Source of the DNA: Verrucomicrobiia bacterium
GTDB taxonomy: Bacteria > Acidobacteriota > Polarisedimenticolia > Gp22-AA2
Direction of reading: 5' to 3'
Assembly (NCBI GenBank): GCA_035638075.1
Contig: DASRAU010000039.1
Coordinates: 7,010-71,009, forward strand
DNA length: 64,000 bases
The notes under the pieces are model-generated. The model was not told the origin of the DNA. It did no database searches and saw only the letters and a list, made by a program, of their open reading frames with translations. Both the position numbers and the translations under genes were made by a program. Numbering within the stretch: position 1 is the stretch's first letter; the number at the start of each line of letters is the position of its first letter. This document shows positions 1-64,000 of this stretch, piece by piece.

Positions 1-2465
1 CCCGTCCCCAGCGGCCTCTCGTGCGCGCCACCCGGGTCGAGTGTCCAGTCGTAGCGGACGATCTCCGGCGCATCGGGGTCGACCGAGCCGCTGCCGTCGA
101 GGCGAACCTCTCCCGCGGCCGGCCGGTCGCACTCGACGGACAGAGGCGCCGGGACGACGGCCCGGGGCGGATGGTTGATGACCAGCCGGCTCTCCCCCGC
201 CGGGGTGAAGCGCGTTTCTTCCGCAACCTCCGGGGTGTGGCCGTCGCTGACGGTCAGGACGGCACGGTGATTCGCCCCCGCGGCCAGCGCGATTTTGGTC
301 TCCCGCGGCAGGCCCGGCCCGAACGGCGTGGTCAGAACGAGCCGGCTGGCGCGGGTCAGCCGGCCGAGCAGGAGATCCGGCGTCAGGGAGTCGAGGGTGA
401 GATTCGACCCGCCGGTCGTCTGCAACAGGCCGCGCAGGCAGACGACGTCCCCCGGCGCCGCCCAGGAGAGATCGAGCACGGTATCGAACGATCCGGCCGG
501 CGCCTCGCAAGGACCGCGCGCCAGGAGAAAATCCGCAGCGCCGTCGGCGCAGCCGAGATTGCCGTCCAGATCGAAGAGGATGGGCACTCCGGTCGAGGCG
601 AAGGCGAACGCGATTCCCTCACCGGGCCGCCCGTCCGGCAGGAAGCCACCATCGCAGGTGAAGACCCCGGCGGGATCCACGAGCACGATCTCCTCCACCG
701 GCTCTTCGTAAAGGTCGAGGCGTCCCTGGATCGCTTCTCCCTGGGGGTCTTTGGCCAGGGCCCGCAGGAAGATCGTCCCCGCGACCGCATCGACCCCTTC
801 GATCCGCACCACCGGCTGGCAGGCGTCCCCCGCGCCGTCGTGGTTGGCGTCTTCCTGGAGGGGGTTGGCGGCGCCCGGGCAGTTGTCGCAGGCGTCGCCG
901 CGGCCATCGGCGTCGGCATCCGACTGCGACACGTCGGGCACCGCCGGGCACAGGTCGCACGCGTCGCCCCGCCCGTCGCCGTCGGAATCCCCCTGACCCT
1001 CGTTGATCGCGCCGGGGCAGTTGTCGCAGGCGTCGCCGCGGCCGTCGCCGTCCGCATCGAGCTGGTCGGGATTGAAGCGGACCGCGCAGTTGTCCGCCCC
1101 GGCGCAGAAGCCGTCGCCGTCGACGTCGTTCATCGGGTCGATCGGACAGCGATCGCACGCGTCGCCGAGGCCGTCGCGGTCAAAGTCGCCCTGGCCCGGG
1201 TCGAAATCGACAGGACAGTCGTCGGGCGGGCAGAGATTCGAGAGCCTGTCAGGGTCGCCGAATCCGTCGTGGTCCGAGTCGACGCAGGCCTCGCACAAAG
1301 GCGACGTGCAGGCGAGACTCGCCGGCAGGGTCGCGATGAAGGCTTCGTTGTCCCCATGCGGATTCACGCCATTGCCGACGATGGCGCGGCCGTCGGGCGT
1401 CATGCCGGTCACCTCGAGCAGGTTCCAGCCGTCCAGGCCGGTGGCGCTGAACAGCCGGAGCAGCGGCGCGAGGGGCACCATGCCGAGCGACGGCGTCCAG
1501 AAGAAGGCGGTGTGCCCCGCCTGTGTTTCCGAGCGACCGGCGATGCGCTCACCGTCGTCCGAGACCACCTGCGCCCAGCTCAGAAACGTCCCGCCCAGCA
1601 GCTCGCCGAGCGGCTCGAGCCCGGTGTCGGCGGTCCAGCGGAACGCCATCAGCCCTTCCGCGGTGCGCCCGAACCCCACGATGAACCGGCCGTTGCGGGA
1701 GATCGACTCGGCCGAGCTCTCGACCGTGCCGCCGGGAAAATCGCCGAGACCGACCATCCCCGTGGCGGCGGTCCAGCGCCAGCCCTCGATTCCCTGCGCC
1801 GAGTTGCCGTGGCCCACGATCACCGTGCCGTCCCCCGACATCGCGAGGGCATTGCTGGCCAGGGGACCCCCCGGAAGATCGCCGAGCGACTGCATGCCGG
1901 TGGCCTGGGTCCAGCGATAGGCCACCACACTCGCCGCGTCGAAGCTCTGGCCGATGAGGACGCTCCCGTCCGAGGACACGTCGCTGGCGGTGCTGCTCTC
2001 GATCCCGCCGGGCAGATCGCCCAGGGGAACGAGGCCGGTGGCGTCGGAAAAGCGATAGCCGGCGAAACGGGTGAACCCACCCGCCTGCTGGGAGGCCGCC
2101 TGCCGCATCACGGCGAGCACCGACCCGTCGTCGGACGCGGCGGAGGCGAAGTCGCCGAACGGCCCGAAGTCCGCGGGCCCCAGGCTCGTCGGTCCACCCG
2201 GCAGGATCCAGCGGCATGCCTCCCGCCCGCTGGCCCCGCCGGCCTGACCGACCACCACCCGCCCATCGGCGGACAGGCCGGCGGCCTGACTGGAGAAGAG
2301 ACCGCCGGGAAGATCGCCGAGGCCGCGGAAGGTCGCTGAGTCAGCGGCGGCCATCAAGCCGGCGCCCGGGTCGCTTCGATCCCCCGGGCTTGGAAGGGCC
2401 GCCCCCGATCCGGCGAACAGGAACAGCCCTGCGGCGATCCAGACAGGTCCCGGCTGTCGGCGCAT
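1..2465 (-). CDS. Secreted HAF-repeat protein with thrombospondin type-3 (DxDxDGxGDxCDNCP) calcium-binding repeats. The N-terminus lies in the window and the C-terminus runs past the window start, so the gene is partial
   Basis: Minus-strand translation from ATG ~2465 gives a signal peptide MRRQPGPVWIAAGLFLFAGSGAA. Then repeated RWTxxTGMxxLGDLPGG units (HAF extracellular repeat), then multiple DADGDGRGDACDNCP thrombospondin-3 repeats. There is no stop before position 1, so it is absent from the ORF track. The annotated + ORF 21..2339 is antisense to it. Confidence 0.8.
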   Translation of the reverse strand, partial: MRRQPGPVWIAAGLFLFAGSGAALPSPGDRSDPGAGLMAAADSATFRGLGDLPGGLFSSQAAGLSADGRVVVGQAGGASGREACRWILPGGPTSLGPADFGPFGDFASAASDDGSVLAVMRQAASQQAGGFTRFAGYRFSDATGLVPLGDLPGGIESSTASDVSSDGSVLIGQSFDAASVVAYRWTQATGMQSLGDLPGGPLASNALAMSGDGTVIVGHGNSAQGIEGWRWTAATGMVGLGDFPGGTVESSAESISRNGRFIVGFGRTAEGLMAFRWTADTGLEPLGELLGGTFLSWAQVVSDDGERIAGRSETQAGHTAFFWTPSLGMVPLAPLLRLFSATGLDGWNLLEVTGMTPDGRAIVGNGVNPHGDNEAFIATLPASLACTSPLCEACVDSDHDGFGDPDRLSNLCPPDDCPVDFDPGQGDFDRDGLGDACDRCPIDPMNDVDGDGFCAGADNCAVRFNPDQLDADGDGRGDACDNCPGAINEGQGDSDGDGRGDACDLCPAVPDVSQSDADADGRGDACDNCPGAANPLQEDANHDGAGDACQPVVRIEGVDAVAGTIFLRALAKDPQGEAIQGRLDLYEEPVEEIVLVDPAGVFTCDGGFLPDGRPGEGIAFAFASTGVPILFDLDGNLGCADGAADFLLARGPCEAPAGSFDTVLDLSWAAPGDVVCLRGLLQTTGGSNLTLDSLTPDLLLGRLTRASRLVLTTPFGPGLPRETKIALAAGANHRAVLTVSDGHTPEVAEETRFTPAGESRLVINHPPRAVVPAPLSVECDRPAAGEVRLDGSGSVDPDAPEIVRYDWTLDPGGAHERPLGT

Positions 2466-2634
2466 CGTTCCTTCCCCCTGGCGAACGGCCCGGAGCGTAC
2501 GGCCAGAAACGCCGGCGCGCATCAAGAGGTTGGGTTCTCCCGCTGCCGGCGCGGAGACTTCACCGCGAGGCGCTGGCCGCGGGACGCTTGCCGGTATGAT
2601 GCCGGCCAATCACAAACGACAAGGAGGTCGGCGC

Positions 2635-2925
2635 ATGTCGCAGGAAACCAAGCCCCCCCAGCAGGGGATGATCCAGATCAGCACGGGGGACGAGATGTCC
2701 CGCGGGCGCTACAGCAACAACATGCTCATCCTGCACAGCCGCGAGGAGTTCATCATGGACTGGCTGCTCAACTCCCCCGCCGGCACGCACCTCGTTTCGC
2801 GCATCGTGGTCAGCCCCGGTCACCTCAAGAGGATCATCGGGGCGCTGGTGGACAACCTGCGCAAGTACGAGGAGAAGTTCGGACCCATCACCCTTCCCGA
2901 GCCCAAGGACCAGGCCTTCCACTGA
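2635..2925 (+). CDS. DUF3467 family small protein
   Basis: MSQETKPPQQGMIQISTGDEMSRGRYSNNMLILHSREEFIMDWLL matches the DUF3467 pattern. A strong [10 protein letters not shown] sits 7 nt upstream of ATG 2635. The track ORF 2530..2925 has an upstream extension that is not needed. Confidence 0.7.
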   Translation: MSQETKPPQQGMIQISTGDEMSRGRYSNNMLILHSREEFIMDWLLNSPAGTHLVSRIVVSPGHLKRIIGALVDNLRKYEEKFGPITLPEPKDQAFH

Positions 2926-3039
2926 GGCCGAAAACGATCCCCGCCGGGCGAAAAGACTTGTCAGCCGGCGACTCTCACGTATCATTTCCGCTTTCCGGCA
3001 ACAGCGGGTGGAGGGCCCGTCTCACGCCTCGGGGGGAGC

Positions 3040-3786
3040 ATGGTCGTCACATCCCTGTCGAGAGCAACGCCTGGCTCCGTTGCGCCGTCCCGGCGCGGCG
3101 GCGCGCGGCTTTGGGTGTCACTCGCGGCGGCCTGCGCCCTCGTCTGCCTGGCCTCGCGTTCTGCGATCGCCGCCACCCCGACTGACTCCCGTCCCCACGC
3201 CGAGGCGAAGCCCGCCTCCGACGCCGGCCCGGCCGTCGAAGCGACGATGTCGGAGGCCGACAAGGCGGCCGAGGACATGGCGCGCACGCGCGCTGACCTT
3301 CTGGCCAGGCACCAGGGGGCGGACGAAACCCGCCTGACGCAGCTGATGGGTCCGCCTTCGGAGAAAGGCACGAAAGAGTCCGGGCTCACGCTGACCTGGC
3401 GCGGTCCGGTGGGCGACGGCGAGCCCGCGTGCCGCCTCTCCGCCATGCTCGTCGACGGCGGGCTTGCGAACCTCGAGCTCTCCGGGACCCCGTCCTGGGA
3501 TCGCAAGACCTGTCGCAAGTTCCTGCGGCCGCTCCTGCAGGCGATGCCCTGGAAGTCCATCGAGCATCCCGCCGCGAATACCGACGGAGCCGCCGCCGGG
3601 ACCGTCCTCGCCAACGAGATGATCGTCCAGATGGTCAGGGAAGGACTGCCGTCGCAGGCCATCCTCGCCCGCATCCGCACCCAGCCCTGCAAGTTCGACG
3701 TCTCTGCCGAAGGGACCGGCGCCCTGAGGCGCAGCAACGTCCCCGAACCCCTCATCCACGCGATGACCGAGCGGACCTGCGGCTAG
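3040..3786 (+). CDS. Hypothetical secreted protein (N-terminal signal peptide, Cys-containing)
   Basis: Complete ORF with a hydrophobic N-terminus LWVSLAAACALVCLASRSAIAA. No recognisable domain. Sits between convergent neighbours. Confidence 0.5.
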   Translation: MVVTSLSRATPGSVAPSRRGGARLWVSLAAACALVCLASRSAIAATPTDSRPHAEAKPASDAGPAVEATMSEADKAAEDMARTRADLLARHQGADETRLTQLMGPPSEKGTKESGLTLTWRGPVGDGEPACRLSAMLVDGGLANLELSGTPSWDRKTCRKFLRPLLQAMPWKSIEHPAANTDGAAAGTVLANEMIVQMVREGLPSQAILARIRTQPCKFDVSAEGTGALRRSNVPEPLIHAMTERTCG

Positions 3787-3814
3787 AAGCCTGCCGACCC
3801 CGGACGCCTTCGGG

Positions 3815-5317
3815 TCAGCGCGGAAGGTAAGGGGTCAGGAGCAGGAGTCCGACCCCGATCACCACGAACGAAGTCAGGTCGAGCAGGATCCCCGCGGGAA
3901 TCATCCGGCGCAGCGGCAGCAGGCCTGTGCCGAAGACGATGGCGTTGGGCGGAGTCGACACCGGGAAGATGAAGCCGCTGGTGGCCGCGAGACCGACGCC
4001 GAGGGCGGGGCGCACCGGGTCGAAGCCGGCCGCCTGGGCCGCCGCGATCACCATCGGCACGAGCAGCGTCGCCGCGGCGGTGTTGGAGGCGAACTCGCTG
4101 ACGACGATGGTCAGCGCGATGGACGCGAACAGCAGTCCCTCGGGCGTGCGGGCGAAGGCGCTGCCGGAGAGGCCCGCGCCGACCCAGCGGGCGATGCCGG
4201 TGGTCTCCGCCAGCGTGCCGAGGGACAGCCCGCCGCCGAAGAGCAGGATGATCCCCCAGTTCACCTGGCGTCCCTCGTCCCAGGAGAGCGCGAAACGGCG
4301 TTTCCTCCAGGACACCGGTGCGACGAACAGGAGGGCCGCCGCCAGGAGCGCCACCGCGGCCTCGGGGAGCACCGCGCCGAGACGCTGGGCGCGCGGATCA
4401 GAGGGGCCGAGCACCGCCGACACGACCGCCGGCAGCAGCCATAGGAATCCCGCCAGAGCGAAGGCGGCGATGGTGAAGCGCGCCCCGCGCCGGGTCTCCG
4501 GGTCGCCCGCCGCCGCGCGTGAATCGGGGGCCGGCCCGGGCGCTTGCTGCGTCGCGGTCAGGCCGCGCTGCGTCACGCGCACCCAGAGAAGCGAAGCGGC
4601 GAACAGCACGAGGGCGATCGGCGCACCGCAGACGAGCCAGGCGGCGAAGCCGACCTTCACTCCCGTCATCCGCTCGATCATCCCGGCGGTGAGGAGGTTC
4701 GGCGGCGTTCCGACCAGGGTCGCCATCCCGCCGATGGACGCCCCGTAGGCGACCATCAGCAGCAGCGCCGCCGACAAGGGGGTCGCCACCGGCCGCGCGC
4801 GCGCTTCGGCCACGGGGGTCCCCGCGAGGCCGACGGCGATCGGCGTCATGAAGGCGGCGGTGGCGGTGTTCGACATCCAGCACGACACCAGCGCCGAAGC
4901 GGCGCCGATGCCGGTGACGCGCCGCCAGGCGCCGCCTCCCTTGCCGAGCAGGAGCGCCGCGACGCGCCGGTCGAGCCCGTACTTCGCGAACGCTTCCCCG
5001 AGCAGGAACGACCCGACGAACAGGAAGATGACCGGGTCGGAGTACGGCTGGAAGACCTCGCGCGCCGGCGCCACCCCGGCGACGATCGCCAGGCCCGACA
5101 CGAGCAAGGCCGTCGCCGGCAGCGGGATCGCCTCGGTCACCCAGAACGAGATGGCGAGCACGAGCAGCGCCAGCAGGCGCCGTGCCGGCTCCGGGTGCCC
5201 GCCAGGATGCAGCGCGTAGACGGCGATCGCGAGGATCGGTCCGGCGAGAAGTCCTACCGTGCGGAAGCGCTCTTCGAAGCGGCCCGACGCCTCGAGCGGC
5301 GCTTCGGGTCGACTCAT
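3815..5317 (-). CDS. DASS-family (SLC13/CitT-like) anion:sodium symporter
   Basis: Polytopic membrane protein with the duplicated TPPN hairpin motifs (GTPPNLL and STPPNAIVFG) typical of the DASS family. Start chosen at MSRPEAP (ATG ~5317), because the 5' part of track ORF 3815..5458 is Arg/Ser-rich junk. Confidence 0.85.
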   Translation of the reverse strand: MSRPEAPLEASGRFEERFRTVGLLAGPILAIAVYALHPGGHPEPARRLLALLVLAISFWVTEAIPLPATALLVSGLAIVAGVAPAREVFQPYSDPVIFLFVGSFLLGEAFAKYGLDRRVAALLLGKGGGAWRRVTGIGAASALVSCWMSNTATAAFMTPIAVGLAGTPVAEARARPVATPLSAALLLMVAYGASIGGMATLVGTPPNLLTAGMIERMTGVKVGFAAWLVCGAPIALVLFAASLLWVRVTQRGLTATQQAPGPAPDSRAAAGDPETRRGARFTIAAFALAGFLWLLPAVVSAVLGPSDPRAQRLGAVLPEAAVALLAAALLFVAPVSWRKRRFALSWDEGRQVNWGIILLFGGGLSLGTLAETTGIARWVGAGLSGSAFARTPEGLLFASIALTIVVSEFASNTAAATLLVPMVIAAAQAAGFDPVRPALGVGLAATSGFIFPVSTPPNAIVFGTGLLPLRRMIPAGILLDLTSFVVIGVGLLLLTPYLPR

Positions 5318-5321
5318 CCGT

Positions 5322-7334
<2,013 letters not shown>

Positions 7335-7346
7335 TGATGTCTCTCC

Positions 7347-8837
7347 CTAGCGGGACTGAGGAGGGACGCCGACACGCACCGCCGCCTCCTCGGGGATGGG
7401 GACCGGATACTCGTTGGTGTAGCAGGCGGTGCAGAACCCCTTCGCCCCACCCGCCGCCCGCGCCATGCCCTCGAGCGACAGGTAGCCGAGGGAATCGGCC
7501 TCGATGAAGCGGCGGATCTCCTCGACCGTGTGGTTCGCGGCGATGAGCTCCTTGCGGCGCGGGGTGTCCACGCCGTAGTAGCAGGGGCCGACGGTCGGGG
7601 CGCAGGAGATCCGCATGTGGACCTCGCGCGCGCCGGCCCCGCGCACCATGGCGACGATCTTGCGGCTCGTCGTCCCCCGCACGATCGAGTCGTCGATGAG
7701 CACGACGCGGCGTCCCTCCAGGAGCCGCCGCACCGGGTTGAGCTTCAGCTTGACGCCGAAGTGCCGGATCGCCTGGCGCGGCTCGATGAAGGTGCGGCCG
7801 ATGTAATGGTTGCGCACGAAGCCGAACTCGAGCGGCAGCTTCGACGCCTCGGCGAAGCCGAGCGCGGCGTAGACGCCGGAGTCCGGGATCGGCACCACGA
7901 CGTCCGCCTCGACCGGCTGCTCGCGCGCCAGCTCGCGGCCGAACGCCTTGCGCACCTCGTGCACGCTGCGGCCGAAGACGAACGAGTCGGGGCGCGAGAA
8001 GTAGACGTGCTCGAAGATGCACGCTGCCTGCGGGGCGGCCGGGAACGGCCGGTACGACTTCACCCCCTGGGCGCTGATGACCACCATCTCGCCGGGATCG
8101 ACCTCGCGCACGAAGGTGCCGTCGATGAGGTCGAGGGCGCACGATTCGCTGGTCAGCACGTGGGCGCTGCCGGCCTGCCCGAGGGCCATCGGCCGGAAGC
8201 CGCGCGGGTCGCGCACGCCGATGATCCGGTCCGGCGTGATGAAGATCAGCGAGTAGGCCCCCTGCACCTGCTTGAGCGCGTGGACGATGGCCGCCTCGAG
8301 ATCGGCCTGCGGCGCCTTGGCGATGAGGTGCAGGATCACTTCGGTGTCCGACGAGGACCGGAAAATCGATCCCTGCGCCTCGAGGTCGTGGCGGAGCTGG
8401 TCGGCGTTGACCAGGTTGCCGTTGTGCCCGATGGCGATCTCCCCCTTGTGGGAGTCGATGCGGAACGGCTGCGCATTGAGGATCGCGCTCTTCCCCGCCG
8501 TCGAGTAGCGCACGTGGCCGATGGCGTGCCGCCCCTTCAGGCGCAGGAGGTTCTTGCGCTTGAAGACCCGGCCGACCTGCCCCATCCCCTTCTCCTCGAA
8601 GAGGCGCTCGCCGTTGCTCGAGACGATGCCGGCCGACTCCTGCCCGCGGTGCTGCAGTGCGTGCAGACCGAGGTAGACGAGGTTGGCCGCCTCGGGGTGC
8701 CCGAAGACGCCGAAGACGCCGCATTCGTCGTGGAAGCGGTCGTCTTCCGCCGCGGTCAGGCCCACCCGTGGTAAGGGAGTCGAAGAGGGCTTCTGCTTCA
8801 TTGGATCCATGCACCGGCCCGCATGAGGGAGCGACAT
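7347..8837 (-). CDS. purF: Amidophosphoribosyltransferase
   Basis: N-terminal CGVFGVFG catalytic Cys after a short leader, a glutamine amidotransferase class-II domain and a PRTase domain. The exact start is ambiguous (MDPMKQK or MKQK). Confidence 0.92.
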   Translation of the reverse strand: MSLPHAGRCMDPMKQKPSSTPLPRVGLTAAEDDRFHDECGVFGVFGHPEAANLVYLGLHALQHRGQESAGIVSSNGERLFEEKGMGQVGRVFKRKNLLRLKGRHAIGHVRYSTAGKSAILNAQPFRIDSHKGEIAIGHNGNLVNADQLRHDLEAQGSIFRSSSDTEVILHLIAKAPQADLEAAIVHALKQVQGAYSLIFITPDRIIGVRDPRGFRPMALGQAGSAHVLTSESCALDLIDGTFVREVDPGEMVVISAQGVKSYRPFPAAPQAACIFEHVYFSRPDSFVFGRSVHEVRKAFGRELAREQPVEADVVVPIPDSGVYAALGFAEASKLPLEFGFVRNHYIGRTFIEPRQAIRHFGVKLKLNPVRRLLEGRRVVLIDDSIVRGTTSRKIVAMVRGAGAREVHMRISCAPTVGPCYYGVDTPRRKELIAANHTVEEIRRFIEADSLGYLSLEGMARAAGGAKGFCTACYTNEYPVPIPEEAAVRVGVPPQSR

Positions 8838-8903
8838 TATAACCTCCGCGTCAAGCTGGCCGATCTGCCCTGAGGCCGGCGCCGATTCCCCGGGGCCACG
8901 CGG

Positions 8904-9815
8904 CTAGCGCCAGTCGTCCACGAGCCAGCGGGATCCTTTCTTCACCAGCGTCAGGGTGCGCGGCGTTCCGTCGAGCGGCCCGGGGCGGCCGGAGACCACG
9001 TCCACCAGGCTCACCTTCGCCACCGCCCCGGTCGTGCCGGACGGATCGAGGGACTGGATGCGGAAGGCGGCGTGGCGCTTGCCTTCCGCCGGGGTGAACA
9101 GACCCTCCAGGCCCGACCCTTTCGCCTCGACCTTCTTCAGGAAGGAATCGGTGAAGAGCGTGCGCGCCGTCGCCAGGTCCCGCTGGCGCCAGGAGCGCAG
9201 CAGCATGCGCAGGGTGGTGACCCCGGGCACGGCGTCCTTCATCCTGAGGTTCTCCGAGCCGGTCTTCGTGAGCGAGCCGACACGCCAGGGTCCGGTCGGG
9301 TCGCGCTGCAGGCGGGCGGTCTCGCTGCGCTGCTCCACCGCTTCCCCCTGGTCTTCCCACAGGGTCCTGATGCCGGCGTTGACGCTCATGGCCCCTGGCT
9401 TCGGCGCGGGTTCCTTGTAATCCCAGGCTGCCAGCCGTACGCCCTTGCGGCCGTTGTAGTTGACCGAGTCGTGGTCGTAGGCGGCCTTCGCCTGCGGCGT
9501 GAGGATCGACTTCAGCTCGCGGATGGTGCGGTAGTCCCGCGAGGCCATGAAGAAGGCCAGCGCCCCCGACGGCGTCTCGCCCGGGTCGGTGGCGGGTGGC
9601 ACCAGCTCTCCCTGCGGACCTTCGGGTGCTCCCGTTTCGCCGGGAGGCGGTTGCGTCGGCGGGGCGGCCGGGTTGTCCGGCGGCACGGGCGGCGGAGTCT
9701 GCGCCCCGGCCGGAGCCAGGCCAAGCAGGATCCCGAACCCCAGGACGAAGAGCAGGGAACGGCGGCGCGGTGCAGAGGACGGTCGCTGACGCTGCGCGAT
9801 GGTCATGGGTCTCAT
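8904..9815 (-). CDS. Hypothetical exported protein with a Tat-like RRRSLLF signal
   Basis: MRPMTIAQRQRPSSAPRRRSLLFVLGFGILLGLAPAGAQ, then a Pro-rich linker and a globular domain. Its start ATG overlaps the stop of the upstream HD gene (ATGA). Confidence 0.6.
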   Translation of the reverse strand: MRPMTIAQRQRPSSAPRRRSLLFVLGFGILLGLAPAGAQTPPPVPPDNPAAPPTQPPPGETGAPEGPQGELVPPATDPGETPSGALAFFMASRDYRTIRELKSILTPQAKAAYDHDSVNYNGRKGVRLAAWDYKEPAPKPGAMSVNAGIRTLWEDQGEAVEQRSETARLQRDPTGPWRVGSLTKTGSENLRMKDAVPGVTTLRMLLRSWRQRDLATARTLFTDSFLKKVEAKGSGLEGLFTPAEGKRHAAFRIQSLDPSGTTGAVAKVSLVDVVSGRPGPLDGTPRTLTLVKKGSRWLVDDWR

Positions 9816-11167
9816 TGTCTCTCGGAGGAGACGAAGGGACGAAGGCGCTTCTCGACCGCCGTCCGCATCTCTCCGGGGAAGCACAGCCTGTGGATCTGTC
9901 TCGGCTCGTTGCGGATCGAATCGATGAGCGGAGAGATGGTCCGCTCCGACATGTAGCCGGCGATGGCGCCGCCCCGCGACAGGCCGATGTCCTCGGGCGC
10001 GCGCCCGAGCCGGTCGGAGTAGGCGAGGTCACGGTACGGCAGGTCGGTGGCGTCGTCCTCGAGCAGGTAGTAGCGCGGGTCGAGGCGTCGCGCGCGGAAC
10101 AGCTCCTCGAGATCGCTCAGCGCCGCGCCCCAGGCGCGGTTGCCGGTGTCCGGGCGCAGGCGCACGGTCTTGAACAGCCGGCGCCGCGTGATCCGGTCGC
10201 ACAGGTCGCGCAGGATCGGATCGATGCGCCCGGCGGGAGCCGCGGCCCACTCCTGGAAGGCGGACAGGAACAGCCAGTCGTCGAGGCGCAGATAGTCCTC
10301 GGTGGACAGGTCGCCGCCGGTCTCGATGAGACGGCGGATCGGCGCCGGGCACGGCTCCGGCACCCGCCCTCCGTCGCGCGACGCGTCCACCAGCCGCTGC
10401 AGGGCCGTGCGGATCATCTGCTCGGCCGCGCGCGCGGTCTTGTGGTAGTAGACCTGCTGGTACATGAGGTAGCGGGCGATGACGAACTGCTCCGCCGCGT
10501 GATAGCCCTTGGCGGCGTTGAGCGCCAGGCGCAGGTCACCGTCCCGCCCGCGGCGCGCCAATCTCAGGTTGATCAGGATCCACTCGAGATCGTACTGGCC
10601 GTAAGCCACGCCGGTCATCAACGAGTCGCGCAGCAGGTAGTCGAGCCGGTCGGCGTCGAGCTGCGACGACACGAGATCGCTCACGAAGGCCGGCCGGTAC
10701 GATCGGTCGTACACGCGCAGCACCTCTTCGGTCATGCCGGCGCGCCGCAGCAGCCGCGCCACCTCGCCCCCTTTCTGGCGGATCACCAGCTTCGTCCATT
10801 CCTCGTGGCGGCGGTCGTTGAAGACGCGCTCGTAGAGGTGCGAGAAGGGACCGTGGCCGAGATCGTGCAAAAGCGCCGCGACGATGGCGACGAGCCGCGC
10901 CCGCTCCTTCTGCTTCGGCCGGAAGGAGAGCTGGCCGTTGCGGTCGAGGGAGTCGAACATCCGCTTCGCCATCCAGGCGACGCCGACCGAATGGGTGAAG
11001 CGCGTGTGCTCGGCTCCGTGGAAGGTCAGGAAGAGCGCGCCGAGCTGGCGGATGCGCCGCAGCCGCTGGAACTCGCGCGTGTTGACGAGGTCGACGACCA
11101 GGCGTTCGCGGACAGAGTCGAACCCGATCGACCCGTGCACCGGGTCGCGCAGGTACTTTTCAGGCAT
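9812..11167 (-). CDS. HD-domain phosphohydrolase, COG1078 (dGTPase / SAMHD1-like dNTP triphosphohydrolase family)
   Basis: N-terminal KYLRDPVHGSIGFD...FQRLRRIRQLG...HTRFTHSVGV...HDLGHGPFSH matches the COG1078 HD signature. Confidence 0.85.
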   Translation of the reverse strand: MPEKYLRDPVHGSIGFDSVRERLVVDLVNTREFQRLRRIRQLGALFLTFHGAEHTRFTHSVGVAWMAKRMFDSLDRNGQLSFRPKQKERARLVAIVAALLHDLGHGPFSHLYERVFNDRRHEEWTKLVIRQKGGEVARLLRRAGMTEEVLRVYDRSYRPAFVSDLVSSQLDADRLDYLLRDSLMTGVAYGQYDLEWILINLRLARRGRDGDLRLALNAAKGYHAAEQFVIARYLMYQQVYYHKTARAAEQMIRTALQRLVDASRDGGRVPEPCPAPIRRLIETGGDLSTEDYLRLDDWLFLSAFQEWAAAPAGRIDPILRDLCDRITRRRLFKTVRLRPDTGNRAWGAALSDLEELFRARRLDPRYYLLEDDATDLPYRDLAYSDRLGRAPEDIGLSRGGAIAGYMSERTISPLIDSIRNEPRQIHRLCFPGEMRTAVEKRLRPFVSSERQ

Positions 11168-11273
11168 CGGGGCCCGCGGGCATGCGGCGGAGTATAAGAG
11201 AACTCCCCCGCCGCCGGACCCGCCTCACGTCATGCGGCGGCGCCGCCGATCGGCGGCCGCGCGGGCCGGGAGC

Positions 11274-12656
11274 CTAGGGACAGGCGGCGGACTGCTCGAC
11301 GCGCCGGAAGCCGATGGTGCCGCGCCCCCACGACGTGTCGAACCCGTCGAAACCCTCGAAGCGGGCGAGATAGAAGAACCCGTGGCCGGCCGCCGGCGGC
11401 CCGCCGCCGTCGGCGACGACGCCTCCGGGTCCATCGGCCATGAGACACACGGTCGGTCCCAGCTCGACGTTCCCCGAGGAGTGGTGCAGCGAGCCCAGGT
11501 CTCCGCGGATGACGTCCACCGGTCCGAGCCCCGGCGGCGCATAGGCGCGCAGCGTTCCGTCCGCGGCCCACCACAGCGCGTAGGTGCGCGCCCACCAGAG
11601 GCTCGCGAAGTTCTGCTCGAAGGCCAGGAGACCGCGGCCGTCCCACGTCAGATCCGTGAAGTCCGCCGACACCGGAAATCCGGTGTCGGCGAGATCGGCG
11701 ATCTGCTGCGAACCGCCCGCCGGTCCCGGCTCGACGAAATAGAAATTGCCGCCGGCGTCCACGCCGACGAAGCCCGCCGGCACGGAGGCGAAGCCGGTGA
11801 AGCGCGCCGGCAGGCTTCGCTGCCACAGCACCTGATGGGTCGCGGGATTGATGGCGAACAGGATCGGCGGGCTCGGATAGGCGCCGTAGAGAATGCCGTC
11901 CTTCCAGGCGATCGCTTCGAGCGCCAGCGGCCCCGGCAGCACCACCGGGCTCGACCACGAATCGAGCACACCGCCGACCTCGTTGAGGTGGTACAGGCGC
12001 GGACCGAAGGTGTCGGCGAGCGCGGCGAAGAACCCGTCGCCGTCGGTCGCGAGCGCCCGGACGTTTCCGTTGCCGGGCGAGCGGAAGCTGGCGGTGACGG
12101 TCTCCGTCGGAGGATCGAGCAGCTGGATCTCGTGGTGCAGGTTGTCGGCGATGGCGACCAGGTCGCCGTAGGACGCGATCCCCGCCGTCTGCACGAAGAG
12201 CATCAGGCGCGCATCGGCGGCGGGATCGAGAAAACCCGGCGCGGGCCCCGGATTGACGGTGAGCGTGAACGGCTTCGTGTCGGCGACGCTGCCGGAGACG
12301 ACGAGCCGCGCGATCGCGGGCCCCGAAGCCACCGGCGTCAGGCCGAGCTCGTTTTCCGTCGTGACCTGCAGGCTTCCCGGCACGCAGGTCAAGGTGCCGG
12401 GGCTCACGGTGAGCGTCAGGCCCCAGCCGGTGCCGCCGAGCTCCGGCTGCGCCCCGAAATCCAGAGCGGCGGCGGCACGCCAGGCGCAGTCCTGCGGCAT
12501 CTGCAGCGTGGCGCGAAAGACGAGCCTTTCCCCGGTACGCACCGTGGACGGCACGGCCGCCACCGAGACGAACGACTGCGCCGCGGCGGGGACCTCCGCC
12601 TGCCCGGCCCAGGCCGGCAGGAGGGCTCCCATGAATAAGAGGATGCGAGGCCGCAT
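11274..12656 (-). CDS. Hypothetical secreted protein
   Basis: Signal peptide MRPRILLFMGALLPAWAGQA. Beta-rich with no assignable domain. Start taken at the internal Met of track ORF 11274..12695. Confidence 0.55.
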   Translation of the reverse strand: MRPRILLFMGALLPAWAGQAEVPAAAQSFVSVAAVPSTVRTGERLVFRATLQMPQDCAWRAAAALDFGAQPELGGTGWGLTLTVSPGTLTCVPGSLQVTTENELGLTPVASGPAIARLVVSGSVADTKPFTLTVNPGPAPGFLDPAADARLMLFVQTAGIASYGDLVAIADNLHHEIQLLDPPTETVTASFRSPGNGNVRALATDGDGFFAALADTFGPRLYHLNEVGGVLDSWSSPVVLPGPLALEAIAWKDGILYGAYPSPPILFAINPATHQVLWQRSLPARFTGFASVPAGFVGVDAGGNFYFVEPGPAGGSQQIADLADTGFPVSADFTDLTWDGRGLLAFEQNFASLWWARTYALWWAADGTLRAYAPPGLGPVDVIRGDLGSLHHSSGNVELGPTVCLMADGPGGVVADGGGPPAAGHGFFYLARFEGFDGFDTSWGRGTIGFRRVEQSAACP

Positions 12657-12775
12657 GGACCCTCCCTGCTTACGCCGACAACCCCCTGCCGTCAAGTGTT
12701 TGGCGGGGTCTCTGGACTCCGCGGCCGCCGTCGGCCATATTAGTCGTGATGCAAGGTCCTCCCGTTCCCCGCGGA

Positions 12776-13879
12776 ATGGCCCGAAGTTTCATTCCTGCAA
12801 CCGCCGCGCTCCTGATCCTGGCCGGTTGCGGCGGCGGCCAGGTCGCTCGTCTCGCCGCCGAGCCCGCGGAGCGGCTCGATCGCCCCGCGCCCGCAACACC
12901 TGTGGAGGTCCGCGCCAGCGTCGCGTTCGCCGAAGAGACGGTCCGCGAAGAAGGTGTGGACGACCCGGCGCCGGCTCCGCAGCGCGGCCGGAGGGATCCG
13001 GAGAAGGCCCGCCAGGAGTCGCGCCCCGTCGGGAAGCAGCCGCCCGCCGTCTCCGCCACCCACGGCCCCGCCGCCCCGCAGGAAGAAGAAGACGACGCCC
13101 CGGTGCGTCACAAGCTGCAGCGCGGGCAGACCCTCTATTCGGTGGCGCGGCTGTACGGCGTCGAGGTGAGCGCGCTCATGAAGGCCAACGGCATCGGCAA
13201 CGCGCACAAGGTCGCCGCCGGCACGGTCCTCCTGATCCCGCTGCCGAAGCCGGCGCACCGCAGCCCCGCGGTCACCACCGCGTCGGTCGTGCCGCTCCCC
13301 GGCCCCCAGGAAGAAGACGCGGACGAGAAGACTCCTTCCGACCGCAGCCGCGGGAAGAAAGAGGACGACACCAGGGACGACGGGGATCGAAAGGACGGCA
13401 GGAATGGCGCGCGCCCCGCCGCGGCCCCGGCGCTCGCCTGGCCGATCCAGGGACTGATCACCGCCCCGTACGGACGCCGCGGGAAATCCGATCACCACGA
13501 AGGGATCGACATCGACGGCGAGACCGGGGACCCGATCCACGCCGCCGCCTCCGGCACCGTCGTCTTCGCGGGCCTGCACGGCGACTACGGCCGCACGGTG
13601 GTCATCGACCACGGCGACGGCCTGCGGACCGTCTACGCGCACGCGAGCAACCTCGAGGTGCAGGAGGGGGATCCCGTCCGGGTCGGCGACACCATCGCCG
13701 AGGTGGGTCACTCCGGGAACGCCCGCGGCAGCCACCTGCACTTCGAGGTGCGCCGCGACGGCCGCCCGGTCAACCCCATGCCGTTCCTGCGCTCGCCGGA
13801 TCTCCTGACGGCGTCCGTCGTGCCGACCCCGGCGACGCACGGCAAGAGCGCCAGGAAGAAAGCTGCGCCCCGCCACTAG
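12776..13879 (+). CDS. LysM-domain M23 family metallopeptidase lipoprotein (NlpD-like)
   Basis: Lipobox LILAGC. LysM region (LQRGQTLYSVARLYGVEVSALMKANGI). C-terminal M23 domain with HxxxD and HLH motifs (HEGIDI, GHSGNARGSHLHFEV). Confidence 0.85.
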   Translation: MARSFIPATAALLILAGCGGGQVARLAAEPAERLDRPAPATPVEVRASVAFAEETVREEGVDDPAPAPQRGRRDPEKARQESRPVGKQPPAVSATHGPAAPQEEEDDAPVRHKLQRGQTLYSVARLYGVEVSALMKANGIGNAHKVAAGTVLLIPLPKPAHRSPAVTTASVVPLPGPQEEDADEKTPSDRSRGKKEDDTRDDGDRKDGRNGARPAAAPALAWPIQGLITAPYGRRGKSDHHEGIDIDGETGDPIHAAASGTVVFAGLHGDYGRTVVIDHGDGLRTVYAHASNLEVQEGDPVRVGDTIAEVGHSGNARGSHLHFEVRRDGRPVNPMPFLRSPDLLTASVVPTPATHGKSARKKAAPRH

Positions 13880-13965
13880 TCCCCGGGCCGCGTCGCAGGC
13901 GATCCCCGTGACGCGCGACGTCCCCCTTCCCCGTTCGCCGCTCCTGTGCGAGGATAGGCGCTCCC

Positions 13966-14547
13966 ATGCGACCCGAAGAGGAGATCTTCGCCGCGGTCGA
14001 GCGCGGCAACACCGCCCGCGTCGACGCGCTGCTCGAAGCTGACGCCAACCTGGTCCACGCGCGCAACGAGCGCGGCGACTCGCTGCTCCTGACCGCCGTC
14101 TACACCGGGCGCAAGGACCTGCTCGAGCGGTTGCTTTCGCGCGGCGCCGGAGTCAGCCTGCACGAGGCGGCGGCGCTGGGCCACGTCGATCGGGCCCGCC
14201 AGCACCTCGATGCCGATCCGCGCAGCGTCTCCGCCCACAGCCACGACGGCTGGACCGCGCTGCACCTCGCCGCCTTCTTCGGGCACCGCGATCTGGCCGC
14301 GCTCCTGCTCGATCGCGGCGCCGACGTCAACGCCCGATCGACGAGCGAGCGCTTCGCGAAATCCAACACGCCGCTGCACGCCGCGGCCGCCAACAAGCAG
14401 GTGGAGGTGGCGCGCCTGCTCGTCGAGCGCGGAGCCGACGTCAACGCGAAGGACGGCAGCGGCTTCACGCCGCTGGCGCTTGCCGCCAACAGCAAGAGCG
14501 ACCTCCTGATGCTGCTCCTGCTCGAGCAGGGGGCGCGGGCCGAATAG
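13966..14547 (+). CDS. Ankyrin-repeat protein
   Basis: Four to five ankyrin repeats (GDSLLLTAV, TALHLAAFFGH, TPLHAAAANK, TPLALAANS, and others). Confidence 0.8.
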   Translation: MRPEEEIFAAVERGNTARVDALLEADANLVHARNERGDSLLLTAVYTGRKDLLERLLSRGAGVSLHEAAALGHVDRARQHLDADPRSVSAHSHDGWTALHLAAFFGHRDLAALLLDRGADVNARSTSERFAKSNTPLHAAAANKQVEVARLLVERGADVNAKDGSGFTPLALAANSKSDLLMLLLLEQGARAE

Positions 14548-14573
14548 CCGCTTTTCCACCCAGGGAGATCCCG

Positions 14574-15713
14574 ATGCACGCAGGCCGTCGTCGTCTCCAC
14601 CGTCCCCTGTCGGTCGCGGCCGCGGCCGCTCTCGCTCCGGTTCTCCTGGTCGCGCTCACAGCGATCGTCTCTCCCTCGCCGGCCTGGGCGCACGCCGGCG
14701 GCCACGCGCTGGCCGAGGATCCCCCGGCTTCCGACCAGGACAAGGAAACGCCGGCCGCACCGCCCGAGCCGCCGCCCCCGCCGTTCAAGCTGGAGAAGGT
14801 GAGCGAGCATGGCTGGTGCCTCTTCGGCGTCGGCGGCAACGTCGGCATCCTCGCGAACGACGCGGGGGTGCTCGTGGTGGACGATCAGTACGAGAACGTC
14901 GCTCCCGGCATCGTCGAGCAGATCCGCAGCATCAGCGACAAGCCGATCCGCTGGCTGGTCAACACCCACTACCACGGCGATCACACCGGCGGGAACGCCG
15001 TCTTCAAGCCGCTCACCGAGATCGTCGCGCACGACACGGTACGGTCGCGCCTGCTCGACTACCCGCGCGTGGTGGTGGACACCTTCCCCGCCCGCATGCA
15101 GGCCATCCACGTCGAGGTCATGACGCTCGCGGACGAGAAGGACCCGTACCGCGATGCGCTGATGCACGACCTCGACCTGATGAAGTTCCTCTATGACCTG
15201 TCGAAGGCGTTCGACCCGCTGAAGGCGGCTCCTCCCGGGATCACCTACAAGGACGGCCTGACGCTGTGGCTCGGCGACCAGCCGGTCGAGATCGCCCACT
15301 ACGCTCCCGGGCACACGGACGGCGATTCGGTCGTCTATTTCCCGAAGGAGAAGGTCGTCCACATGGGGGACCTGCTGTTCAACGGCCTGGTGCCGTTCAT
15401 CGACATGCCCGGCGGCGGCAGCGCCCGCGGCTACCTGACGAACCTGAACAAGGTGCTCGACCGCCTTCCCGCCGACACGAAGGTCATCCCCGGTCACGGC
15501 CCCGTGACCGACGTCGCCGGCCTGCGGCACGCGCGTGATTTCATGCGCGACATGCAGAGCGAGGTGACGAAGGCGATCCAGCGCGGGCTGACGCGCCAGC
15601 AGGCGGCGCGCAGCATCAAGCTGGCCACCTACACCGACATCAAGCCGGCCTTCCGCACGGTCGCCAACGACGTCCTCGCCTTCTACGACGAGATGCGCTC
15701 GAAGAAGAAGTAG
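14574..15713 (+). CDS. Secreted MBL-fold metallo-hydrolase
   Basis: Signal peptide followed by the metallo-beta-lactamase HYHGDHTGGN (HxHxDH) motif and downstream His/Asp ligands. Confidence 0.85.
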   Translation: MHAGRRRLHRPLSVAAAAALAPVLLVALTAIVSPSPAWAHAGGHALAEDPPASDQDKETPAAPPEPPPPPFKLEKVSEHGWCLFGVGGNVGILANDAGVLVVDDQYENVAPGIVEQIRSISDKPIRWLVNTHYHGDHTGGNAVFKPLTEIVAHDTVRSRLLDYPRVVVDTFPARMQAIHVEVMTLADEKDPYRDALMHDLDLMKFLYDLSKAFDPLKAAPPGITYKDGLTLWLGDQPVEIAHYAPGHTDGDSVVYFPKEKVVHMGDLLFNGLVPFIDMPGGGSARGYLTNLNKVLDRLPADTKVIPGHGPVTDVAGLRHARDFMRDMQSEVTKAIQRGLTRQQAARSIKLATYTDIKPAFRTVANDVLAFYDEMRSKKK

Positions 15714-15732
15714 AGCCGCCCCGAAGAATCCC

Positions 15733-16896
15733 ATGGGCACGAGCGGCACCGAAACAGGCCGGACGGACGGCGGCGCGAGGCAGGACGCGCCGCCTGCCGG
15801 CGGCGGATCGGCGCGCCGGGGTCGGAGCGTCTTCGGCGACTTCCGCCCGCACGAGCTGCCGCGCTCGATCAAGACCGACGTCCGCTCGCTCTACCGCTTC
15901 TATCTCGACGAGGAACGCCGCGCCGAGATCGAGAAGATGCGCGCGCCCAAGCGGGTGCTCGCCCTGCCGTTGTGGCTCCTGCGCAGCCTCCTCCTGAAGC
16001 TGACGCCGCAGCGACGCACGCTGCTCATCCTGGCGCTCATCGTCGCGTTCATCGGCCGCTTCCGTTTCAACTTCCAGGAAGTGGTGGTGTCGTTCGACGG
16101 AAGTCCGTGGGCGTTTCTCATGGTCCTCTTCGTGCTGGCGCTCGAGCTGAAGGACAAGCTCCTCGCCAGGGACGAGATCGCCGTGGCGCGCCAGGTGCAG
16201 CTCGCCATCCTCCCGTCGAGCGATCCGCCGTGGCCCGGCTACGCGCTCTGGAGCCACACCCGCCCCGCGAACGACGTCGGCGGCGATCTCATCGACTACA
16301 TCGAGGAACCCTCGCCCCGCACCCTCGGCGTCGCGCTCGGTGATGTCGCCGGCAAGGGCCTGGGTGCCGCCCTCCTGATGGCGAAGCTGCAGGCCAGCCT
16401 GCGCGCCACCGCGCCCGGCGCGCCCGATCTGGGGTCGCTCGGCGACCGGCTCAACGGCATCCTGTGCCGCGACGGACTCGACAACCGCTTCGCGACCCTC
16501 TTCTACCTGGAAGCGCCGGCCGGCGGCGGCGCCGTCCGGTTCCTCAACGCCGGGCACAATCCGCCGCTCGTGGTGCGCGCCGCCTCCGTCGAGCTCGTGG
16601 AGCAGGCGTCGCGCCCGCTGGGGATGTTCCGCGACTCGACTTACACGGAAGGACGGCTCGATCTCAACCCGGGCGACCTGCTCGTCGTCTACTCCGACGG
16701 CCTGGTCGAGGCGCGCGATCTCGCCGACCGCGAGTTCGGCCTGGAGCGCCTCAAGACCCTCGTCATGAGCCTGCGCGATCGCCCCCCCGTCGAAGCCGGC
16801 CGGGTGATCCTCGAGGCGGTGGACCGCTTCCTCGGCGACGACAAGCCGCAGGACGACCTCTCCCTCATCCTCATCCAGCGCTCACCCGCGGCCTGA
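15733..16896 (+). CDS. Membrane-anchored PP2C / SpoIIE-family Ser/Thr phosphatase
   Basis: Two N-terminal TM helices, then a PP2C domain (GDVAGKG, FLNAGHNP, VYSDGLVEA). Confidence 0.8.
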   Translation: MGTSGTETGRTDGGARQDAPPAGGGSARRGRSVFGDFRPHELPRSIKTDVRSLYRFYLDEERRAEIEKMRAPKRVLALPLWLLRSLLLKLTPQRRTLLILALIVAFIGRFRFNFQEVVVSFDGSPWAFLMVLFVLALELKDKLLARDEIAVARQVQLAILPSSDPPWPGYALWSHTRPANDVGGDLIDYIEEPSPRTLGVALGDVAGKGLGAALLMAKLQASLRATAPGAPDLGSLGDRLNGILCRDGLDNRFATLFYLEAPAGGGAVRFLNAGHNPPLVVRAASVELVEQASRPLGMFRDSTYTEGRLDLNPGDLLVVYSDGLVEARDLADREFGLERLKTLVMSLRDRPPVEAGRVILEAVDRFLGDDKPQDDLSLILIQRSPAA

Positions 16897-17026
16897 AGGG
16901 GGTCCGCGGGGTGACCTGGGTCACCCTGGTCGGCGCGGAATCCGGTGGCGGGCAGGGCCGGTTGGTCGTACCTTCGCCGCGAAACTCTGCCGGGATGCAA
17001 CCGGAAACCAACACGGAGAGCAATCG

Positions 17027-17653
17027 ATGACGCGCAGCGAACGAGCCCCCGCCCGTCGTGCCCTGATTGCAGCCGCCCTGGCCCTCGTGGTCCCCCTCGT
17101 CAGCAGACCGGTTCTTCCGGTCACCCCCGGTGTGGACATCGCCGCACCGCGGGTGGCCATCGCGACCGTGAACGGCACGGTGCTGCAATTCATGCCGTCG
17201 CGCCTGGTCGTCGAGGACGCGGACTTCGTCCGCTGGAACTGGACGGGAGGTTCGCACACCACCACGAGCGGCTCGGGCTGCGTCTCGGACGGGCTGTGGG
17301 TCTCGCCGCTCAACTCCGTCACCACGACCTTCACCCGCACGTTCGACGACGGTCCTGGCATTTATCCTTTCTACTGCTCGCCGCACTGCGGCTTGGGGAT
17401 GACCGGGCAGGTGGTCATCACCCCGCCGATCCCGCTGACCGTCACCGCCAGCAGCCAGGCGATCCAGCTCGACTGGACCGGAGCCACGGGTCAGTTCCGC
17501 GTCTACCGCAGCACGAGCCCCCTGTTCACCAGCGCCACGACGACGGTCCTGACGCCCCCAGCCGGCCAGGCGACGACGACCTTCCTCGACCAGACCGTCG
17601 GCACACCGCCCGCCGGCACCGTCGCCTACTACCTCGTCATGAACTTCTTCTAA
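17027..17653 (+). CDS. Type-1 (blue) copper cupredoxin, plastocyanin/amicyanin-like, with a Thr-rich C-terminal extension
   Basis: Signal peptide. Cu ligands GGSH...YCSPHCGLGM fit the pattern H ... C-x2-H-x4-M. Confidence 0.75.
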   Translation: MTRSERAPARRALIAAALALVVPLVSRPVLPVTPGVDIAAPRVAIATVNGTVLQFMPSRLVVEDADFVRWNWTGGSHTTTSGSGCVSDGLWVSPLNSVTTTFTRTFDDGPGIYPFYCSPHCGLGMTGQVVITPPIPLTVTASSQAIQLDWTGATGQFRVYRSTSPLFTSATTTVLTPPAGQATTTFLDQTVGTPPAGTVAYYLVMNFF

Positions 17654-17727
17654 GGGCACAACCATGCGAGGGATGGAGGCGTTCCGTTTCCCTCGAAGTG
17701 GGCGAGTGCAGTAGCATTCGCTCCGAT

Positions 17728-19416
17728 ATGGACGACTTCCTCACGATCATCACCCCCGACGGCGGGACGCAGAAGTACGACCTGGGTCCGGCTCCCAACC
17801 TCAAGATCGGCCGCTCCTCGACGAGCGACCTGGTCCTGCAGGACCTCAACGTGTCGCGCATGCACGCCGAGCTGGTGCGGCGGCCGGAGGGGTACTTCGT
17901 CCTCGATGCCGGCGGGAAGAACGGCACCTTCGTCAACGACAAGCGGATCGACGAGCCGACGATGCTGCAGCCGGGCGATCGCGTCCGGCTCGGCACGACC
18001 ACCCTCGTCTTCAACGGCCACCCGAAGAGCAACGTCGAGTTCACCGACCAGCCGCTGCCGGCCGGGCCCGGCACCATCCATCTCAGCGCCGACGACCTGC
18101 GCACGCCGAACATCGCCGAGATGTCGGTCATCGTCGGCGGCACGCCGGCGCCCATCCGCACCACCGGACCGGGATCGTCCCCCTCCGGGGCGCAGGCGCT
18201 GTCGATCATCTTCGAGGCGGATAAAGAGCTGGTCTTCCACCGCCCGCTCGACGAGCTGCTGGAAAAGATCATGGACCTCGCGAAGCGCGCCGTCCGCTTC
18301 GAGCGCGGCCTGCTGATGCTGCTCGAGGGCGGGACGCTGCGCACGCACGTCGTGCGCGTTCCGGACGCCGAGACCGGCAAGCCCATCGCCATCAGCCGCA
18401 CCATCACCGACCGGGTGATCAAGTCGCAGGAGTCGATCCTCACCTCCGACGCGCTGTTCGACGAGCGCTTCAAGGCGGGCCAGAGCGTCGAGATCCAGCA
18501 GATCCGCTCGCTCATGTGCGCCCCGCTCTGGGACAACCGCGAGGTCATCGGGCTCATCTACCTCGACAGCCGTCAGAAGGCGGGGCTGTTCACGCTCGAC
18601 GATCTGAAGCTCCTGACGCATCTCGCCAACGTCGCCGCGGTGAAGATCGAGAACGCGCGGCTCTTCGAGCAGGCGGTCGCCGCCGAGCGCATGGAGCAGG
18701 AGATCCAGAAGGCGGCGGAGATCCAGAACCACCTCCTCCCCGCGGAGGGTCCGCCCATCCCCGGGTACGAAGTCTTCGGCACGAGCCTGATGTGCCGGGC
18801 CGTCGGCGGCGACTACTACGACTACGTGGCGCTCGGGGACGGGCGCTACGGGCTGGGCCTGGGGGACGTGGCGGGGAAGGGACTGCCGGCGGCGCTCTTG
18901 ATGGCCTCCTTCCAGGCCAGCCTGCGGGCGTTGTCGGAGATGGGGCTGCCTCCCGACGACACCATCCGCCGGCTCAACCGCCTGCTCTGTCGCAGCATCC
19001 CGGAGAACCGCTTCGTCACCTTCTTCTACGCCATCCTCGATCCGGCGACCCACGAGTTCACCTACGTCAACGCCGGCCAGAACCCGCCCTACATCGTGCG
19101 CGCCGCCGGCGGGACGGAGCGGCTCGACCAGAGCGGGCCGCCGCTGGCCCTGCTCGACGACGCCACTTACGTCGCGCACAACACGCGTCTCGAGCCCGGC
19201 GACGTGCTCGTCTGCTACAGCGACGGCATCAGCGAGGCGCGCGGCCCGTCCGAGGAGGAGTTCGGGGAGATCCGGCTGACGGACGCGGTTGCGAAGGACG
19301 CGGAGCGTGGGGCGCCGGAGCTGGTGCGCCTGGTGACCGAGGCCCTGCTGGCGCACTGCGCCGGGCGGGCCTACCAGGACGACGTGACCATCGTCGTCCT
19401 GAAGCGCAAGTCGTGA
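17728..19416 (+). CDS. FHA–GAF–PP2C (SpoIIE-type) Ser/Thr phosphatase
   Basis: N-terminal FHA domain (KIGRSSTSDLVLQDLNVSRMHAELV...NGTFVN), a central GAF domain, and a C-terminal PP2C (GDVAGKGLPAALLMA, YSDGISEA). Start at MDDFLT, in the same frame as track ORF 16945..19416. The upstream part of that ORF overlaps the cupredoxin gene. Confidence 0.85.
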   Translation: MDDFLTIITPDGGTQKYDLGPAPNLKIGRSSTSDLVLQDLNVSRMHAELVRRPEGYFVLDAGGKNGTFVNDKRIDEPTMLQPGDRVRLGTTTLVFNGHPKSNVEFTDQPLPAGPGTIHLSADDLRTPNIAEMSVIVGGTPAPIRTTGPGSSPSGAQALSIIFEADKELVFHRPLDELLEKIMDLAKRAVRFERGLLMLLEGGTLRTHVVRVPDAETGKPIAISRTITDRVIKSQESILTSDALFDERFKAGQSVEIQQIRSLMCAPLWDNREVIGLIYLDSRQKAGLFTLDDLKLLTHLANVAAVKIENARLFEQAVAAERMEQEIQKAAEIQNHLLPAEGPPIPGYEVFGTSLMCRAVGGDYYDYVALGDGRYGLGLGDVAGKGLPAALLMASFQASLRALSEMGLPPDDTIRRLNRLLCRSIPENRFVTFFYAILDPATHEFTYVNAGQNPPYIVRAAGGTERLDQSGPPLALLDDATYVAHNTRLEPGDVLVCYSDGISEARGPSEEEFGEIRLTDAVAKDAERGAPELVRLVTEALLAHCAGRAYQDDVTIVVLKRKS

Positions 19417-19442
19417 CCGCCGTCCGCGCCCCGGGCGCCGCG

Positions 19443-20615
19443 ATGAACGTCCTGCTCCTCGGGGTCGGCGCCGTCGGCAGCGTGCTGGCGCGCCACCTGG
19501 CGGCGCACCGCTCGGTCGGCCGCCTCACCCTCGCCGACCAGGACACCACGCGCGCCGCGCGGCTGCGCGACGAGCTCGTGGCGGCCGGCCCCGGACACCC
19601 CGATCGCCTGCGGGTCGAAGCCGTGGACGCCTCCGACCCTCTGGCCCTGGCGCGCGCCTGCCACGACCAGGGGCTGGTGATCTGCGCCGTCGTGCCGCGC
19701 TTCAACGGTGCGGTGATGGACGCGGCGCTGCGAGCCGGGGCCCACTACCTCGACCTGGCCGCGGGGGAAGACGATCAGTTCGTCCGCCACGAGGCGTGGA
19801 AGCAGGCCGGGCTCGTCGCCGTCAACGGCATGGGAGAGGACCCGGGGATCAGCAACGTGCTGGCGCGGGTCGGCGCCGACCGCCTCGACACGGTCGAGAC
19901 GGTGCGCGTGCGCGACGGCGAGTTCTCCGAGGCGGAGAACATGCCGCTGGCGTGCCTGTTCTCCACCGAGACCTTCATCGAGGAGGCGACCTCTCCCGCG
20001 CTGGAGTTCTTCGCCGGGCGTTATCGCGAGCACCCGGCGTGGTCCGGACGCGAGGTGTACCCCTTCCCCGACCCGGTCGGCCCGCAGCCGGTCTACAACA
20101 TGAGCCACGAGGAGGTGGACACGCTTCCCCGCTTCCTCGGCAAGGGCGTGCAGAACGTCGACTTCAAGCTGGCGGTGCCGGACGGCATGCGCGAAGCGCT
20201 CGACTTCCTGCACCGCATCGGCATGACGCGGCGCGACGAGGTGCCGGTCGGCCGCGCGCTGGTGCGCCCGCTCCAGGTCCTCTCTGCCGTCCTGCCGCAG
20301 CCCGCCGACCTGGGCGGACGGATCCAGGGAGCCGCCATCGTCCTCGTCGAGGTCGAGGGACGCAAGGGTCCGGCCCGGATGCGTCACGTCCTGCACATCG
20401 CCATGACGCATGACGAAGCCTTCCGGCGGATGCGCGCCACCGCGACCGCCTTCCTGACCGGCACGGGCGCCGCTGCCGGCGCGCTCGCCATCACGACAGG
20501 CCAGGTTGCCACCCCCGGAGTCCTGGCGCCGGAGCAGCTCGAGCCCGCGCCGATCCTGGCGCTTCTTTCCGAGCTGGGACTCGACGTCCGGGACACGTCG
20601 CAGACGCTCCCCTGA
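19443..20615 (+). CDS. Saccharopine dehydrogenase-like NAD(P)-binding oxidoreductase
   Basis: N-terminal Rossmann MNVLLLGVGAVGSVLARHL, then a saccharopine dehydrogenase-like C-terminal domain. A possible GTG at 19414 would overlap the upstream stop (GTGA). Confidence 0.8.
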   Translation: MNVLLLGVGAVGSVLARHLAAHRSVGRLTLADQDTTRAARLRDELVAAGPGHPDRLRVEAVDASDPLALARACHDQGLVICAVVPRFNGAVMDAALRAGAHYLDLAAGEDDQFVRHEAWKQAGLVAVNGMGEDPGISNVLARVGADRLDTVETVRVRDGEFSEAENMPLACLFSTETFIEEATSPALEFFAGRYREHPAWSGREVYPFPDPVGPQPVYNMSHEEVDTLPRFLGKGVQNVDFKLAVPDGMREALDFLHRIGMTRRDEVPVGRALVRPLQVLSAVLPQPADLGGRIQGAAIVLVEVEGRKGPARMRHVLHIAMTHDEAFRRMRATATAFLTGTGAAAGALAITTGQVATPGVLAPEQLEPAPILALLSELGLDVRDTSQTLP

Positions 20616-21358
20616 CCCGCCGTCTCGTTCGAGGTGCCGGCGACCGCGAGCTGCGCCGCCGCGCCCGTCGTGCGAAGACCGACACGCTCGACCGGGTCGC
20701 CGCGGACGTCGTCGCTTGCGAGCGCTGCCCGCGTCTGCGACGGTACTGCCTGGCGATCGCGCGCGACAAGGTACGCCGCCATCGTGACGAGGTGTACTGG
20801 GGACGTCCCGTGCCCGGCTTCGGCGACAGGAGTGCGCGGCTGCTGCTCGTCGGGCTCGCCCCCGCTGCGCACGGCGGCAACCGCACCGGCCGGGTCTTCA
20901 CGGGGGACGCGAGCGGCGACTGGCTCTTCGGCGCGCTGCACGAATTCGGCTTCGCGAGCCAGGGCACCTCGACCGGACGGGACGACGGCCTGCGCCTGAC
21001 CGACTGCTATGTCACCGCCTCGGCGCGCTGCGCCCCGCCCGACAACAAGCCGACCCTCGAGGAGCTGCGCCGCTGCCGGGAGTACCTGGTGCGCGAGCTC
21101 GCACTCCTGCGTCGCGTGCGCGTCGTGGTCCCGCTCGGCCGCGTCGGCTTCGAGTCGTACCTCAAGGCGGCCGGACACTGGGAGCGCATGACGCCCCGGG
21201 AGCGGCCGGTCTTCGGGCACGGCGCCGAGAGCGTGCTGCCGGACGGGACGATCCTCGTCGCGTCCTTCCACCCGAGTCGCCAGAACACGCAGACGGGGAA
21301 GCTGACGCGCGCGATGTGGCGCGACATCTTCCGCCGCGCCCGCAAGCACCTCGGTTAG
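20612..21358 (+). CDS. Uracil-DNA glycosylase superfamily, family 4/5 (UdgB-like, Fe-S) – start codon unresolved
   Basis: [37 protein letters not shown] carries the GLAPA motif, and SFHPSRQN is motif B. The conserved N-terminal Cys ligands ACERCPRL...YC lie upstream of the first canonical start (GTG 20792), in a frame that begins at a CTG overlapping the preceding TGA. Confidence 0.75.
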
Positions 21359-23748
21359 TCGAGCGCGACGTTCCGCAGCCGCAGCGCGTTGGCGATCACC
21401 GAGACCGAGCTGAGGGACATGGCCGCACCGGCGATCATCGGACTCAGGACCAGGCCGAAGGCGGGGTAGAGCGCCCCCGCCGCGATCGGCACGCCGAGCA
21501 GGTTGTAGACGAAGGCGAAGAGCAGGTTCTGGCGGATGTTCGAGAGCGTCGCGCGGCTCAGGCGCCGGGCGCGCAGGAGAGCCTGCACGTCCCCGGTCAC
21601 GAGCGTGATCCCCGCGGTCTCCATCGCCAGGTCGGTGCCCGTGCCCATGGCGACGCCGACGTCCGCCTCCGCCAGAGCAGGACCGTCGTTGATCCCGTCC
21701 CCCGCCATGGCCACGCGCCGGCCCTGATTCCGCCAGCGCCGCACGGCCCGGGCCTTGTCCTCCGGGAGGAGGCCGGCCTCGACGGTCTCGATGCCGAGAT
21801 GGCGCGCAACCGCGTGAGCGGTCGGGCGAGCGTCTCCCGTCAACATGACCACCTGCACGCCGTCGGCCTCGAGGGCCCGCACCGTCTGCGCACTGTCCCG
21901 GCGCGGCGGATCGGTGAACGCCAGGAGTCCGGCCGCGCGGCCCCCCGTGCCGAGGAAGACCACCGTCTCCCCCTCCGAGCGCAGGGCGGCGGCACTCCCC
22001 GCGAGCGCCTCGCCGACGTGGATTCCCTGCTCGTGCAGGAACGCTTCGGTGCCGAGAACGGCCCGCGTCCCGTCGATCTCGCCGACCACGCCGCGTCCCG
22101 CGTGCAGCGACAGATGCCGTGCAGCGACGGCCCGGAGGCCGCGCTCCTCCGCCGCCTGGAGCACCGCCGCGGCGAGCGGGTGCTCGCTCCCCTGCTCGAG
22201 CGCCGCCGCCAGGCGCAGCAGCGCCGCGTCGTCGGTCCCCGGGCCGGGTGCGCCGGTTGCATCGTGCAAGGGCTCGACACGGGTCAGGCGCGGCTTCCCT
22301 TCGGTCAACGTGCCCGTCTTGTCCACGAGCAGCAGATCGATGCGGCCGAAGAGCTCGAGCGCCGCGGCGTCCCGCACCAGGACGCCGGCGCGCGCGCCGC
22401 GCCCGGTCGCGACGAGGATCGACATCGGCGTGGCGAGGCCGAGCGCGCAAGGACAGGCGATGATGAGGACCGCGATGGCGGCGACGACCGCGTGCGCCAG
22501 CCGCGGCTCCGGTCCCAGCGTGGCCCAGAGGATCGCCGCGAGGAGCGCCACCGCCGCGACCGACGGGACGAACCAGGCCGAAACCCGGTCGGCCAGCCGC
22601 TGGATCGGCGCGCGGCTGCGCTGCGCCTCGACGACGCGCGCGACGATCCGCTGCAGCAAGGTGCCGGCGCCCACCGCCGTCACCTGAAACAGGAACGTCC
22701 CGCCCTGGTTCAGCGTCCCGGCGGAGACGCGCCCGCCGGGGCCCTTCTCGACCGGCAGCGGCTCACCGGTCAGCATCGACTCGTCCACGACGCCGTGCCC
22801 GGAGGTCACCAGGCCGTCGGCCGGGACGCGCTCCCCCGGCCGCACCCGCAGCGTGTCTCTCTCCTGCACCGCGTCGAGCGGCACGTCCTCCTCGGCGCCG
22901 CCGTCGCGCACGCGGCGCGCGCTCTTCGGGGCGAGCGACAGCAGCCCGCGCAGCGCCGAACCGGTGGCGCGCCGCGCGCGCAGCTCGAGCACCTGGCCGA
23001 GCAGGACGAGGGTCACGATCACCGCCGCCGATTCGAAGTAGACGTCGACCGCGCCGCCGTGACCGTGGAACGCCCGCGGCAGCCACGCGGGGACGACGGT
23101 CGCGACCAGGCTGTATCCGAACGCGGCGCCCGTGCCGAGGGCGATGAGGGTGAACATGTTCGGCGTGCCGCGCCGCAGCCCGTCCCAGCCGCGCACGAAG
23201 AACGGCGCCCCGCACCAGAGAACGACCGGCGCCGCCAGCGCCGCCTGCAGCAGAGGGGCTCCCCCGCCCGTCCACATCCCGAGCATCGCGATGAGGAAGA
23301 GCGGAGCGGTCAGCACCGCGGCAACGAGGAGCCGCCGGGTCATGTCGGCGAGCTCCGGATCGGGTCGGTCCTCGAGCGTCACCACCACCGGTTCGAGCGC
23401 CATGCCGCAGATGGGGCACGCCCCCGGGCCGCGCCGGCGGATCTCCGGGTGCATCGGGCAGGTGTACTCCTCCGCGTCCTGCCCGCGGGACGGCGGACGC
23501 GTGGAACGTGCCGGCGTGTGGTGAGCCGCGTGGCCGCGCGCCCCGCTCGACAGGACCGCTTCGGGATCGCGCTGGAACGTCTCGCGGCAGCCGTCGCAGC
23601 AGAAGTGGTACGTGCGGCCGCCGTGCAGGGCGCTCCCGCCCGCCGCGCGCGCCGGGTCGACGGTCATCCCGCACACCGGGTCGATGGCGCTCCGGCTGCC
23701 CGCCTCGTCCCCGCGGGTGTCCCGATTCTCCGCCGTCATGGCGCTCAT
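21355..23748 (-). CDS. copA: Copper-translocating P1B-type ATPase
   Basis: CPC transmembrane motif, DKTGTLT phosphorylation site, [10 protein letters not shown]. The N-terminus carries a YHS domain (DPVCGMTVD...YHFCCDGC) and a CPMHPE...CPICGM motif instead of a classical HMA domain. Confidence 0.93.
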
Positions 23749-23804
23749 GGTATCGTCGCCGCTTCCGAAACGAGCGGCCGCGCCCGGCGCGGCATGGAGA
23801 GCCG

Positions 23805-24260
23805 ATGATGGAACAGACGCGGCGCATCACCGTTCCCGAGGCGCGCGAGATCCTCGAGCGTGATCCGAAGGCGATCTATCTCGACGTCCGCACCGAGGAG
23901 GAGTTCGCCGACGGCCACCCGGCGCGGGCCCTCAACATCCCGGTCGGTCTCTTGAACCAGGCGACGCGCATGCTCGAGCCGAATCCCGATTTCACGCGCG
24001 TCACGGCGGGCGTCCTGCCGCGCGACACGCCGATCCTCGTCGGCTGCCGGACGGCGCCGCGCGCCGAGATGGCGGCGCAGCTGCTCGCGGCCGAAGGCTT
24101 CGCCGACGTGCGCGTCGTCTTCGGCGGCTACGCCGGCATGAGGGGCCCCGCCGGCAACCAGATGGCGGTCGGCTGGTCCCAGACCGACTACCCCCTCACC
24201 CGCGAACCGGCGCCCGGAGAGGGCTACCAGGATCTGAAGAAGAAGGCAGGCGTCGCGTGA
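23805..24260 (+). CDS. Rhodanese-domain sulfurtransferase
   Basis: Single rhodanese domain with active-site loop [13 protein letters not shown]. Divergent from copA, with only ~56 bp between the start codons. Confidence 0.8.
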
Positions 24261-25966
24261 ACGTGCGCCGGACGAGCAGGCCGCGACCGCTCGCGGTCGC
24301 GGCCATCGTCGGACTCGCGCTCGCTGCGACCCTCGTGGCCCGCAGCACCGACGCGGCCGGAAGCGCCGCCGTCGCCTCGAGCGCGGGCGGTCGCGCGCCG
24401 ACCGCCTCCACGCTGGCTCCGATCCGGCCGGAAGCGATCCGCGCGCACATGCGCTTCCTCTCCGACGGACAGCTCGAAGGGCGCGCGCCCGACAGCCGGG
24501 GCTATGCGCTGGCCGCGACGTACGTGGCGGCGCAACTCGAGGCCCTGGGCCTGCAGCCGGCCGCGGCGGGCGGCTCGTATCTGCAGAAGGTGCCCATGCG
24601 CAAGGCGACGCTCGACGAGGAGCGCTCTTCCTTCGTCCTGATCCGCGACGGCAAGGAGGAACGGCTCGACCTGCCGGGCGAATGCTTCCTCCTGCCCGAC
24701 CGCGCGCGGACCGAGACCACGGTCGAAGGTCCGGTCGTCTTCGCCGGCTTCGGGATCACCGCCCCGGAGCTGCAGCACGACGACTATGCCGGCATCGACG
24801 CGAAGGGCAAGATCGTCGCGACCGTCTGGGGCGCGCCGTCGCGATTCGAGGCGACCGAACGCGCCCACTTCTCCAGCAACCAGCTCAAGCAGGAGAATGC
24901 CGCCGCGCACGGAGCCATCGGCTACATCGCCATCATGACCCCGGACGATCTGAAGCGCTACCGCTGGGACTGGCTGCTGCCGCAGGCGCGCGCCGGCACG
25001 ATGGGCTGGCTCGACGACAACGGCACGCCGAACGACGCGGTCCCCGCGATCCGCGGCATCGGTCGCCTCAACGATGCCGGCGGCCAGCGCCTGCTGCGCG
25101 GCGCCCCGAAGTCCGCGGACGCGATCTTCGCCGCGGTGCGCGAAGGCAAGCCGCCGGTCTTCGACCTTCCCGTCAAGGCGCGCCTCAGCACCGTGTCGAA
25201 GCACAGCGGCTTCGACGGCAGCAACATCGTCGGCCTTCTCCCCGGCAGCGACGCGCGCCTGCGAGACGAGCAGGTGGTCGTCTCGGCCCATCTCGACCAC
25301 CTCGGTCTCTGCCCGCCCGTCGCGGGGGACTCCGTCTGCCACGGCGCGTACGACAACGCCTCGGGGGTGGCGGTGCTCCTCGAGCTGGCGCGCGTCTTCG
25401 CGGCGCAGCACCCGGCCCCGCGCCGGTCGCTCCTCTTCGCGGTCGTCACCGGCGAGGAGAAAGGGCTGCTCGGATCCGACTACCTGGCGCGGCACCCGGT
25501 CGGCCCGGGGACCGTCGTCGCCGACGTCAACATCGACGGCGCGCCCGGCCTCCTGTATCCGCTCGCCGACATCGTTGCGCTCGGCGCCGAGCACTCGTCG
25601 CTGCAGCAGCCCGTCGAAGAAGCGGCGCGCGCGGTCGGCTACGCCGTCAGCCCCGACCCGATGCCCGAGGAGTCGGGCTTCATCCGCAGCGACCAGTACT
25701 CGTTCGTGAGGCAGGGCGTGCCGTCGGTGTTCCTCGGCGACGGCGGGAAGAGCAGCGCCCCGGACATCGACGGCCTGGCGCTGACCCGGAAATGGGCGAC
25801 GACGCTCTACCACACGCCGGGCGACAGCATGGCGCAGAAGTTCGACTTCGACTCGGCGGCGAAAGGCGCCCGCTTCTGTGCCCTCGTCACCGAAAAGATC
25901 GCGCAGGCCCCGGCCCGTCCGACCTGGAACCGCGGCGATTTCTTCGGCGTCAAGTACGGCCGCTGA
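24257..25966 (+). CDS. Secreted M28-family aminopeptidase with PA domain
   Basis: Signal peptide. Zinc ligands HLDH, D...E and AYDNASGVAVLLELAR, typical of M28. The GTG start overlaps the rhodanese stop (GTGA). Confidence 0.85.
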   Translation: MNVRRTSRPRPLAVAAIVGLALAATLVARSTDAAGSAAVASSAGGRAPTASTLAPIRPEAIRAHMRFLSDGQLEGRAPDSRGYALAATYVAAQLEALGLQPAAAGGSYLQKVPMRKATLDEERSSFVLIRDGKEERLDLPGECFLLPDRARTETTVEGPVVFAGFGITAPELQHDDYAGIDAKGKIVATVWGAPSRFEATERAHFSSNQLKQENAAAHGAIGYIAIMTPDDLKRYRWDWLLPQARAGTMGWLDDNGTPNDAVPAIRGIGRLNDAGGQRLLRGAPKSADAIFAAVREGKPPVFDLPVKARLSTVSKHSGFDGSNIVGLLPGSDARLRDEQVVVSAHLDHLGLCPPVAGDSVCHGAYDNASGVAVLLELARVFAAQHPAPRRSLLFAVVTGEEKGLLGSDYLARHPVGPGTVVADVNIDGAPGLLYPLADIVALGAEHSSLQQPVEEAARAVGYAVSPDPMPEESGFIRSDQYSFVRQGVPSVFLGDGGKSSAPDIDGLALTRKWATTLYHTPGDSMAQKFDFDSAAKGARFCALVTEKIAQAPARPTWNRGDFFGVKYGR

Positions 25967-25984
25967 CGGCATCGGCGGCGCCCT

Positions 25985-27556
25985 GTGCTGACGACCGCGG
26001 GGCACGTCACCCAGATCGTCCTGCTGGCGCTGTTCCTGCTTCTCATCGGGCGGCCCCGCCGTCGCGCCGATCGGGACGTCGTCGACGCCGCGGGACGGGG
26101 GCGCCCGTTCGCCGTGGCGCTCGCCCTCCTGGCCGCGGTGGCGCTCCTCGGCCACCTCGAGTACTTCACGAAGAAGCACCTCAACACCCATGAGTTCCTG
26201 CACTACTTCCTGAATACCAGGTACTTCGCCGAGACCGGGTACTCCGGCCTGTACGAGGCGATCGTGGTCGCCGACTGGGAGGACGATCGCCCGTCGTACG
26301 ACCCGTCGAGCGGCGTCCGGTCGCTCACGACCTACCAGCTCGAGACGCGCGCCTCGATCCTCGAGCGCGCGGAGGAGATCAAGGCCCGCTTTCCCCCCGG
26401 CCGCTGGCGCGCCTTCAAGCACGACGTCGCCTGGTTCCGGGCGGAGGACGGCGTCCTGTGGCGCATGGGCGAATCGCTGCGGGACCACGGGTACAACGGC
26501 TCGCCGCTGGTGACCGCCGTGCTCGGCGGGATCGCGAGCCAGCCCTTTCTCCCCACGGGCGGCTTCATCCCGATGGCCTGCTGGTTCGACATCGCTCTCG
26601 TCCTCGCCGCCGGGATCCTGCTGGCGCGCCGGGTCGACGGCGCCACCGGGGCGCTCTTCGTCTTCCTGTGGGCCGTCAATCCGTTCAACGATCATGCCTA
26701 CACCGGCGGCGCGTACCTGCGATCGCTGCACCTCCTGGCGCTGCTCGCCGCCGTGATCCTGTTCACGCATCGCCGCTATGTCCTGAGCGGGGCGCTGTTC
26801 TCGGTGTCGGCTTTGCTGCGCGTTTTCCCGGGTTTTCTGCTCGCGGGACTCCTGGTGCACGACCTCCTGCGCCGAGAGCGGCGCGACCTGCTGCGGCGGC
26901 ACGCGCCGCTCTACGCTTCGGCGGCGGCCACTTCACTCGTGCTCTTCGCGATGACCTCCTTCCTGTCCACGCCGGAGCATCGCAACCCGTGGTTGGGCTT
27001 CGCGGAGAAGATGTCGCTCCACAGCCAGCGGCTGTCGCCGAATCTCCTGGGGTTGCCGTATCTCTTCTTCTACGACAGCGAGCACAACGTCCCGGCGATC
27101 GTCCATGCCCGCGAGCAGGGGCAGATGCTCAACTGGGGCGTGGAGGCCGGAAAGACCTTCGCGGCACGCCGTTCCTTCTATCTCGCGGCCGCGGCGGCCT
27201 TCGGCGCGGCGTGTCTCCTGGTACTCCGGCGGGGTTCGCCCCAAGACGGCCTGTTCGCGGGATTCGTGGCCATCTTCGCGCTCCTGCACCTGGCGCACTA
27301 CGACTACGCGATGCTCTCCCTCGTGCCGTTTCTCGCGCCCTGGCGCCGCCGGCCGATCGTCGCGGTGTCGCTTCTCTGGGTCGCCGCGGCGGCGGCGTGC
27401 CTCTTCCCGCGCCTGGCGTCGGTCCTCGACTATCGCTTCTTCGTCCTCAGCGCGATCCTCGCCCTGTTCTTCGCGCTGGTGCTGGCGCTGCGGGCGAACG
27501 AGGAGTGGCGCCCGGCGCCGGCCGTCGTCCCTCCGGAGCGCAAGCGCCGCCGCTGA
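25985..27556 (+). CDS. Polytopic membrane protein, possibly a GT-C-fold glycosyltransferase-like protein
   Basis: At least 10 predicted TM helices with a periplasmic loop FLHYFLNTRYFAETGYSGLYEAIVVADWED. No confident family assignment. Lies 18 nt downstream of the M28 peptidase gene. Confidence 0.55.
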   Translation: MLTTAGHVTQIVLLALFLLLIGRPRRRADRDVVDAAGRGRPFAVALALLAAVALLGHLEYFTKKHLNTHEFLHYFLNTRYFAETGYSGLYEAIVVADWEDDRPSYDPSSGVRSLTTYQLETRASILERAEEIKARFPPGRWRAFKHDVAWFRAEDGVLWRMGESLRDHGYNGSPLVTAVLGGIASQPFLPTGGFIPMACWFDIALVLAAGILLARRVDGATGALFVFLWAVNPFNDHAYTGGAYLRSLHLLALLAAVILFTHRRYVLSGALFSVSALLRVFPGFLLAGLLVHDLLRRERRDLLRRHAPLYASAAATSLVLFAMTSFLSTPEHRNPWLGFAEKMSLHSQRLSPNLLGLPYLFFYDSEHNVPAIVHAREQGQMLNWGVEAGKTFAARRSFYLAAAAAFGAACLLVLRRGSPQDGLFAGFVAIFALLHLAHYDYAMLSLVPFLAPWRRRPIVAVSLLWVAAAAACLFPRLASVLDYRFFVLSAILALFFALVLALRANEEWRPAPAVVPPERKRRR

Positions 27557-27559
27557 TTC

Positions 27560-28309
27560 TCAGCCGGACCCTGGGAACCTAGACGCGAGGTCGGGCGATG
27601 CGGTCGAAGACGCGGCCGCAGCGGCGGCGGCGCGATCGAGCCAGGCCGCCTTGCGGGCGATGGCGATGCCGGCGGCCAGATCGTAGACGAGGTGCACCGC
27701 CATCGCCGGCACGAGCGACCCGGTGACGGCGACGAGGGCGTGCATCACGAGGGCGAAGCCGAGGATGACGGTCGCGCTCTTCCAGCCCTGCAGCGAGTGC
27801 GCGATGGCGAAGGCGGCGGAGCACACCAGCACAGCGACGATCGCCTGTCCCGACCACCAGGTCAAAATGGCGACGCCGACGCCACGATAGGCGATCTCCT
27901 CGGCCACGGCGGCCGCCAGCGCCGCCAGGACGAACCCGCAATACTCGAGGGGACTGCGCGGAGCGATGCGGTAGACGACGAGCTTCTTGCTTTCCTCTTC
28001 GGTGCGCCAGGCCCTCGCCAGCGCGCGCAGCCCGAAGCAGATGGCCAGGGCGACCGCCGCCGCCGCGAACGCGCGCGGCCCGGCCGGGGCGAAGAACCGG
28101 AACCCGAAGCTGCGCCCCGCCAGCCAGGCGAGCAGGAGCAGCAGGGCCTGCGTGAAGAGGGTGTTGGCCCAGATCGCCAGGCGCTCGCTTCGGGCTCCCG
28201 GGCCAGGGCGTTCGAGCGCCGGCCGCATCCGCCGGCGGCTGCGCACCGCTCCCCAGGGAAGCAATCCCAGCAGGAAGGCCAGGAAGACGAGCGACGGCCC
28301 GCCCGGCAT
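27560..28309 (-). CDS. CPBP-family (CAAX/Abi) intramembrane metalloprotease
   Basis: Motifs AVAEEIAYRG (EExxxR), FAIAHSLQ (FxxxH) and HLVYD (HxxxD/N). Confidence 0.85.
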   Translation of the reverse strand: MPGGPSLVFLAFLLGLLPWGAVRSRRRMRPALERPGPGARSERLAIWANTLFTQALLLLLAWLAGRSFGFRFFAPAGPRAFAAAAVALAICFGLRALARAWRTEEESKKLVVYRIAPRSPLEYCGFVLAALAAAVAEEIAYRGVGVAILTWWSGQAIVAVLVCSAAFAIAHSLQGWKSATVILGFALVMHALVAVTGSLVPAMAVHLVYDLAAGIAIARKAAWLDRAAAAAAASSTASPDLASRFPGSG

Positions 28310-29793
28310 CAGGCCGCGACCGCCTCGGGCAGAGGCTCAGGCGCGCGACGCGGCCGGAGCGGGACGATCGCCAGGAGGATCGTCAACGCCTGCGGGATGG
28401 CGATGAGCAGCGCCAGCGCTCGCGGATCGATCGGCCAGTCGATCGCCCAGCCGATGTTGAGGCCCGCCCAGGCGAGCAGCGCCGCCGCCAGTCTCCGGCC
28501 TGTCATCTCTTCGCGCGCGGCGACGAGGGTGAGGAGCCACAGCGCCGGAAAGGGCGCGTACGCCTGGGGCAGGAAGGGACTGCGCAGCGTGGCCAGGATC
28601 AGGATCGAAAGCCACACGAGCGGCTTCTCCGCGGGCGAGAGCGTGCGCCGTGCCACGAGAACGATCACGACGAGGGCGACGATCATGTACAGGGTCCCCA
28701 CCGTCCTCATGGCGGCGAACGACGCGGGGAACCCGAACAGGCCGAGCTTGGACACCAGCCCCGGGATGGAAAAGTTGATCGCCACCGCCGCCGGGTTGCG
28801 GAACGCCGGAAAGGACTCCCCGCTCATCAGCCGCGGCAGGTGTTCGAGGAAGGCGTCGTAGGGCCCGCGACCGAACGCCAGGAACGCCGCGACGACGAAG
28901 GCAACACCGAACGCCGCCGTCACCAGCACGTCGCGCCATCGCCGCTGCGCCAGGAGGAAGACACCCAGCAGTCCCGGGTACAGCTTGCTCGCGGTGGCGA
29001 ACGCCAGGAGCGCTCCGCCGGCCGCGGTCTTCCGGCCTTCGAGCAGGACCATCGCCAGCATCGAGCCGGCGAGGATCATGCCCTGCACGTTCCCCTTCTG
29101 CAGGAAGCTCTGGGTCGGCAGCGCCAGGACGACGAGCGGAGCGAGGAGGATCGCGCGCGTCGCCTGGGGCGCGGGGAGCGCGCGGGCCACGACAACCAGC
29201 GCCGCGACGATCACGGTGATGTCGAGCGCGAACCAGAGCAGGCGCAGCCGGTCGAACTCGGGCTCGGGAGGGAGGTCCTCGCCCGACGACCAGGACAGGG
29301 CCCGCGGCAGGAGCAGGAACGGCGGCGGGTACTCGTAGACGTCCACCTTGAACGGTCCGAGCATCCGCGGCCGGCGCGGCGCCGACGGCGGATCGCTCGG
29401 AAGCGAATAGAGCGAGTCGTCGTAGACGTTCGCCCCGGTTCCGGCGACGCGCGCCGCGACCGCGTAGGCGGTCAGGCAGGAGTGCCGCACCTCCCAGTCG
29501 CTGTTCGGCACGGCCGAAAAGCCCGTGCGCGTCGGATCGACGGCGAAGACCGCGAGCCGCGCCAGGACAACGATCGCGAGCACCGCGGCCGCGCCGCCCG
29601 CGAGTCGCAGCGCCCCGGGAGCGGCGGCGGGATCGAGCGCGATCGGCGGCCGCCGCTCGCAGAGAATCGCCACCAGGGCCGCGAAGACGACGGCGGCGAC
29701 CCAGGCCGCGGTGGCCGGCGCGAAGGCCCGCACCGCGACGAAGGTGGCGATCCCCGTCGTGAGCCCGAGCGACGCGGCGATGCCGCGCCGCAT
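28309..29793 (-). CDS. DUF2029 / GT87-like integral membrane glycosyltransferase-family protein
   Basis: Start taken at [10 protein letters not shown]. The loop CLTAYAVAARVAGTGANVYDDSLY resembles the GT87/DUF2029 signature. Many TM helices. Stop/start overlaps with both neighbours. Confidence 0.65.
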   Translation of the reverse strand: MRRGIAASLGLTTGIATFVAVRAFAPATAAWVAAVVFAALVAILCERRPPIALDPAAAPGALRLAGGAAAVLAIVVLARLAVFAVDPTRTGFSAVPNSDWEVRHSCLTAYAVAARVAGTGANVYDDSLYSLPSDPPSAPRRPRMLGPFKVDVYEYPPPFLLLPRALSWSSGEDLPPEPEFDRLRLLWFALDITVIVAALVVVARALPAPQATRAILLAPLVVLALPTQSFLQKGNVQGMILAGSMLAMVLLEGRKTAAGGALLAFATASKLYPGLLGVFLLAQRRWRDVLVTAAFGVAFVVAAFLAFGRGPYDAFLEHLPRLMSGESFPAFRNPAAVAINFSIPGLVSKLGLFGFPASFAAMRTVGTLYMIVALVVIVLVARRTLSPAEKPLVWLSILILATLRSPFLPQAYAPFPALWLLTLVAAREEMTGRRLAAALLAWAGLNIGWAIDWPIDPRALALLIAIPQALTILLAIVPLRPRRAPEPLPEAVAA

Positions 29794-30170
29794 CAGTGAC
29801 CCTTGAGCCAGAAGGCCACGCCGCCGTGCCCGGAGCAGGCCCCCTGCGACTCGGCGCTCTTGCTGTAGCTGCCGTCCTTGCAGCGGGCGGTGGCCCCTTT
29901 CGGCGGCTTGCCGAACCAGGTCTTCACGCCGTCGTGCCCGGAGCAGGCTCCCTTCTTGTTCTCCGCCGTGGACCAGGTCCCGTCCTTGCAGAGGCCGGTC
30001 GCCTCGGAAGGCATCGGGCCGGCCTCGGTCGCCTTGGCGGACGCCGCCGGCTTGGCCGCATCTGCCGCGAGCGCCAGGGTCGGCCCCGCCTCGCGGAGCA
30101 CGGCGGCCGCGCCGAGCACGCCGGCCAGGCCGAGACAGAGCAGGAACGCTGAACGGCATGTTCGTGTCAT
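29793..30170 (-). CDS. Secreted protein with two tandem DUF3761 modules
   Basis: Signal peptide [23 protein letters not shown], then [27 protein letters not shown] and [26 protein letters not shown], each matching the DUF3761 CxDGxxSxS...GxCSxHGGV pattern. Confidence 0.75.
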
Positions 30171-30424
30171 CGCAGGTCCTCCCGAATGCCCACCCGACGG
30201 ACCCGCGCATGATACGCCGCCAGGGCGTCCCCCGCCCCGGGCGGTCCCCCGGTCCATCGCACCCCGATTCGTCCGCGCGAAGCGACACTTGTAGACTGCC
30301 ATGCGGCGCCGCCTCGAGCGGAACCAGCGCGAAGACCCGTCAATCGTCGTGGCACGCATTCTGCTGGGCGCGCCTTTCAAAACGCGACAATTCCTGCATG
30401 CGGGACAGTCCCGCGGGAGGCTTC

Positions 30425-31546
30425 ATGTCATTCCTCGGTGACAGGACGTCGGTGGGTTGGATGGCAGCGCGCGGTTCCGTCCGGGCGCTGGTGGCCGTGG
30501 TGATGGTTTCGGCCCTGGCGGGGCTGGCGGGCTGCTCCAGCAACGCGCCCGGCTCGGCGCGCACGACCGAGGAGCTCCTCGGCCAGCTGCACGACGATCG
30601 CGAAGCGATCGATCACGCCTCGGACCAGATGATGCAGCGGATCGAGATCTTCAACTCGACCCGCAAGCCCGGCGAGGCGACCCTGCAGTTCGCCGAGCTC
30701 TTCGCCCAGGACCTGAACCCGGAGCAGAAGGACATCCTCAACAAGATGGTCGAGCAGGAGAAGGACGTCTCCTACAAGTCCCTCCTGACGAAGATCATCG
30801 ACGACCGGAACACCATCCGCGACCTGCAGGACAAGATGGCGCACGCGGAGCAGTCGCTGCCGGACCAGTTCGTCATCGCGAAGCGAGGCGACAAGCACCG
30901 GACGCTGGCGCTCCGTTACCTGACGCAGGAGGCGAAGCTCGACGAAGCCAAGGCGCGCGAGGTGATGCGGCAGTCGGACCAGACCGACGAGCTGGTGCCG
31001 GGGAACAAGGTGTGGTTCTTCTACAACCCGAAGGACGACAGCTTCCGCACCTACGTCACCCGCGGCGAGGCGCTGCAGACCCCCGTCATGGTGCGCCGCG
31101 CCCAGAAGAAGGAGCTCCTCGCCGAGCGTGACGGCGCCCGCACCGAGCGGGACGCCGCGCAGCAGCAGGCCGCCCGGAAGGAGCAGGAGCGCGCCGCGAT
31201 CGAGGCCGAGATGCACACCCGCGAGAACTCCGTCTACTACCACGCCGCCAGCAACACCAGCCTGAAGGAGAGCGGCGTCCTGAGCCCCATCACGAGCAAG
31301 ATCCAGGACGTCAAGACCATCGGCTACGACCAGTCGGTCGACCTGCGCAGCACGACCACGATCGATCTGGTGCCGGAGCGCTACGGCCTGCAGCAGATCC
31401 GCTCGATCCGGGTGCTGCCGAACATCTACCAGGAAGGGCGCGACTACAGGGTGGAGACGACCGACGACTACAAGAGCGCCCGCGTCGTGCTGCTCGATCC
31501 GGAGGTCTTCAAGGGGAAGGAGCTCCTGCTCGCCGTCAGCCGCTGA
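30425..31546 (+). CDS. Hypothetical lipoprotein with a charged coiled-coil segment
   Basis: Lipobox LAGC after a hydrophobic leader. Start ambiguous among three Met codons (30398, 30425 or 30461). No known domain. Confidence 0.55.
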   Translation: MSFLGDRTSVGWMAARGSVRALVAVVMVSALAGLAGCSSNAPGSARTTEELLGQLHDDREAIDHASDQMMQRIEIFNSTRKPGEATLQFAELFAQDLNPEQKDILNKMVEQEKDVSYKSLLTKIIDDRNTIRDLQDKMAHAEQSLPDQFVIAKRGDKHRTLALRYLTQEAKLDEAKAREVMRQSDQTDELVPGNKVWFFYNPKDDSFRTYVTRGEALQTPVMVRRAQKKELLAERDGARTERDAAQQQAARKEQERAAIEAEMHTRENSVYYHAASNTSLKESGVLSPITSKIQDVKTIGYDQSVDLRSTTTIDLVPERYGLQQIRSIRVLPNIYQEGRDYRVETTDDYKSARVVLLDPEVFKGKELLLAVSR

Positions 31547-31559
31547 GGCGGGACGGCGC

Positions 31560-31588
31560 GGACCCCGGCGGCGCCGCCGCCGGGGTCC
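31560..31588. terminator. GC-rich 14-bp-stem hairpin between convergent genes (bidirectional terminator candidate)
   Basis: GGACCCCGGCGGCG-c-CGCCGCCGGGGTCC is a perfect inverted repeat. It sits between the + gene ending at 31546 and the – gene ending at 31595. Confidence 0.5.
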
Positions 31589-31594
31589 CGTGCG

Positions 31595-32047
31595 TCAGTC
31601 GGCGGGTGGATAGGCCTTGTCGAGCAGGTCCAGGACGATCGGCCAGGCCTGCTCGTGCCGGCGCATCAGCTCGTCGTCCGGGAAACCGGCGTGCGTCAGC
31701 CGCAGCCGCGTGCCCCGCCCGTTGGGGACGAGGTTGACGGTGATCACCGTCTCCGCGCCGCGCGTGCCGCCCGCGGTGATCCAGGTCAGCTCCACCAGCC
31801 GGTCCGGATCCAGCTTGAGGAAGCGCCCGTAGTGCGGGTGGCGCTCCCCCTGCATCATCGTTTCGAAGAAGAACGGCTCGTCCACCATCGGCCGCATCAT
31901 CACGGTCCCGGGCGCCGCGAACCAGCGTTCGAACTGCTCGGTCCAGGCGCGGAACAGCTCGTGGGGCGCCGCCGCCATCGCACGCTCGACCGTCAGCCGG
32001 TGCGGCCGCTCGGTCAGATCGGGAATCGTCATCGCCTGCATCCTCAT
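31595..32047 (-). CDS. SRPBCC superfamily protein (AHSA1-like / polyketide cyclase-like)
   Basis: About 150 aa with AHSA1-family features ([14 protein letters not shown]...LTWITAGG). Confidence 0.7.
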
Positions 32048-32229
32048 GCCTCCGGGAGAGGGCGGTTCACATCGACGAGGATGATACCCCGCCGCGGATC
32101 GCGCCAATCAGGGTTGTCCCGACAGGATCGCGACGAGTTTTTCCGGCTCGTCCAACCGCAGGGTCCGGGTTAGTCTTGTCCCCGACCCACCATCGCATCG
32201 TCGCGACGGAGAGGCGCGGGAGATGGGAC

Positions 32230-32877
32230 ATGAAGATCGGCGTGCTCGGATCCGGAGAGGTCGCGAAGACCCTCGGGGCGGGGTTTCTCAAGAAGGGTCA
32301 CGAGGTGATGATGGGCACGCGCGAGCCGGCGAAGCTGCGCGACTGGCAGGCGGGCCACCCGGCGGCGAAAACCGGCGGCTTCGACGAGGCGGCCCGCTTC
32401 GGCGAGGTCGTCGTACTCGCGGTGAAGGGAACCGCCGCCTCGAAGGCGCTGCGCGCCGCGGGGCCGGAGAATCTCCCGGGCAAGGTGGTCGTGGACGTCA
32501 CCAATCCGATCCGCGATGACCGCCCGCCGACGAACGGCGTGCTCCCCTTCTTCACCACGCTCGACGAATCCCTCATGGAGCGGCTGCAGAAGGAGATCCC
32601 CGAGGCGCGCTTCGTCAAGGCCTTCAACTCGGTCGGCAGCGCCCTCATGGTGGACCCGAAGCTCAAGGGTGGCGCGCCGAGCATGTTCATCTGCGGCAAC
32701 GACGACGGCGCCAAGACCACCGTCACGCGTCTCGTGCAGCAGTTCGGCTGGGAGACCGTGGACATGGGGAAGGCCGAGGCCGCGCGCGCCATCGAGCCGC
32801 TCTGCATGCTCTGGTGCATCCCGGGCTTCCTGCGCAACGACTGGACGCACGCCTTCAAGCTGCTGCGGACCGAGTGA
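32230..32877 (+). CDS. NADP-dependent oxidoreductase of the F420-dependent NADP reductase (F420_oxidored / NpdG-like) family
   Basis: MKIGVLGSGEVAKTLGAGFLKKGHEV Rossmann motif and overall architecture of pfam03807. Confidence 0.78.
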   Translation: MKIGVLGSGEVAKTLGAGFLKKGHEVMMGTREPAKLRDWQAGHPAAKTGGFDEAARFGEVVVLAVKGTAASKALRAAGPENLPGKVVVDVTNPIRDDRPPTNGVLPFFTTLDESLMERLQKEIPEARFVKAFNSVGSALMVDPKLKGGAPSMFICGNDDGAKTTVTRLVQQFGWETVDMGKAEAARAIEPLCMLWCIPGFLRNDWTHAFKLLRTE

Positions 32878-33285
32878 TCAGAGTCCCTTGATCTCGACCG
32901 CGGGCTGGACCTGCTTCAGCTCCGCCAGGAACTGGTGGAACTGATCGAACGGGCCGGCCAGGGTGACCGATCCCGCCTGGTGGCGGATGACGATGCGCTG
33001 CCAGCGTCCGGGGAGGGCCCGCACCGAGAGAATCTCCCGGGCGTGCAGGCGGACGCGCTGCACCCAGGAGATGAACTCCACGTCGTCGTTCTCGTGCACC
33101 TCGATCTCCCGCACCGCCGTGCAGAGCCGGTAGCCGTTGACCACCAGGGCGAAGAGCCAGACCGCCGCGAAGACGGTCTCGAAGGCGGAGCCCTGATCGC
33201 CCGGCTGGCGCGCGGCCAGCACCCAGACGCCGAGACCGGCCAGCAGGATGAGGATCAGCGCCGAGAACGGCGCCGTCCAGGACAT
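32878..33285 (-). CDS. Small membrane protein (hypothetical)
   Basis: N-terminal TM hairpin followed by a ~80-aa soluble domain. No known family. Confidence 0.45.
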   Translation of the reverse strand: MSWTAPFSALILILLAGLGVWVLAARQPGDQGSAFETVFAAVWLFALVVNGYRLCTAVREIEVHENDDVEFISWVQRVRLHAREILSVRALPGRWQRIVIRHQAGSVTLAGPFDQFHQFLAELKQVQPAVEIKGL

Positions 33286-33355
33286 CGCGAGCCGATACCG
33301 GGCGATGGTCACGTGGCGCATTGTAGCGGGACTGTCGCCGGCCCCGCGCGGGCCG

Positions 33356-35821
33356 TCAGGCGAGCGCGCCGTGATGGGGCGGCCGCCCGCCGCGCGGAAC
33401 CAGGGGGACGACGCGGTCGCGCGGCGGCAGCGCGTCGAGCAGCGCCAGGAGATCGCCCGGATCCACCGGTTTGACGAGGTGCCGGGCGAACCCCGCCTCT
33501 TCGCTGCGGTGCCGGTCGTGCTCCTGCCCCCAGCCGGTGACCGCGATCATCACCATGTCGCGTCCCCACGGCTGCTGGCGGATGCGGCGGCAGGCGTCGT
33601 AGCCGTTGAGCCGCGGCATGCCGATGTCGAGGAGCACCACGTCCGGGCGGACGCGCTCCGCCGCGGCGATGCCCTCTTCGCCGTCGAAGGCGATGTGGAC
33701 CTCGTGCCCGACGAACCCGAGGAGCCGCGCCAGGCTCTCGGCGTTGTCCTTGAGATCGTCCACGATCAGCACCCGGCGCTTCGCCGGGATCGTGGCCGGC
33801 CGCAGGACGCTCGCGGGCCGGGGCTCCGCCGATGCGGCGGCCGCGGCCGCCCGCGGCAGGCGGACAACGAACGTGCTGCCGCGCGCCAGGCCGGCGCTGC
33901 GCGCCTCGATGCTCCCGCCGTGCAGCTCCACGAGGGAGCGCGCCAGCGCCAGCCCCACCCCCAGGCCGAGCCGGGACCGTTCGCGGGACGCCTCCCCCTG
34001 GGAGAACATGTCGAAGATGCGCGGCAGCATCTCCGGCGCGATGCCGACGCCGGTGTCCGACACGGCGACCACGACCTGCGTCCCGGAGATCTCGCACTGC
34101 ACGCGGATGCGCCCTCCCTCCGGGGTGTAGCGCGCGGCGTTGTTGAGCAGGTTCAGGAACACCTGCGCCAGGCGCGCCGGATCGCCGTCCACCTGCACCG
34201 GCTCCTCCGGCAGGACCACCTCGAGCGCGTGCCGCGCTTCGGCGATGAGCGGCCGGCTGGTCTCGACCGCGTTCTGGAGGATCTCCCGCAGCGGCACCCT
34301 CGCGCGACGCAGATCGAACCGGTTGCGGCTGATGCGGCTGACGTCGAGCAGGTCGTCGAGCAGCCGCGCCATCTGCGCCACCTGCCGCTCGATCACCTCC
34401 CGTCCCCACGTCAGGTCGGGCTCGCGCGGCGCCTTCGCCTTGAAGATCTGCACCGCGTTGCGAATCGGCGCGAGCGGGTTGCGCAGCTCGTGGGCGAGGG
34501 TGGCCAGGAACTCGTCCTTGCAGCGGTCCGCGCTCTTCATCTCCGCCTCGTGGCGGAACCGGCCGATGAGGTCGGCGGTGTGCCGCGCCACCAGGTCGAG
34601 CAGACGCGCGTCCCGCTCCGACGCCAGGTGCGGTTGACGAAAGTGCGTCGAGAGCATCCCCAGGATGCTGCCGTCGGCGGCCTTCAGCGGCGTCGACTGC
34701 ACCGCCCGGATGCCGGCCGCGAGCATGACGGCGCGGTGCGGCTCGAACTCCGGGTCCCCGCCGACGTCCTCGACGTGCAGCCGCTCCCCCTGCGCCAGCG
34801 CCCGCGCGCAGGCCGAGCCCTCGCCGACGGCGACGTCCGCGAAGTGGTCGAGGAACTCCGGTCTCAGGCCGCGCTGCGCCGCGATGCGCAGGTGCCCGGT
34901 CGCGGCATCGAGGATCTGCACGTTGCCGCAGTCGGCGCCGCTGATGGCGATGGCCCCTTCGAGGACGTCGTCGAGCGCCGCCTCGAGGCTCTTCGCCGAC
35001 AGGAGCCGCGTGCTCAGCGCGTGCAGGTGGCGCATCGCCTCGAGCTCGGCGGCGAGCCGGCGGCCGCTCTCTGCCGCCGCGGCCAGCGCCTCCCGACGCT
35101 CGGTCACGTCGATGCCGGTCCCGACGTGCCCGAGGAAGCGGGATCGTTCCAGGCGGGGACGTCCGGACAGCTCGAACCAGCGGGTCGCGCCGTCCCGCCC
35201 GCGCAGCCGCGCCTCGTGCCGGAACGCGCCGCGCGTTGCGAGTGCCGTGCGCACGGCCGCGTCCCACCCGGCCCGATCCTCCGGATGGAGGAGGCGGTCC
35301 CACGCGTCATGCTCTGCGGAGCCCGGGTCGGCGCCGCTGCGGTACGGCGCATTGACCAGCACGCAACGGCCGGTCTCGTCGGTCATCCAGATCAGGACCG
35401 GCGCGGCGTCAGCCAGGGTGCGGAAGCGGGCTTCGCTCTCCTCGAAGCGCGCGCCGTGGCGTTCCGCCTCGCGGCGCGCCTCGTCGGCGCGGCGCCCCTC
35501 GCGGCGCATCGCCTCGCCGAAGCCGATGACGATCGCGGCGGTGATGCAATAGAGCGTCAGCGCCAGCAGACCGCCGGGAAGTCCCTGCGCCAGGGTGCCC
35601 CGCGGACTGACGAACAGCCAGGTCGCGGGCGCGTAGCCGAGGAGCGCGATGACGATCGCCGGACGCGCCCCGCCGACCCAGACCGCGAGCGCGATGGCGG
35701 CGTAGAGAGTCGAAAAAGGGTGCGCGTCCCCGATCCACGGATCGATGACGCCGCGCAGGAACAGGGCCGCGAACAGAGCGGCCAGCGAAGCCGTGTAAAC
35801 GCTCATCCGGTCACGGGTCAT
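33356..35821 (-). CDS. Hybrid sensor histidine kinase (TM–PAS–GAF–HisKA–HATPase_c–REC)
   Basis: Start at MTRDRMSVYT. Four TM helices, H-box FLATLAHELRNPLAPIRN, G-boxes, and a C-terminal receiver with DIGMP and TGWGQEHDRHRS. Confidence 0.9.
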   Translation of the reverse strand: MTRDRMSVYTASLAALFAALFLRGVIDPWIGDAHPFSTLYAAIALAVWVGGARPAIVIALLGYAPATWLFVSPRGTLAQGLPGGLLALTLYCITAAIVIGFGEAMRREGRRADEARREAERHGARFEESEARFRTLADAAPVLIWMTDETGRCVLVNAPYRSGADPGSAEHDAWDRLLHPEDRAGWDAAVRTALATRGAFRHEARLRGRDGATRWFELSGRPRLERSRFLGHVGTGIDVTERREALAAAAESGRRLAAELEAMRHLHALSTRLLSAKSLEAALDDVLEGAIAISGADCGNVQILDAATGHLRIAAQRGLRPEFLDHFADVAVGEGSACARALAQGERLHVEDVGGDPEFEPHRAVMLAAGIRAVQSTPLKAADGSILGMLSTHFRQPHLASERDARLLDLVARHTADLIGRFRHEAEMKSADRCKDEFLATLAHELRNPLAPIRNAVQIFKAKAPREPDLTWGREVIERQVAQMARLLDDLLDVSRISRNRFDLRRARVPLREILQNAVETSRPLIAEARHALEVVLPEEPVQVDGDPARLAQVFLNLLNNAARYTPEGGRIRVQCEISGTQVVVAVSDTGVGIAPEMLPRIFDMFSQGEASRERSRLGLGVGLALARSLVELHGGSIEARSAGLARGSTFVVRLPRAAAAAASAEPRPASVLRPATIPAKRRVLIVDDLKDNAESLARLLGFVGHEVHIAFDGEEGIAAAERVRPDVVLLDIGMPRLNGYDACRRIRQQPWGRDMVMIAVTGWGQEHDRHRSEEAGFARHLVKPVDPGDLLALLDALPPRDRVVPLVPRGGRPPHHGALA

Positions 35822-36201
35822 GAGATCTCGCCCCGTTTCGACCCTGGCGCCCGACCGGGTCGATGCGTTGCCGACCGCGAATGCAGTTGATACGTTGCGA
35901 GGGATTATAGGAAGGGTCAGTCGGACAGGGTCGTCCGGAATTACACGTAGAAAATCAGATTCTCCGGATCGCGCCCTGCGCACGCGCCGCCGATGCGGAA
36001 ATGACATTGCATCCGGACTCCTCGGTCCGGCGCCGCCGAGCGCCGCGACGCGCGCGTCCGCACGATGCGAAACGTTCCCGCATCTGAACGCCGTCCGAAA
36101 GCGGGACGCGGTGCGGCCTCCGCGTCGGGCATCACGCCGTGCTGCGCGTCACCGAAGTCTTGGAAACATCATCCCGCCGTCCTGCGTTGAGTGATGCTGT
36201 C

Positions 36202-36663
36202 ATGACAAGAGCCGGCGTCGTCATGATCCTCGCGATCCTCGCGGCCTCGATCGCCTGCCAGGCCAGGCCCCAGGCGAACCTCGACGCCGTCGAAGTGCGC
36301 ATGGTGGCACACGACACGACCTGGCAGGCGACTTATCTCCTCGCGGAGACGCACGGCGTCGCCGAGATCCCCACCGGACGCGAAGTGCACGTACCGGTCG
36401 GGGCCGAGGTCGTGCTGGCGCTCGCCAGCCGCGACTACATCAGTGATTTCACCCTGCCGGCGCTCGGGCTGCGCGATTTCGCCGCGCCCGGATTGCCTTC
36501 GGAGTTCCGCTTCGTCGCCGCGCGTCCGGGGCGCTATGCGCTGCGCGGCGACGAATTGTGCGGCCGGCCGCACGACGACCGCTCGCGCGGCTGGCTCGTC
36601 GTCGAGGATCCCGCTTCCTATCGCGCCTGGGTCGATCGGCGGACCCGGGCGGTGCTCGGTTGA
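36202..36663 (+). CDS. CoxB-like (cytochrome c oxidase subunit II-type) cupredoxin domain protein with a degenerate CuA site
   Basis: EVHVPVGAEVVLALASRDYISDFTLPALGL...GRYALRGDELCGRPHDD aligns to the COX2 region ...HSFWVPALG...GQCSELCGxxHxxM, but keeps only one Cys and one His. Signal/TM leader present. Track ORF 36139..36663. Confidence 0.6.
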   Translation: MTRAGVVMILAILAASIACQARPQANLDAVEVRMVAHDTTWQATYLLAETHGVAEIPTGREVHVPVGAEVVLALASRDYISDFTLPALGLRDFAAPGLPSEFRFVAARPGRYALRGDELCGRPHDDRSRGWLVVEDPASYRAWVDRRTRAVLG

Positions 36664-36764
36664 GCCGCCGGAAAAGAGGCGGCGAAACGCGTCCCGCGCC
36701 GGGACCTCCCGCTCGACCGCCGGCCTCGCCCCGTCCGGGGCGGCGTCTCGCCGGAACCCTGGTC

Positions 36765-39275
36765 ATGGCCGGTCTCCTGACGCTCGCGGTCGTCGTGGTG
36801 CTTCTGCGGGAGTACAACTGGCTCGGCGCCGCCGACCGGGACGACCGGCTGGTCAGTGCGGCCGCGGCCCAGGTGGGCCGAACGCGCGTTCTCATCCGCC
36901 TTCCCGAATTCGTTCTGGAGAACGCGCAGGGCGATTCGTCCGGACTTCTGGACCTGCGCGGGACGGTCTGGATCGCCGACTTCATCTTCACGCGCTGCGC
37001 CGGCACCTGCCCGATGATCACCGCCCGGATGGCCGGGCTCGCCGCAGCGTGCGCGTCCGACCCGGCCCTGAAGGACGTCCGCTTCGTCTCCATCAGCGTG
37101 GACCCGGAGTACGACCGCCCCGAGGTGCTTCGCGACTACGCCGAGCGCGTGCACGCCGATCCCGCGCGCTGGAGTTTCCTGACGGGCACGCGCGCCGCGG
37201 TGCGGGGTCTCGTGCGCGACGGCTTCAAGCTGCCGGTCGAAGACCAGGACGACAAGGCCATGCCCATCATGCACAGCCAGAGCTTCGTCCTCGTCGATCG
37301 GCAGGGTGGCGTGCGGAGCCTCGTCGATCCTCTCGGCGACCACGGGCTCGACGATGTGACGAAGGCGCTCCAGGCGATCGCCGCGGAGCCAAAGGTGGCC
37401 GACCTGCACTTCCCCGAGGATGCCGGCGATCCGCACTGGTACGAAGCGCGCCGCAACGAGCAGCAGGCGGCGGCGAACGGTCTGCGGGCGCCGCACGCCT
37501 TCCGGTTCACCGACCGGCTCGGGGCCGCGGGAATCCCGTTTCTCAACAAGGCCAGCGAGGACATCACCCGCTACTTCCGCCCGACCCACTACGACCACGG
37601 CACGGCGGTGGCGGCCGCCGACGTGGACGGCGATGGCCGCACGGACCTCTACTTCGTCAACCAGGCGGGACCGAACGGGCTCTACCGCAACCTCGGCGAC
37701 GGGCGGTTCGAGGACATCACCGCGACCGCCGGTGTCGCGGTCGGCGACCGCGCCTGTGTCGGGGCGTCCTTCGCCGACATCGACGGCGACGGAGACCCCG
37801 ACCTCTACGTCACCGCGGTCCGCGCCGGCAACCTGCTCTTCCGCAACGACGGGGGTGGACGCTTCACGGACATCACCACTTCAGCGGGCGTTGGCGGGCA
37901 CGGCGAGCACGCCTCCGGGGCGGTCTTCTTCGACGCCGACGGCGACGGGGACCTCGATCTCTTCGTCACCAGCGTCGGACGCTACACCGGCGAGGAGCGG
38001 CGCGCCGACGGGCTGTGGGTCTCCTTCCCCGACTCGTTCGCCGGACACCTGCACCCGGACCGCGGCGAAGCCTCATTGTTCTTCCGCAACCTCGGGGAGG
38101 GACGCTTCGAGGACGGCGCGCAGGACTCCGGACTGAAGCACGCCGCCTGGTCGGGAGACGCCATCCCGTTCGACGACGACGCCGACGGCCGGACCGATCT
38201 CTACGTTCTCTCGATGCAGGGGCACGACGAGCTGTGGCGCAACCTCGGGGGCGGGCGCTTCGAGCGGCGCGGGCGGCAGGTCTTCCCCGCCACGCCGTGG
38301 GGTTCGATGGGGGCGGCGGTGCTCGACTGGAACGGCGACGGCCGGCTCGACCTGTTCGTGACCGACATGCACACCGACATGGCGGGCGAGCTGCGCCCGG
38401 AGGACGAGCGCCGCAAGCACGACTGGGCCGCCATGTTCCCGCCGCGCTTCCTCGGGACCGACGGCAACCACGTCCTCGGCAACGCGCTGTTCACCGCCGA
38501 GGGAGGCGATCGCTTCACAGAGCAGTCGGACGCGGCCAACGCCGAGACCGGCTGGCCGTGGGGTCCGAGCGCCGCGGATCTCAACGCCGACGGCTGGACC
38601 GACCTCTTCGTGGCCGCCGGCATGAACTTCCCGCACCGCTACCACGGCAACGACGTGCTGCTCAACGAGCAGGGACGCCGGTTCGTCAACGCGGAGTTCC
38701 TGCTCGGTGTCGAGCCGCGGGAGAGCCGCGTGCGACCGTGGTTCACGCTCGACTGCGACGGGGCGGATGCCGGGCACCCCATCTGCCGCGGCGAGTCGGT
38801 GGCGGCGATGTCGCTCGATGGACAGGCGACGGCGGTCGCGCCCGGGCGGGCCGCGCTGCACGGCCCGGTCACCGTCTGGGCCGCGCGCGCCAGCCGGTCG
38901 AGCGTCGTCTTCGATCTCGACGGCGACGGCGACCTCGACGTCGTCACCAATGACTACGGCGACGTGCCCCAGGTCCTGGTCAGCGACCTGGCGCAGCGCG
39001 GTCCCGTCCGCTTCGTGACGGTGCGCCTGCAGGGGCGCGGGGCGAACCGCGATGGGCTCGGTGCGGTCGTGGCGCTCCGAGCCTCCGGCCGCACGCAACG
39101 CCAGGCGCTGAACGGCAAGTCCGGGTACCTTTCGCAGAGCAGCCTGCCGCTCTATTTCGGCCTCGGCGAGGCGGCGAGCGCCGAGTCGGTCACCGTCACC
39201 TGGCCGGGGGGCCAGACGCAGACGGTGCGCGGCCCGATCCGCTCCGGCACGCACCTCGTCATCCGCCAGCCGTAA
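36765..39275 (+). CDS. Fusion protein: N-terminal SCO1/SenC copper chaperone domain + FG-GAP/ASPIC (CRTAC1-like) beta-propeller with C-terminal UnbV_ASPIC domain
   Basis: TM anchor MAGLLTLAVVVVLL. SCO1 motifs FIFTRCAGTCP (CxxxC) and the conserved His in PIMHSQSFVLVD. Then repeated DxDGDGxxDLYV FG-GAP units, and GYLSQSSLPLYFGLG...VTVTWPGG (UnbV_ASPIC). The track ORF 36558..39275 upstream extension is Arg/Pro junk. Confidence 0.8.
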   Translation: MAGLLTLAVVVVLLREYNWLGAADRDDRLVSAAAAQVGRTRVLIRLPEFVLENAQGDSSGLLDLRGTVWIADFIFTRCAGTCPMITARMAGLAAACASDPALKDVRFVSISVDPEYDRPEVLRDYAERVHADPARWSFLTGTRAAVRGLVRDGFKLPVEDQDDKAMPIMHSQSFVLVDRQGGVRSLVDPLGDHGLDDVTKALQAIAAEPKVADLHFPEDAGDPHWYEARRNEQQAAANGLRAPHAFRFTDRLGAAGIPFLNKASEDITRYFRPTHYDHGTAVAAADVDGDGRTDLYFVNQAGPNGLYRNLGDGRFEDITATAGVAVGDRACVGASFADIDGDGDPDLYVTAVRAGNLLFRNDGGGRFTDITTSAGVGGHGEHASGAVFFDADGDGDLDLFVTSVGRYTGEERRADGLWVSFPDSFAGHLHPDRGEASLFFRNLGEGRFEDGAQDSGLKHAAWSGDAIPFDDDADGRTDLYVLSMQGHDELWRNLGGGRFERRGRQVFPATPWGSMGAAVLDWNGDGRLDLFVTDMHTDMAGELRPEDERRKHDWAAMFPPRFLGTDGNHVLGNALFTAEGGDRFTEQSDAANAETGWPWGPSAADLNADGWTDLFVAAGMNFPHRYHGNDVLLNEQGRRFVNAEFLLGVEPRESRVRPWFTLDCDGADAGHPICRGESVAAMSLDGQATAVAPGRAALHGPVTVWAARASRSSVVFDLDGDGDLDVVTNDYGDVPQVLVSDLAQRGPVRFVTVRLQGRGANRDGLGAVVALRASGRTQRQALNGKSGYLSQSSLPLYFGLGEAASAESVTVTWPGGQTQTVRGPIRSGTHLVIRQP

Positions 39276-39330
39276 AGCTCGCCCGCCGTGCATCGGCCCG
39301 GCGCGCCGGTCGTCGCGGCGGCGCGCGACG

Positions 39331-42300
39331 TCAGGCGCGCACGGGCGGACGCAGGCGGGCGAGCAGCTGTTCCATCGCCACGGGCTCGATCGGCTTCACG
39401 AGGTGCGAGTCGAACCCGGCGTCGCGCGAGCGGCGGCGATCCTCCTCCTGGCCCCAGCCGGTCAGCGCCACCAGCACGACCTCCCGCCCCCAGGGCCGCT
39501 CGCGCAGCCGCCGCGCTGTGTCGTAGCCGCTCAGGCGCGGCATGCCGATGTCGAGGACGACGAGGTCGGGCCGGAAGGTCTCGGCCAGGTCGAGCGCCTC
39601 CACCCCGTCGTGCGCGGTCTGTGTCACGTTCCCCATGAAGTTGAGCATGGCGGCGAGGCTGACGGCGGCGTCGTGGTTGTCGTCCACGATGAGGACCCGC
39701 CGCGGCTTGACCGCCTCGACCGACGCGCCTCCCTGGCCGCGCGCCGCGGGCATTTCCGGCAGGGCGGGCAGCCGCACCACGAACTCGCTGCCGCGGCGTC
39801 CGTCGCTGCGCGCCTCGACGCTGCCGCCGTGTGTCTCGACCAGCCCCTTCACGAGCGACAGGCCGATGCCGAGCCCGCCCTGCGCCCCCTCGAGCGTCCG
39901 ATCGACCTGCGTGAAGATGTCGAAGACCCTGGGGAGCATCTCCGGCGGGATGCCGATCCCGGTGTCGCGCACCCGGATGATCGCCTCGTCCCCCTGCCGG
40001 GCGACGACGAGCCCCACCTCGCCTCCCGGCTCGGTGTACTTGGCCGCGTTGTTCAAGAGGTTGCTGAACACCTGCGCCAGCCGGTTGACGTCGGCGACGA
40101 CGCCGATCGGCTCGTCCGGCAGCGTCACGGTGAACGTGTGTCCCCGCCGCTCGATCTCGGGGCGGCTCGTCTCCACCGCCAGGCGCACCGCCTCGCCGAG
40201 CGCGATCGGCTCGCGCCGCAGCTCGACCTTGCCGCGGTTGATGCGGCTCATGTCCATGAGATCGTCGATGAGCCGCACCATGAGGGTGAGCTGGCGCTCC
40301 ATCATGAGACGGGCCTCCTCGCGCGCCGCGGGGTCATGCTTCGCGAGCTTGAGGACGTGCAGGGCGCTGCGCAGAGGCGCCAAAGGGTTCCGCAGCTCGT
40401 GCGCCAGCACCGCCAGGAACTCGTTCTTGCGCCGGTCGGCCTCGGCGAGCGCCAGGCGGGCGAGGACGTGCCGCGAGATGTCGGTGAAGTAACAGACGAC
40501 GCCGTGCCGGCCTTCCGGCAGGGCGATGCGGTCGATGCGCCACTCGTAGTACTCGCGCACCTTCCGATCGAGCCGCTCCTCGACGCGCTCGGCCTCGAAA
40601 TAAGACTCCCCCGTGACCAGCGTGTGGCGGAAGCGCTCGACCACCTCGTCGGCGAACTCGCGCGGCCACAGCACCCGCATCACCTCGACGAAGTCGGCGC
40701 CGAGGAGGTCGCGGCCGAGCACGCCTTCGATGTCGCCGAAGGCCGGCCGCGCCTGGGGATTCACCTGCAGGATGCGCAGCCCGTCGTCGACGAGAAAGAC
40801 ACCGAGGGGGGCCGCGCTGAACAGGGCCTCGAAACGGTCGTGACTCTCCTGCAGCGCCTCGCCGGCCTCGCGGCGCATCCGCGCCATGGCCAGGTGCGCC
40901 GAGACCCGGGCCAGGAGCTCGCGGGCGCTGAACGGCTTGACGAGGTAGTCGTCGGCCCCCGCCTCCATGCCGGTGACCCGGCTCTCCTCGCCGGCGCGCG
41001 CCGACAGCATGATGACCGGGATGTCGCGCGTTTTTGCGTCGTCGCGCAGCCGCTTCAGCAGGCCGAACCCGTCGAGCCGCGGCATCATCACGTCGGTCAG
41101 GATGAGATCGGGCGCCGACCGGGCCACGGCGGCGCAGGCCGCTTCGCCGTCCGCCACCACTTCGAGGCGATAGCGCCCGTGGAGGAGCCGCGCCAGGTAT
41201 TGCCGCATGTCGGCGTTGTCATCGGCCACGAGGACCCGCGGCCGCCCCGTTCCGGCGTCGCCGAAAGGCCGGTCTTCCGATGCGGACACGGCCGCGGCGC
41301 CGGGCTCGTCGTAGACGTCGAGCGGCGAGACCCAGCGCAGCGCCTCCTCGATGTAGCTGTTCGCGCGCCCTGCGGCGGGCCGGGCGGCCCGCTCCTCGAC
41401 GCCGGCCTCGTCGACGATCTGATCGGCCGGCAGGTGGGCCGAGCCGGGAGGCACGACCACCGTGAAAGTCGTCCCCTTCCCGGGCTCGCTCGTGGCGGAG
41501 ATGGTCCCGCCGTGCAGACGCACCAGCTCCTGCACCAGGGCCAGCCCGATGCCGCTGCCTTCGTGCGTCCGGCCGCGGGCGTTCTGCACCCGGTGAAAAC
41601 GCTCGAACAGGCGCGGCATCTCGGACGCCGGGATGCCGGTGCCGGTGTCCCGCACCTCGAGCTGCACGTGCCCATCCTCGCGCTCGCGCAGGTCGACCGC
41701 GATCCCGCCGTCGAAGGTGAACTTGAAGGCGTTCGAGAGGAGGTTGAGAACGATCTTCTCCCACATCTCCCGATCGACGAAGGTGGGCGTCGAGGGCGGG
41801 GCGCACTCGACCCGAAGCGTGAGCCCCGCCCGTTCCACCGCGGCGCGGAACATGCTCGCGAGGTCCGCCGTGAACGGGCCGAGGTCGGTCGGCTGGTAGC
41901 GCGCCCGCACCCGGCCCGCCTCGATGCGCGAGAAATCCAGCAGCGTGTTCACCAGCCGCAGCAGCCGCTGGCCGTTGCGGTGCACGACCTCGAGCTCGTC
42001 GTCGTACGAGCCGCGATCGAGCAGGTCCTCGATCGGCCCGAGCATCAGGGTGAGCGGCGTGCGGAACTCGTGGCTGACGTTGGAGAAAAACGCCGTCTTG
42101 GCGCGGTCGAGCTCCGCCAGCGCCTCCGCGCGGCGTTTTTCCTCTTCGTAGGCGCGCGCATTGGCGATCGCGGTGGCGACCTGGGTGCGCACGAGGTCGA
42201 AGAAGTCGCGGTAGAAATCGTTCCACTGCAGGCGTGACGAGAGGCCCGCGACCATCAGCCCGGCCGGCTCCGAAGGCTTGCTCGAGGGGATCGGCACGAC

Positions 42301-43155
42301 GACCGCGCTGTGCGGCGCGTCGGTCCACGGCCCCTGCGGCACGCCCGGGAACCGCGCCCGCAGATCGTCCACCAGCTGGATGGCCCCGGACACCTTCGCG
42401 AGGCGAAAGGGCCAGCCGCCGTCCGCCGCCGCGTCGAGATCGACGAAGCGCGGCGCGAACGAGACGGTGATGGTCGGATCGCCCAGGCCGGACGAGCCGA
42501 CCAGCCGCGCCTGCCTCCCCTCGTCCTCGAGCAGGTAGAAGAGCGAGAAGGGCACGTCCCGGTCGTGCCTCCGGAGCGTCTCGGCCGCGAACAGGCACGC
42601 CTCCTCCGCCGTCTTCGCCTCGACCAGGCGGCTGCCGAGATCGCGCAGCGTCAGCCCGCGCCGCTCCCCGATCACCTTCTCGGTGATCTCGTGCACCGTG
42701 GCGAGAACGCCGCCGATGCCATTGGGGGCGGTCTCGTCCGGCACCGGGCTGTAGGCGATGGTGAAGTGCGACTCCTCGAGGAAGCCCTGCCGGTTGATCT
42801 CGAGGAAGATGTCCTCGTTCCACGTCGGCGGCCCGCCCAGGAACGGCGTGTCGATGAGCGGGCCGATGACGTGCCAGATCTCCTTCCAGCACTCGCTCGC
42901 GGGAACGCCCAGCACCCGCTCCGGGTGCTTGTTCCCCGGGATCGGTCGATAGGGATCGTTGTAGAACTGGATGTACCGGGGCCCCCACCAGAGGAGCTGG
43001 GGGAAGCGGTTGGCGAGCATGATGCGCAGCATCGTGCGCAAGGCCGGCGACCACGACTCCGCCGGCCCCAGCGGCGTCCGCGCCCAGTCGAAGGCGCGGA
43101 TGCGCTCGCCCATCTCGCCTCCCCCGACCAGGAATCCGAGAGCGTCTTCCTTCAT
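39331..43155 (-). CDS. Double hybrid histidine kinase: PAS–GAF–HisKA–HATPase–REC–PAS–HisKA–HATPase–REC (1274 aa, no TM)
   Basis: Two complete H-box/ATPase units (SHEFRTPLTLM and AHELRNPLAPLRSAL) and two receivers (DVMMPRLDG and DIGMPRLSG...TGWGQEEDRRRS). Confidence 0.9.
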   Translation of the reverse strand: MKEDALGFLVGGGEMGERIRAFDWARTPLGPAESWSPALRTMLRIMLANRFPQLLWWGPRYIQFYNDPYRPIPGNKHPERVLGVPASECWKEIWHVIGPLIDTPFLGGPPTWNEDIFLEINRQGFLEESHFTIAYSPVPDETAPNGIGGVLATVHEITEKVIGERRGLTLRDLGSRLVEAKTAEEACLFAAETLRRHDRDVPFSLFYLLEDEGRQARLVGSSGLGDPTITVSFAPRFVDLDAAADGGWPFRLAKVSGAIQLVDDLRARFPGVPQGPWTDAPHSAVVVPIPSSKPSEPAGLMVAGLSSRLQWNDFYRDFFDLVRTQVATAIANARAYEEEKRRAEALAELDRAKTAFFSNVSHEFRTPLTLMLGPIEDLLDRGSYDDELEVVHRNGQRLLRLVNTLLDFSRIEAGRVRARYQPTDLGPFTADLASMFRAAVERAGLTLRVECAPPSTPTFVDREMWEKIVLNLLSNAFKFTFDGGIAVDLREREDGHVQLEVRDTGTGIPASEMPRLFERFHRVQNARGRTHEGSGIGLALVQELVRLHGGTISATSEPGKGTTFTVVVPPGSAHLPADQIVDEAGVEERAARPAAGRANSYIEEALRWVSPLDVYDEPGAAAVSASEDRPFGDAGTGRPRVLVADDNADMRQYLARLLHGRYRLEVVADGEAACAAVARSAPDLILTDVMMPRLDGFGLLKRLRDDAKTRDIPVIMLSARAGEESRVTGMEAGADDYLVKPFSARELLARVSAHLAMARMRREAGEALQESHDRFEALFSAAPLGVFLVDDGLRILQVNPQARPAFGDIEGVLGRDLLGADFVEVMRVLWPREFADEVVERFRHTLVTGESYFEAERVEERLDRKVREYYEWRIDRIALPEGRHGVVCYFTDISRHVLARLALAEADRRKNEFLAVLAHELRNPLAPLRSALHVLKLAKHDPAAREEARLMMERQLTLMVRLIDDLMDMSRINRGKVELRREPIALGEAVRLAVETSRPEIERRGHTFTVTLPDEPIGVVADVNRLAQVFSNLLNNAAKYTEPGGEVGLVVARQGDEAIIRVRDTGIGIPPEMLPRVFDIFTQVDRTLEGAQGGLGIGLSLVKGLVETHGGSVEARSDGRRGSEFVVRLPALPEMPAARGQGGASVEAVKPRRVLIVDDNHDAAVSLAAMLNFMGNVTQTAHDGVEALDLAETFRPDLVVLDIGMPRLSGYDTARRLRERPWGREVVLVALTGWGQEEDRRRSRDAGFDSHLVKPIEPVAMEQLLARLRPPVRA

Positions 43156-43198
43156 GAAGGCTCCGCGCGGCGCGGCGCCGCGAAAACGAAGAGCGGTC

Positions 43199-46113
43199 CT
43201 AGCCGGTCTTGTTCCGGCCGTTGGCCGGGCTCAGAGTTCCCAGAAGCCGAAGCAGGTCGTTCGAATCCGCGGGCTTGACGAGGTGCGCGTCGAAACCGGC
43301 GTCGTGGGATCGCCGCCGGTCCTCGTCCTTGCCCCACCCGGTCACCGCGACCAGGAGCACGTCGCGCCCCCAGTCCTGCTGCCGGATGCGGCGCGCCGCA
43401 TCGTAGCCGTTCATCCGCGGCATGCCGATGTCGAGGAAGACGACCTCGGGCCGGAAGCGCTCGGCCGTCGCCAGCGCCTCGACCCCGTCGTGGGCCGTGA
43501 TCGCCTCGTGACCGGTGACGCGTAAGAGGGTCGCCAGGGAGTCGGCCGAATCGACGTTGTCGTCCACGACGAGGGCGCGCCGCGCCGCGTGTTTCGTCGC
43601 CGCCGTCTTCGGGAGCAGGCGAACCCCGGGCCGGGCGTGCCGCTCGAACTCGGAGAGCGGCTTCAGGACCGGCAGCCGCACCACGAACTCGCTGCCCCGG
43701 CCGGGCCCGTCGCTCGTGGCGAGAACGCTCCCGCCGTGCAGCTCGACGAGACGCCGCACCAGCGTCAGCCCGATGCCGAGGCCGCCCTGGGCCCGCTCGA
43801 TCGAGCGATCGACCTGGTTGAACATGTCGAAGATGTTCCCCAGCCGGTCGGACGGAATGCCGAGCCCGGTGTCGCGCACCCGCATGACCACTTCGGCCCC
43901 GTGGCGCTCGGCCGACAGCCAGACCTGCCCGCCGGCCTCGGTGTACTTGCAGGCATTGTTCATCAGGTTGTTGAGGACCTGGGCCAGGCGCACGGGATCC
44001 GCCTGCAGCCAGATGGGCTCCGGCGGCAGGGTGACGGTGATCTCGTGCCGGCGCTCCTCGGCGAGCGGCCGCGCCGTCTCGACCGCGTGGGCCACGACGG
44101 CCGAAAGCTCCACGGGCTCGCGCCGCAGCTGCAGCGTGCCGCGGGTGATGCGCGACACGTCGAGCAGATCGTCCACCAGACGGATGAGATGGTGCAGCTG
44201 GCGCTCGAGCACGCCGCGCAGGCGCTCCCCGCCGATCCCCGGCGTTCCTTCCGACAGCTTCATGACCATGAGCGAGTTGCGCATCGGCGCCAGGGGGTTG
44301 CGCAGCTCGTGCGCCAACATGGCGAGGAACTCGTCCTTGCGGCGGTCGGCATCGCGCAGCGCCTCTTCGTGGCGCCGGCGTTCGATGAGGTCGGCGGCCT
44401 GCCGCGCCAGGATGTCGAGATTGCGGAGATCCCGCTCCGGCGGGACATGGGGCCGGCTCCAGTGCGTCGAGATCATCCCCACCGTGTTGCCGGCGCGCGA
44501 GACGAGCGGGGTCGTCTGCACCGCCCTGATCCCGGTCTCGCGGTACACCAGGAGCTCCGGCGATCCGGCGAGGGAAGCGCAACGCTCGGTGTCGGGGACC
44601 AGAACCCGTCCCCCCGTCTTCAGTGCCCGCCCGCACGCCAGCGCGGAGTTGCAGCGCACCCGCTGCCAGCTCCGCTCCGCCAGCGCGCTGAACCCGCGGC
44701 ACGCGAGCAGCCGCAGCTCGGTGCCGCCGTCCCCTCCCGGCTCGACCGCCTGCATGCTGGCGAACTCCGAGCGCATGAGGGCGGCCGCGGCGTCGATCAC
44801 CCTGCGGTACAGGGTCTCCTCCCCGATCTCGCTCAGGAGCTCGGCCCCGAGGGTCTGCAGGAGCCGCGCGTCGGATTCGGCCTGGCGCAGGTCGGCGTCC
44901 GCCTGGTCCCGCTCGATGGCGATGGCGATGAGCTGGCGCGCCACGAACCCGATCTGCGGATTCCCCGGTTCGGGATTGCCGGGCTCGCGCCGGTACATGG
45001 CGAAGGTGGCGAGCGGCTCCCCGGTGGCGCCCCGCACCACCGTCGAGAGGACCGACCGCAGCCCGCTCGCGAGCGCCAGCTCGCGCCAGCGGCCCGAAAA
45101 GCGGGCATCGCTCCTGATGTCCGCGACCAGGACGTCCTTTTTTTCCTGCAGGGCCAGGCAGCAGGGCCCGGCCGCAGGCGGCTGGATCGGCGCCGCGTGC
45201 ATCGCGGCCATGTAGTCGAACGGCAGGCTCGGCCCCGCCCCCGCCCGCAGCGTGCCGGTGACGGAATCCACCAGGTGGATGGAGCACAGCAGCCCCGGCT
45301 CCTGCTCTTCGACCAGGCGCACCAGGTCGGCCAGCACCTCGGAAAGCGCCACGCGCCGGGCGATCTTCTCGAGGACGTGGCGCTGCCCTTCCATGAACGC
45401 CTCGGCCCGCTTGCGTTCGGTGATCTCCTGCACCGTGCCGCGCAGGCCGATCACCTTCCCCTGCGCGTCCTGGATCGCCTCGCCGCGCATCGCCACCGCG
45501 ATCCGCTCGCCTTTCCGCAATGCCTCGAGGTCGAGGTGGAAGCCGTGGCCGGTGCGCATCGCATCCTTCATGGCGGCGTCGATGCGGAGCCACGAGTCGT
45601 GCGGATAGAGGGTGTCGTCCTGGTCCGCGAGGCGCGGCAGAACAGCCCCGTCCGGCAACCCGAAGATGCGCCGCAGCTCGTCCGAGACGAAGGAACGCCC
45701 GGTGGCGGCACGCCACTCCCAAGACCCGAGGCGCGCCAGGCGCTGCGCCTCGCCGATGACCGCCCGCTCGCGAACCCGGGCCGCACGCAATCCCTCCCCG
45801 AAAGCGATGATGACGGCGCTCGACAGGAAAAAGGCGCCGAACCCGATCGGGTCACGGGTGCCGTGAATCCCGGCGGCCGCGCGGGCCGCGGGGAAGAGCA
45901 GGTCGCACAGCAGCCACCCCACCCCCATGGCCAGGAGGCCGGCGCGATAGCCGCAGAGCCAGGCGCCGAAGGCCACCGCCGCGAACAGGGTCACGAGGGG
46001 AAACTGGTCGCCGATCCAGGGCGTCAGGAGCCAGCGCACCCCGACGGCGACGGCGGTGGCGGCCAGCGTCCCGAGGTAGAGCCATTCCTTCGACGGCGAT
46101 CGATTCCACATGG
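43199..46113 (-). CDS. Hybrid sensor histidine kinase (TM–PAS–GAF–GAF–HisKA–HATPase_c–REC)
   Basis: Start at MWNRSPSKEWLY (TM region). H-box LAMLAHELRNPLAPMRN. Receiver DIGMPRMNG...TGWGKDEDRRRS. The 5' part of track ORF 43199..46705 is non-coding-like. Confidence 0.9.
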
Positions 46114-46322
46114 TTGATCGATGCAACGCAAGTCCGCTGGCCGAAACCGGTTCGAAGTCCAAAAAGCTATACACCGGGGGAATCCCCTTGGGAATAAGTG
46201 AAACAACGGATGCAGCCGTACGGACCTGGCTCCATCGCCGTGCTTGACTCTGGCGGCGAAGGCCCGGAAAATCAGCCCGAACAAGGGAAATTCGTCGTTC
46301 CCGGGACACTTTTCGCGACTCC

Positions 46323-47372
46323 GTGATGCCACCGATCTTCCATGCGCGCCGGCGAGGCCTTCTGTCCTCGCGCTGGATCGCCCTTCCGGCCCTGCTGCTC
46401 TCCATCGGGTCGGCGGAGGCCGGGCGGCGCTCCCTCGTGGCCCGGGACCTGGGAACGTTCGAAGGAGACGACACCCAGGGCACGGGGATCAACGACCGGG
46501 GACAGATCGTCGGTGTCGGCGGCTCGGGTGCGACCCAGAGCGCCTTCCTCATGGAGGCCGGGGGCACGGTGAGCCTGGGCCCCTTCGCCGCCATCGACAT
46601 CAACAACGCCGGCCAGATCCTGCTCCAGACGGTGGTCGGCAACCCGGACGATCCGTCCTCGTGCTTCCTGCGCCAGCCCGACGGCACCCTCGTCGAGCTG
46701 AACACTCCGGCCGGGTCGCAGTGCTACGGCACCGACTTGAACGACCGTGGCCAGGTGGTCGGAGCGGTGCAGCGCCTGGTCGGAACCCAGCGGGTGACCA
46801 GCGGCTTTCTCTGGGAGGCGGGGACCTACAGCGATCTCGGCACGCTCGGCGGCGATTTCGTCCAGGCGAACGCCGTCAACGAGCTGGGTCAGATCACCGG
46901 CACCGCGACGTTGTCCTCTTCGGGGTATCAGCACGCGTTCTTCTGGGACCGTGGCGTGATGACCGATCTCGGCTCACCGGGGGGTCTCTGGAGCCAGGGG
47001 CGTGCCATCAATGATCGCGGGCAGGTCGCCTTCTCCAGCGGCGCGCACGTGTACTTCTGGCAGGCCGGAGCTCTGACCGATCTCGGCACCCTGGGAGGTC
47101 CCGACGTGCCGGAGCAGGTGAGCGTGCCGCTCGGCCTGAACGATCGCGGCCAGCTGCTCGTCGCCGTCTATGACATCCCGGCGGCGCTGTACCGCTGGGG
47201 CATCTGGGCGTCCGGTCGCTTCACGCCGCTGCCCAGCCTCGGAAGCGGCCTTCCGACCGCCAACCGCATCAACGAGCAGGGACAGGCGATCGGGACCGAT
47301 CGCACCACCACGTCGTCGATCCGCCACATGGTCGTCTGGAGCGCGGAAGCGGTCCGCGGCCGCCGCCGCTAA
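46323..47372 (+). CDS. Secreted HAF-repeat protein
   Basis: Signal peptide. About 8 tandem units of the form FLWEAGTYSDLGTLGG...NDRGQVVG (HAF extracellular repeat). Confidence 0.8.
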   Translation: MMPPIFHARRRGLLSSRWIALPALLLSIGSAEAGRRSLVARDLGTFEGDDTQGTGINDRGQIVGVGGSGATQSAFLMEAGGTVSLGPFAAIDINNAGQILLQTVVGNPDDPSSCFLRQPDGTLVELNTPAGSQCYGTDLNDRGQVVGAVQRLVGTQRVTSGFLWEAGTYSDLGTLGGDFVQANAVNELGQITGTATLSSSGYQHAFFWDRGVMTDLGSPGGLWSQGRAINDRGQVAFSSGAHVYFWQAGALTDLGTLGGPDVPEQVSVPLGLNDRGQLLVAVYDIPAALYRWGIWASGRFTPLPSLGSGLPTANRINEQGQAIGTDRTTTSSIRHMVVWSAEAVRGRRR

Positions 47373-47397
47373 CCGGGCGCGGGCGCCGCGCGCTGTC

Positions 47398-48504
47398 TCA
47401 CTTCGCTTCGAGCATCTGCCCCAGGACGGGGTAGCCCCCTTCGATGTTCTCGAAGCGCGCCGGCAGCGGATCGCTCTTGAAGAGGACCGGCCCGTCCATC
47501 AGGTTGTAATGCAGGTGCGGCCCCTCCGAGTGCCCGGAGTTCCCGAGCAGTCCGAGCACCGCGCCCGCCTCCACCTGGTCCCCGGCCTTCACGCGCACCG
47601 ATCCCTTCTGCATGTGGGCGAGCAGGCTGAACTCCTCCTCGTCGTGCTCGATGACGACGACGTTGCCGGCGAGCGGCCAGGGCTGGTCGGGCAGCTTTTC
47701 GAGCGCCGCCATGTCGATGATCCCCGGGGCGGCGTTGTCCGGCACGTCGTTGCGGGCGTAGACGATCCTGCCGCGTGCCGGGGCGAGCACCTCGCGCCCC
47801 CACCCGGCGAAATCGGAGTTCTTCTCCCCCGCTGTCGCGAGCGCGTTGTAGTTCGGACCAAGCGCCAGGATGTCGCTCGCGAACATCTGGCTCCACTCGT
47901 GATGTCCCCCTTCGAGGACCGTCCCGTTCGCCACGATGAAGTTCCCTTTCAGCGGGAAGGTGAGCTTGACCCGCTGCGTCACGACCGCCACCGGGATCTC
48001 GAGCGTCTGGCGGATCGGTTTCTTCCCCGCCCCGCCGAGGTCGAGGTTGTACGTCACTCGATCGATCGCCAGCGCCGCCGGCTCGCAGACGTGGTGGCGC
48101 AGGTCGAACGACTCCTCGAGACCGGAGTACTTCGTGAGGCTGGACCCCTGCAGCGCCTTCAGCGCCTCGGAGGAAAGGGTCACGGTCTTGCGCTCCGCCG
48201 ATCCGGCATAGAAGCGCAGCGTCGCCGTCGTCGGCTCGAGCTTGCGATTCGCGAGGTCCCGGACGACCAGGTGGAAGTAGAAGCACTCCTGCTTCTCCTT
48301 CACGTCGACGCGATCGGGCTCCTTCCAGACATGCCGCGGGATGGTGAAGAGGCTGATTCCCTCGGCCGGATTGCCGCCCGCGGCCCGCGCCGTGCCCGAA
48401 TGCCCCCACGGATCGGGGAGCCCCACGGCCGTCGGCCCGACCGCCGCAGATCCGAGGACCGCCAGCGTGACAGCTGCCTGCACGACGACCGGCCAGGCCC
48501 TCAT
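47398..48504 (-). CDS. Secreted M23-family metallopeptidase
   Basis: Start at MRAWPVVVQ. C-terminal M23 signature GNSGHSEGPHLHYNL and HxxxD. Confidence 0.85.
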   Translation of the reverse strand: MRAWPVVVQAAVTLAVLGSAAVGPTAVGLPDPWGHSGTARAAGGNPAEGISLFTIPRHVWKEPDRVDVKEKQECFYFHLVVRDLANRKLEPTTATLRFYAGSAERKTVTLSSEALKALQGSSLTKYSGLEESFDLRHHVCEPAALAIDRVTYNLDLGGAGKKPIRQTLEIPVAVVTQRVKLTFPLKGNFIVANGTVLEGGHHEWSQMFASDILALGPNYNALATAGEKNSDFAGWGREVLAPARGRIVYARNDVPDNAAPGIIDMAALEKLPDQPWPLAGNVVVIEHDEEEFSLLAHMQKGSVRVKAGDQVEAGAVLGLLGNSGHSEGPHLHYNLMDGPVLFKSDPLPARFENIEGGYPVLGQMLEAK

Positions 48505-48869
48505 TTCGAGAGCTGTACGAAGGCCAGCTTGTTGCCGTCGGCGTCGCGGACGTACATCTCGCGGTTCCCCCAGGTCTGGTCGGTCGGCTTCAGGTCGATG
48601 GCCACTTTCTTTTCCACGAGCTCCACGTAGAGCGCATCGACGTCGTCCACGACGATGAAAGCGGTCGTCCAGGTCCCGCTGTCGCCGGGAAAAGACGACA
48701 GGTGCAGCCAGGCCCCCCCGCGCACCACCCCCATGTAGCACGGATCGACCTCGTCCCCCGGGCTGTACGCGAATTCCTTCCTGAACCCGATGCGGCCGCA
48801 GTAGAACTCCTCCGCGGCGGCGGCGCTGGACACGTGGAACACCGGGATGGCCATCGTGAAGCGGGTCAT
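48501..48869 (-). CDS. VOC (glyoxalase/bleomycin-resistance) family protein
   Basis: 122-aa two-module VOC: MTRFTMAIPVFHV ... GNREMYVRDADGNKLAFVQ. The ATG overlaps the upstream stop (ATGA). Confidence 0.75.
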   Translation of the reverse strand: MTRFTMAIPVFHVSSAAAAEEFYCGRIGFRKEFAYSPGDEVDPCYMGVVRGGAWLHLSSFPGDSGTWTTAFIVVDDVDALYVELVEKKVAIDLKPTDQTWGNREMYVRDADGNKLAFVQLSK

Positions 48870-49561
48870 CGCGATTCCTCCTGAGCCGGCGCTCCCGGGA
48901 TCGGCACGCCCGCGGGCAGCTTCGGCGGCCAGACGCGGTGGCCGAAGCCGATGCCGACGTGGAAGAGGTCCTGCGAGCGAGTGCCGATGCCGAAGTCGTG
49001 CTCGACGCCGGCGGTGAGCTGCACGTGCATGCCGAACCAGAGGATCCCCTCGACGCCGGGACCGACGAACCCGCCGAAGCCCTCGTGCGGCGACTCGGTG
49101 CGGTATTCGAAGCCATGGTTGATCAGGAGGCCGAGCCCGCCCCACTTCCTGAACCACGGGATGGCGGTGAGCTGGATGCCGATGCCGTAGACATCGAGAT
49201 CGCCTCCCTGCTGGAACGACAACCAGGTCTCCGCCTTGCCGATGATGTGCTTGACCTGTCCCTGCGGGCCGAACGAGAAGCGGAGTCCCTTGACGTTCGT
49301 CCCGTCGGTCTCCTCCGCGAACGTGGGCGTGAGGGAGAAGAACCCGCCGAACTGGTAGTCGTGCCACCAGTCGGCCGGCTTCTGACCGGCCTCGGGCTCG
49401 GGCACCGGGTCGACTGCCGGGGTCGGACTCGCCGGGATTTCGCCCGCTCCGACGAGCCCGAACGGGGCTGCCGCAAGCAGAAGCGCAACCGCTGAAAGGG
49501 ACGATTTCCGAGGTGACAGGCTGCGCCTGACGTGGCGCTCCTGATTTCCTGACATCCGCAT
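48866..49561 (-). CDS. Hypothetical secreted beta-rich protein (possibly outer-membrane beta-barrel-like)
   Basis: Signal peptide. Gly/aromatic-rich alternating pattern that ends with an aromatic-rich segment. Confidence 0.5.
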   Translation of the reverse strand: MRMSGNQERHVRRSLSPRKSSLSAVALLLAAAPFGLVGAGEIPASPTPAVDPVPEPEAGQKPADWWHDYQFGGFFSLTPTFAEETDGTNVKGLRFSFGPQGQVKHIIGKAETWLSFQQGGDLDVYGIGIQLTAIPWFRKWGGLGLLINHGFEYRTESPHEGFGGFVGPGVEGILWFGMHVQLTAGVEHDFGIGTRSQDLFHVGIGFGHRVWPPKLPAGVPIPGAPAQEESR

Positions 49562-49654
49562 CCAACCTCCCCTGACGGGCGAACGCCCTCGCTGGCACTA
49601 CCGTTGCGACACGTTCTGATCGCGATGCACCGTTTTCAACGAAAGGAGTGTGCC

Positions 49655-50404
49655 ATGCGAAAGCTGATGTTCGTACCCGCTCTCCTGGTGGCCGGGCTGC
49701 TGGCCGCGCCGCTGGTCACGGCCAACGACAAAGACAAGACGTATGAGGAGAAGGACAAGAAAGAGGTGAAGGTGTCGGCCGAGGACAAGCAGAAGGCCGA
49801 GGCGCGTCTCACGGAGGCCGAAGAGGTCCTGAAGGCTTCGGTGACGGCTCCCGATCAGGGGATTCCGAAGAACCTGCTCGAGAGGGCCGAGTGCGTCGGC
49901 GTGTTCCCCGGCGTGAAGAAGGGCGCTCTCATCGTCGGCGGCGCCGGCGGCAAGGGCGTCTTCACCTGCAAGAACGGCAACGGGATGACCGGGCCGGCCT
50001 TCTTCAAGATCGGCGGCCCCAGCATCGGCTGGCAGGCCGGCGTCGAGTCGGCCGACCTCGTCCTGCTGATCATGAACAAGGAAGGGATCGACAAGCTCCT
50101 GACCGACAAGTTCAAGATCGGCGCGGATGCGACGGCCGCTGCGGGCCCGGTGGGCCGCAACACCCAGGCTTCCACCGACGCGCTGCTGCACTCGCAGATC
50201 CTGTCCTGGTCGCGCACGCGCGGCCTGTTCGCGGGCATCTCCCTCGAGGGGATGGTCATGACGCAGGACAAGGAGGACAACGCGTCCATCTACGGCAAGG
50301 CGGTCGAGGCGCGTGAGATCCTGACCACCGACACGCTGCAGGTCCCTCAAGTCGCCAAGTCGTTCGTGAAGACCACGGAGCAGTACGTCCGGCCGGTGTC
50401 GTGA
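49655..50404 (+). CDS. Ysc84 / DUF500 (SH3YL1-like lipid-binding) domain exported protein, paralog 1
   Basis: RBS AAAGGAG. Signal peptide. Conserved CVGVFPGVKKGALIVGGAGGKGVF...GPVG...SWSRTRGLFAGISLEG blocks of the Ysc84 family. Confidence 0.8.
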   Translation: MRKLMFVPALLVAGLLAAPLVTANDKDKTYEEKDKKEVKVSAEDKQKAEARLTEAEEVLKASVTAPDQGIPKNLLERAECVGVFPGVKKGALIVGGAGGKGVFTCKNGNGMTGPAFFKIGGPSIGWQAGVESADLVLLIMNKEGIDKLLTDKFKIGADATAAAGPVGRNTQASTDALLHSQILSWSRTRGLFAGISLEGMVMTQDKEDNASIYGKAVEAREILTTDTLQVPQVAKSFVKTTEQYVRPVS

Positions 50405-50440
50405 AGCTCTGAAGCTCACGACGACCGGCTGGATTCAGGA

Positions 50441-50466
50441 GCGGCCCGCCCTTCGGGGCGGGCCGC
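50441..50466 (+). terminator. Hairpin terminator candidate (11-bp GC stem, TTCG loop) followed by a T-containing tract
   Basis: GCGGCCCGCCC-TTCG-GGGCGGGCCGC, 37 nt after the Ysc84 stop. The same stem sequence recurs after the paralog at 53781. Confidence 0.5.
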
Positions 50467-50509
50467 GACCTTTCTGGCGGCCTCCGGGTGAGGTGCCGAC
50501 GATGTCCGC

Positions 50510-50707
50510 TCAGCGGCCGAAGAACTGGATGAGATTGCCGGCGTTGTCGCGGATGGCGAAGTTGGCGCGCTGATTCCCCTTCGCCGGAAATGGTCCGAAG
50601 GCGAGCGGGACACCCCGCTCGCGCAGCTTCGCGAGCGCCGCGTCGAAATCGGACACGATCACACCCGACCTCCGGATTCTCACTCGGCACGTCGGCCGAG
50701 GGACCAC
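50510..50707 (-). pseudogene. Isolated C-terminal half-module of a VOC/glyoxalase domain (probable gene remnant)
   Basis: 65-aa ORF GVIVSDFDAALAKLRERGVPLAFGPFPAKGNQRANFAIRDNAGNLIQFF is a single beta-alpha-beta-beta-beta module. There is no room upstream for the first module, because the DUF2442 stop lies 20 nt away. Confidence 0.4.
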
Positions 50708-50728
50708 CGCGCGGGAGCTTACCGGACC

Positions 50729-50935
50729 TCAGCTGTCGTCGCGCTGGAACTCACGCAGGAACGCGAGCGGGTCCACCGGTGTCAGCGAATCGAGGTCGAT
50801 CTCGGCGTTCAGATCGGGCCAGCGCAGATGGTCCGGGTCGGACAGCTCCACGTTGAGCACCTGGCCCACCGGGGCATTCTGGAGCCAGGGGAAATGCCCG
50901 TAGTCCAGGAAGAACTCCTGGTCGCCCGCCCGCAC
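50729..50935 (-). CDS. DUF2442 family protein (start probably upstream of the annotated GTG)
   Basis: ...VSAEVLQISPDGLKVRAGDQEFFLDYGHFPWLQNAPVGQVLNVELSDPDHLRWPDLNAEIDL matches DUF2442. The conserved N-terminal strand lies upstream of GTG 50935, after an AAGGAGG RBS, with no canonical start in between. Confidence 0.6.
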   Translation of the reverse strand: MRAGDQEFFLDYGHFPWLQNAPVGQVLNVELSDPDHLRWPDLNAEIDLDSLTPVDPLAFLREFQRDDS

Positions 50936-51010
50936 CTTCAGTCCATCCGGTGAGATCTGGAGAACTTCGGCCGAGACGGCTCGCGAAGCCAGGCAGGTCC
51001 TCCTTCCCTC

Positions 51011-51835
51011 TTACCTCTGCAGGCTCGTGCAGAAGGCGCGCAGGCGCTTGTTGAACTCCGGCGCGTCGGTCCAGAACAGGGCGTGCGGGGCGCCCGGCAC
51101 CAGGTCGACCACGGCTTTGGCGATCAGCGCCTTGTGGTCGTCCACGATCGACGGCTTGATCACCGTGTCGGCCGTGCCATGGGTCAGCAGCACCGGCACC
51201 CGCAGCCGCTTCAGGAGACCGTCGTTGTCGATGGCGCGCGCGAACAACCCCTGCCTCACGTAGGACGGGACCGACGCGCTGGCATCGAGCAGGCGGCCCG
51301 CCTCGTCCGCCGACAGGCCCCGCGGGATACAGAGCCGGATGAGCGACTCGAGCGCCACGCGGTTCTCGGCGGCGTTCTCCGAGAAGAAACCCGGGACGAG
51401 CGCGAGGAACTCCGGGCTGATGACCGCCATGGCGGCATCGCTGCCGATCTTGCTGATGCCCCCGACGAACTGCAGGCCGCCGAGGTCGTCATCGCCGTAG
51501 TGGCGGACGTAGTCGAGGGCGACGAGCGGTCCGTAGGACCAGCCCGACAGCACCGGCCGCTTCAACCCCAGCGCCTGGATGACGGCGCGGATGTCGTCCG
51601 CCCACGCCTTCGTGTCGCCGTACGCATCGCGCGGCTTCTCCGAAGCGCCGTGACCGCGCAGGTCGAGAGCGACCAGGCGGTGATCCTTCGCCAGGTCGGA
51701 TTCGAGCTGCCGCGCCCATGCCCCGCCTGACTGGGAGAATCCGTGAATGAAAACGATGGGCTGCGCGGCCGGCTCGCCGGTCTCCACGACATGGAGCTTC
51801 ACGCCGCCGCCGCCCGTGACCTGGTGCTTCTTCAT
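51011..51835 (-). CDS. Alpha/beta-fold hydrolase
   Basis: HGFSQSGGAW (HG oxyanion motif) and GWSYGP (GxSxG nucleophile). Start at MKKHQV. Confidence 0.85.
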   Translation of the reverse strand: MKKHQVTGGGGVKLHVVETGEPAAQPIVFIHGFSQSGGAWARQLESDLAKDHRLVALDLRGHGASEKPRDAYGDTKAWADDIRAVIQALGLKRPVLSGWSYGPLVALDYVRHYGDDDLGGLQFVGGISKIGSDAAMAVISPEFLALVPGFFSENAAENRVALESLIRLCIPRGLSADEAGRLLDASASVPSYVRQGLFARAIDNDGLLKRLRVPVLLTHGTADTVIKPSIVDDHKALIAKAVVDLVPGAPHALFWTDAPEFNKRLRAFCTSLQR

Positions 51836-51898
51836 GGCGCACCTCCAGGACCGAATCCGCGGGATGGGAGGGGGATCCGCCGCCATTCTAGGCGGAGA

Positions 51899-52195
51899 TC
51901 AGGACGTTCTCACCTCGATTCTCTTGGTCCGGCCGGTGGCGCCGGTTTTGATGGTGACGGCCGACTTCGGACAGCGGAAGTGCCCGGCCACGAGGCGGAC
52001 GAGCTCGTCGTTCGCCTTGCCGTCCACGGGCGGCGATTTCACGCGCGCGGTCCAGGTGCCGTCGCTCTCCTGCGTCAGCGACGAAGCGCGCGCGTTCGGT
52101 TTGACCTTCACCTGGAGAATCAAGCGTGGGCATCTTAAGAGAAAAGCCCCGCGCTGGCGGGGCTTCTCTGCGGCTCGCCGGCCGGCCCGGCGCAA
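51899..52195 (-). CDS. DUF167 (YggU/UPF0235) family protein
   Basis: LQVKVKPNARASSL...VKSPPVDGKANDELVRLVAGHFRCPKSAVTIKTGATGRTKRIEV matches the DUF167 pattern (PPxxGKAN...K...V.I..G..SR.K.I). Confidence 0.7.
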   Translation of the reverse strand: MRRAGRRAAEKPRQRGAFLLRCPRLILQVKVKPNARASSLTQESDGTWTARVKSPPVDGKANDELVRLVAGHFRCPKSAVTIKTGATGRTKRIEVRTS

Positions 52196-52210
52196 GCCTG
52201 GCCCGACTGG

Positions 52211-52789
52211 TCAACGACCGGTCGTGGAGCTCATGGGCGGCGTGGTCGGCGCGGTGCTGGGAGGCGTCTGCGACGGCGTCGTGGTCGGCGTGGGCGACGT
52301 CACGGTCGGCGCCGTGTACGGATTGCCGAACAGGCTGAACGGATTCAACAGCGTCGGCGCCGCGAAGATGCTGAAAGGGTTCAGGCTCGCGGGTCCGAGC
52401 AGGCCGAAGATGCCTGCCGCGGACGAGCTGCCGACCGATCCCCCGACGCCCGACTGGCTTCCCATCGTCGAGCCCGGCGAGGAGAAGACCAGGAAGCTGT
52501 TCGGGCTGAGGCCCGTGGTCGATCCACCGACGCCCCCGACCACATAAGGGCTGAAGGGAGACACTCCGGTCGGCATTCCGAAGCCGGTTCCACCGGGAAC
52601 GCCGTTCGGGTTGGTGCCCAGCGGGTTGGCAGGGTTGTACGGCGGCCCGAAGACCGGCGACGTCGGCGACACGGGAGACGTCGGTGACGCTGGAGTCGTC
52701 GGAGACGTGGGAGAGGTCGGCGTCGTCTGCGCGAACGCCACGCTCCCGCACATCACCGACAGGCTCAAGAGCAGGGCTGCTTTTCTCAT
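52211..52789 (-). CDS. Secreted low-complexity Pro/Thr/Ser/Gly-rich protein
   Basis: Signal peptide MRKAALLLSLSVMCGSVAFAQ. TSP/PTSP tripeptide repeats and duplicated NPFS(I/L)F motifs. About 193 aa, the only coherent frame here. Confidence 0.5.
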   Translation of the reverse strand: MRKAALLLSLSVMCGSVAFAQTTPTSPTSPTTPASPTSPVSPTSPVFGPPYNPANPLGTNPNGVPGGTGFGMPTGVSPFSPYVVGGVGGSTTGLSPNSFLVFSSPGSTMGSQSGVGGSVGSSSAAGIFGLLGPASLNPFSIFAAPTLLNPFSLFGNPYTAPTVTSPTPTTTPSQTPPSTAPTTPPMSSTTGR

Positions 52790-52988
52790 GACACACCTCG
52801 ATTCGCATTCACCTCGTGCATGCGACGTGCCATCGAAGACGCGCCCCCGGCCATCCTCACCCGCGCGGACCGATCGGCCGTCGGCCCATGACTGACAGGC
52901 CTTTGCGGGGAACTGGCGATGGAGACACAGCGCCATCCGGCGCACAGTGGCGATGACGAAAGAATCGAACCAAGAAGGGAGTCCACGC

Positions 52989-53738
52989 ATGCGCAAAACG
53001 ATCCGAATCCTTCCCGCTGTTCTCGTCGCCGGCCTGCTCGCCACGCCGGTGATGCTGCGGGCGGGCGACACGCACACGAGCGACGACGGGTACAAGTCCA
53101 GCCAGGCGAGCAAGTCCGCGAAGAAGGACGCCAAGACCGCGGCGAAGCTGTCCGACGCCGAAGCGGTGCTCAAGGCGGCGGCCGAGTCGAAAGACGAAGG
53201 CATTCCGCGCGACCTGCTCGAGAAGGCGAAGTGCGTCGGCGTCTTCCCGAGCTTCAAGAAGGTCGCCCTCGGAGTCGGCGGCGAAGGCGGCAAGGGCGTC
53301 TTCACGTGCCGCACCGACCACGGCATGAGCGGCCCGGCCATCTACAAGATCGGCGGCGGCAGCGTCGGCTGGCAGGCCGGCGTCAAGGAGGCCGACCTGG
53401 TGCTCCTCGTCATGGACGACGAAGCGATGAACAAGCTCCTGAACGACGATCACGTCGAGATCGGCACCGACGTCTCGGCCACGGCCGGTCCGGTCGGGCA
53501 CGATGCGAAGATGACCGACACCCAGTCGAGCGCTCAGCTTCTGGCGTGGTCACGGACGCACGGCGCCTTTGCGGGGGCGTCCCTCGATGGCCTGGGGCTG
53601 AAGCAGGACGACGACGACAACGCGGAGCTCTACAACAAGACCGTCGGGGCCAAGGAAATCCTGACCAGCGACACGGACACCCTTCCGGTGCCGCAGGTGG
53701 CGCAGTCCTTCGTGAAGACGACCGAGCAGTACATGTAG
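52989..53738 (+). CDS. Ysc84 / DUF500 domain exported protein, paralog 2
   Basis: About 60% identical to the gene at 49655 and carries the same conserved blocks. Confidence 0.8.
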   Translation: MRKTIRILPAVLVAGLLATPVMLRAGDTHTSDDGYKSSQASKSAKKDAKTAAKLSDAEAVLKAAAESKDEGIPRDLLEKAKCVGVFPSFKKVALGVGGEGGKGVFTCRTDHGMSGPAIYKIGGGSVGWQAGVKEADLVLLVMDDEAMNKLLNDDHVEIGTDVSATAGPVGHDAKMTDTQSSAQLLAWSRTHGAFAGASLDGLGLKQDDDDNAELYNKTVGAKEILTSDTDTLPVPQVAQSFVKTTEQYM

Positions 53739-53780
53739 CGCGCTGGTACCAGATCGCCTGCTGACGGCTCGGTCACTCGC

Positions 53781-53810
53781 TGCGGCCCGCCCCTCACAAG
53801 GCGGGCCGCA
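53781..53810 (+). terminator. Rho-independent terminator candidate
   Basis: TGCGGCCCGCC-cctcacaa-GGCGGGCCGCA followed by GTTTGTT, 43 nt after the stop at 53738. Confidence 0.55.
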
Positions 53811-53816
53811 GTTTGT

Positions 53817-54416
53817 TCAGCGGGCGGCGTGGCGGGCGAGGCGCAGGTCGAGGTGCTTCTTCACGTCGGGCCACTCGGTCGTCAGGATGCTGTACATGAC
53901 CGAGTCGCGCACCGATCCGTCCGGACGCAACTTGTGGTGCCGCAGCACGCCGTCCCGGCGCGCGCCGAGCGCCTCGATGGCGCGCTGCGACGGGATGTTG
54001 AAGTTATCGGTGCGGAAGCCGACGACCCGGCAGCCGAGCGACTCGAACGCGTGCCCGAGCAGCAGCCGCTTGCACGCCGCGTTCACGTGGGTCCGCTGCC
54101 ACGCGAGCGCGTACCAGGTGTAGCCGATCTCCACCCGGTCGATGGGCGCGTCGATGTCATGGAAACGCGTGCTGCCGACGATCGCGCCCGTCTTCGACTC
54201 GCGCACGGCCCACGGCAGCATGTGCCCGGCCTTTTGTCCCGCCAGCGCTTCGGCGATGTAGGCGCCGGTTTTCTCGCGCGGCGGCACGAAGGTGTAGAAG
54301 AGCTCCCACAGCCGGCCGTCCGCCGCCGCGGCCGCGAGCTCCTCCTCGTGCGACGGGGCCAGCGGCTCGAGCCGCACGCCGTGTCCTTCGAGAGTCACCG
54401 GGGCCGGATGGATCAC
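53817..54416 (-). CDS. GNAT family N-acetyltransferase (RimJ/RimL-like)
   Basis: About 200 aa with an acetyl-CoA binding region RTHVNAACKRLLLGHAFESLGCRVVGFRTD. Confidence 0.8.
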   Translation of the reverse strand: MIHPAPVTLEGHGVRLEPLAPSHEEELAAAAADGRLWELFYTFVPPREKTGAYIAEALAGQKAGHMLPWAVRESKTGAIVGSTRFHDIDAPIDRVEIGYTWYALAWQRTHVNAACKRLLLGHAFESLGCRVVGFRTDNFNIPSQRAIEALGARRDGVLRHHKLRPDGSVRDSVMYSILTTEWPDVKKHLDLRLARHAAR

Positions 54417-54465
54417 CGGCGCATTCTACCGAGTCCCATCGAGCCGGGCCCCGGCGACGCCCCGC

Positions 54466-54963
54466 TCACTTCGCCGCGGTGCGCTTCTGCGGATCGTCGG
54501 CCGGATTGATGTAGGTCAGAGCGAACGGCCCCAGGCCGTGCACCTGCACCACCGTGTCGGTTTTCGCGAACGCATAGTGATGCATCTGGGCGGGCAGCAG
54601 CGCGTAGCCGCCGGCGGCCAGCTCCTTCCCCGTGGCCTTGTCGAACTTGTCGCCCATGCCGAGGCCGAGCGTCCCCTGCAGCACCGTCACGTGCTCGTCG
54701 GTCGGATGCCAGTGAGGCGCGATCTTGTAGCCGGCCGGCATCTTCAGGCGCACGACGAAGATGCCGCTCGCACCGGGATCGCCGGAGACCACGGTGAAGG
54801 ACATCCCCTTCTCGAACACCGGCGGAGGATCGCCCCACTTGAGATCGGCGGGCATGACCATCACGTGCGCCGGCTTCGCCCCCTCCTGGGCGAGAGCCAC
54901 CGCCCCCGCCACGGCGAGGCAGGCCAGAACGACCGCCACACTCCACGAGCCAGGTCTTCGCAT
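54466..54963 (-). CDS. Secreted cupin-fold protein
   Basis: Signal peptide (start at MRRPGSWSVAV). Cupin His ligands HWHPTDEHVTVLQG...HHY. Confidence 0.7.
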   Translation of the reverse strand: MRRPGSWSVAVVLACLAVAGAVALAQEGAKPAHVMVMPADLKWGDPPPVFEKGMSFTVVSGDPGASGIFVVRLKMPAGYKIAPHWHPTDEHVTVLQGTLGLGMGDKFDKATGKELAAGGYALLPAQMHHYAFAKTDTVVQVHGLGPFALTYINPADDPQKRTAAK

Positions 54964-55055
54964 ATCCCACCTCCATGAGAGGAGCGGATTCTGCGACGGG
55001 GAACCGGTTCCTGTCCTTACCCGAGGTGCCGAAGGATTTTGCCCGGCGTCCGGCT

Positions 55056-56276
55056 TCATCGCGCCGGATCGAGCTCGTCGGCGAGCAGGCGCAGGAAGAG
55101 GCCGACGTCGGTGACGATCCCGGAGGCCTGGGCCGAGCCGCGATCGACGAGCTTGGTCACGACCGCCGGGTGGATGTCGACGCACACGGTCCGCACCCAC
55201 GACGGCGTCATGTTGCCGACCCCGATGCCGTGCAGCATCGTCCCGAGGATGAGGACGAGATCGGCGCCTCGCAGGAGCGTGGCATAGCGCTCCTGCGCCT
55301 GCGTCATGTCCATCAGCGTGTCCGGAAGCGGCCCGTCGTCGCGGATCGAGCCCGCCAGCGCCAGATCGACCCGATGGACGATGCAGTCGTGCATCAGCCC
55401 CGACTTCAGGACGCCGCGCTCGACCGCCGCGCCGAGCGACCCGGCCATCCGGATGGCGTTGATGGCGCGCATGTGGTTGCGATGCCCCTCGTCCACCGGG
55501 ATGCCGGTGGCCACGTCCACCCCGAGCGAGGTGTTGAACAGCGCCGCCTCGACGTCGTGCACCCCCAGCGCGTTGCCGGACAGCACCCCCTGGATGTAGC
55601 CGCCGCGCACCAGGCGCCCGAGGTGCCGCGTCCCGCCGGTGTGCACCACCACCGGCCCCGGCACCGCGATGGTGCGGCCGCGACGCGCCCGGATGGCGCG
55701 CATCGCCTCGGCGAGCTGCGCCACCGCCAGCTCGACGCGCCGCTCCGACGAGACCTCGTTGTTCATGAACACGAAGTCCGCCTTCTCGCGCTCGCGAAAC
55801 GGCGGGAAGACCTGCACGCCGGCGAGCCCGGCGACGACCTGGTCGCCCGCCTTCACGTCGCGCAGCTTCACGCAGCGCGCCCGGTCGCCTTCGACCACGA
55901 TGACCGCGTCCATGCGCTGGTCGGCGACGTCGAGGAAGCGCCCGCCGTGGTAGACGCGCGTGCGGTGGTTGGTGGTCGAGTAGAAATCGTCCGGCACCGT
56001 GCCGTCCGCGGCCGACGGCTTCAGCACGATCGCCCGGCTCTCGTCCACCGGATGGCAGCCGAGCGCGGTCAAGTTCTCGAGGATGCGCTCGAGGCGCTCC
56101 GGCTCGGCGGCGCTGACCGTCATCTCGACGCGCGAGAAATCCGACACCGTGCGGCCGATGTCGAAGCGCAGCAGCTCGTACGTGCCGCCGTTCTCGACCA
56201 CGATGGCGAGGAACTTCGACATCAGGCCCGAGTCGATGAGGTGGCCTTCGGCGACCAGACGGCGCGGCTGGCTCAT
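55056..56276 (-). CDS. LOR/SDH-like TIGR00300-family protein (related to archaeal-type ornithine cyclodeaminase / arginine dihydrolase ArgZ N-domain)
   Basis: Start at MSQPRRLVAEGH. MSKFLAIVVENGGTYELLRFDIG...VVVHTGGTRHLG. Family assignment is from memory of TIGR00300 features. Confidence 0.6.
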   Translation of the reverse strand: MSQPRRLVAEGHLIDSGLMSKFLAIVVENGGTYELLRFDIGRTVSDFSRVEMTVSAAEPERLERILENLTALGCHPVDESRAIVLKPSAADGTVPDDFYSTTNHRTRVYHGGRFLDVADQRMDAVIVVEGDRARCVKLRDVKAGDQVVAGLAGVQVFPPFREREKADFVFMNNEVSSERRVELAVAQLAEAMRAIRARRGRTIAVPGPVVVHTGGTRHLGRLVRGGYIQGVLSGNALGVHDVEAALFNTSLGVDVATGIPVDEGHRNHMRAINAIRMAGSLGAAVERGVLKSGLMHDCIVHRVDLALAGSIRDDGPLPDTLMDMTQAQERYATLLRGADLVLILGTMLHGIGVGNMTPSWVRTVCVDIHPAVVTKLVDRGSAQASGIVTDVGLFLRLLADELDPAR

Positions 56277-56332
56277 GGAGGGCGAATCATAACCCGCCGG
56301 CCGTGCCGCGCCGGGGCGGGCGGCGCGCGGTG

Positions 56333-56890
56333 TCAGTCGGCCCGGACGCGGGCCTGGCCGTCGACGATCTCGAAGGTGAACCGGACGTCGATGTAGACCG
56401 GGATCCGGTGGGAATCCACGAGGATGGTGTAGTCGGGCTTCGAGTCGTGGTCGAGATCCTCCCCGGGCTCGATCGTCCGGATGGCGGCGGGCACGAAGAT
56501 CCAGCTCAGGACGGCGTCCACCGCGGCCACCCTGAAATCCGGATCGGCCTGGGCGGCCGGAAGGGCGAGCGGACTGTCCTGGACTTGCCGGACCGCTCCG
56601 TCGGCCTCGACCACGAGGCGCAGGACCAGAACGACCGGCCGGCGCAGGTCCTGGTGATCGGCCGGAAACCGCGGCAGGGGGGTGACGATGGGATGGGGTG
56701 CGACGAAGTCCTGCCCCTCGCGGAGCTGCGGCGACACCCGGGACGGGTCCACGAGGTATTCGGCGCTGATCTGCGCGAGGGATGTCTCGTCCGGCGCGGC
56801 CGCCTTCCGATCCGGGACGCTGGCACATCCCGCCCCCCACACCAGGAACGCGACGACGGGCAGAAGCCGGAAGGGAGACGAGACGGGCAT
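56333..56890 (-). CDS. Hypothetical lipoprotein
   Basis: Lipobox GAGC after a hydrophobic leader. No domain recognised. Confidence 0.5.
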   Translation of the reverse strand: MPVSSPFRLLPVVAFLVWGAGCASVPDRKAAAPDETSLAQISAEYLVDPSRVSPQLREGQDFVAPHPIVTPLPRFPADHQDLRRPVVLVLRLVVEADGAVRQVQDSPLALPAAQADPDFRVAAVDAVLSWIFVPAAIRTIEPGEDLDHDSKPDYTILVDSHRIPVYIDVRFTFEIVDGQARVRAD

Positions 56891-56953
56891 CGCCCCTAAT
56901 CTAGCGGCAACCGCCTGCCCTCTCCCACTTCGAGATGGCGGCCCTGCGTCGCT

Positions 56954-57190
56954 TCAGCCGCGGCCGGCCAGGTAGTTCTTCACCGCGGCCAGCACGGTCT
57001 TCGGGCGGGGGTACAGGTATCGCTTGCCGTCGTAGACATCGTGGCCGTCCACGCTGACCCGGAACTCCCCGATTCCCCCCTTGATCTTCTGCACCCGCCG
57101 GTCGGGTCCTTCGAGCTGGGCCGCCACCCGGGCGGCGATGATCCTCTTGGCAAGTCAGGTGTGACAGTAGTGAACTTCGATGTGCGTCAT
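56954..57190 (-). CDS. SelW/SelT/Rdx-family thiol-redox protein with an in-frame UGA at the CxxU position (putative selenoprotein, 78 codons)
   Basis: Minus-strand translation is MTHIEVHYCHT-(TGA)-LAKRIIAARVAAQLEGPDRRVQKIKGGIGEFRVSVDGHDVYDGKRYLYPRPKTVLAAVKNYLAGRG*. The frame stays open for 66 codons after the TGA. It matches the Rdx fold pattern (beta1-CxxU-alpha1 ... GxFEVxVNGxLVxSK ... FPxP). A hairpin with a GU loop lies 18 nt after the UGA. Not present in the ORF track. Confidence 0.7.
57120..57136 (-). promoter_or_regulatory. Candidate bacterial SECIS-like hairpin downstream of the UGA codon
   Basis: mRNA GCCGCC-CGGGU-GGCGGC: a 6-bp GC stem with a loop containing GU. It starts 18 nt after the UGA at 57155-57157. 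Confidence 0.35.
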
Positions 57191-57228
57191 GCCCGGTATT
57201 CTAGAGGAGCGAAGGTTTCTCCCACCCC

Positions 57229-57846
57229 ATGTCCTATGAAAACGACCCCCGCGCCACCAATCCCTCGATGGCGCGGACGGAGCGGCGGGCGGAAAGCCCG
57301 GTTCCGGAAGACAGCGGCTCCGGGGCTCCGGCACCGATGACCCGGCAGGATTGGGACAAGGCGCTGGAGGAACTGCACCCCGTGAGCTTTCGCTGGGCCG
57401 TGACCTGCTGTCGCGGGGATCGCGAGGAGGCTCGAGACGTGCTGCAGAGCGTGTACGTGGACGTGCTGGACGGGCGGGCCCGGTTCGACGGCCTCGCCTC
57501 GGTCCAGACGTGGCTCTTCGCCGTCATCCGCCGCACCGCCGCCTCGCGGCGGCGCCGCGGCCTCGTCCGCAGCGTGCTGCTCGGGCAGTGGGCGCGGCGC
57601 CGCCCCGAACCGGTTTCGCCCGACCCGGCCGCGCGCCTGGAGAAGGCCGAGCGCGTCGCCCGCATCCGCGAGGCGATGCGGACCCTGTCGGCGCGCCAGC
57701 GCCAGGTCCTCGAGCTGGTCTTCCATCACGAACTCACCATCGAGGAGGCCGCCGGTGTCCTGGGCATCGGCGTGGGGAGCGCCCGCACGCACTACGAGCG
57801 CGGCAAGCGCGCCCTCCACGATCGCCTCACGGAGGCGGGCCTGTGA
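57229..57846 (+). CDS. ECF (sigma-70 group IV) RNA polymerase sigma factor
   Basis: Region 2 (VLQSVYVDVLDG...WLFAVIRR) and region 4 HTH (LELVFHHELTIEEAAGVLGIGVGSARTHYERGKRAL). Confidence 0.9.
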   Translation: MSYENDPRATNPSMARTERRAESPVPEDSGSGAPAPMTRQDWDKALEELHPVSFRWAVTCCRGDREEARDVLQSVYVDVLDGRARFDGLASVQTWLFAVIRRTAASRRRRGLVRSVLLGQWARRRPEPVSPDPAARLEKAERVARIREAMRTLSARQRQVLELVFHHELTIEEAAGVLGIGVGSARTHYERGKRALHDRLTEAGL

Positions 57847-58325
57847 CCCGGGAGAACGAGCGGCTGCGACGTGTCTTCCACGAGATGCACGATGCCGACC
57901 TTCCGGCGCCGGCGTATGAATCCCCCGACGCTGCGTCGGGCGCACCGGCCGCGTCAGCCTCCACTGCGCGGCCGGTGCGGAAGTCCGCCGTCGGCCGGCC
58001 GGGGCGCACCCCGGTGTTCGCGCGCGCGGCCTGGGCCTTCGCCGCGGCCGCGGCGGCCTGCGCGGTCGTCCTGGCGCTTCGCGACGGCGGCCTGCTCCAC
58101 CCGGCCCCCGGCGCGCCCACGACACCCGGCGAGGACGAGACCGTGCAGCTCGCCGCCACCCTCACCACCTGGGAGGCGCCCACCGATTTCCTCTTGACCA
58201 CACCCGGCGCGGAGTTCCTGCAATCGGCTCCGCGCCTCGGCACCGGAATGGAGACGCTGTCGGGTGACCACGGCGACCTCCTGCAGAACGACAACAACGA
58301 GAACGACACGGAGGTGTACCAATGA
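57843..58325 (+). CDS. Putative anti-sigma factor (single-pass membrane protein)
   Basis: The GTG overlaps the sigma stop (GTGA). Cytoplasmic N-terminus, one TM (AAWAFAAAAAACAVVLAL), short periplasmic tail. Confidence 0.6.
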   Translation: MTRENERLRRVFHEMHDADLPAPAYESPDAASGAPAASASTARPVRKSAVGRPGRTPVFARAAWAFAAAAAACAVVLALRDGGLLHPAPGAPTTPGEDETVQLAATLTTWEAPTDFLLTTPGAEFLQSAPRLGTGMETLSGDHGDLLQNDNNENDTEVYQ

Positions 58326-58894
58326 AGAAGCTTTTCCTCGTCGCCGCCCTGGTCGCATCCGCGACCGTCGTCATCGCCCAGGCCCGCCCATGGGGCCGTG
58401 AAGGCGGCCCTCCCGGCGGTCCCGGCGCCTTCGGCGGGCCGCGCGCCGAGATCATGGGAGAGCTGTTCTCGCCCGAGCTGGTGATGCGCCACCAGGAGGA
58501 GATCGGGCTCAGCGCCGATCAGAAGTCGAAGCTGATCAAGGCCACGCAGGCGCTGCAGACCGATCTCGTGCCGCTGCAGTTCGAGATGGGCGAAGCGAGC
58601 GGCAAGCTGCGCGACGCCCTCGCCCAGCCGACCATCGACGAGCAGAAGGCCGGTGACCTGGCCGACCACCTCATGACCCTCGAAACAAAGATCAAGAAGC
58701 GCCACCTGACCACGATGATCCAGGTCAAGAACGCCCTCACGCCGGAGCAGCAGGATCGCCTGAAGGCCCTGCGCGAGCAGGATCGCGCCGAGCGCCGCGC
58801 CCGGCGCGGCGACCGCGGCGGCCCGCCCGACGGCGGCGCCGGCGCCCCGCCGGACGGCGGCGGCGACGACCTGGCCCCGGAGCCCGGCAACTAG
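58322..58894 (+). CDS. Spy/CpxP-family (LTxxQ) periplasmic stress protein
   Basis: Signal peptide, LTPEQQ motif, helical charged repeats. The ATG overlaps the upstream stop (ATGA). Confidence 0.75.
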   Translation: MKKLFLVAALVASATVVIAQARPWGREGGPPGGPGAFGGPRAEIMGELFSPELVMRHQEEIGLSADQKSKLIKATQALQTDLVPLQFEMGEASGKLRDALAQPTIDEQKAGDLADHLMTLETKIKKRHLTTMIQVKNALTPEQQDRLKALREQDRAERRARRGDRGGPPDGGAGAPPDGGGDDLAPEPGN

Positions 58895-58998
58895 AACCGC
58901 CGCCCCTCCCCCGCGCCCCGAAGGGACCGGACCGACCCGGCCCGACGGGGCGCGGGCGCTTCGAGACGCTGCCGGACGCGTCCGCGGCGCATCTCCGC

Positions 58999-59028
58999 TT
59001 GACGCCTCCCCGCCACCGCGGGTACAGT
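58999..59028 (+). promoter_or_regulatory. Sigma70-like promoter candidate for the padR operon
   Basis: TTGACG (58999-59004), an 18-bp spacer, then TACAGT (59023-59028). Confidence 0.5.
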
Positions 59029-59032
59029 CGCC

Positions 59033-59079
59033 TCCACTTGACTGTCTAGTGGAACGTCTCCACTCGACGGTCGAGTGGA
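59033..59079. promoter_or_regulatory. Tandem palindromic operator sites (TCCACT-N9-AGTGGA ×2), likely PadR autoregulatory operators
   Basis: Site 1 is TCCACTtgactgtctAGTGGA (59033-59053). Site 2 is TCCACTCGACgGTCGAGTGGA, a perfect 21-bp palindrome (59059-59079). They lie immediately downstream of the -10 and 10 nt before the padR GTG. Confidence 0.55.
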
Positions 59080-59088
59080 GGGCACCGC

Positions 59089-59433
59089 GTGGGCACACAA
59101 CCCGCCAAGGACAGGTCGGCCGGGCTCGTCCAGGGCACGCTCGACATGCTCATCCTCAAGACGCTGGCGCTCGAGGCGATGCACAGCTACGACATCGGCG
59201 CCCGCCTCGCCCGCGTCAGCCAGGGGGTGTTCGTCGTCAACCCGGGGTCGCTCTTCCCCGCCTTCCGGCGGCTGGAGCGCTCCGGCCTCATCCGCGGCGA
59301 GTGGCGTGACACCGAGAACAACCGCCGCGCCCGCTACTACAGCCTGACCTCGCGCGGCCGCAAGCGCCTCGGCGACGAGACGAAGCACTGGCGCCGCCTC
59401 TCCGGCGCCATCGCGCGCGTCCTGGAGGCCTGA
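59089..59433 (+). CDS. PadR-family transcriptional regulator
   Basis: [25 protein letters not shown]...[19 protein letters not shown]...[10 protein letters not shown] is a canonical PadR winged HTH. Confidence 0.9.
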
Positions 59434-62042
59434 TGGACGCCCTCGGCCGGTTCTTCCGCGGTCTGCGCGCCCTCTTCCGGCGCGATCGCGACGACCACGA
59501 GCTCGACGAAGAGCTGCGCGCTTACGCCGACGACTCGGCGGCCGCGCACGCGCGCGCCGGGATGGACCCCGCCGCCGCGCGGCGCGCCGCCGGCGTGGAG
59601 ATGGGCTCCGCCGAGGCGGTCAAGGACCACGTGCGCGACGTCGGCTGGGAAACGCATTTCGACTCGCTCCTGCGCGACCTGCGCTACGGGGCGCGGATCC
59701 TTTTCCGACACCCCGGGTTCTCCGCCGCGGCCATCCTCACCCTGGCGCTCGGCGTCGGCGCCAACACGGCGCTGTTCAGCGTGGTGAACGCGGTCCTCCT
59801 GAAGCCGCTCCCCTATCCGGACGACGACCGCCTGGTGACGCTCGCGGGAACGCATTCGGTTCCCGACGTCGCCGACCTCGCCACCCTGTCGAAGTCGTTC
59901 ACGGCGATGGGGACCCTGGCGCGCTGGGATGCCGACCTCGTCGGCGAGGGGGAGCCGGAGCGGATCTTCGCCGAGCTGGCCGGAGAGGACACCTTCAAGG
60001 CGCTCGCGGTCCCGGCGGCGATCGGGCGGACCTTCGACGCCCGTGACGACCAGGCGCGCGCGCCGGTCGTGATCCTGAGTGACGGGTTCTGGCGCAGCCA
60101 TCTCGCCGCCGACCCGGCGGTCATCGGAAGAAAACTGACGCTCAGCGGCAAGGTGTACGACGTGATCGGCGTGATGCCTCCCGGTTTCCGGACCCCGTTC
60201 AACGGGTCGGCCGCGCAGCTCTGGGTGCCTTTCCGGTTCGGCTACCCCGAGGCGGCCGAGGCGCGCGGCGCCCACTTCACCAACCCGGTGGCCCGGCTCG
60301 CCCCTCATGTCACGCTGGCCGCGGCCCGGGCCGAGCTCGAGCTTTTGGGCCGGCGCCTGGCCGAGGCCCACCCGGACGAGGCCCGCACCTTCGTGCCCGA
60401 GCCGTTGCGCGACCGCGTCAATGGAGAGATCCGCCGGCCGCTCCTGCTGCTGTTCGCGGCGGTGTCGCTCGTTTTGCTCGTCGCCTGCGCCAACTACGCG
60501 TCGCTCCTTCTGGCCCGCGGCGCCGGGCGCGGGGCCGAGATGCGCCTGCGACGGGCGCTGGGCGCCGGGCGCGGCCGGCTGGTGCGCCAGCTCGTCACCG
60601 AGAGCGCGCTCCTGTCGCTTCTCGGCGGCCTGGCCGGCGCGCTCCTCGCGAGCCTCGGCCTGCGTGCTCTGGCGGCGCTTCGACCCGAGGGACTGCCGGC
60701 GGTCAATCCGATCGGGCTCGACCTCGACGCTCTCGCCTTCGCGCTGCTCGCGTCGTTCGTCACCGGACTCGCGTTCGGTGCGGCCCCGGCGTGGCAGGCG
60801 GCGCGCGGCGGCGAGCGGCCGCCGGCCTCGTCCACGACGAGCGCCGCGACCTCACCCCTGCGGCGCGGCCTCGTGGTCGCGCAGCTGGCGCTGGCGCTGG
60901 TCCTCCTGACGGGAGCGGGCCTGCTGATGCGCTCGTTCGCGATCCTGCTCGCCCAGCCGAGCGGCTTCCAGCCGGCCGGGGTGCTGACGATGCGGCTGCA
61001 GCTGCCGGCGGCGCGCTACGACTCGATCCCGTCGCAGCAGGCGTTCCTGTCGCGGCTCGAGGAAGGACTACGCGACCTGCCGGGCGCGCGCGCCGCCGGG
61101 CTCGTCTCCGAGCTGCCGCTTTCCGGCTGGCGGATGATGCACAACATGATCGTCGAGGGGCAGCCCCAGGTTCCCGAAGGCCAGGAGCCGGAGATCTACA
61201 CGCACGAGGTGAGCCCCGGCTACTTCGCCGCCGCGGGAACGCCGATCGTGCGCGGCCGCGGCATCGCCGTCTCCGATGCGCCCGGCGCGGCGCTCGTGGG
61301 CGTGGTCAACGAGGCGTTCGTGCGCCGCTTCGCGCCCGATCGCGACCCTTTGGGGATGCGGGCGCGCTGGGCCCGCGCCGATCCGAACGCCTGGATGACC
61401 ATCGTGGGCGTCGTCGGCGATGCGCGCTTCGAGAGCCTGGGCGAGGAGCAATCCCCGACCATCTACACGCCCTTTCTCCAGAAGCAGCAGCCGTGGAAGC
61501 GCTGGACCGCCGTCGTCATCCGCACCGCGGGAGGCGATCCGATGGCCTTCGCGGAGCGGGTCCGGCAGGACGTGCGGCGCCTCGACCCGGCGCTGCCGAT
61601 CACCGAGGTCCGGCCGATGTCCGCGGTGCTTCTCTCGTCGGTCAGCGACCGGCGCTTCAATCTCATCCTGCTGTCGGCCTTCGCCGGCCTGGCGTTCGGC
61701 CTGGCCGCGGTCGGCGTCTACGGCGTGCTGGCGCACCTCGTGGCGCAGCGGTCGCGCGAGGTCGGGGTGCGCATGGCGCTCGGCGCCCGGCGTCTCGACG
61801 TCCTGTGGCTCATGCTGCGCCAGGGCCTGCCGCTCATCGGCCTCGGCATCGCCGGCGGGACGCTCGCCGCCCTGGCCTCGACGCACCTGATGCGGAGCCT
61901 GCTCTACGGCATCGGACCCGGCGATCCCCTGACCTTCGTCGCCGCGGCCGCCTGCCTGGCCCTCGTCGGCGTGCTCGCGAGCCTGATCCCGGCGCAGCGG
62001 GCGGCGCGCGTCGATCCCTGCATCGCCCTGCGCGCCGAATAG
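59433..62042 (+). CDS. ADOP-family duplicated FtsX/MacB-like ABC transporter permease
   Basis: 869 aa with a MacB-like periplasmic domain and two FtsX 4-TM modules. The N-terminal [31 protein letters not shown] is typical of Acidobacterial ADOP permeases found downstream of padR. Confidence 0.9.
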
Positions 62043-62079
62043 CTTCGCCGCATCGACTCGCGCCGCCGCGCCGAATAGC

Positions 62080-62358
62080 CTAGACGGCGTACTGGTTCAG
62101 GATGTGCTCGATCTCGGCCGTCGTGAAGTCATTCAGGCCGATGACCCGGGTCTCGGGACGCAGCGTCGGCGGCACGATGTTGCGGGCGTCATCGCGGCTG
62201 TCCACGTCGGCGATGAACCACGCCTTGTGGACGCCGTCCTTGCAGCCCCAGTCGGCGTGCGTCAGGAAGTGCGAACCGGTCTTGAGGAAGATGTCCACGA
62301 CCCGCGCGCACGGCACCATCCCCGCATCGTGCGGAACCTCGACCAGAAATCTCGCCAT
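62080..62358 (-). CDS. Hypothetical small protein (~93 aa)
   Basis: MARFLVEVPHDAGMVPCARVVDIFLKTGSHFLTHADWGC... Start at an internal Met of the track ORF. No confident family. Confidence 0.45.
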   Translation of the reverse strand: MARFLVEVPHDAGMVPCARVVDIFLKTGSHFLTHADWGCKDGVHKAWFIADVDSRDDARNIVPPTLRPETRVIGLNDFTTAEIEHILNQYAV

Positions 62359-62567
62359 GGCTCTGTCTCCTTGATGAGGACACCAGAGGGTGGTGACCGA
62401 CGCCCAATCTACGGCATCGACGTGGCTGGAGACTTGCCCCGGAGACCGTCGCTCTTTGCCGGGCGTCCGGAGCATGCGGCCGAGCGACCCGTAGTACCCT
62501 GCGATCACCGGATCACGAACCCGATGCGGCCGGCCGAAGCGGCGCCGCATTTCGCACAGGAGACCTC

Positions 62568-63059
62568 ATGCCCACGAAAACCCGCGCGAAGATCTTCCCG
62601 TTCCTCTGGTACGCGAAGGAAGCCGAGGAGGCGGCGAAGTTCTACGCCTCCGTCTTCCCGGATTCCCATGTCGACAGGGTCACAACGATGATGAGCGAAT
62701 CGCCGAGCGGTCCGCCCGGCTCGGTGAAGGTCGTCGACTTCACGCTCCTCGGCCAGCGCTTCCAGGCGATGACGGCGGGCAAGCACGACGACTTCAACGA
62801 CTCCATCTCGATCACGGTGCTCTGCGAGGACCAGGCGGAAATCGATCGCTACTGGCACGCGCTCCTGAAGGACGGCGGCAAGGAGCAGGCGTGCGGCTGG
62901 CTGACCGACCGCTACGGCCTGCGCTGGCAGATCGTTCCGGCCGTCATGGAAGAGATGATGGCCGACCCCGACCCGAAGCGCTCCAGGAAGGCCACCGACG
63001 CGATGATGAAGATGGTCAAGTTCGACATCGCCGCGCTGGAGAAGGCCTACCGGTCGTAG
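62568..63059 (+). CDS. PhnB-like VOC-superfamily protein (3-demethylubiquinone-9 3-methyltransferase-type domain)
   Basis: IFPFLWYAKEAEEAAKFYASVF...FTLLGQRFQAM...CGWLTDRYGLRWQIVP matches pfam06983. Confidence 0.8.
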   Translation: MPTKTRAKIFPFLWYAKEAEEAAKFYASVFPDSHVDRVTTMMSESPSGPPGSVKVVDFTLLGQRFQAMTAGKHDDFNDSISITVLCEDQAEIDRYWHALLKDGGKEQACGWLTDRYGLRWQIVPAVMEEMMADPDPKRSRKATDAMMKMVKFDIAALEKAYRS

Positions 63060-63067
63060 GCCGCCGC

Positions 63068-63475
63068 TCAGTCGCGGTTGATCGCCGCCAGGACGACGCC
63101 GGTGACCAGCGCCATGACGGTCTCGAGGGCGATCTGCTTGACGACGATCGCCCCGGGCCAGGGCTGCACGACGTAATAGATGAGGTACATCGGGATGGCG
63201 AAGGCGCACGCGAGCGCCACGCCGAAGCGCAGCCCCTGTCCGAGCCATGGCCGGCCGGACTCGCGTCCCTTGCGATAGATCCACGTGAAGCCGAAGGCCA
63301 TCACGAGATTCGCGATGAACATCCAGTGGAAGTGCGCCTGCGCGTCGGCCTCGGTGCGCATCAGGTTCGGCTGCGCCGCGTAGTCGGCGTGCAGAATCGT
63401 CCCGTGGATCAGGAACCCGCCCAGCATCACGACCACGAACGTCACGACCCCCGAGATCCAGAACCGTGGCCCCAT
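63068..63475 (-). CDS. Hypothetical 4-TM membrane protein
   Basis: 135 aa, four hydrophobic helices. No family assigned with confidence. Confidence 0.55.
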   Translation of the reverse strand: MGPRFWISGVVTFVVVMLGGFLIHGTILHADYAAQPNLMRTEADAQAHFHWMFIANLVMAFGFTWIYRKGRESGRPWLGQGLRFGVALACAFAIPMYLIYYVVQPWPGAIVVKQIALETVMALVTGVVLAAINRD

Positions 63476-63575
63476 TCACCCCCCCTGGCGCGACGCGGCG
63501 CGGCGGAGATGGTAGCATCCGCCCCGCGAAGTCACCTGTCACCCGTTCACGCAGCGCGATCACAGGAGGAACCCG

Positions 63576-63824
63576 ATGCACTGGATCGTCACGATCGTGG
63601 TCGGCGGGATTATCGGTTGGCTTGCCAGCATGGTGATGAAGACCAACGCCCAGATGGGTCTCATCGCCAACATCATCGTCGGGATCGTGGGGTCGAGCCT
63701 CGGCTTCTGGCTGGCCGGCGTGCTCGGCCTGGCCGCCTACGGCGTCGTCGCCCAGTGGATCGTGGCGGTGATCGGCGCCGCGGTCCTGATCTTCATCCTC
63801 AAGGCTCTCGGGATCTTCAAGTAG
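63576..63824 (+). CDS. GlsB/YeaQ/YmgE-family (transglycosylase-associated) small membrane stress protein
   Basis: IVVGGIIGWLASMVM...IANIIVGIVGSSLGFWLAG is the family signature. RBS AGGAGG. Confidence 0.85.
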   Translation: MHWIVTIVVGGIIGWLASMVMKTNAQMGLIANIIVGIVGSSLGFWLAGVLGLAAYGVVAQWIVAVIGAAVLIFILKALGIFK

Positions 63825-63945
63825 GCATCTTCAAGTCACGTTCAGGTTGCCGCCGGGTGTGACTCGGCGTACTTAGGGTCGGTCCGGAATCGCGGCGCCG
63901 GCACGGTGTCCGTGCGCCCGTCGTCCGGGCCAGGGAGGGACCACG

Positions 63946-64000
63946 ATGCGAGACAAAACGACTCGGTGGATCGTCGGTGGCGTCGTCCTCATGGCTGTCC
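63946..64000 (+). CDS. 5' end of an ORF continuing past the window (MRDKTTRWIVGGVVLMAV...)
   Basis: ATG preceded by GGGAGGGA. Only 18 codons are visible. Confidence 0.3.
   Translation, partial: MRDKTTRWIVGGVVLMAV

Follow-up and report, generated by a model that had tools for sequence, protein, structure and literature searches.

One gene in the window (the whole 64,000-nucleotide stretch of DNA analysed here) probably encodes a complete family-5 uracil-DNA glycosylase (UDG; UdgB) of 248 amino acids with all four Fe-S cysteines, initiated at a CUG codon (20612-14) that overlaps the UGA of the upstream gene as CUGA. The proposed full-length gene occupies 20612..21358 on the plus strand, including its TAG stop codon, and is supported by its match to the Thermus structure 2D3Y, by Pfam PF03167, and by dN/dS. 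Comparison with relatives shows that the reading frame is translated from the CTGA or just past it, and that the CTG is conserved and orthologous to the canonical TTG start of sister lineages; we infer that initiation with fMet would take place at the CUG itself.

The UDG frame consists of positions congruent to 2 mod 3 and is open between TGA 20411-20413 and TAG 21356-21358. As the initial annotation had reported, GTG 20792 is the first canonical start, and retranslation of the upstream extension gave the same residues. ATG, GTG, and TTG are absent from the frame across 20414-20791. The table-11 alternatives before GTG 20792 are CTG 20612 and CTG 20651 only. Bases 20611-20615 read C-CTGA, and the overlap described earlier, in which CTG 20612-14 shares its TG with TGA 20613-15 of a saccharopine-dehydrogenase-like gene, can be read directly in the sequence. 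A chance CTGA is common, and a second in-frame example occurs on the minus strand at 56335, where an ordinary ATG follows. The combination of a CTGA, its frame, and a coding signature 5' of every canonical start, all kept in relatives, is on comparative grounds not due to chance.

The upstream neighbour (19413..20615, plus strand, ending with TGA 20613-20615) contains Sacchrp_dh_NADP and Sacchrp_dh_C domains (PF03435 and PF16653, Pfam search). Its candidate starts are GTG 19413, which overlaps the end of the preceding FHA-GAF-SpoIIE gene as GTGA, and ATG 19443; coding signal flanks the GTGA junction (19413-19416) on both sides. The gene order FHA-GAF-SpoIIE / Sacchrp_dh / UDG is also found in relatives L001, L164, L165, L171, and L172. 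The host is an uncultured soil acidobacterium with a genome of 70% GC.

By sequence, the product is assigned to family 5 (UdgB) as a putative uracil-DNA glycosylase, which would act on uracil, hypoxanthine, and similar bases of double-stranded DNA. Residues 32-245 of the window protein match the Thermus family-5 UDG 2D3Y, from its residue 9, at E 1e-59, whereas family-4 structures score only E 1e-6 to 1e-7 and the NCBIfam family-4 models fall far under their cut-offs (57.7 vs 125.3; 55.1 vs 250). Motif A (GLAPAAHG, 20852..20875) is of the GLAPG/GLAPA type rather than the family-4 GE(A/G)PG, and the sequence from 20852 onward aligns with GLAPGAHGSNRTGRPFTGD of 2D3Y; motif B (HPSRQN, 21269..21286) is of the H(P/V)SRQN type and aligns with 2D3Y as well. 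Four cysteines stand opposite cysteines of 2D3Y, namely Cys36 and Cys39 (20717 and 20726), which form the CxxC with the two N-terminal [4Fe-4S] ligands (20717..20728), and the remaining two conserved ligands Cys140 and Cys155 (21029 and 21074, within 21029..21076). The protein contains all four only if translation starts 5' of 20717, and the role of these residues in cluster ligation is taken from the literature. The initial annotation had placed a CxxC plus one further cysteine of the cluster ahead of GTG 20792; the CxxC pair does lie there, but the third residue (Cys46, 20747) has no conserved counterpart in the Thermus enzyme. The clade was also examined for natural loss of the Cys motif, and the motif is not lacking in it.

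The window protein resembles TthUDGb of Thermus thermophilus (PDB 2D3Y, 2DDG, 2DEM, 2DP6) in motif A (GLAP(A/G)AHG), motif B (H(P/V)SRQN), and the four cysteines, and differs from it in having approximately 23 additional Arg-rich N-terminal residues and a non-canonical start. Lengths among the top 120 homologs span 196-300 aa, and PF03167 is their sole domain. In the window gene this domain begins 3' of GTG 20792, so a Pfam search is of no use for spotting an N-terminal truncation.

The Arg-rich N-terminal extension (20615..20716), which differs in length among relatives, behaves as coding sequence, with a shared motif and in-frame variants. The motif (RGAGDR in the window, 20630-20647) belongs to a pattern, (L/I)(V/T)R.AG(D/S), common to the window, L003, L004, L164, L089, and L086; across these six lineages its Arg codon appears as CGA, CGC, CGG, or CGT and its Gly codon as GGC, GGA, GGG, or GGT, that is, with wobble-only variation. 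In the 36-codon block around the CxxC, the variable sites at codon positions 1, 2, and 3 number 13, 11, and 27, and a 12-residue stretch within it is invariant across 11 sequences despite differences in their DNA. Stops and frameshifts are absent from the 60 codons 5' of GTG 20792 in lineages without a canonical start, and whole-gene dN/dS between the window and relatives is 0.08-0.21 at dS 0.37-0.85. Judged from these patterns of substitution, the 60 codons preceding GTG 20792 are under purifying selection. Base composition by codon position did not clearly tell the frames of the extension apart, as its Arg-rich sequence distorts the measure.

Eleven distinct Polarisedimenticolia-like sequences, assembled independently, combine the same synteny with an in-frame CTGA (the window, L001, L002, L003, L004, L084/85, L086, L089, L164, L169, and L170); these relatives are phylogenetically close, so that such counts inflate the apparent independence. 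Among the 11, eight different spacings separate the CTG from the first Cys (14, 17, 20, 22, 34, 35, 37, and 47 codons), which implies at least seven length changes, each a multiple of three. In seven of the 11 (the window, L003, L004, L084/85, L089, L169, and L170) a canonical start is absent ahead of the CxxC, or absent for more than 200 codons. The CTG of the CTGA is the sole table-11 start in the entire 75-codon open stretch of L169, and L084/85 likewise has no other. Four of the 11 possess a further GTG downstream, at -7 or -14, as a possible alternative or extra start. The C before the TGA doubles as the third base of the last upstream codon (CCC, TCC, or CTC), and since C is common at that position in a 70% GC genome, conservation of this single base carries little weight alone.

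Sister lineages provide the link to an ordinary start. In L168, L171, and L172 a TTGA overlap occupies the orthologous junction behind the same upstream gene; L171 begins TTG-AAT-CGG-CGC-CTC (LNRRL) and L004 CTG-AAC-CGC-CGT-CTC (LNRRL), with LTRRL in the window, and the N-terminus LTDSLDAL of L168 matches LTDTLAKV of L084. The control sequences L165-167 start at an ATG of their own behind a 40-nt spacer, with the CTGA out of frame. Of 153 distinct UdgB loci, 19 lack a canonical start at -8..-60, and 14 of these have an in-frame CTGA, vs 13 of the 134 others (Fisher p = 6e-9, a statistic that ignores phylogeny). Of the three explanations offered in the initial annotation, it is initiation at the CTG, or termination-reinitiation there, that the 11 in-frame CTGA sequences and the TTGA junctions support. 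The other two, a sequencing indel and a truncated glycosylase, were rejected.

An assembly or sequencing error somewhere in 20580-20720 could mask a canonical start of another frame, and GTG 20634 is indeed present in the +2 frame. This is barely credible, however, as the same architecture recurs in independent assemblies from different samples, i.e., L003 (ENA), L004 (GenBank MAG), and L084/L085/L089/L169/L170 (JGI), whose substitutions and in-frame indels are typical of a coding region. Counted as distinct sequences on separately assembled contigs, six besides the window are without a canonical start, and their length differences are multiples of three. The start codons of the closest orthologs, compared as the initial annotation had proposed, do not include an ATG or GTG at the equivalent position that would leave an indel here. 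Translation from GTG 20792 (20792..20794) would instead produce the 188-aa glycosylase of the gene-caller ORF, without the N-terminal helices and two of the cluster ligands. No canonical start precedes that GTG in the frame, and a Sulfolobus family-5 UDG minus 46 N-terminal residues retains approximately 60% of its activity in vitro (PMC5295032), which also makes the earlier description of the cluster as essential in homologs too strong. Because such a truncation need not inactivate the enzyme, the argument against the 188-aa form is one of conservation, not essentiality: the 60 codons 5' of the GTG are kept as protein, with the invariant 12-residue stretch and a dominance of third-position variation even in lineages lacking a canonical start, and homologs all show an internal Val or Glu at the matching site. 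In the 248-aa form the GTG is an internal Val codon. We consider the short form extremely improbable.

A programmed -1 frameshift late in the upstream gene (e.g., by Pro-tRNA on C_CCC_UGA) would yield a Sacchrp_dh-UDG fusion with no separate initiation. Relative to the upstream gene the UDG frame is -1, and it runs through the junction without a stop; one-base-back re-pairing of CCC is possible in CTC-CCC-TGA. Such slippage is nevertheless very improbable. The final codons are not uniformly slippery (TCC-TGA in L002, L089, and L086; CTC-TGA in L164), an X_XXY_YYZ heptamer is absent from the last 26 codons (a span bounded by an in-frame stop of L002), the downstream structure is of no unusual predicted stability (z = +1.14), 20560-20700 folds less stably than shuffled sequence, and neither the junction nor the wider 20300-20900 region has an Rfam match at E <= 1. 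In sister lineages the corresponding site carries a normal TTG or ATG start, and Sacchrp_dh-UDG fusions are absent among the top 120 homologs. A +1 frameshift at CCC_TGA was rejected as it enters the wrong frame (that of the 20634 ORF, ending at 20999). A terminator-like hairpin at 20547-20562 lies inside the upstream gene, its T-run is not kept in L001 or L004, and it was taken as chance.

Initiation could also occur at another non-canonical codon 3' of the CTGA (CTG 20651 or ACG 20684); the protein would then be shorter but keep the CxxC. CTG 20651 is in frame and 22 codons ahead of the first Cys, and homologs usually start 12-22 codons ahead of it (12 residues in the Thermus enzyme). Against this stand the replacement of CTG 20651 by CTC in L003 and L004, the CTG of the CTGA as the only table-11 start in L084/85 and L169, and the position of RGAGDR (20630-47), which lies 5' of CTG 20651 and varies only at wobble positions in six lineages; translation should therefore begin earlier. 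A start at either codon is, in our estimate, quite unlikely.

The preferred start at CUG 20612-14 lies in a co-directional 4-nt stop-start overlap (20612..20615), with the downstream frame coding from the junction on. The initial annotation had pointed to the same architecture elsewhere in the window, and further NTGA junctions are indeed found at GTGA 19413, ATGA 58323, and ATGA 48868 (minus strand). The CTGA is a variant of this architecture, with a downstream start that is not ATG, GTG, or TTG but CTG. A Shine-Dalgarno sequence of the GGAG, GAGG, or GGAGG type was not found 5-12 nt 5' of CTG 20612 (gcagacgctccc), and the only SD-like sequence is GGGAC, approximately 18 nt 5' of the CTG. In this architecture a Shine-Dalgarno motif within the upstream gene is common but not required. 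The GTGA junction at 19413 is likewise without one, whereas both ATGA junctions of the window possess a GGAGG. As no suitably placed Shine-Dalgarno sequence is present, coupling by termination-reinitiation is most likely, rather than de novo binding of the 30S subunit at the CUG. The ribosome would stop at the UGA of the saccharopine-dehydrogenase-like gene, remain on the mRNA, and restart with initiator tRNA on the overlapping CUG, with a mismatch at the first codon position as with GUG and UUG. A weak CUG together with the lack of a well-spaced Shine-Dalgarno sequence would keep UdgB output low and coupled to translation of the upstream gene, and this low expression may be the selected outcome.

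Among coupled genes, the NTGA overlap is the most frequent arrangement (PMC12548453), and the putatively coupled window pair is like known -4 nt coupled pairs (Huber et al. 2019, PMC6728339; PMC12548453) in that TG is shared by the start codon and the TGA. It differs from the usual pairs in that N is C, the restart codon CUG is non-canonical, and a normally spaced Shine-Dalgarno sequence is lacking. In E. coli, initiation from CUG reaches 1-2% of the AUG level (10.1101/063800). Documented CTG starts include RepA of an E. coli plasmid and Deinococcus rpsL and Deide_03051 (PMC2830850), and the window gene resembles them in that the CTG is conserved in related genomes and no canonical start precedes the conserved residues; in all of them the start was recognised by homology, essential elements of the fold being otherwise absent. 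Peptide evidence exists for these cases or some of them; the CTG of the window gene is a predicted start. Unlike them, it lies inside a stop-start overlap, in the UdgB family and in the phylum Acidobacteriota. The AUU start codon of infC is a regulatory weak start. The window gene shares with infC (IF3; mentioned in PMC2830850) a conserved, weak, non-canonical start that probably keeps the amount of protein low or regulated, but the codon and its context are different and there is no sign of autoregulation. A crude GC3-based ORF/junction scan of the whole window, of low sensitivity, found no other non-canonical starts: long open stretches 5' of first canonical starts are all accounted for by adjacent genes, and the remaining CTGA junctions read CTGATG or have an ATG after them.

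Both CTG starts and NTGA coupling have precedents, and no new field is opened by this finding; the window gene adds a well-supported case to a known class and is a trap for annotation. Standard gene callers take ATG, GTG, and TTG only, and therefore truncate the UdgB gene so that its Fe-S end is lost. The CxxC ligands are missing from database proteins P0003, P0005, and P0025, while P0001 and P0002 start at an internal GTG. Truncated annotations of this type could mislead, in that the clade might wrongly be thought to hold clusterless UdgB enzymes. The locus also offers a clean, comparatively well-supported natural CUG start inside a stop-start overlap, with the TTGA orthologs as internal controls, and can be used for testing the tolerance of termination-reinitiation to weak start codons. 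It is consistent with the view that potentially mutagenic DNA glycosylases are kept low and tied to a neighbouring gene.

A wider reading, which we regard as unlikely, is that in these Acidobacteriota reinitiation is largely indifferent to the restart codon, or that start discrimination is relaxed across the lineage, with CUG and even non-start codons serving to express UdgB. The recurrence of the CTGA behind three different upstream genes, namely Sacchrp_dh and two whose products end in ...TGTEG and ...GGKRR before the stop, hints at this, as do three Vicinamibacteria-like sequences with an intact UdgB. L160 has no table-11 start from the upstream stop to the CxxC, and in L117 and L123 the choice is limited to ATC, ATT, or a GTG two codons ahead of the Cys. 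The upstream stop of L160 and L117 is a TAG at the exact site of the ATG in homologs.

The reading frame of the uracil-DNA glycosylase (UDG, here UdgB) lies in a window of 70.6% G+C and is open from the TGA at 20411-20413 to the TAG at 21356-21358. In the open stretch after that TGA there is no ATG, GTG, or TTG upstream of GTG 20792, the first canonical start of the frame, as was stated in the initial annotation, which also correctly recorded the absence of stops and the CTGA (20612-20615) in which a CTG (20612-20614) shares bases with the TGA (20613-20615) of the upstream gene. The latter (19413..20615, + strand) is saccharopine dehydrogenase-like and possesses Sacchrp_dh_NADP and Sacchrp_dh_C domains, the C-terminal domain match ending approximately 11 residues short of the stop; a possible alternative start at ATG 19443 would give 390 aa, matching relatives L001 and L165. 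On comparison of sequences, the UDG CDS very probably begins at CTG 20612 (20612..21358, + strand; 248 aa).

The UDG domain is PF03167 (Pfam), and alignment to the UDG families, a check that had been proposed, places the protein in family 5. Among solved structures, the Thermus thermophilus enzyme 2D3Y matches best (E 1e-59), with the alignment beginning at 2D3Y residue 9, opposite DVVAC at approximately 20705, and with Cys 36, 39, 140, and 155 aligned; GLAPAAHG forms motif A and HPSRQN motif B. Family-4 structures and NCBIfam family-4 models gave weak or sub-cut-off matches. The 188-aa ORF from GTG 20792 lacks the CxxC pair (Cys36 at 20717, Cys39 at 20726) and the N-terminal helices. The Fe–S motif does lie upstream of GTG 20792, as had been described, but to call it essential was too strong: a Sulfolobus family-5 UDG without its 46 N-terminal residues keeps approximately 60% of its activity while losing stability (PMC5295032), and the case against a truncated form therefore rests on conservation, not biochemistry.

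Searches at the protein and contig level turned up a syntenic block of an FHA-GAF-SpoIIE phosphatase gene, the Sacchrp_dh gene, UDG, and, often, a convergent Cu-ATPase gene, in soil and sediment metagenomes and in a MAG that bears the title Candidatus Polarisedimenticolia (an Acidobacteriota class). Ten relatives (L001, L002, L003, L004, L084/85, L086, L089, L164, L169, and L170; 81-94% amino-acid identity to the window) likewise have a CTGA where the upstream gene stops, its CTG being in frame with UDG. The CTG stands 35 codons before the first Cys in the window and 34, 47, 17, 17, 22, 14, 20, 37, 14, and 22 codons before it in the relatives: eight distinct lengths, every one in frame, produced by at least seven length changes, each a multiple of three. 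No canonical start is found at a plausible distance ahead of the CxxC in seven sequences (the window, L003, L004, L084/85, L089, L169, and L170), and in L169 the CTG of CTGA is the sole table-11 start of the entire open stretch. In the control loci L165-167, UDG has its own ATG past a 40-nt spacer, and the CTGA there is out of frame. The N-terminal extension (window 20615-20716; also L003, L004, L164, L089, L086, and L170) is Arg-rich and highly variable in length (14-47 codons from start to first Cys), and L003 has a 12-codon in-frame insertion.

Measured against the window, dN/dS over the whole gene is 0.08-0.21 (dS 0.37-0.85), so the relatives' UDG genes are well diverged and functional. 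Across 11 sequences, in the 36 codons from -11 (relative to the first Cys) to the codon preceding the equivalent of GTG 20792, a 12-letter protein block around the CxxC is invariant, and variable sites at codon positions 1/2/3 number 13/11/27. Six lineages also share, upstream of this segment, the motif (L/I)(V/T)R.AG(D/S) (window 20630-20647), with Arg encoded by CGA, CGC, CGG, and CGT and Gly by GGC, GGA, GGG, and GGT, a pattern that arises only from translation in the UDG frame. The motif lies 2-5 codons downstream of CTGA and upstream of all canonical starts, even those of L086 (GTG at -7) and L164 (GTG at -14), so translation enters the frame at or immediately after CTGA. In L168, L171, and L172 (72-73% identity), three sister lineages that share the upstream gene, the junction is instead TTGA. 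L171 starts TTG AAT CGG CGC CTC (LNRRL), L004 starts CTG AAC CGC CGT CTC (LNRRL), and the window reads LTRRL; LTDSLDAL of L168 has its counterpart in LTDTLAKV of L084, and L087 has ATGA at -17. The window CTG is therefore orthologous to a canonical TTG start, from which a T-to-C change sets it apart; the base concerned doubles as position 3 of the final sense codon in the upstream gene.

CTG initiation, one of the explanations initially offered, thus gains support from the conserved in-frame CTGA, the coding signature from the junction, and the orthologous TTG starts. A sequencing indel peculiar to the window is excluded, since the relatives are separately assembled contigs (ENA, JGI, and GenBank) with the same architecture and in-frame spacers. 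The truncated 188-aa form is likewise rejected, the CxxC segment upstream of GTG 20792 being conserved as protein. The CTG at 20651 lacks conservation, and the (L/I)(V/T)R.AG(D/S) motif precedes it. A -1 frameshift producing a Sacchrp_dh-UDG fusion is geometrically possible because UDG occupies the -1 frame of the upstream gene; however, the codon before the stop varies (CCC, TCC, or CTC), a heptamer and a stimulatory structure are both absent, sister lineages have a plain start codon at the junction, and no homolog of fusion length occurs among the top matches. A +1 shift at CCC_TGA ends up in the wrong frame.

In the simplest reading of a CTG start, initiator tRNA would start on the CUG. No Shine–Dalgarno sequence lies at a useful distance before the CTG (preceding sequence gcagacgctccc), whereas the window's ATGA junctions have GGAGG ahead of them, and in E. 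coli CUG alone reaches only 1-2% of the initiation seen with AUG (10.1101/063800). For these reasons we somewhat favor termination-reinitiation at the codon overlapping the upstream stop, the mechanism proposed for NTGA gene pairs (PMC6728339, PMC12548453); UdgB output would then be low and tied to the upstream gene. An RNA-unfolding variant is unsupported, as the local sequence folds less stably than shuffled sequence does (z = +1.14). A terminator-like hairpin at 20547-20572 (+), GCGCCGATCCTGGCGC then TTCTTTCC, inside the Sacchrp_dh CDS 50 nt ahead of its stop, is probably a chance match because its T-run is not kept in L001 or L004.

Canonical starts are absent 8-60 codons before the first Cys in 19 of 153 distinct UdgB loci. 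In-frame CTGA occurs in 14 of these 19, compared with 13 of the 134 others (p = 6e-9, uncorrected for relatedness); the 14 include the Polarisedimenticolia clade and Vicinamibacteria-type loci with other upstream genes. Among the latter, the CTG lies 16 codons before Cys in L013 and L132 (upstream gene ending ...KKKTGTEG*) and 23 in L037 and L039 (...AAGGKRR*), the upstream genes being Lys/Ala-rich and differing from Sacchrp_dh. L013, which lacks a canonical start, has a second CTG at -14, where close relatives carry ATG (MRDSLARV...). Three intact, full-length Vicinamibacteria-like UdgB genes (Cys codon at L160 376, L117 238, and L123 925) have neither a canonical start nor CTGA before the CxxC. 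L160 has zero table-11 starts across 63 open codons, the TAG stop of the upstream gene falls exactly at the site of the homologs' ATG (-14/-13) in L160 and L117, and L117 and L123 have just ATC, ATT, or a GTG two codons ahead of the Cys.

CTG is listed among bacterial start codons but is rare, with documented cases that include RepA and, as a conserved codon, Deinococcus rpsL (PMC2830850); among coupling architectures, the NTGA overlap is the most frequent (PMC12548453). Each was known before; this locus combines them in another gene family, UdgB, and another phylum, Acidobacteriota, where the comparative case for a putative CTG start within a stop-start overlap is unusually clear. In practice this matters chiefly for annotation, since automated calls truncate the UdgB genes of this clade: P0003, P0005, and P0025 (loci L003, L169, and L170) start at an internal GTG past the CxxC, giving 196-199 aa without it, and P0001 and P0002 (L001 and L002) open with a GTG that lies past the conserved CTGA, seven codons ahead of Cys.

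CTGA by itself is no evidence of a CTG start, since of three other CTGA junctions in the window with coding signal on both sides, 56335 (-), 59431 (+), and 28311 (-), two are CTGATG (canonical TGATG overlaps), and the remaining one has an in-frame ATG at 56275, 60 nt further downstream. Because a GTGA overlap (19413-19416) links the FHA-GAF-SpoIIE gene (end 19416) with Sacchrp_dh, these two genes and UDG may constitute one coupled series of ORFs. At its other end, the UDG stop (TAG 21356-21358) overlaps the converging Cu-ATPase gene (minus strand, 21355..23748) at its 3' end by 4 nt, a tail-to-tail arrangement also seen in L001, L002, and L165.

Follow-up and report, generated by a model that had tools for sequence, protein, structure and literature searches.

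The locus raises the question of whether two convergent sets of envelope genes form one system or simply lie side by side. The window, a stretch of 64,000 nucleotides from a Polarisedimenticolia genome (contig DASRAU010000039.1), contains genes for an M28 peptidase and a large membrane protein on the plus strand, facing genes for a DUF3761 protein, a GT87-like membrane protein and a CPBP protease on the minus strand. In the original prediction, the arrangement was taken to suggest a surface-glycosylation or processing system.

Gene order and junctions

All five genes were confirmed in position and in domain content (Pfam: M28, CPBP/Rce1-like, GT87 and two DUF3761 repeats). Start codons are consistent with alignments of homologues and with database entries of 100% identity (P0121 and P0195). 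We call the two large membrane proteins GT87a (minus strand) and GT87b (plus strand).

23805..24260, plus strand: rhodanese-domain protein, 151 aa (NCBIfam rhodanese-type matches)
24257..25966, plus strand: secreted M28 zinc peptidase with a PA-like insert, 569 aa (Pfam PF04389)
25985..27556, plus strand: GT87b, predicted PimE-like GT-C glycosyltransferase of an unannotated subfamily, 523 aa (fold and weak GT87 score)
27557..27559: gap of 3 nt between convergent stop codons (sequence)
27560..28309, minus strand: CPBP (Rce1-like) glutamic intramembrane protease, 249 aa (Pfam PF02517)
28309..29793, minus strand: GT87a, predicted PimE-like GT-C glycosyltransferase, 494 aa (Pfam GT87, predicted fold)
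29793..30170, minus strand: exported protein with two DUF3761 repeats, 125 aa (Pfam PF12587)
30171..30427: divergent intergenic region, presumed promoter of the tricistron (no co-directional gene upstream)

The rhodanese gene, absent from the original prediction, opens the plus-strand unit. Its stop codon and the M28 start codon share GTGA, the sole 4-nt overlap. The spacer between the M28 gene and GT87b is 18 nt.

We found that both minus-strand junctions contain TGATG (...CAC TGATG CGG... and ...GCC TGATG CCG...), and therefore both overlaps are 1 nt. One predicted junction, a 1-nt TGATG overlap, thus stands; the other, given as a 4-nt ATGA overlap, reads TGATG as well. Within bacterial operons, adjacent genes most often overlap by 1 or 4 nt. 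The overlaps seen here favour co-transcription and are not unusual, and the genes of the tricistron are probably co-transcribed. The gene upstream of the tricistron runs in the other direction. A search of the intergenic region (30171..30427) for a sigma-70 consensus gave nothing, a result that is uninformative for this phylum.

The sequence bears out the near head-on convergence of the two units, with 3 nt between the stop codons of GT87b and the CPBP gene. We looked for a terminator-like site at this junction and found none, and its fold energy was no better than that of shuffled sequences (z -0.54).

Two PimE-like membrane proteins

GT87a scores 80.5 bits against Pfam PF09594 (cut-off 25, E 2e-22). 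Its predicted structure (pLDDT 88, pTM 0.90) has PimE (9dm5) as best PDB fold match (Foldseek; E 6.8e-6, target TM-score 0.65), ahead of GPI-MT-I and ALG3. PimE (Rv1159 family; CAZy GT87; PDB 9dm5) is a polyprenyl-phosphate-mannose-dependent alpha-1,2-mannosyltransferase of mycobacterial PIM synthesis (PMC12041525). The GT87a family profile matches GPI-MT-I best (E 2.7e-5), with a K-(I/L)-Y-P motif common to both, and also matches PimE (E 1.9e-4). GPI-MT-I (PIG-M) and ALG3 differ in being eukaryotic ER enzymes that use dolichyl-phosphate-mannose and act on GPI or N-glycan precursors. The kinship is at the level of fold or superfamily only.

The donor site of PimE has counterparts in GT87a. In the profile alignment, invariant K270 of GT87a corresponds to PimE K195, and invariant G234-N235 to G162-Q163, a conservative replacement of Q by N. 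K195 is the donor-phosphate lysine of PimE, and Q163 is in a neighbouring G-Q motif (PMC12041525). The first periplasmic loop of GT87a contains invariant E101, D151 and E154 (homologue alignment). D151-x3-Y155 shares the spacing of PimE D58-x3-Y62, in which D58 is the catalytic Asp, located at the tip of the first juxtamembrane helix; this is a match of spacing rather than a residue-level superposition.

GT87a also differs from PimE. Sequence identity is only 12-20%. GT87a carries two helices at its N-terminus that PimE lacks, and its first periplasmic loop is highly conserved and far longer than that of PimE. The acceptor-contact residues D160 and Y161 of PimE are Q232 and K233 in GT87a, and a different acceptor is therefore expected. 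The host is a Gram-negative-type acidobacterium, which is not known to make PIMs.

GT87b is more divergent in sequence. It scores 21.5 bits against PF09594, below the cut-off of 25 (E 2.3e-4), and in most of its homologues no Pfam domain is recognised. Its fold is closest to PimE, with ALG3 and GPI-MT-I next, and hhalign links the GT87a family to the GT87b family (E 3.5e-6). In hhalign, an indirect two-step alignment, the SKLYPG motif of GT87a lies opposite LLRVFP of GT87b, so that a nearly invariant Arg (R279) would take the place of the Lys in GT87b. These results uphold the prediction of a shared GT-C fold, with PimE the top match for each protein. On the same grounds of fold, we rejected the possibility that the two proteins are transporters. 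They are most likely distantly related PimE-like GT-C enzymes.

Based on these predictions, we suggest that a polyprenyl-phosphate carrier supplies GT87a and GT87b each with a sugar, probably mannose, which the enzyme would then pass on to an envelope glycolipid or glycan on the periplasmic side of the inner membrane. Transfer from a polyprenyl-phosphate-sugar is the most likely activity, judged from the fold, the donor-site residues and the donors of the best structural matches (PimE, ALG3 and GPI-MT-I), which are always polyprenyl- or dolichyl-phosphate-mannose. Neither a polyprenyl-phosphate-mannose synthase gene nor other glycan-synthesis genes were found among the larger open reading frames of the window.

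GT87a is very well conserved across several phyla, usually as a stand-alone gene. Its orthologs (43-60% identity) are found in Acidobacteriota, Myxococcota, Eisenbacteria and Dormiibacterota, and the orthogroup includes the cultured strains Acidobacteriaceae KBS 83, KBS 89 and Tunturiibacter gelidiferens. Orthologs of GT87b at about 55% identity likewise stand alone. GT87a has a 7-residue insertion in the first periplasmic loop in exactly the clade of the window, which could mark a changed partner or substrate.

The proteins encoded beside them

The CPBP protein matches PF02517 (55.4 bits, cut-off 22.4, E 7.9e-15). As predicted, it is a member of this family, with all three catalytic motifs (EExxxR, FxxxH and HxxxD) present in the translation as EEIAYR, FAIAH and HLVYD. 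Only 41 orthologs were found. We rejected a myxosortase-type (Mrt) sorting protease: scores against the NCBIfam models were far below the cut-offs (MrtS 34 versus 130 bits, MrtJ 20 versus 75, Mrt_core 20 versus 100), and there is no sorting-tagged neighbour. The last residues of the adjoining DUF3761 protein are ...FWLKGH, and its translation shows neither a C-terminal transmembrane segment nor a sorting signal.

The DUF3761 protein matches PF12587 in two stretches (72.1 bits, cut-off 29, E 5.5e-20) and has a signal-peptide-like N-terminus, in agreement with the prediction of an exported, duplicated module. It is Ser/Thr-rich, and each repeat has a C-x14-C pair (motif C.DG..S....GACS.HGGV). 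In its signal peptide and its repeats it resembles many members of the family; tandem copies are the norm, with 2-5 repeats in many of 2093 related clusters. It differs in that its stop codon overlaps the start of a GT-C gene, an arrangement that only this lineage shows (one among 80 metagenomic DUF3761 loci). The other 79 loci were without GT87 and CPBP relatives.

The M28 protein matches PF04389 (136 bits, cut-off 21.3, E 1.6e-39) and has a weak PA domain (E 1.8e-3). Its N-terminus reads as signal-like, and the metal-ligand motifs HLDH, DNASG, GEEKG, NID and HTPGD are present in the translation. M28 orthologs (75-90% identity) were found only at three related loci (L006, L007 and L073), and all three retain the rhodanese-M28 adjacency.

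CPBP/Abi proteins act as bacteriocin immunity proteins in Firmicutes, and the DUF3761 protein is small and secreted and has paired cysteines. The two could thus be a bacteriocin-like pair, with the DUF3761 protein a toxin or signal and the CPBP protein its immunity or processing factor. We consider this extremely improbable. PADLOC gave no hit, no transporter or modification genes were found nearby, a CPBP relative was present at none of the 79 other DUF3761 loci, and L073 has the CPBP gene without DUF3761. More generally, a role in immunity or defence is not supported, as PADLOC gave no sign of one.

Conservation of the neighbourhood

We found that the arrangement is confined to a narrow clade. 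The pair GT87a-CPBP, in most cases together with DUF3761, is limited to close relatives within Polarisedimenticolia (GT87a at least 67% identical). Synteny is full in L006 (GT87a 88% identical). L007 (73%) retains DUF3761-GT87a-CPBP and lacks GT87b, and L073 (67%) retains GT87a-CPBP-GT87b and lacks DUF3761, which is present in L006, L007 and L078. GT87a and the CPBP gene are no more than 30 nt apart in the window, L006, L007, L073 and L078; the spacings in all clade members examined were a 1-nt overlap, about 8 nt and 30 nt.

Outside the clade, GT87a has none of the partners beside it in L009 (60% identical), L001, L002 and L004. In a scan of a genome collection, 62 of 63 GT87a loci had no CPBP, DUF3761, M28 or rhodanese gene nearby (tblastn). 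The exception, L010 (88% identical), is the same contig as L006. Among 144 ORFs flanking GT87a at 38 loci, neither Rce1-like proteins nor DUF3761 were among the Pfam families with at least two ORFs; single loci with very divergent CPBP or DUF3761 proteins could escape both tblastn and this top-25 summary. At three distant CPBP loci (45-52% identity), the CPBP gene stands alone with no GT87 neighbour. Conservation of the arrangement therefore fails beyond the clade (1/63 scan loci, 3 CPBP loci, 79 DUF3761 loci). Nine further CPBP orthologs come from contigs equal in length to those of GT87a matches, and are possible further pairs.

These findings do not support a single surface-glycosylation or processing system made up of both convergent sets: the partners are absent beyond the clade, and within it one lineage lacks DUF3761 and another GT87b. 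We favour, with some reserve, the reading that two separate units, rhodanese-M28-GT87b and DUF3761-GT87a-CPBP, converge by chance, and that their order was inherited in one Polarisedimenticolia lineage with no dedicated system. Members of the clade share about 19 kb of synteny that includes unrelated genes (UDG, saccharopine dehydrogenase, Cu-ATPase and histidine kinase), and their adjacency is thus explained by descent. As the genes are neighbours in just one narrow group of soil Acidobacteria, their arrangement probably reflects the ordinary inheritance of gene order. Each of the GT87a and GT87b orthogroups is alone in most genomes, so the core activity would need no DUF3761, CPBP or M28 protein, and we infer no functional dependency among the neighbours. 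GT87a in this lineage would share its transcript with the genes for an exported DUF3761 protein of two repeats and for a CPBP protease that looks active.

The tight GT87a-CPBP spacing and the nine possible further pairs are also compatible with selection for co-expression. Together with the TGATG overlap at both tricistron junctions and the clade-specific loop insertion, they fit a module restricted to the clade, in which the CPBP protease might process or stabilize either the transferase or the lipid or protein that the transferase acts on, and DUF3761 would be an optional periplasmic accessory. This is possible, if doubtful. All genomes with the pair are close relatives within the shared synteny, and outside the clade neither GT87a nor CPBP orthologs retain the partner. 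The GT87a gene of L009 has a 4-nt overlap with a gene for an MFS transporter instead, indicating that coupling to the downstream gene is not specific.

By analogy with GT-C protein O-mannosyltransferases, GT87a might instead mannosylate the DUF3761 protein in the periplasm. The DUF3761 protein is exported and Ser/Thr-rich, and its stop codon overlaps the start of GT87a. Such a protein-glycosylation cassette seems very unlikely: the best matches of GT87a are directed at lipids or glycans and are not PMTs, L073 keeps GT87a-CPBP without DUF3761, DUF3761 is absent at 62 GT87a loci outside the clade, and GT87 is absent at 79 DUF3761 loci.

These genes are further members of known families, and a DUF3761-GT87-CPBP system as a general entity is not supported. 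The region brings two uncharacterised PimE-like GT-C subfamilies, found in Gram-negative-type soil phyla, into a fold studied mainly in mycobacteria and eukaryotes. With cultured strains in the GT87a orthogroup, the envelope product could be identified by genetics. It is unlikely that a PimE-like GT-C enzyme gained dedicated CPBP and DUF3761 partners in this clade as a module for modification in the periplasm. Within it, GT87a might glycosylate DUF3761, for instance, or the CPBP protease might control transferase activity; the clade-specific insertion in the catalytic loop of GT87a would mark the change. If true, this would give a first function for DUF3761, and for a bacterial CPBP protease beyond immunity and sorting.

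Gene content and junctions of the two convergent units

All of the open reading frames named in the original prediction are present in this G+C-rich window (approximately 71%), and their domains are matched by Pfam. A rhodanese gene had been overlooked. The six genes are:

23805-24260, plus strand: rhodanese gene, 151 aa; 4-nt overlap (GTGA) between its stop codon and the start of M28
24257-25966, plus strand: M28 peptidase (Pfam E 1.6e-39); a PA domain is weakly matched too
25985-27556, plus strand: polytopic membrane protein of 523 aa, called GT87b here (Pfam GT87 sub-threshold: 21.5 bits, cut-off 25)
27560-28309, minus strand: CPBP/Rce1-like protease, CPBP (Pfam E 7.9e-15)
28309-29793, minus strand: clear GT87 membrane protein of 494 aa, GT87a (Pfam E 2e-22)
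29793-30170, minus strand: protein with two DUF3761 stretches (Pfam E 5.5e-20)

The start codons match those of homologues and of 100%-identical database entries. The minus-strand genes (DUF3761-GT87a-CPBP) had been described as chained by one 1-nt and one 4-nt overlap. We found that both junctions are 1-nt overlaps (TGATG); the claimed 4-nt ATGA junction is absent from the minus-strand sequence. On the plus strand, the 4-nt rhodanese/M28 overlap and the 18-nt spacer between M28 and GT87b indicate that the unit is rhodanese-M28-GT87b. The converging stop codons are 3 nt apart, as claimed. This gap contained no terminator and no unusual RNA structure, with nothing above shuffled background in a sigma-70/terminator scan and RNA folding. 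No paralogues of the six genes were found elsewhere in the window.

We found that CPBP, the DUF3761 protein and the M28 peptidase are plain family members, with nothing outside known kinds. The CPBP translation contains EEIAYR, FAIAH and HLVYD, the full set of three catalytic motifs, and the NCBIfam "Mrt" sorting-protease models scored it far below their cut-offs. The N-terminus of the DUF3761 protein resembles a signal peptide and lacks a lipobox; the protein contains two repeats of ~32 residues with one Cys pair in each. Tandem DUF3761 is not special, since many of the 2093 clusters of relatives recovered by exhaustive HMMER searching have 2-5 repeats. No gene of the region matched an anti-phage defence model (PADLOC).

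Other genes in the window were also noted. A ~372-aa protein (30428-31546, plus strand), divergent from the minus-strand genes, has a lipoprotein-like N-terminus (…LAGLAGCSS…) and no Pfam, NCBIfam or PADLOC match; its position is kept in the related loci L006, L007 and L073. Two paralogous Ysc84 (Las17-binding-like) proteins of ~280 aa lie on the plus strand at 49553-50401 and 52896-53735, with 2.5 kb between them. The proteins encoded at 25985-28309 are 100% identical to NCBI MAG entries (P0121 and P0195) labelled 'Verrucomicrobiae bacterium' (locus tag VFC25_15295). The nearest relatives (88-92% identity) are all Candidatus Polarisedimenticolia, Acidobacteriota. The Verrucomicrobiae-labelled contig is probably mis-binned or mislabelled.

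Fold and predicted chemistry of GT87a and GT87b

GT87a and GT87b are related glycosyltransferases. BLASTP gave no significant match between them (E 0.82), and the relation emerges only at the profile and structure level. Their family profiles aligned over 203 columns (87.6% probability, E 3.5e-6), and GT87b matched several GT87a orthologs in tblastn (~1e-4). AlphaFold models built from the family alignments were confident (GT87a, pLDDT 88, pTM 0.90; GT87b, pLDDT 86, pTM 0.87). The top PDB fold matches of GT87a were PimE, the mycobacterial polyprenyl-phosphate-mannose-dependent mannosyltransferase (9dm5, E 6.8e-6), GPI mannosyltransferase I, ALG3 and PIG-U. The profile alignment and fold matches bear out the shared GT-C glycosyltransferase fold that had been proposed. 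That the two proteins might instead be unrelated transporters had been raised as well; no transporter was near the best fold matches.

GT87a belongs to Pfam/CAZy GT87 on the grounds of its score, its fold and its donor-site residues. GT87b is best described as a predicted PimE-type GT-C below the Pfam cut-off, in a sister subfamily. Some distant GT87b homologues (P0175 and P0181; 697-741 aa) contain a discoidin domain (F5/8 type C, PF00754), which typically binds carbohydrate and thus fits a glycan-directed role for the GT87b family.

GT87a itself had no phmmer match among PDB sequences. Its family profile was required, and matched GPI mannosyltransferase I (E 2.7e-5) and PimE (E 1.9e-4) at the sequence level. 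In PimE, the donor phosphate is held by K195 and H322, and the catalytic base is D58, at the tip of the first juxtamembrane helix (PMC12041525). In the profile alignment, PimE K195 corresponds to an invariant GT87a residue, K270, and G162-Q163 to the invariant G234-N235. The first periplasmic loop of GT87a has invariant E101, D151 and E154, and its D151-x3-Y155 motif has the spacing of PimE D58-x3-Y62. Candidate counterparts of D58 are E101, D151 and E154 in GT87a, and E70, D97, E99 and D100 in GT87b. The PimE acceptor-contact residues D160 and Y161 correspond to Q232 and K233; the acceptor of GT87a probably differs from that of PimE.

Polyprenyl- or dolichyl-phosphate-mannose is the donor for each of the three top structural relatives. 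By analogy with these donors, GT87a and GT87b most likely use a lipid-phosphate-mannose donor and act on the periplasmic side. None of the window's larger ORFs encodes a GT2, flippase, polymerase or polyprenyl-phosphate-mannose synthase. Of the literature retrieved on DUF3761, DUF2029, GT87 and CPBP with glycosyltransferase, only the PimE structure paper was relevant.

Gene neighbourhoods in relatives

GT87a has hundreds of homologues, the nearest from Candidatus Polarisedimenticolia, with orthologs at 43-60% identity in many phyla. Tunturiibacter gelidiferens M8UP28 and Acidobacteriaceae KBS 83 and KBS 89 are carriers in culture. Representative loci, by identity to GT87a, are:

L006, 88%: fully syntenic with the window
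L007/L008, 73%: DUF3761-GT87a-CPBP and M28-rhodanese retained; an unrelated 174-aa ORF in place of GT87b
L073, 67%: rhodanese-M28-GT87b facing CPBP-GT87a; DUF3761 gene absent (tblastn negative, 290-bp intergenic region)
L009, 60%: GT87a overlaps an MFS transporter gene, not CPBP
L001, L002 and L004, ~55%: none of the partners

We found that the DUF3761-GT87-CPBP arrangement, whose conservation among relatives the original prediction had put at stake, is conserved only within a narrow clade. A scan of the genome collection gave 63 loci, and tblastn found CPBP, DUF3761, M28 and rhodanese at just one of them: L010, a close relative whose contig is that of L006. Pfam analysis of 144 flanking ORFs from 38 of the 63 loci placed neither Rce1-like nor DUF3761 among the top 25 families with at least two ORFs, a listing in which one divergent CPBP or DUF3761 could be missed. 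The only recurrent neighbours at 60 GT87a loci were Ser/Thr kinases, PadR with MacB/FtsX permeases, and histidine kinases; we rejected these as meaningful because they are highly paralogous in these phyla.

Searches from the other partners agreed that the association is clade-only. The CPBP orthogroup is small (41 matches). For members with at least 56% identity we infer co-location with GT87a, directly verified in three cases; none of those at 45-52% (L075, L076 and L077) had a GT87 neighbour. An M28 gene beside a Gemmatimonadetes CPBP ortholog was only 30% identical to that of the window and is no ortholog. GT87b orthologs at ~55% identity adjoin ammonium transporter and LemA/M48 genes. Around DUF3761 genes at 80 metagenomic loci (48 with at least 1 kb of downstream sequence), GT87a, CPBP or GT87b occurred only at L078, of the window's own lineage. 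The DUF3761 pattern scan used a 9-sequence alignment, a 29-sequence alignment being too divergent.

Several other neighbours were observed. A giant GH94 cyclic beta-1,2-glucan-synthase-like gene (2785-2870 aa) lies 0.7-1.9 kb from the GT87a ortholog in two loci only, L001 (1-4090) and L002 (1-5332). It might point to the acceptor glycan, or the proximity may be mere synteny, as both Eisenbacteria genomes are from one phylum and related to each other. M48 (Ste24-type) peptidase genes lie directly 3' of a GT87a ortholog, and LemA-M48 genes 3' of GT87b orthologs (L002, 7678-9132; L074, 10023-11551). They resemble the window's Rce1-type protease beside GT87a, which may be coincidence. In L058, a Vicinamibacteria MAG, a gene ~1.4 kb 5' of the GT87a ortholog is GT87b-like (E 4e-20; 33% identity across 228 aa), with a Na:alanine symporter gene between the two (4482-6290, 7700-8980). 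This is the only nearby pair of the two types outside the Polarisedimenticolia clade.

Partnership or common descent

Within the Polarisedimenticolia clade, GT87a and CPBP could be true partners. Their spacing is uniformly tight, and GT87a carries a clade-specific 7-residue insertion (…SSGEDLPPEP…; window 29266-29295, residues ~167-176) in its first periplasmic loop. The insertion is in 5 sequences of a 32-sequence alignment (the window, P0003, P0007, P0011 and P0013); P0003, P0007 and P0013 have a confirmed CPBP neighbour, and P0011 presumably has one. However, this evidence is weakened by phylogenetic confounding. The clade's synteny spans unrelated genes (UDG, saccharopine dehydrogenase, Cu-ATPase, histidine kinase and the 372-aa protein), so adjacency within the clade is what common descent predicts. 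In L009, a Polarisedimenticolaceae MAG, the stop codon of the GT87a ortholog and the start of the MFS transporter gene share 4 nt (8001-10612), indicating that overlap of the translational-coupling type with a downstream gene is not specific to CPBP. We regard a true partnership as rather unlikely.

A clade-specific modification module of GT-C, CPBP and DUF3761 seems improbable. That the DUF3761 protein is a glycosylation substrate is a still poorer prospect, and that the region encodes a bacteriocin with its immunity protein is very hard to credit. L073 has lost DUF3761, and the genes show no association beyond the clade, which speaks against both.

The original observation holds, with junctions slightly corrected, and its interpretation is only partly supported; the reading of the convergent sets as one surface-glycosylation or processing system is not. 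We think it fairly probable that the plus- and minus-strand units are two ordinary operons that happen to converge. The GT-C enzymes of the two operons would act as independent envelope glycosyltransferases, and DUF3761 and CPBP would be co-transcribed neighbours specific to this lineage.

Follow-up and report, generated by a model that had tools for sequence, protein, structure and literature searches.

Three hybrid histidine kinases of probably separate descent at one locus, one of them a candidate two-tier dual kinase

The DNA analyzed here (the window, 64,000 nucleotides at its full length) carries three hybrid histidine kinase genes, which we call HK1, HK2 and HK3. Our preferred reading, to which we give a probability of about 0.6, is that the three are separately descended kinases that are neighbors in this lineage alone, and that HK2 is a two-tier dual kinase: an input cassette composed of a PAS-GAF sensor, a first kinase (kinase a) and its receiver (REC-a) is joined to a second unit, of b-type (kinase b and REC-b), by way of a helical linker followed by a PAS domain. 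In this arrangement, REC-a most likely gates the second kinase, by phosphotransfer or allosterically.

Results

Locus and gene calls

The genes of the locus are as follows.

32878..33321, minus strand: predicted membrane protein, 147 aa, 34 nt downstream of HK1 (translation)
33356..35821, minus strand: HK1, hybrid histidine kinase, 821 aa (Pfam and public gene call)
36139..36663, plus strand: COX2-like cupredoxin, divergent from HK1 (Pfam COX2, gene call)
36765..39275, plus strand: fusion of SCO1/SenC, FG-GAP repeats and UnbV_ASPIC, convergent with HK2 (Pfam)
39331..43155, minus strand: HK2, dual TRTR hybrid histidine kinase, 1274 aa (Pfam and a 100% identical deposited protein)
43156..43198, minus strand: HK3-HK2 intergenic spacer, 43 nt, with GGAG 5 nt before the HK2 ATG
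43199..46111, minus strand: HK3, hybrid histidine kinase, 970 aa (Pfam, start codon and frame, gene call)

The three minus-strand kinase genes, first described in a sequence-only reading of this DNA, are borne out by their ORFs, by a coding-like GC3 of 0.89-0.93 in all three, and by the genes called on a public contig of near-identical sequence, where the lengths are also 821, 1274 and 970 aa. The same reading had placed the start of HK3 at 46113, which is 2 nt out of frame; the correct start is 46111. A frameshift in the 1274-aa ORF had been named as a concern, but the frame is unbroken and its product is 100% identical to a deposited protein, besides which full-length homologs were found. 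HK3 and HK2 are indeed separated by 43 nt as reported; a terminator-like site was looked for in this spacer and none was found, and in two relatives (L002 and L087) the spacer measures 48 nt and 28 nt, respectively. The 147-aa ORF after HK1 has no family match in Pfam or NCBIfam and keeps its position in both of these relatives.

Pfam places the COX2-like/SCO1-fusion pair between HK1 and HK2, so the description of the pair as bracketed by kinases holds. The COX2-like gene scores 33 bits against Pfam COX2 and 65.9 bits against NCBIfam CoxB, the latter well under the cut-off of 147.7; its start is uncertain, with the public call beginning at about 36202, and in a comparison by eye its CuA ligand set appears degenerate. 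The start of the SCO1 fusion is likewise uncertain, between 36558 and 36765. Because position 37371 is C in the window (CAG), the fusion is a single ORF here, while an otherwise near-identical ENA contig has T (a TAG stop); intact SCO1 fusions of 841-879 aa exist in relatives.

Domain architecture and catalytic integrity

Both HK1 and HK3 are hybrid kinases of an ordinary, membrane-anchored DUF4118-PAS/GAF type. The Pfam domain order is DUF4118-PAS-GAF-HisKA-HATPase-REC in HK1 (catalytic residues H444, D732 and K784) and DUF4118-PAS-GAF-GAF-HisKA-HATPase-REC in HK3 (H601, D894 and K946). That the two outer kinases are membrane-anchored with PAS/GAF sensors, as proposed earlier, agrees with both the KdpD-type DUF4118 domains (48.8 and 43.9 bits for HK1 and HK3, Pfam cut-off 28.4) and hydropathy, which gives 3-4 hydrophobic segments within DUF4118 in each protein, those of HK1 at aa 8-105.

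HK2 has no hydrophobic segment (maximum KD19 1.39), in keeping with its description as a protein without transmembrane segments. Pfam reads it as HisKA-HATPase-REC-PAS-HisKA-HATPase-REC preceded by a 345-aa N-terminus, and together with the PAS+GAF fold of that N-terminus this upholds the proposed string PAS-GAF-HK-REC-PAS-HK-REC. Two transmitters thus alternate with receivers in one polypeptide, the arrangement that defines the TRTR class. The parts of HK2, all on the minus strand, are the following.

42121..43155, minus strand: PAS-GAF sensor, aa 1-345 (AlphaFold, Foldseek, conservation)
41431..42120, minus strand: module a kinase core, aa 346-575, H362, H-box SHEFRTPLT
40876..41247, minus strand: REC-a, aa 637-760, D688 and K740, DDYLVKPF
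40471..40836, minus strand: internal PAS, aa 774-895, between REC-a and kinase b (Pfam PAS_4 4.9e-8, PAS_8 1.3e-7)
39751..40455, minus strand: module b kinase core, aa 901-1135, H919, H-box AHELRNPLAP
39334..39705, minus strand: REC-b, aa 1151-1274, D1202 and K1254, TGWGQ motif

All four kinase-receiver modules of the locus are intact. HisKA, HATPase_c and Response_reg score above the Pfam cut-offs in each, the aligned motifs include the H, N, G1, F and G2 boxes in all four kinase cores, and the receiver residues (DD, D, S/T, K) are present throughout, with D263/D264, D307 and K359 invariant across the four-module alignment. Across 59 full-length HK2 homologs from several phyla, the catalytic residues are invariant or nearly so. 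The named NCBIfam kinase equivalogs (TorS, ArcB, BarA, LuxQ, RcsC, HrmK, LvrA, EpsF and others) all score far below their cut-offs; TorS reaches 391 on HK2 against a cut-off of 676, despite the contribution of two modules to the score.

The two receivers of HK2 differ from each other. REC-a has a response-regulator-like quintet that includes Tyr, its helix alpha5 extends into the linker, and its closest PDB receivers are PleD and PhoB. In REC-b, His occupies the Y/F switch position (GFDSHLVKP), and the S...Y allosteric pair found in REC-a is absent (criteria from PMC9981736).

The integrity of module b bears on the idea that kinase b does no autokinase work and serves solely as an Hpt-like station, as in RedE of M. 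xanthus, which would make HK2 a four-step single-chain relay. A second transmitter has been proposed to be able to stand in for an Hpt domain, and the Red T2 domain lacks autophosphorylation (PMC3018481). However, module b has its ATP-binding motifs (N, G1, F and G2) intact, with hardly any variation among the 59 homologs, and a b-type module is the sole kinase of many single-module proteins and also of HK1 and HK3, where it must autophosphorylate. We regard this idea as very improbable.

The PAS-GAF sensor of HK2

Since searches of HK2 aa 1-345 against Pfam and against PDB sequences found no match at E<=10, the sensor could be identified by fold search alone. The AlphaFold model of the N-terminus has a PAS+GAF fold with a pLDDT of 94, and its top 40 or more Foldseek matches are phytochrome PAS-GAF(-PHY) modules (probability 1.0, E about 1e-9); these matches span 320-350 aligned columns, with a TM score of just 0.35-0.38 and 11-15% identity. 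Across the family many of the Trp residues are invariant and a K-H-P motif stands out, and C187 in the GAF part is the sole nearly invariant Cys. There is no Cys in aa 1-88 and hence no N-terminal chromophore-binding Cys, nor is there a PHY domain, since the stretch ahead of the H-box at aa 362 has room for PAS and GAF alone. Because the PHY domain, the N-terminal Cys and a sequence match are all missing, we reject phytochrome identity for this sensor.

Kinship of the kinase-receiver modules

The sequence-only reading had described four paralogous modules of recent origin with near-identical motifs, quoting AHELRNPLAP(I/L/M)RN, DIGMPR(L/M)(N/S)GYD and TGWGQ(E/D)EDRRRS...GFDxHLVKP as common to them. 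This motif set occurs in three modules alone, those of HK1 and HK3 and module b of HK2 (HK2b). Related motifs are indeed found in these three, but the quoted strings are exact in HK2b alone: HK1 has TGWGQEHDRHRS and GFARHLVKP, and HK3 has TGWGKDEDRRRS. Module a of HK2 (HK2a) is about 31% identical to the other three and has a different H-box, its motifs being SHEFRTPLT, DVMMPRLDG and LSARAGEE...DDYLVKP.

The recent origin is contradicted by several comparisons. At the amino acid level the HK1, HK2b and HK3 modules are 52-58% identical to one another, and HK2b matches more than 30 diverse 50%-cluster representatives at 60-68% identity, compared with 58% for HK3 and 52% for HK1. Among 249 b-type modules the three rank 64th-161st among each other's relatives; with global databases as the background, they are no closer to each other than to background kinases. 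In a bootstrapped tree, the smallest clade that holds all three comprises 50 of the 62 leaves, and each module pairs with its own orthologs at 99-100% bootstrap, leaving no exclusive three-module clade. DNA identity between the modules is 63-78%, and long identical runs are absent. On the identity ranks, the tree and the DNA repeats we reject recent local duplication or gene conversion; the modules are long-diverged members of a very large family and not recent copies. AHELRNPLAP is present in 75%, TGWG in 62% and GF[DN]xHxxKP in 84% of representatives, and the motifs common to the kinases can accordingly be read as family-wide signatures. The DIGMPR variant is a minority form, present in 11% of representatives and in all three b-type receivers of the window; it could hint at a common partner or at a kinship closer than the tree shows.

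Conservation of the neighborhood

The neighborhood of HK2, the COX2-like gene and the SCO1 fusion is kept, despite rearrangement, in all five contigs whose HK2 is at least 69% identical, and in these one kinase is always divergent from the COX2-like/SCO1 pair. The clustering is gone at 62% HK2 identity and in other phyla, where the HK2 homologs are orphans, and in one relative (L003) HK3 lies apart from HK2. The three-kinase/COX2-like/SCO1-fusion neighborhood is conserved in this lineage alone. In the 64-kb window, phmmer searches of all ORFs with kinase and receiver queries, together with Pfam on about 45 genes, found no Hpt protein or response regulator and no kinase or receiver beyond HK1-HK3.

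These data allow an assessment of the view that the three kinases are recent paralogs acting as one phosphorelay or sensory hub, possibly in control of the COX2-like/SCO1 pair, with their b-type receivers converging on one Hpt. Systems in which several hybrid kinases feed into one Hpt are well established (LuxU, HptB), all three genes carry a b-type module with the minority DIGMPR receiver, the short HK3-HK2 gap is terminator-free, and both the persistence of the neighborhood in the five contigs and the divergent kinase found in each speak for a common role. Yet recent duplication is contradicted by the module comparisons above, the clustering does not extend to more distant HK2 homologs, HK3 and HK2 can be separated, and there is no Hpt or response regulator nearby. 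Such a hub is therefore unlikely in our judgment, and we prefer to see three kinases of separate descent.

The HK2 family and its fusion design

The combination of sensor cassette and second kinase occurs in at least 10 phyla, a range that includes Acidobacteriota, Cyanobacteria, Actinomycetota and Burkholderiales, with cultured carriers such as Massilia aerilata, Trinickia symbiotica, Nostoc minutum and Cupriavidus. Among the matches listed, which cover 80 sensor-carrying species genomes, 17 have the order T-R-T-R, about 25 T-R-T and 20 T-R; across phyla, and again among the matches listed, the front end is 58-73% identical and the second kinase 27-61%. When module b alone was used for retrieval, 92 of 149 representatives were a-then-b proteins, and in 55 of the 149 the b-type module stood alone. 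By this distribution, the double-kinase design is an old, common and widespread type, and it was already catalogued in 2010.

REC-a lies between the two kinases in every case; the order sensor-Ka-Ra-(PAS)n-K is fixed, and its reverse was not seen. In about half of the sensor cassettes among the matches listed, the second kinase follows REC-a directly. Some family proteins have no PAS domain at all, and REC-a alpha5 then runs straight into DHp-b at discrete spacings: the Lys-to-His distance is exactly 50 in 22 myxobacterial direct fusions and, in heptad steps, 37, 44 or 51 in 10 of 14 non-myxobacterial ones, the latter being a small sample in which 4 of 14 do not fit.

This fixed design weighs on the question of whether signal passes from module a to module b at all. 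HK2 might instead consist of two independent units, with the PAS-GAF sensor in charge of kinase a and REC-a, kinase b and REC-b answering separately to the internal PAS, and the fusion merely serving to co-localize or co-express them. Each unit is complete with its own catalytic residues intact, the internal PAS could sense by itself, and the units also occur singly (the a-cassette in 20 of the 80 genomes among the matches listed, the b-type module in 55 of 149 representatives). Against such independence stand the invariable order of the parts, the frequency with which a second kinase comes right after REC-a, the discrete spacings of the PAS-less proteins, and the presence of receivers in almost all two-transmitter proteins (PMC3018481). 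We consider independent units improbable and retain the two-tier reading, in which the first module acts on the second.

The TodS model was also examined by comparing fused and adjacent receivers. REC genes lie within 1.5 kb of 1 of 17 TRTR, 1 of 24 TRT and 1 of 20 TR loci; as TRT loci are not enriched for neighboring REC genes, this comparison gives the TodS model no support.

Discussion

Based on these findings, we suggest a plausible working scheme for HK2, of which we infer all of the phosphotransfer steps and the direction of control. A signal perceived by the PAS-GAF sensor would set the autophosphorylation of kinase a at H362, and the phosphoryl group would then pass from H362 to D688 of REC-a. 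Phosphorylated REC-a could govern kinase b in one of two ways: by phosphoryl transfer to H919, as in TodS, or by allostery through the alpha5-linker helix. Kinase b would then phosphorylate REC-b at D1202, and the output of REC-b, like that of the HK1 and HK3 receivers, would require an unlinked Hpt protein and a response regulator. The general idea that HK2 could be a multi-step relay, put forward in the sequence-only reading, finds support in its T-R-(PAS)-T-R order, which it shares with "TRTR" relays of the TodS type (PMC3018481, PMC4321377). A more far-reaching thought, which we offer tentatively, is that PAS-GAF-kinase a-REC-a is a widespread "kinase-driving" cassette (at least 10 phyla, about 60-70% identical) whose receiver output is an interchangeable second kinase, so that one chain would hold a two-tier kinase cascade, perhaps wired in this lineage together with the two membrane b-type kinases to the COX2-like cupredoxin and the SCO1-FG-GAP fusion as an extracytoplasmic copper-protein pair.

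Much of what was first noticed at this locus is ordinary: soil bacteria are rich in hybrid kinases, the motifs are signatures of the family, and two-transmitter kinases were already counted in the genome surveys of 2010. The family-level picture may be more useful, namely a highly conserved cytoplasmic PAS-GAF sensor that has no Pfam model or solved relative, whose own kinase and receiver link it to a second kinase, and which recurs across phyla. Since TodS is the sole dissected relay of this kind in the literature searched, a soluble and widespread second model would help explain relays in which one kinase acts on another in place of an Hpt domain.

Our literature search for a characterized bacterial single-chain TRTR kinase returned TodS-type proteins and the 2010 census only. 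In that census, 51 of 4650 hybrid kinases had two transmitters, with 262 TRTR foci, and receivers were suggested to integrate signaling between the transmitters (Williams and Whitworth 2010, PMC3018481). HK2 and the census class both alternate two transmitters with receivers in one protein; the PAS-GAF-Ka-Ra cassette and its breadth of at least 10 phyla are not described there.

TodS is a proven His1-Asp1-His2-Asp2 T-R-T-R relay (PMC4321377), its class and proposed logic being set out in PMC3018481. TodS/TodT and TmoS/TmoT of Pseudomonas recall HK2 in that the kinase is cytoplasmic and soluble and runs from a sensor through kinase 1, a receiver and a PAS domain to kinase 2, with both cores intact. 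The final receiver is a separate adjacent regulator, TodT, in the TodS system, whereas in HK2 it is fused: HK2 has no adjacent cognate regulator gene, and the window holds no other REC gene. The sensors also differ: HK2 has a PAS-GAF bidomain, which in sequence matches no solved structure; the search of aa 1-345 against PDB chains (E<=10) gave no match to TodS PAS1, whose crystal structures are reported (PMC4861429). The likeness is one of architecture, with homology seen for the generic kinase domains only.

RedCDEF of Myxococcus xanthus shares the T-R-T-R logic, its receiver passing a phosphoryl group to a second transmitter (PMC3018481), but it spans four genes and its T2 does not autophosphorylate, whereas module b of HK2 keeps all ATP-binding motifs. 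The eukaryotic dual histidine kinases (Cryptococcus Tco2, the Dictyostelium DhkD group, Klebsormidium) are described as polyphyletic and their function as obscure; they carry two complete kinase-receiver units per polypeptide, as HK2 does, and are likened to it by architecture alone (PMC6324907). The nearest solved structure to module b, and likewise to module b together with REC-b (E 7e-37), is 6qrj ("Hybrid kinase"), ShkA of Caulobacter. The ShkA receiver requires a separate Hpt protein. With its single kinase core and pseudo-receiver, ShkA differs from HK2, which has two cores and two apparently functional receivers.

Results

The genes considered here, in window coordinates, are:

33356..35821, minus strand: HK1, hybrid histidine kinase, 821 aa
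39331..43155, minus strand: HK2, hybrid histidine kinase, 1274 aa
43199..46111, minus strand: HK3, hybrid histidine kinase, 970 aa
36139-36663, plus strand: small COX2-like cupredoxin, first gene of an unusual conserved pair
36558-39275, plus strand: SCO1/SenC + FG-GAP + UnbV_ASPIC fusion, second gene of the pair
32878-33321, minus strand: predicted two-helix membrane protein, 147 aa, 34 nt downstream of HK1
21358-23748, minus strand: P1B-type ATPase with YHS and heavy-metal-binding domains
57229-58891, plus strand: ECF-type sigma factor adjoining a 'Metal_resist' protein

At a G+C content of about 70%, the window has many long spurious ORFs; GC3 in the kinase ORFs is 0.89-0.93, as expected for real genes, and all three match the gene calls on a near-identical public contig. 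The sequence-only reading had placed HK1 and HK2 correctly, but its start of HK3 (46113) is 2 bases out of frame, 46111 being correct. This public contig (ENA ERZ27256645:k141_1959494) differs from the window at 4 of 23,825 bases (37371, 30670, 38764 and 45266, the last synonymous, within HK3). The 1274-aa ORF of HK2 is unbroken, with no frameshift, and a deposited MAG protein matches it at 100% identity. The spacer between HK3 and HK2 indeed measures 43 nt; it has GGAG ahead of the HK2 ATG, and no terminator-like site was found in it.

According to Pfam, HK1 is DUF4118-PAS-GAF-HisKA-HATPase-REC and HK3 is DUF4118-PAS-GAF-GAF-HisKA-HATPase-REC; HK2 has a 345-residue N-terminus followed by HisKA-HATPase-REC-PAS-HisKA-HATPase-REC. 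Two kinase–receiver units (HK2a and HK2b, with receivers REC-a and REC-b) thus lie in one chain, as had been proposed. Hydrophobic segments are found only inside DUF4118 of HK1 and HK3 (3 or 4 each; 0 in HK2), in agreement with a middle kinase lacking transmembrane segments between two membrane-anchored ones. The HK2 N-terminus, previously called PAS-GAF, gave zero matches in Pfam and PDB at E<=10. Its structure model, built from 59 aligned homologs (mean pLDDT 94, pTM 0.87), shows a PAS-like and a GAF-like unit with a long helix between them, and the structures that match it best are bacteriophytochrome PAS-GAF parts (probability 1.0, with TM only 0.35-0.38 and identity 11-15%). The PAS-GAF call therefore holds at the level of the predicted fold. 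A phytochrome is ruled out because the PHY domain, the N-terminal Cys and a sequence match are all missing.

Four modules had been described as sharing H-box and receiver motifs. Three of them do (HK1, HK2b and HK3; pairwise identity 52-58%), with the quoted strings exact in HK2b only and deviating in HK1 and HK3. HK2a, only 31% identical to each of these, does not: its H-box is SHEFRTPLT and its receiver reads DVMMPRLDG...LSARAGEE...DDYLVKPF. The H, N, G1, F and G2 boxes are kept in all four modules, as are the acidic pair, phospho-Asp, S/T and Lys in all four receivers, and the HK2 catalytic positions are invariant or nearly so across 59 full-length homologs. Given this conservation, both HK2 kinases and both receivers are probably functional.

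Recent paralogy of the modules, claimed from their motifs, was refuted. When the 379-aa HK2b module was searched against 50%-cluster representatives (1.84 billion), 236,465 of them matched at E<=1e-30. The best 150 include more than 30 single-stretch matches of widely differing lengths that are 60-68% identical across the whole module, and HK3 (58%) and HK1 (52%) are less like HK2b than these foreign representatives. When 249 b-type modules were pooled, those of the window ranked only 64th to 161st among one another's relatives. In a neighbour-joining tree (62 b-type leaves, 100 bootstraps), each window module groups with the orthologs that related contigs carry of it (99-100% support), and the smallest clade with the HK1, HK2b and HK3 modules takes in 50 of the 62 leaves, and at least 38 in every replicate. 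The modules are not closer to each other than to background kinases, the background being global databases rather than this organism's other kinases. Gene conversion is not evident, since module DNA is 63-78% identical with a longest near-identical run of 38 nt. The common motifs are family signatures (AHELRNPLAP in 75%, TGWG in 62% and GF[DN]xHxxKP in 84% of representatives). One caveat is the DIGMPR variant: just 11% of representatives have it, yet it is present in all three b-type receivers of the window.

Two related contigs, with HK2 identities of 81% and 73%, keep the order HK3-HK2-(SCO1 fusion)-(COX2-like)-HK1. Where HK2 is 70% and 69% identical, the block is rearranged, with the COX2-like/SCO1 pair beside HK2 and now divergent from it; HK2 homologs at 62% identity and those of other phyla have unrelated neighbours. 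The genes are truly linked, but only in this lineage. By eye, the cupredoxin lacks 3 of 6 canonical CuA ligands, with YISDF in place of HSF and GDELCGRPHDDR in place of CxELCGxxHxxM; the SCO1/SenC domain of the fusion retains CxxxC. At base 37371 the window has CAG (Gln) in one fused ORF, whereas the ENA contig has TAG, so that SCO1 (202 aa) and FG-GAP/ASPIC (626 aa) are two genes there. The TAG is probably a derived state or an error, because relatives carry the intact fusion (841-879 aa in four related contigs). The 147-aa membrane protein, for which no family match was found, keeps its position in L002 and L087, two related contigs sharing the three-kinase block, and its gene may be co-transcribed with HK1.

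Other genes were noted in passing. Adjoining SpoIIE/PP2C-type phosphatase genes (15733-16893 and 16945-19413, plus strand; the second with FHA and GAF) make up a further signalling pair that has no relation to the kinases. Two paralogous genes with Ysc84 domains, some 3 kb from each other (49604-50401 and 52947-53735, plus strand), and a HAF-repeat protein gene divergent from HK3 (46323-47372, plus strand) are all kept in L002. The P1B-type ATPase, the 'Metal_resist' protein and the SCO1/COX2-like pair give the region a metal (copper) flavour.

MAGs labelled Polarisedimenticolia, Gemmatimonadetes and Gemmataceae encode full-length HK2 homologs (about 1,250-1,320 aa, 54-94% identical at 98-100% coverage), as do Trinickia, Cupriavidus, Pararobbsia and Tundrisphaera. 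In Myxococcota, proteins of about 2,000 aa (P0015-P0053, locus L069) carry the whole sensor-kinase-receiver-kinase unit in two tandem copies. Module b alone retrieved 149 representatives, 92 of them with a followed by b; their linkers range from about 0 to 1,061 residues, and the lengths fall into steps that might reflect how many PAS domains are present (zero, one, two or more). The sensor (aa 1-345) is present in at least 10 phyla in a scan of species-representative genomes. Among the matches listed, it precedes kinase a-receiver a alone in the same ORF at 20 loci, with a further kinase lacking a terminal receiver at about 25 and having one at 17; across phyla, the front end is 58-73% identical versus 27-61% for the second kinase. 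This difference is consistent with exchangeable output kinases attached to a conserved input cassette. The dual-kinase design is both old and widespread.

A Methanotrichaceae archaeon MAG contig (L010) encodes a 1,851-aa protein of order Ka-Ra-K-R with a sensor 54% identical to that of HK2, owing to horizontal transfer into a methanogen or else to contamination of the bin, and one metagenome contig (that of protein P0022) has two dual kinases adjacent. The deposited protein identical to HK2 (P0001) is labelled 'Verrucomicrobiae bacterium', and its closest relatives (88% and 73%) 'Candidatus Polarisedimenticolia', which we take to be Acidobacteriota; the taxonomic label of the MAG may be wrong.

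Discussion

The sequence-only reading was largely right on anatomy and wrong on evolution. The block linkage could reflect a shared function, and we speculate that this is perhaps copper-connected because a YHS/HMBD P-type ATPase and a metal-resistance protein lie elsewhere in the window; the evidence falls short of a joint hub of HK1, HK2 and HK3. No Hpt, regulator or further kinase was found in the 64-kb window, and a literature search found no experimental work on the HK2 family.

Three observations point to REC-a as a coupler between the two kinases. It always lies between them, and it has the S...Y pair of response-regulator type. In direct fusions of REC-a to the second kinase, the receiver Lys and the next His are exactly 50 residues apart in 22 of 22 myxobacterial proteins and 37, 44 or 51 apart in 10 of 14 others, spacings that fit a continuous helix from REC-a into the second kinase. 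In REC-b, as in the receivers of HK1 and HK3, the Y/F position is instead occupied by His, and the TGW motif of these receivers resembles the FxSGY 'FATGUY' motif of intermediary receivers (receiver-type criteria in PMC9981736), a lead toward intermediary-type receivers.

HK2 shares its sensor-kinase-receiver-PAS-kinase order with TodS, which PMC4321377, with reference to Busch et al. (2009), describes as a His1-Asp1-His2-Asp2 relay of transmitter-receiver-transmitter-receiver (TRTR) type. Based on this order and the observations on REC-a, we favour a two-tier scheme: the signal would act on H362 and then, through H362, on D688; D688 would control kinase b by phosphotransfer or allostery; and kinase b so controlled would act through H919 on D1202. 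A 2010 census, which counted two-transmitter proteins as 51 of 4,650 hybrid kinases and 262 TRTR foci, proposed that the DHp domain of the second transmitter takes the Hpt role (PMC3018481); the ATP-binding motifs, all kept in module b, argue against a purely Hpt-like role here. TodS has an adjacent regulator gene, whereas the HK2 family as a rule lacks one, whatever the architecture class. HK2 is a TRTR dual hybrid kinase, a known class; its family is large, and the sensor of this family is undescribed.

Follow-up and report, generated by a model that had tools for sequence, protein, structure and literature searches.

On the minus strand of the stretch of DNA analysed here (64,000 nucleotides, the window) we find a gene of 78 codons whose twelfth codon is an in-frame TGA (56954..57190). 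We put at close to 0.9 the probability that the gene is intact and encodes a 78-residue redox protein of the thioredoxin-fold Rdx family (SelW/SelT/SelH) with the active site Cys9-x-x-Sec12, the selenocysteine (Sec) being putative. Judging from the gene and its orthologues, the internal TGA almost certainly encodes selenocysteine. A sequence-only reading of the window had proposed such a selenoprotein; the observation is confirmed and its interpretation largely supported. We observe a conserved TGA, an upstream start followed by an N-terminal strand, likeness to Rdx proteins in sequence and fold, and a constrained hairpin compatible with a selenocysteine insertion element (SECIS).

The coding sequence is delineated by the DNA sequence itself, by HMM matches and by orthologues. 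All coordinates that follow are on the minus strand. The start codon ATG (57190-57188) lies eight codons 5' of the Cys codon TGT (57166-57164), which opens the redox motif TGT-CAC-ACC-TGA (57155..57166; Cys9-His-Thr-Sec12). After the in-frame TGA (57157-57155) come 66 sense codons and then the terminator, also TGA (56956-56954), and the proposed reading (MTHIEVHYCHT, TGA, 66 codons, stop) was thus reproduced exactly at 57190-56954. The accompanying remark that no ORF is reported on this strand here did not hold: a mechanical ORF list contains both halves of the gene, as a 59-residue ORF ending at the TGA and a 57-residue ORF starting with GTG (56954..57127), the latter being what gene callers report in lieu of the full gene. 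Matches to the Pfam Rdx and NCBIfam SelTWH models extend across the in-frame TGA. Since TGA is a normal stop in 13 of the 22 Pfam-supported genes of the window, where it is the commonest ordinary stop, the standard genetic code applies. A scan of the window for other genes with an in-frame TGA, using the GC3 frame signature, returned only adjacent genes in the same frame.

Comparison of the protein (U replaced by C) with profile libraries gave full-length but weak matches to the Rdx and SelW/SelT models, the comparison having been proposed as a check. Pfam Rdx (PF10262) was matched over profile positions 2-73 of 74 with E 2.3e-4, at 21.7 bits against a gathering cut-off of 22.6; six of 27 clade members, the best of them with 4.1e-5, matched it at E <= 0.01. 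Pfam gave no match to any other family. The NCBIfam SelT/SelW/SelH models were matched with E 1.6e-6. The matches are colinear for both NF041051 (SelTWH_Campy; profile 1-68 of 70, 28.2 bits against a cut-off of 88) and TIGR02174 (CXXU_selWTH; profile 1-74 of 74, 16.7 bits against 34.2), and neither curated cut-off is reached by the window protein. In a profile search of the PDB the top three entries were Rdx structures (2oka, 3dex and 2ljk), with their CxxC aligned to the CxxU of the window protein, at marginal E values of 0.03-0.2. As in the Rdx family, where CxxC or CxxU stands between strand b1 and helix a1, C9-x-x-U12 comes after the N-terminal strand. From sequence the proteins form a divergent clade of the Rdx superfamily.

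For the fold, the protein modelled was not that of the window but a natural Cys homologue (P0082; JGI 3300056388, 3300043331), 37% identical to it in an alignment that covers 95% of the window protein. The AlphaFold model, built with 117 database homologues, has a pLDDT of 84.4, a pTM of 0.70 and the topology b1-a1-b2-b3-b4-a2 (E2-8, H13-27, E32-38, E44-48, E51-55, H64-83). This predicted thioredoxin-like fold is nearest to solved SelW-related proteins: the best Foldseek matches were 2fa8, 3dex, 2obk, 2p0g, 2ojl and 2oka, all full length with TM 0.55-0.70 over 74-80 aligned columns, at an identity of 15-18% to the solved Rdx structures. The SelW/Rdx fold signature claimed for the gene is borne out in the model of its Cys homologue.

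Conservation of the codon was followed in soil metagenomes and metagenome-assembled genomes (MAGs). The sequence-only reading had asked whether related loci carry TGA or a Cys codon at this position. TGA occupies the aligned U codon in 55 of 55 loci, including the window, of which 51 bear the clade motif and four are more divergent; in the 51, TAA, TAG, TGC and TGT never occur there. By comparison, the codon for the partner Cys in these 51 loci is TGC in 25, TGT in 25 and TGA in one, while TGA, TAG and TAA are all in use as the true terminator. The same gene architecture is present in 50 orthologous loci. Within the clade neither C9 nor position 12 varies, and Cys takes the place of U in the homologue P0082 (CCPVC) and in the CxxC of the Rdx structures, so that the in-frame UGA is kept among orthologues at a site where homologues have Cys. 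Of 44 unique loci, 38 have an ATG at the start position and 35 have a GGAG/GAGG/AGGA core 4-18 nt 5' of that position; the window's own lineage has a TAGAAT box there in place of the Shine-Dalgarno core. The 11 codons 5' of the TGA show three-base periodicity of conservation and keep an in-frame N-terminal peptide, and a C directly follows the UGA in 40 of 43 sequences.

The mRNA can form a GC-rich hairpin, GCCGCC-CGGGU-GGCGGC, at 57136-57120, its first base 18 nt past the UGA, as had been claimed. This putative bacterial SECIS core (57120..57136) consists of a 5' arm GCCGCC (57136-57131), a loop CGGGU (57130-57126) and a 3' arm GGCGGC (57125-57120), and encodes Ala19-Ala20-Arg21-Val22-Ala23-Ala24. 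The published bacterial model calls for a loop of 3-9 nt, a stem of 4-16 bp, a G among the first two loop nucleotides, a spacing of 16-37 nt and a minimum free energy <= -7.5 kcal/mol (PMC13188914). The hairpin agrees with the model on all these counts, having a 6-bp stem, a loop of 5 nt whose second base is G, a distance of 24 nt from the UGA and an energy of -10.9 kcal/mol (-7.7 to -12.0 kcal/mol over the orthologues). On its own the hairpin is not statistically special: in this window of 70.6% GC the model, a loose one, is passed after 189 of 1197 TGA triplets (16%), and the local fold of the 71-nt region is unremarkable (z = +1.16). Specific support for a SECIS comes from the conservation of synonymous sites in the hairpin, not from the bare fit to the model. 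Synonymous sites carry 0-0.69 bit in the hairpin codons but 1.24-1.97 bit in other codons (Mann-Whitney p = 0.001), and four-fold degenerate sites within the hairpin are invariant or vary only between C and U. The Cys homologue P0082 has VASRVAA in this stretch, with a stem codon altered, and at the level of the protein comparison it may serve as a natural control for the constraint. Taken together, the comparative evidence from the TGA, the in-frame N-terminal peptide and the synonymous sites of the hairpin puts the feature beyond chance.

In the mechanism that we propose, translation would begin at the ATG at 57190 and the UGA at 57157-57155 would be recoded on the ribosome by SelB.GTP.Sec-tRNA(Sec), with SelB recruited through the hairpin inside the coding sequence, whose loop lies 24 nt past the UGA. 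The ribosome would then go on to the true stop at 56956-56954, and the product would, by analogy with other SelW-like proteins, most likely be a small selenenylsulfide/selenol-thiol oxidoreductase. Decoding by SelB and tRNA(Sec), incorporation of selenium, the redox function and its substrate are what we infer.

We searched the surroundings of the gene for the selenocysteine machinery and for conserved partners. Neither the 64-kb window nor the related loci, 414 kb in all, yielded selA, selB, selC or selD: motif scans of the 414 kb detected no signature, Pfam identified no SelA, SelB or SelD domains among the 30 window ORFs scanned, and ARAGORN returned no tRNA genes in the window or in the 51 loci. 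As genes for the Sec machinery are usually unlinked to selenoprotein genes, their absence from these regions is weak counter-evidence. An AIRS/AIRS_C protein encoded ~570 bp upstream of the gene in two loci (L053 and L054) was considered as a SelD and rejected, being PurM by NCBIfam (413 bits, against 34.8 for selD with a cut-off of 125). In two others (L056 and L057) a canonical SelW-like gene with TGA adjoins the family gene, which points to the use of selenocysteine in related genomes. Acidobacteria are documented users of selenocysteine (PMC1794560, Table 2). The divergent ECF sigma gene was found at the claimed distance of 38 bp (its ATG at 57229). The functional tie to an ECF sigma, anti-sigma and Spy module that had been drawn from it was not upheld, the adjacency being confined to the closest relatives of the window (L003 with ~91% DNA identity, and L016-L018 with 84-91% in aligned segments). 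All-against-all clustering of neighbouring ORFs from 57 loci placed no neighbour family in more than six of them, and we reject a coupling to ECF sigma and LTXXQ (Spy/CpxP-like) genes as a conserved association. The exception in this clustering was an antisense shadow ORF of the putative selenoprotein gene itself.

Other explanations of the TGA have to be weighed against selenocysteine. It could be a true stop, with the locus either a pseudogene or expressing only a downstream ORF of 57-66 residues (from the GTG at 57127 or a similar start) and the 11 upstream codons being a leader or non-coding. Every gene caller does report the downstream ORF alone, and the window lineage has no Shine-Dalgarno sequence before the ATG. 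However, homologues that are 40-90% identical keep the 11 upstream codons in frame, coding for a beta-strand and a Cys, and ATG and Shine-Dalgarno sequences are positioned for them among the orthologues. The downstream fragment would lack two elements on which the fold depends, strand b1 and the redox motif, it matches Rdx with E 0.14 where the full sequence gives 2.3e-4, and the start positions of the shortened calls disagree. A pseudogene would not hold on to exactly TGA at all loci when purifying selection acts on the remainder of the gene, and we hold a true stop to be scarcely credible. Alternatively, the UGA could be read through without selenocysteine, an opal-suppressor tRNA (an allo-tRNA, or a selC*-type tRNA(Cys) acting via a SelB paralogue) inserting Cys, Ser or another residue, which would yield an Rdx protein with CxxC or CxxX and no selenoprotein. 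Acidobacteria do have tRNAs with 8/4 and 9/3 structures that are possible nonsense suppressors, and a tRNA(Cys) mimicking tRNA(Sec) occurs in delta-proteobacteria (PMC5389517); the failure to find tRNA(Sec) or Sec machinery in the window and loci searched also fits. The same study, on the other hand, did not find selC* in Acidobacteria (PMC5389517), and in the SelW-like family the established form of the motif is CxxU (PMC1088965, PMC13188914). A general suppressor would sit poorly with TGA as the commonest ordinary stop of the window, and would leave unexplained both a conserved hairpin at SECIS spacing under constraint at the nucleotide level and the retention of TGA in all 55 loci when a single point mutation gives Cys. 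We regard such suppression as improbable, if the least so of the alternatives considered here.

A further question is whether the conserved GCYGCC-MGKGU-GGCGGC is a SECIS at all. It could reflect codon bias acting together with strict constraint on the peptide IAARVAA, or some other signal in the RNA or DNA, with any insertion of selenocysteine directed by another element. GC-rich codons are favoured in these genomes, and the Rfam search of the window gave no family match. Covariation in the base pairs of the hairpin is not significant, since the stem barely varies: a single compensatory change is seen, a result equalled by 99 of 500 shuffles. The 3' arm slid by 3 nt still pairs at 97%, because the arm sequence is repetitive. 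Peptide constraint and codon bias do not, however, account for the use of all four bases in the Ala24 codon alongside and in 13 further conserved four-fold codons of the same genes. Such changes as the stem has undergone retain pairing (C to U opposite G in five sequences, and the compensatory C-G to U-A in L052), and geometry, loop G and energy agree with the published model. RNAalifold recovered the stem of the hairpin alone and predicted no other conserved structure within 60 nt 3' of the UGA. We therefore consider a signal other than a SECIS very unlikely, and selenocysteine inserted under the direction of this hairpin remains our preferred explanation.

Compared with known systems, the gene is a further SelW-like selenoprotein and no new kind of system, SelW-like CxxU selenoproteins having been known in bacteria since 2005. 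Bacterial SelW-like proteins (SELENOW-like, PF10262) and the clade of the window share a length of ~75-85 residues, the thioredoxin-like fold b1-CxxU-a1-b2-b3-b4-a2, Sec as the second redox residue of the motif and a SECIS (putative in the clade) in the coding sequence right after the UGA. The clade differs from that family in its weak Rdx scores (below the cut-off for the window protein), in a signature of its own (HYCPVU-x2-K-x2-IAARVAA ... GELRVTVDG ... YPRP) and in one near-invariant putative SECIS sequence throughout. NF041051 and TIGR02174 relate to it in a similar manner, as colinear full-length matches with scores far under their curated cut-offs. The solved Rdx proteins, from Agrobacterium (2fa8), Vibrio (2p0g) and Streptomyces (3dex, SAV_2001), with 2obk, 2ojl and 2oka, and human MIEN1 (2ljk), are the best matches by structure and by sequence profile, yet carry CxxC where the clade has CxxU. 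We know of no established biochemical function of these Cys proteins that could be transferred to the clade. In the bacterial SelW-like family itself, Cys forms are rare (PMC1794560; PMC13188914, table). With the SECIS of the Escherichia coli fdhF type and the bSECISearch consensus the hairpin shares its place in the coding sequence just 3' of the UGA, a spacing within 16-37 nt and a small apical loop with G and then G/U in the first positions. Unlike these, it has only a short perfect 6-bp GC stem, with no evident lower stem or bulged U, and its binding by SelB is putative.

The family is poorly visible in databases. At E <= 0.001 it is matched by 619 database clusters; the members found were recovered from metagenomes of soil, rhizosphere and sediment, and from MAGs of which most carry the label Acidobacteriota. 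Among the MAGs with the gene are GCA_034680565.1, DASYQE01, DASRAN01 and JBGQGH01. Among 123 homologues retrieved, 118 are shortened "hypothetical proteins" of 46-101 residues (median 64) with inconsistent start positions, four have the TGA read as Trp and one has Cys. The NCBIfam scores are so far below the cut-offs that PGAP does not call the gene, and because the branch falls below both Pfam and NCBIfam cut-offs the whole of it would be recorded as shortened hypothetical proteins. The locus had been described as unannotatable; this does not apply in principle, as the selenoprotein family is a known one, but current HMM cut-offs do miss it. A search of BSepDB and a 2026 review for the clade or for Acidobacteria returned the generic SELENOW-like family only.

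We consider the odds to be somewhat better than even that these genes make up a distinct, uncatalogued branch of Rdx proteins, almost always with Sec and widespread in soil Acidobacteriota and neighbouring phyla, in which one near-invariant SECIS dictates the peptide IAARVAA, the most conserved stretch of the family. Lying within helix alpha1, the putative SECIS would fix both the nucleotides and the peptide, a case of dual coding in which a bacterial SECIS constrains protein sequence, with five successive codons fixed down to the nucleotide. For annotation, the 57-residue hypothetical protein should become a 78-residue CxxU selenoprotein, and the same error affects hundreds of metagenome and MAG entries; a dedicated HMM together with the motif TGA-N18-GCYGCCMGKGUGGCRGC would allow pipelines to detect the family. 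The gene marks a Polarisedimenticolia-like acidobacterium, and many soil bacteria with it, as probable users of selenocysteine, which is of relevance to selenium ecology in soils. Prokaryotic selenoproteomes have so far been drawn mostly from marine and groundwater data. If a distinct Sec-using branch is indeed recorded as shortened hypothetical proteins, the selenoproteomes of soils would be undercounted.

The putative selenoprotein gene runs from 57190 to 56954 on the minus strand. Translation gives MTHIEVHYCHT, the in-frame TGA proposed as the Sec codon (57157–57155), then 66 sense codons to ...YLYPRPKTVLAAVKNYLAGRG and the terminator TGA (56956–56954). The hairpin GCCGCC-CGGGU-GGCGGC lies at 57136–57120 on the same strand, and a divergent ECF sigma factor gene begins 38 bp upstream of the ATG at 57190. 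Frame, TGA, hairpin and 38-bp gap were all reproduced as the sequence-only reading had described them. The mechanical ORF list holds only two halves of the gene, a 57-aa GTG ORF (56954–57127) and a 59-aa ORF ending at the internal TGA.

A search of the translation (U replaced by C) against 5.8 billion proteins found 19 relatives, all of 46–68 aa and all without the N-terminus, a pattern expected if gene callers all stop at one place. DNA was compared for two of these relatives and 49 further loci from GTDB genomes and JGI metagenomes (51 fetched), using search patterns placed in the C-terminal half and hence blind to the TGA codon. The architecture M-x-x-[IV]-x-[IV]-H-Y-C-x-x-*-x-x-K-x-x-I-A-A-R-V-A-A was found in 50 of the 51 fetched loci and in the window. 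At the starred codon all 51 motif-bearing loci (window included) have TGA and never TAA, TAG, TGC or TGT; their Cys codon is TGC in 25, TGT in 25 and TGA in one, and their true terminator may be TGA, TAG or TAA. TGA also occupies the aligned codon in 4 further, more divergent loci, and the question left by the sequence-only reading, whether orthologues carry TGA or TGC here, is answered in favour of TGA throughout.

Individual loci show other features. In L050 (about 1048–1194; MRSVVIHH*MV*PGK) the Cys position is also TGA, which may be a UxxU variant or an error of sequencing or assembly; its first UGA lies 33 nt from the loop, inside the 16–37 nt SECIS range. L047 (3001–3225) carries an additional in-frame TAG after about codon 32 and looks to be a pseudogene or an error. 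The sole fetched locus without the architecture, L040 (583–810; protein P0094), has a Fpg-like N-terminus (PF01149) where the others have the CxxU and SECIS part and is apparently a chimeric contig or gene remnant.

Of 44 unique loci, 38 have an ATG eight codons ahead of the Cys and 35 have a GGAG/GAGG/AGGA core 4–18 nt upstream, and the 11 codons before the TGA vary chiefly at third positions, suggesting that ribosomes are directed to initiate before the UGA. Since TGA is the commonest normal stop in the window (13/22 Pfam-supported genes), the code is standard and the UGA within the selenoprotein gene would be a local exception. The SD core is absent in the window and its close relatives L003, L016 and L018, and a TAGAAT box (57198–57203, minus strand) ends 7 nt before the ATG, hinting that the transcript is possibly leaderless in the window's lineage. 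A sigma-70 consensus scan found no full sigma-70 promoter upstream. A terminator-like hairpin (57248–57277, minus strand; 13 pairs, then GGTCGTTTTC) lies about 55 nt ahead of the selenoprotein ATG, antisense within the 5′-terminal part of the ECF sigma gene; shuffling gave an expectation of 0.3 such sites, against the one observed.

The proposed Rdx relationship was checked by profile search, the U-to-C protein aligning to Pfam PF10262 over positions 2–73 of 74 (E 2.3e-4; 21.7 bits, slightly under the gathering score of 22.6); the downstream fragment alone gave E 0.14. NCBIfam NF041051 (E 1.6e-6) and TIGR02174 match colinearly over their full length, both far under their cut-offs. Of 27 clade members, no more than 6 match Rdx at E ≤ 0.01, and none has a match to another Pfam family. 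When the clade profile was compared with all PDB sequences, the three best matches were Rdx-family proteins (2oka, 3dex and 2ljk, the last being MIEN1), which align end to end with CxxC over the clade CxxU at marginal E values of 0.03–0.2. Structure was modelled for the natural Cys homologue P0082 from an alignment of 118 database sequences (pLDDT 84.4, pTM 0.70), giving the topology b1-a1-b2-b3-b4-a2 with CxxC between b1 and a1. Foldseek against the PDB placed the SelW-related structures 2fa8, 3dex, 2obk, 2p0g, 2ojl and 2oka first (TM 0.55–0.70, 74–80 aligned columns), with thioredoxins ranking below, in agreement with the SelW/Rdx fold foreseen by the sequence-only reading. From model and alignments, fold and motif place the family within the Rdx/SelW fold as a divergent branch, though the curated HMM cut-offs do not.

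The hairpin had been proposed as a bacterial SECIS, and it fits the consensus model quoted in PMC13188914 on every count: an apical loop of 5 nt (CGGGU; 3–9 required), an upper stem of 6 bp (4–16), G at the second loop position, followed by another G (G required in the first two positions), 24 nt between UGA and loop (16–37) and a minimum free energy of −10.9 kcal/mol (≤ −7.5). Among the orthologues, energies lie between −7.7 and −12.0 kcal/mol, and RNAalifold on 33 of them recovers exactly this stem and no other. Taken alone, the fit proves little, because the model is loose enough for 189 of 1197 TGA triplets in the window to satisfy it, and local folding gives a z-score of +1.16.

With numbering from the U of the UGA, the conserved sequence reads G22-C-Y-G-C-C27 / M-G-K-G-U / G33-G-C-R-G-C38. 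Among codons with a conserved amino acid and four-fold degeneracy, third-position entropy is 0.69, 0, 0.53, 0 and 0 bit at the hairpin codons A19, A20, R21, V22 and A23, against 1.24–1.97 bit at the adjoining A24 and 13 other codons, one of them at 0.53 (Mann-Whitney p = 0.001, indicative only as the sequences are phylogenetically related). Two stem pairs join two wobble positions: 27–33 is invariant, and at 24–36, 31 sequences have C-G, 5 have U-G and the single U-A (in L052) is a compensatory double change. Formal covariation was not significant (99 of 500 shuffles). These comparisons support nucleotide-level purifying selection on a hairpin-capable sequence, short of statistical proof of pairing. 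In 40 of 43 sequences the UGA is followed by C, a context in which termination is weak in E. coli. IAARVAA is the family's most conserved peptide, as expected if an RNA element constrains the protein, and the Cys form P0082 has VASRVAA, with one stem codon altered; all three observations agree with a SECIS.

No SelA, SelB or SelD domain was detected among the 30 window ORFs scanned, no tRNA gene in the window or the 51 loci, no Rfam match in the window and no Sec-machinery signature motif in 414 kb of related loci. Because Sec-machinery genes usually lie apart from selenoprotein genes, this absence speaks neither for nor against the claim. In L053 and L054 (8370–9431), the AIRS/AIRS_C protein encoded immediately before the family gene was considered as SelD and ruled out, being PurM (TIGR00878, 413 bits). 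In L056 (5113–5283) and L057 (973–1143), the family gene is preceded, at a distance of about 100 bp, by a canonical SelW-like gene that also contains an in-frame TGA (MQVSITYCVQ*NYLPQATSLAASLK...) and whose truncated 56-aa product is annotated as Pfam Rdx, so that two different CxxU Rdx genes adjoin. This neighbour and the listing of Acidobacteria among Sec-using phyla (PMC1794560, Table 2) lend indirect support to Sec use.

The window (GC 70.6%) shares ~91% identity over 6 kb with L003, a MAG carrying the label Candidatus Polarisedimenticolia. Divergent from the gene are the ECF sigma factor (57229–57846), an ORF without Pfam match (57846–58325), an LTXXQ/Metal_resist protein (58322–58894), PadR (59089–59433) and a MacB/FtsX permease (59433–62042). 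Downstream on the same strand follow a lipoprotein-like ORF without Pfam match (56890–56333) and, further on, an ArgZ-like/LOR-SDH enzyme, a cupin and a GNAT acetyltransferase. Clustering of flanking ORFs over 57 loci found neighbour families shared by at most 6, these being the window's close relatives; the gene behaves as a unit of its own, and the suggested link to the envelope-stress module gains no support from conservation. A forest-soil contig (L002) has ArgZ-like, GNAT and Ysc84 genes and two more segments in common with window 53009–56279 and 62558–63484, at 82–91% DNA identity and in an order rearranged relative to the selenoprotein gene. Around 25964 (plus strand), one TGA (GVKYGR*RHRR) separates two same-frame ORFs of 569 and 529 codons with strong coding signature, the downstream one without Pfam match; these are probably merely adjacent genes.

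A profile of 27 reconstructed full-length members matched 619 database proteins at E ≤ 0.001. Truncations starting downstream of the UGA make up 118 of the 123 sequences retrieved; the only full-length entries are four in which TGA is read as 'W' (P0020, P0021, P0027 and P0042) and one true Cys form (P0082; MADLTIRCCPVCPEK...). DNA of L052 (1284–1523) and L055 (705–938) confirmed that the 'W' codon is TGA; evidently the JGI gene calls used a TGA = Trp code on short contigs. In NCBI, homologues from MAGs of Polarisedimenticolia and Thermoanaerobaculia are recorded as truncated 'hypothetical proteins'.

Other explanations would be that the UGA is read through by a non-Sec opal suppressor, allo-tRNAs of this kind having been described in Acidobacteria (PMC5389517), that it is a true stop, leaving a pseudogene or a short downstream product only, or that the nucleotide conservation has a non-SECIS cause. 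All three are contradicted by the facts that TGA alone is kept at the codon, that the start and the N-terminal strand are conserved and that synonymous sites are constrained at specific positions, and even jointly we regard the three as improbable. In the selenoprotein reading that we prefer, translation would initiate at the ATG at 57190, the hairpin (57136–57120) would recruit SelB with Sec-tRNA(Sec) at the UGA (57157–57155) for Sec insertion, and translation would terminate at 56956–56954. The product would be a CxxU thioredoxin-fold protein, to judge from its family probably cycling between selenenylsulfide and selenol/thiol.

Bacterial SelW-like CxxU selenoproteins have been known since 2005, outnumbered every other selenoprotein family in the Sargasso Sea data (PMC1088965) and are placed under PF10262 in a 2026 inventory of prokaryotic selenoproteins (PMC13188914); their Cys forms have been noted as rare (PMC1794560). 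The locus therefore adds a member to a known family, from whose described proteins the window clade differs in being divergent and under the Pfam and NCBIfam cut-offs. No paper describing the clade was found in a literature search of incomplete coverage. The novelty is modest and lies in a large, soil-associated, divergent clade that would almost always contain Sec, has a single, almost unvarying putative SECIS and consistently appears in databases in truncated form.
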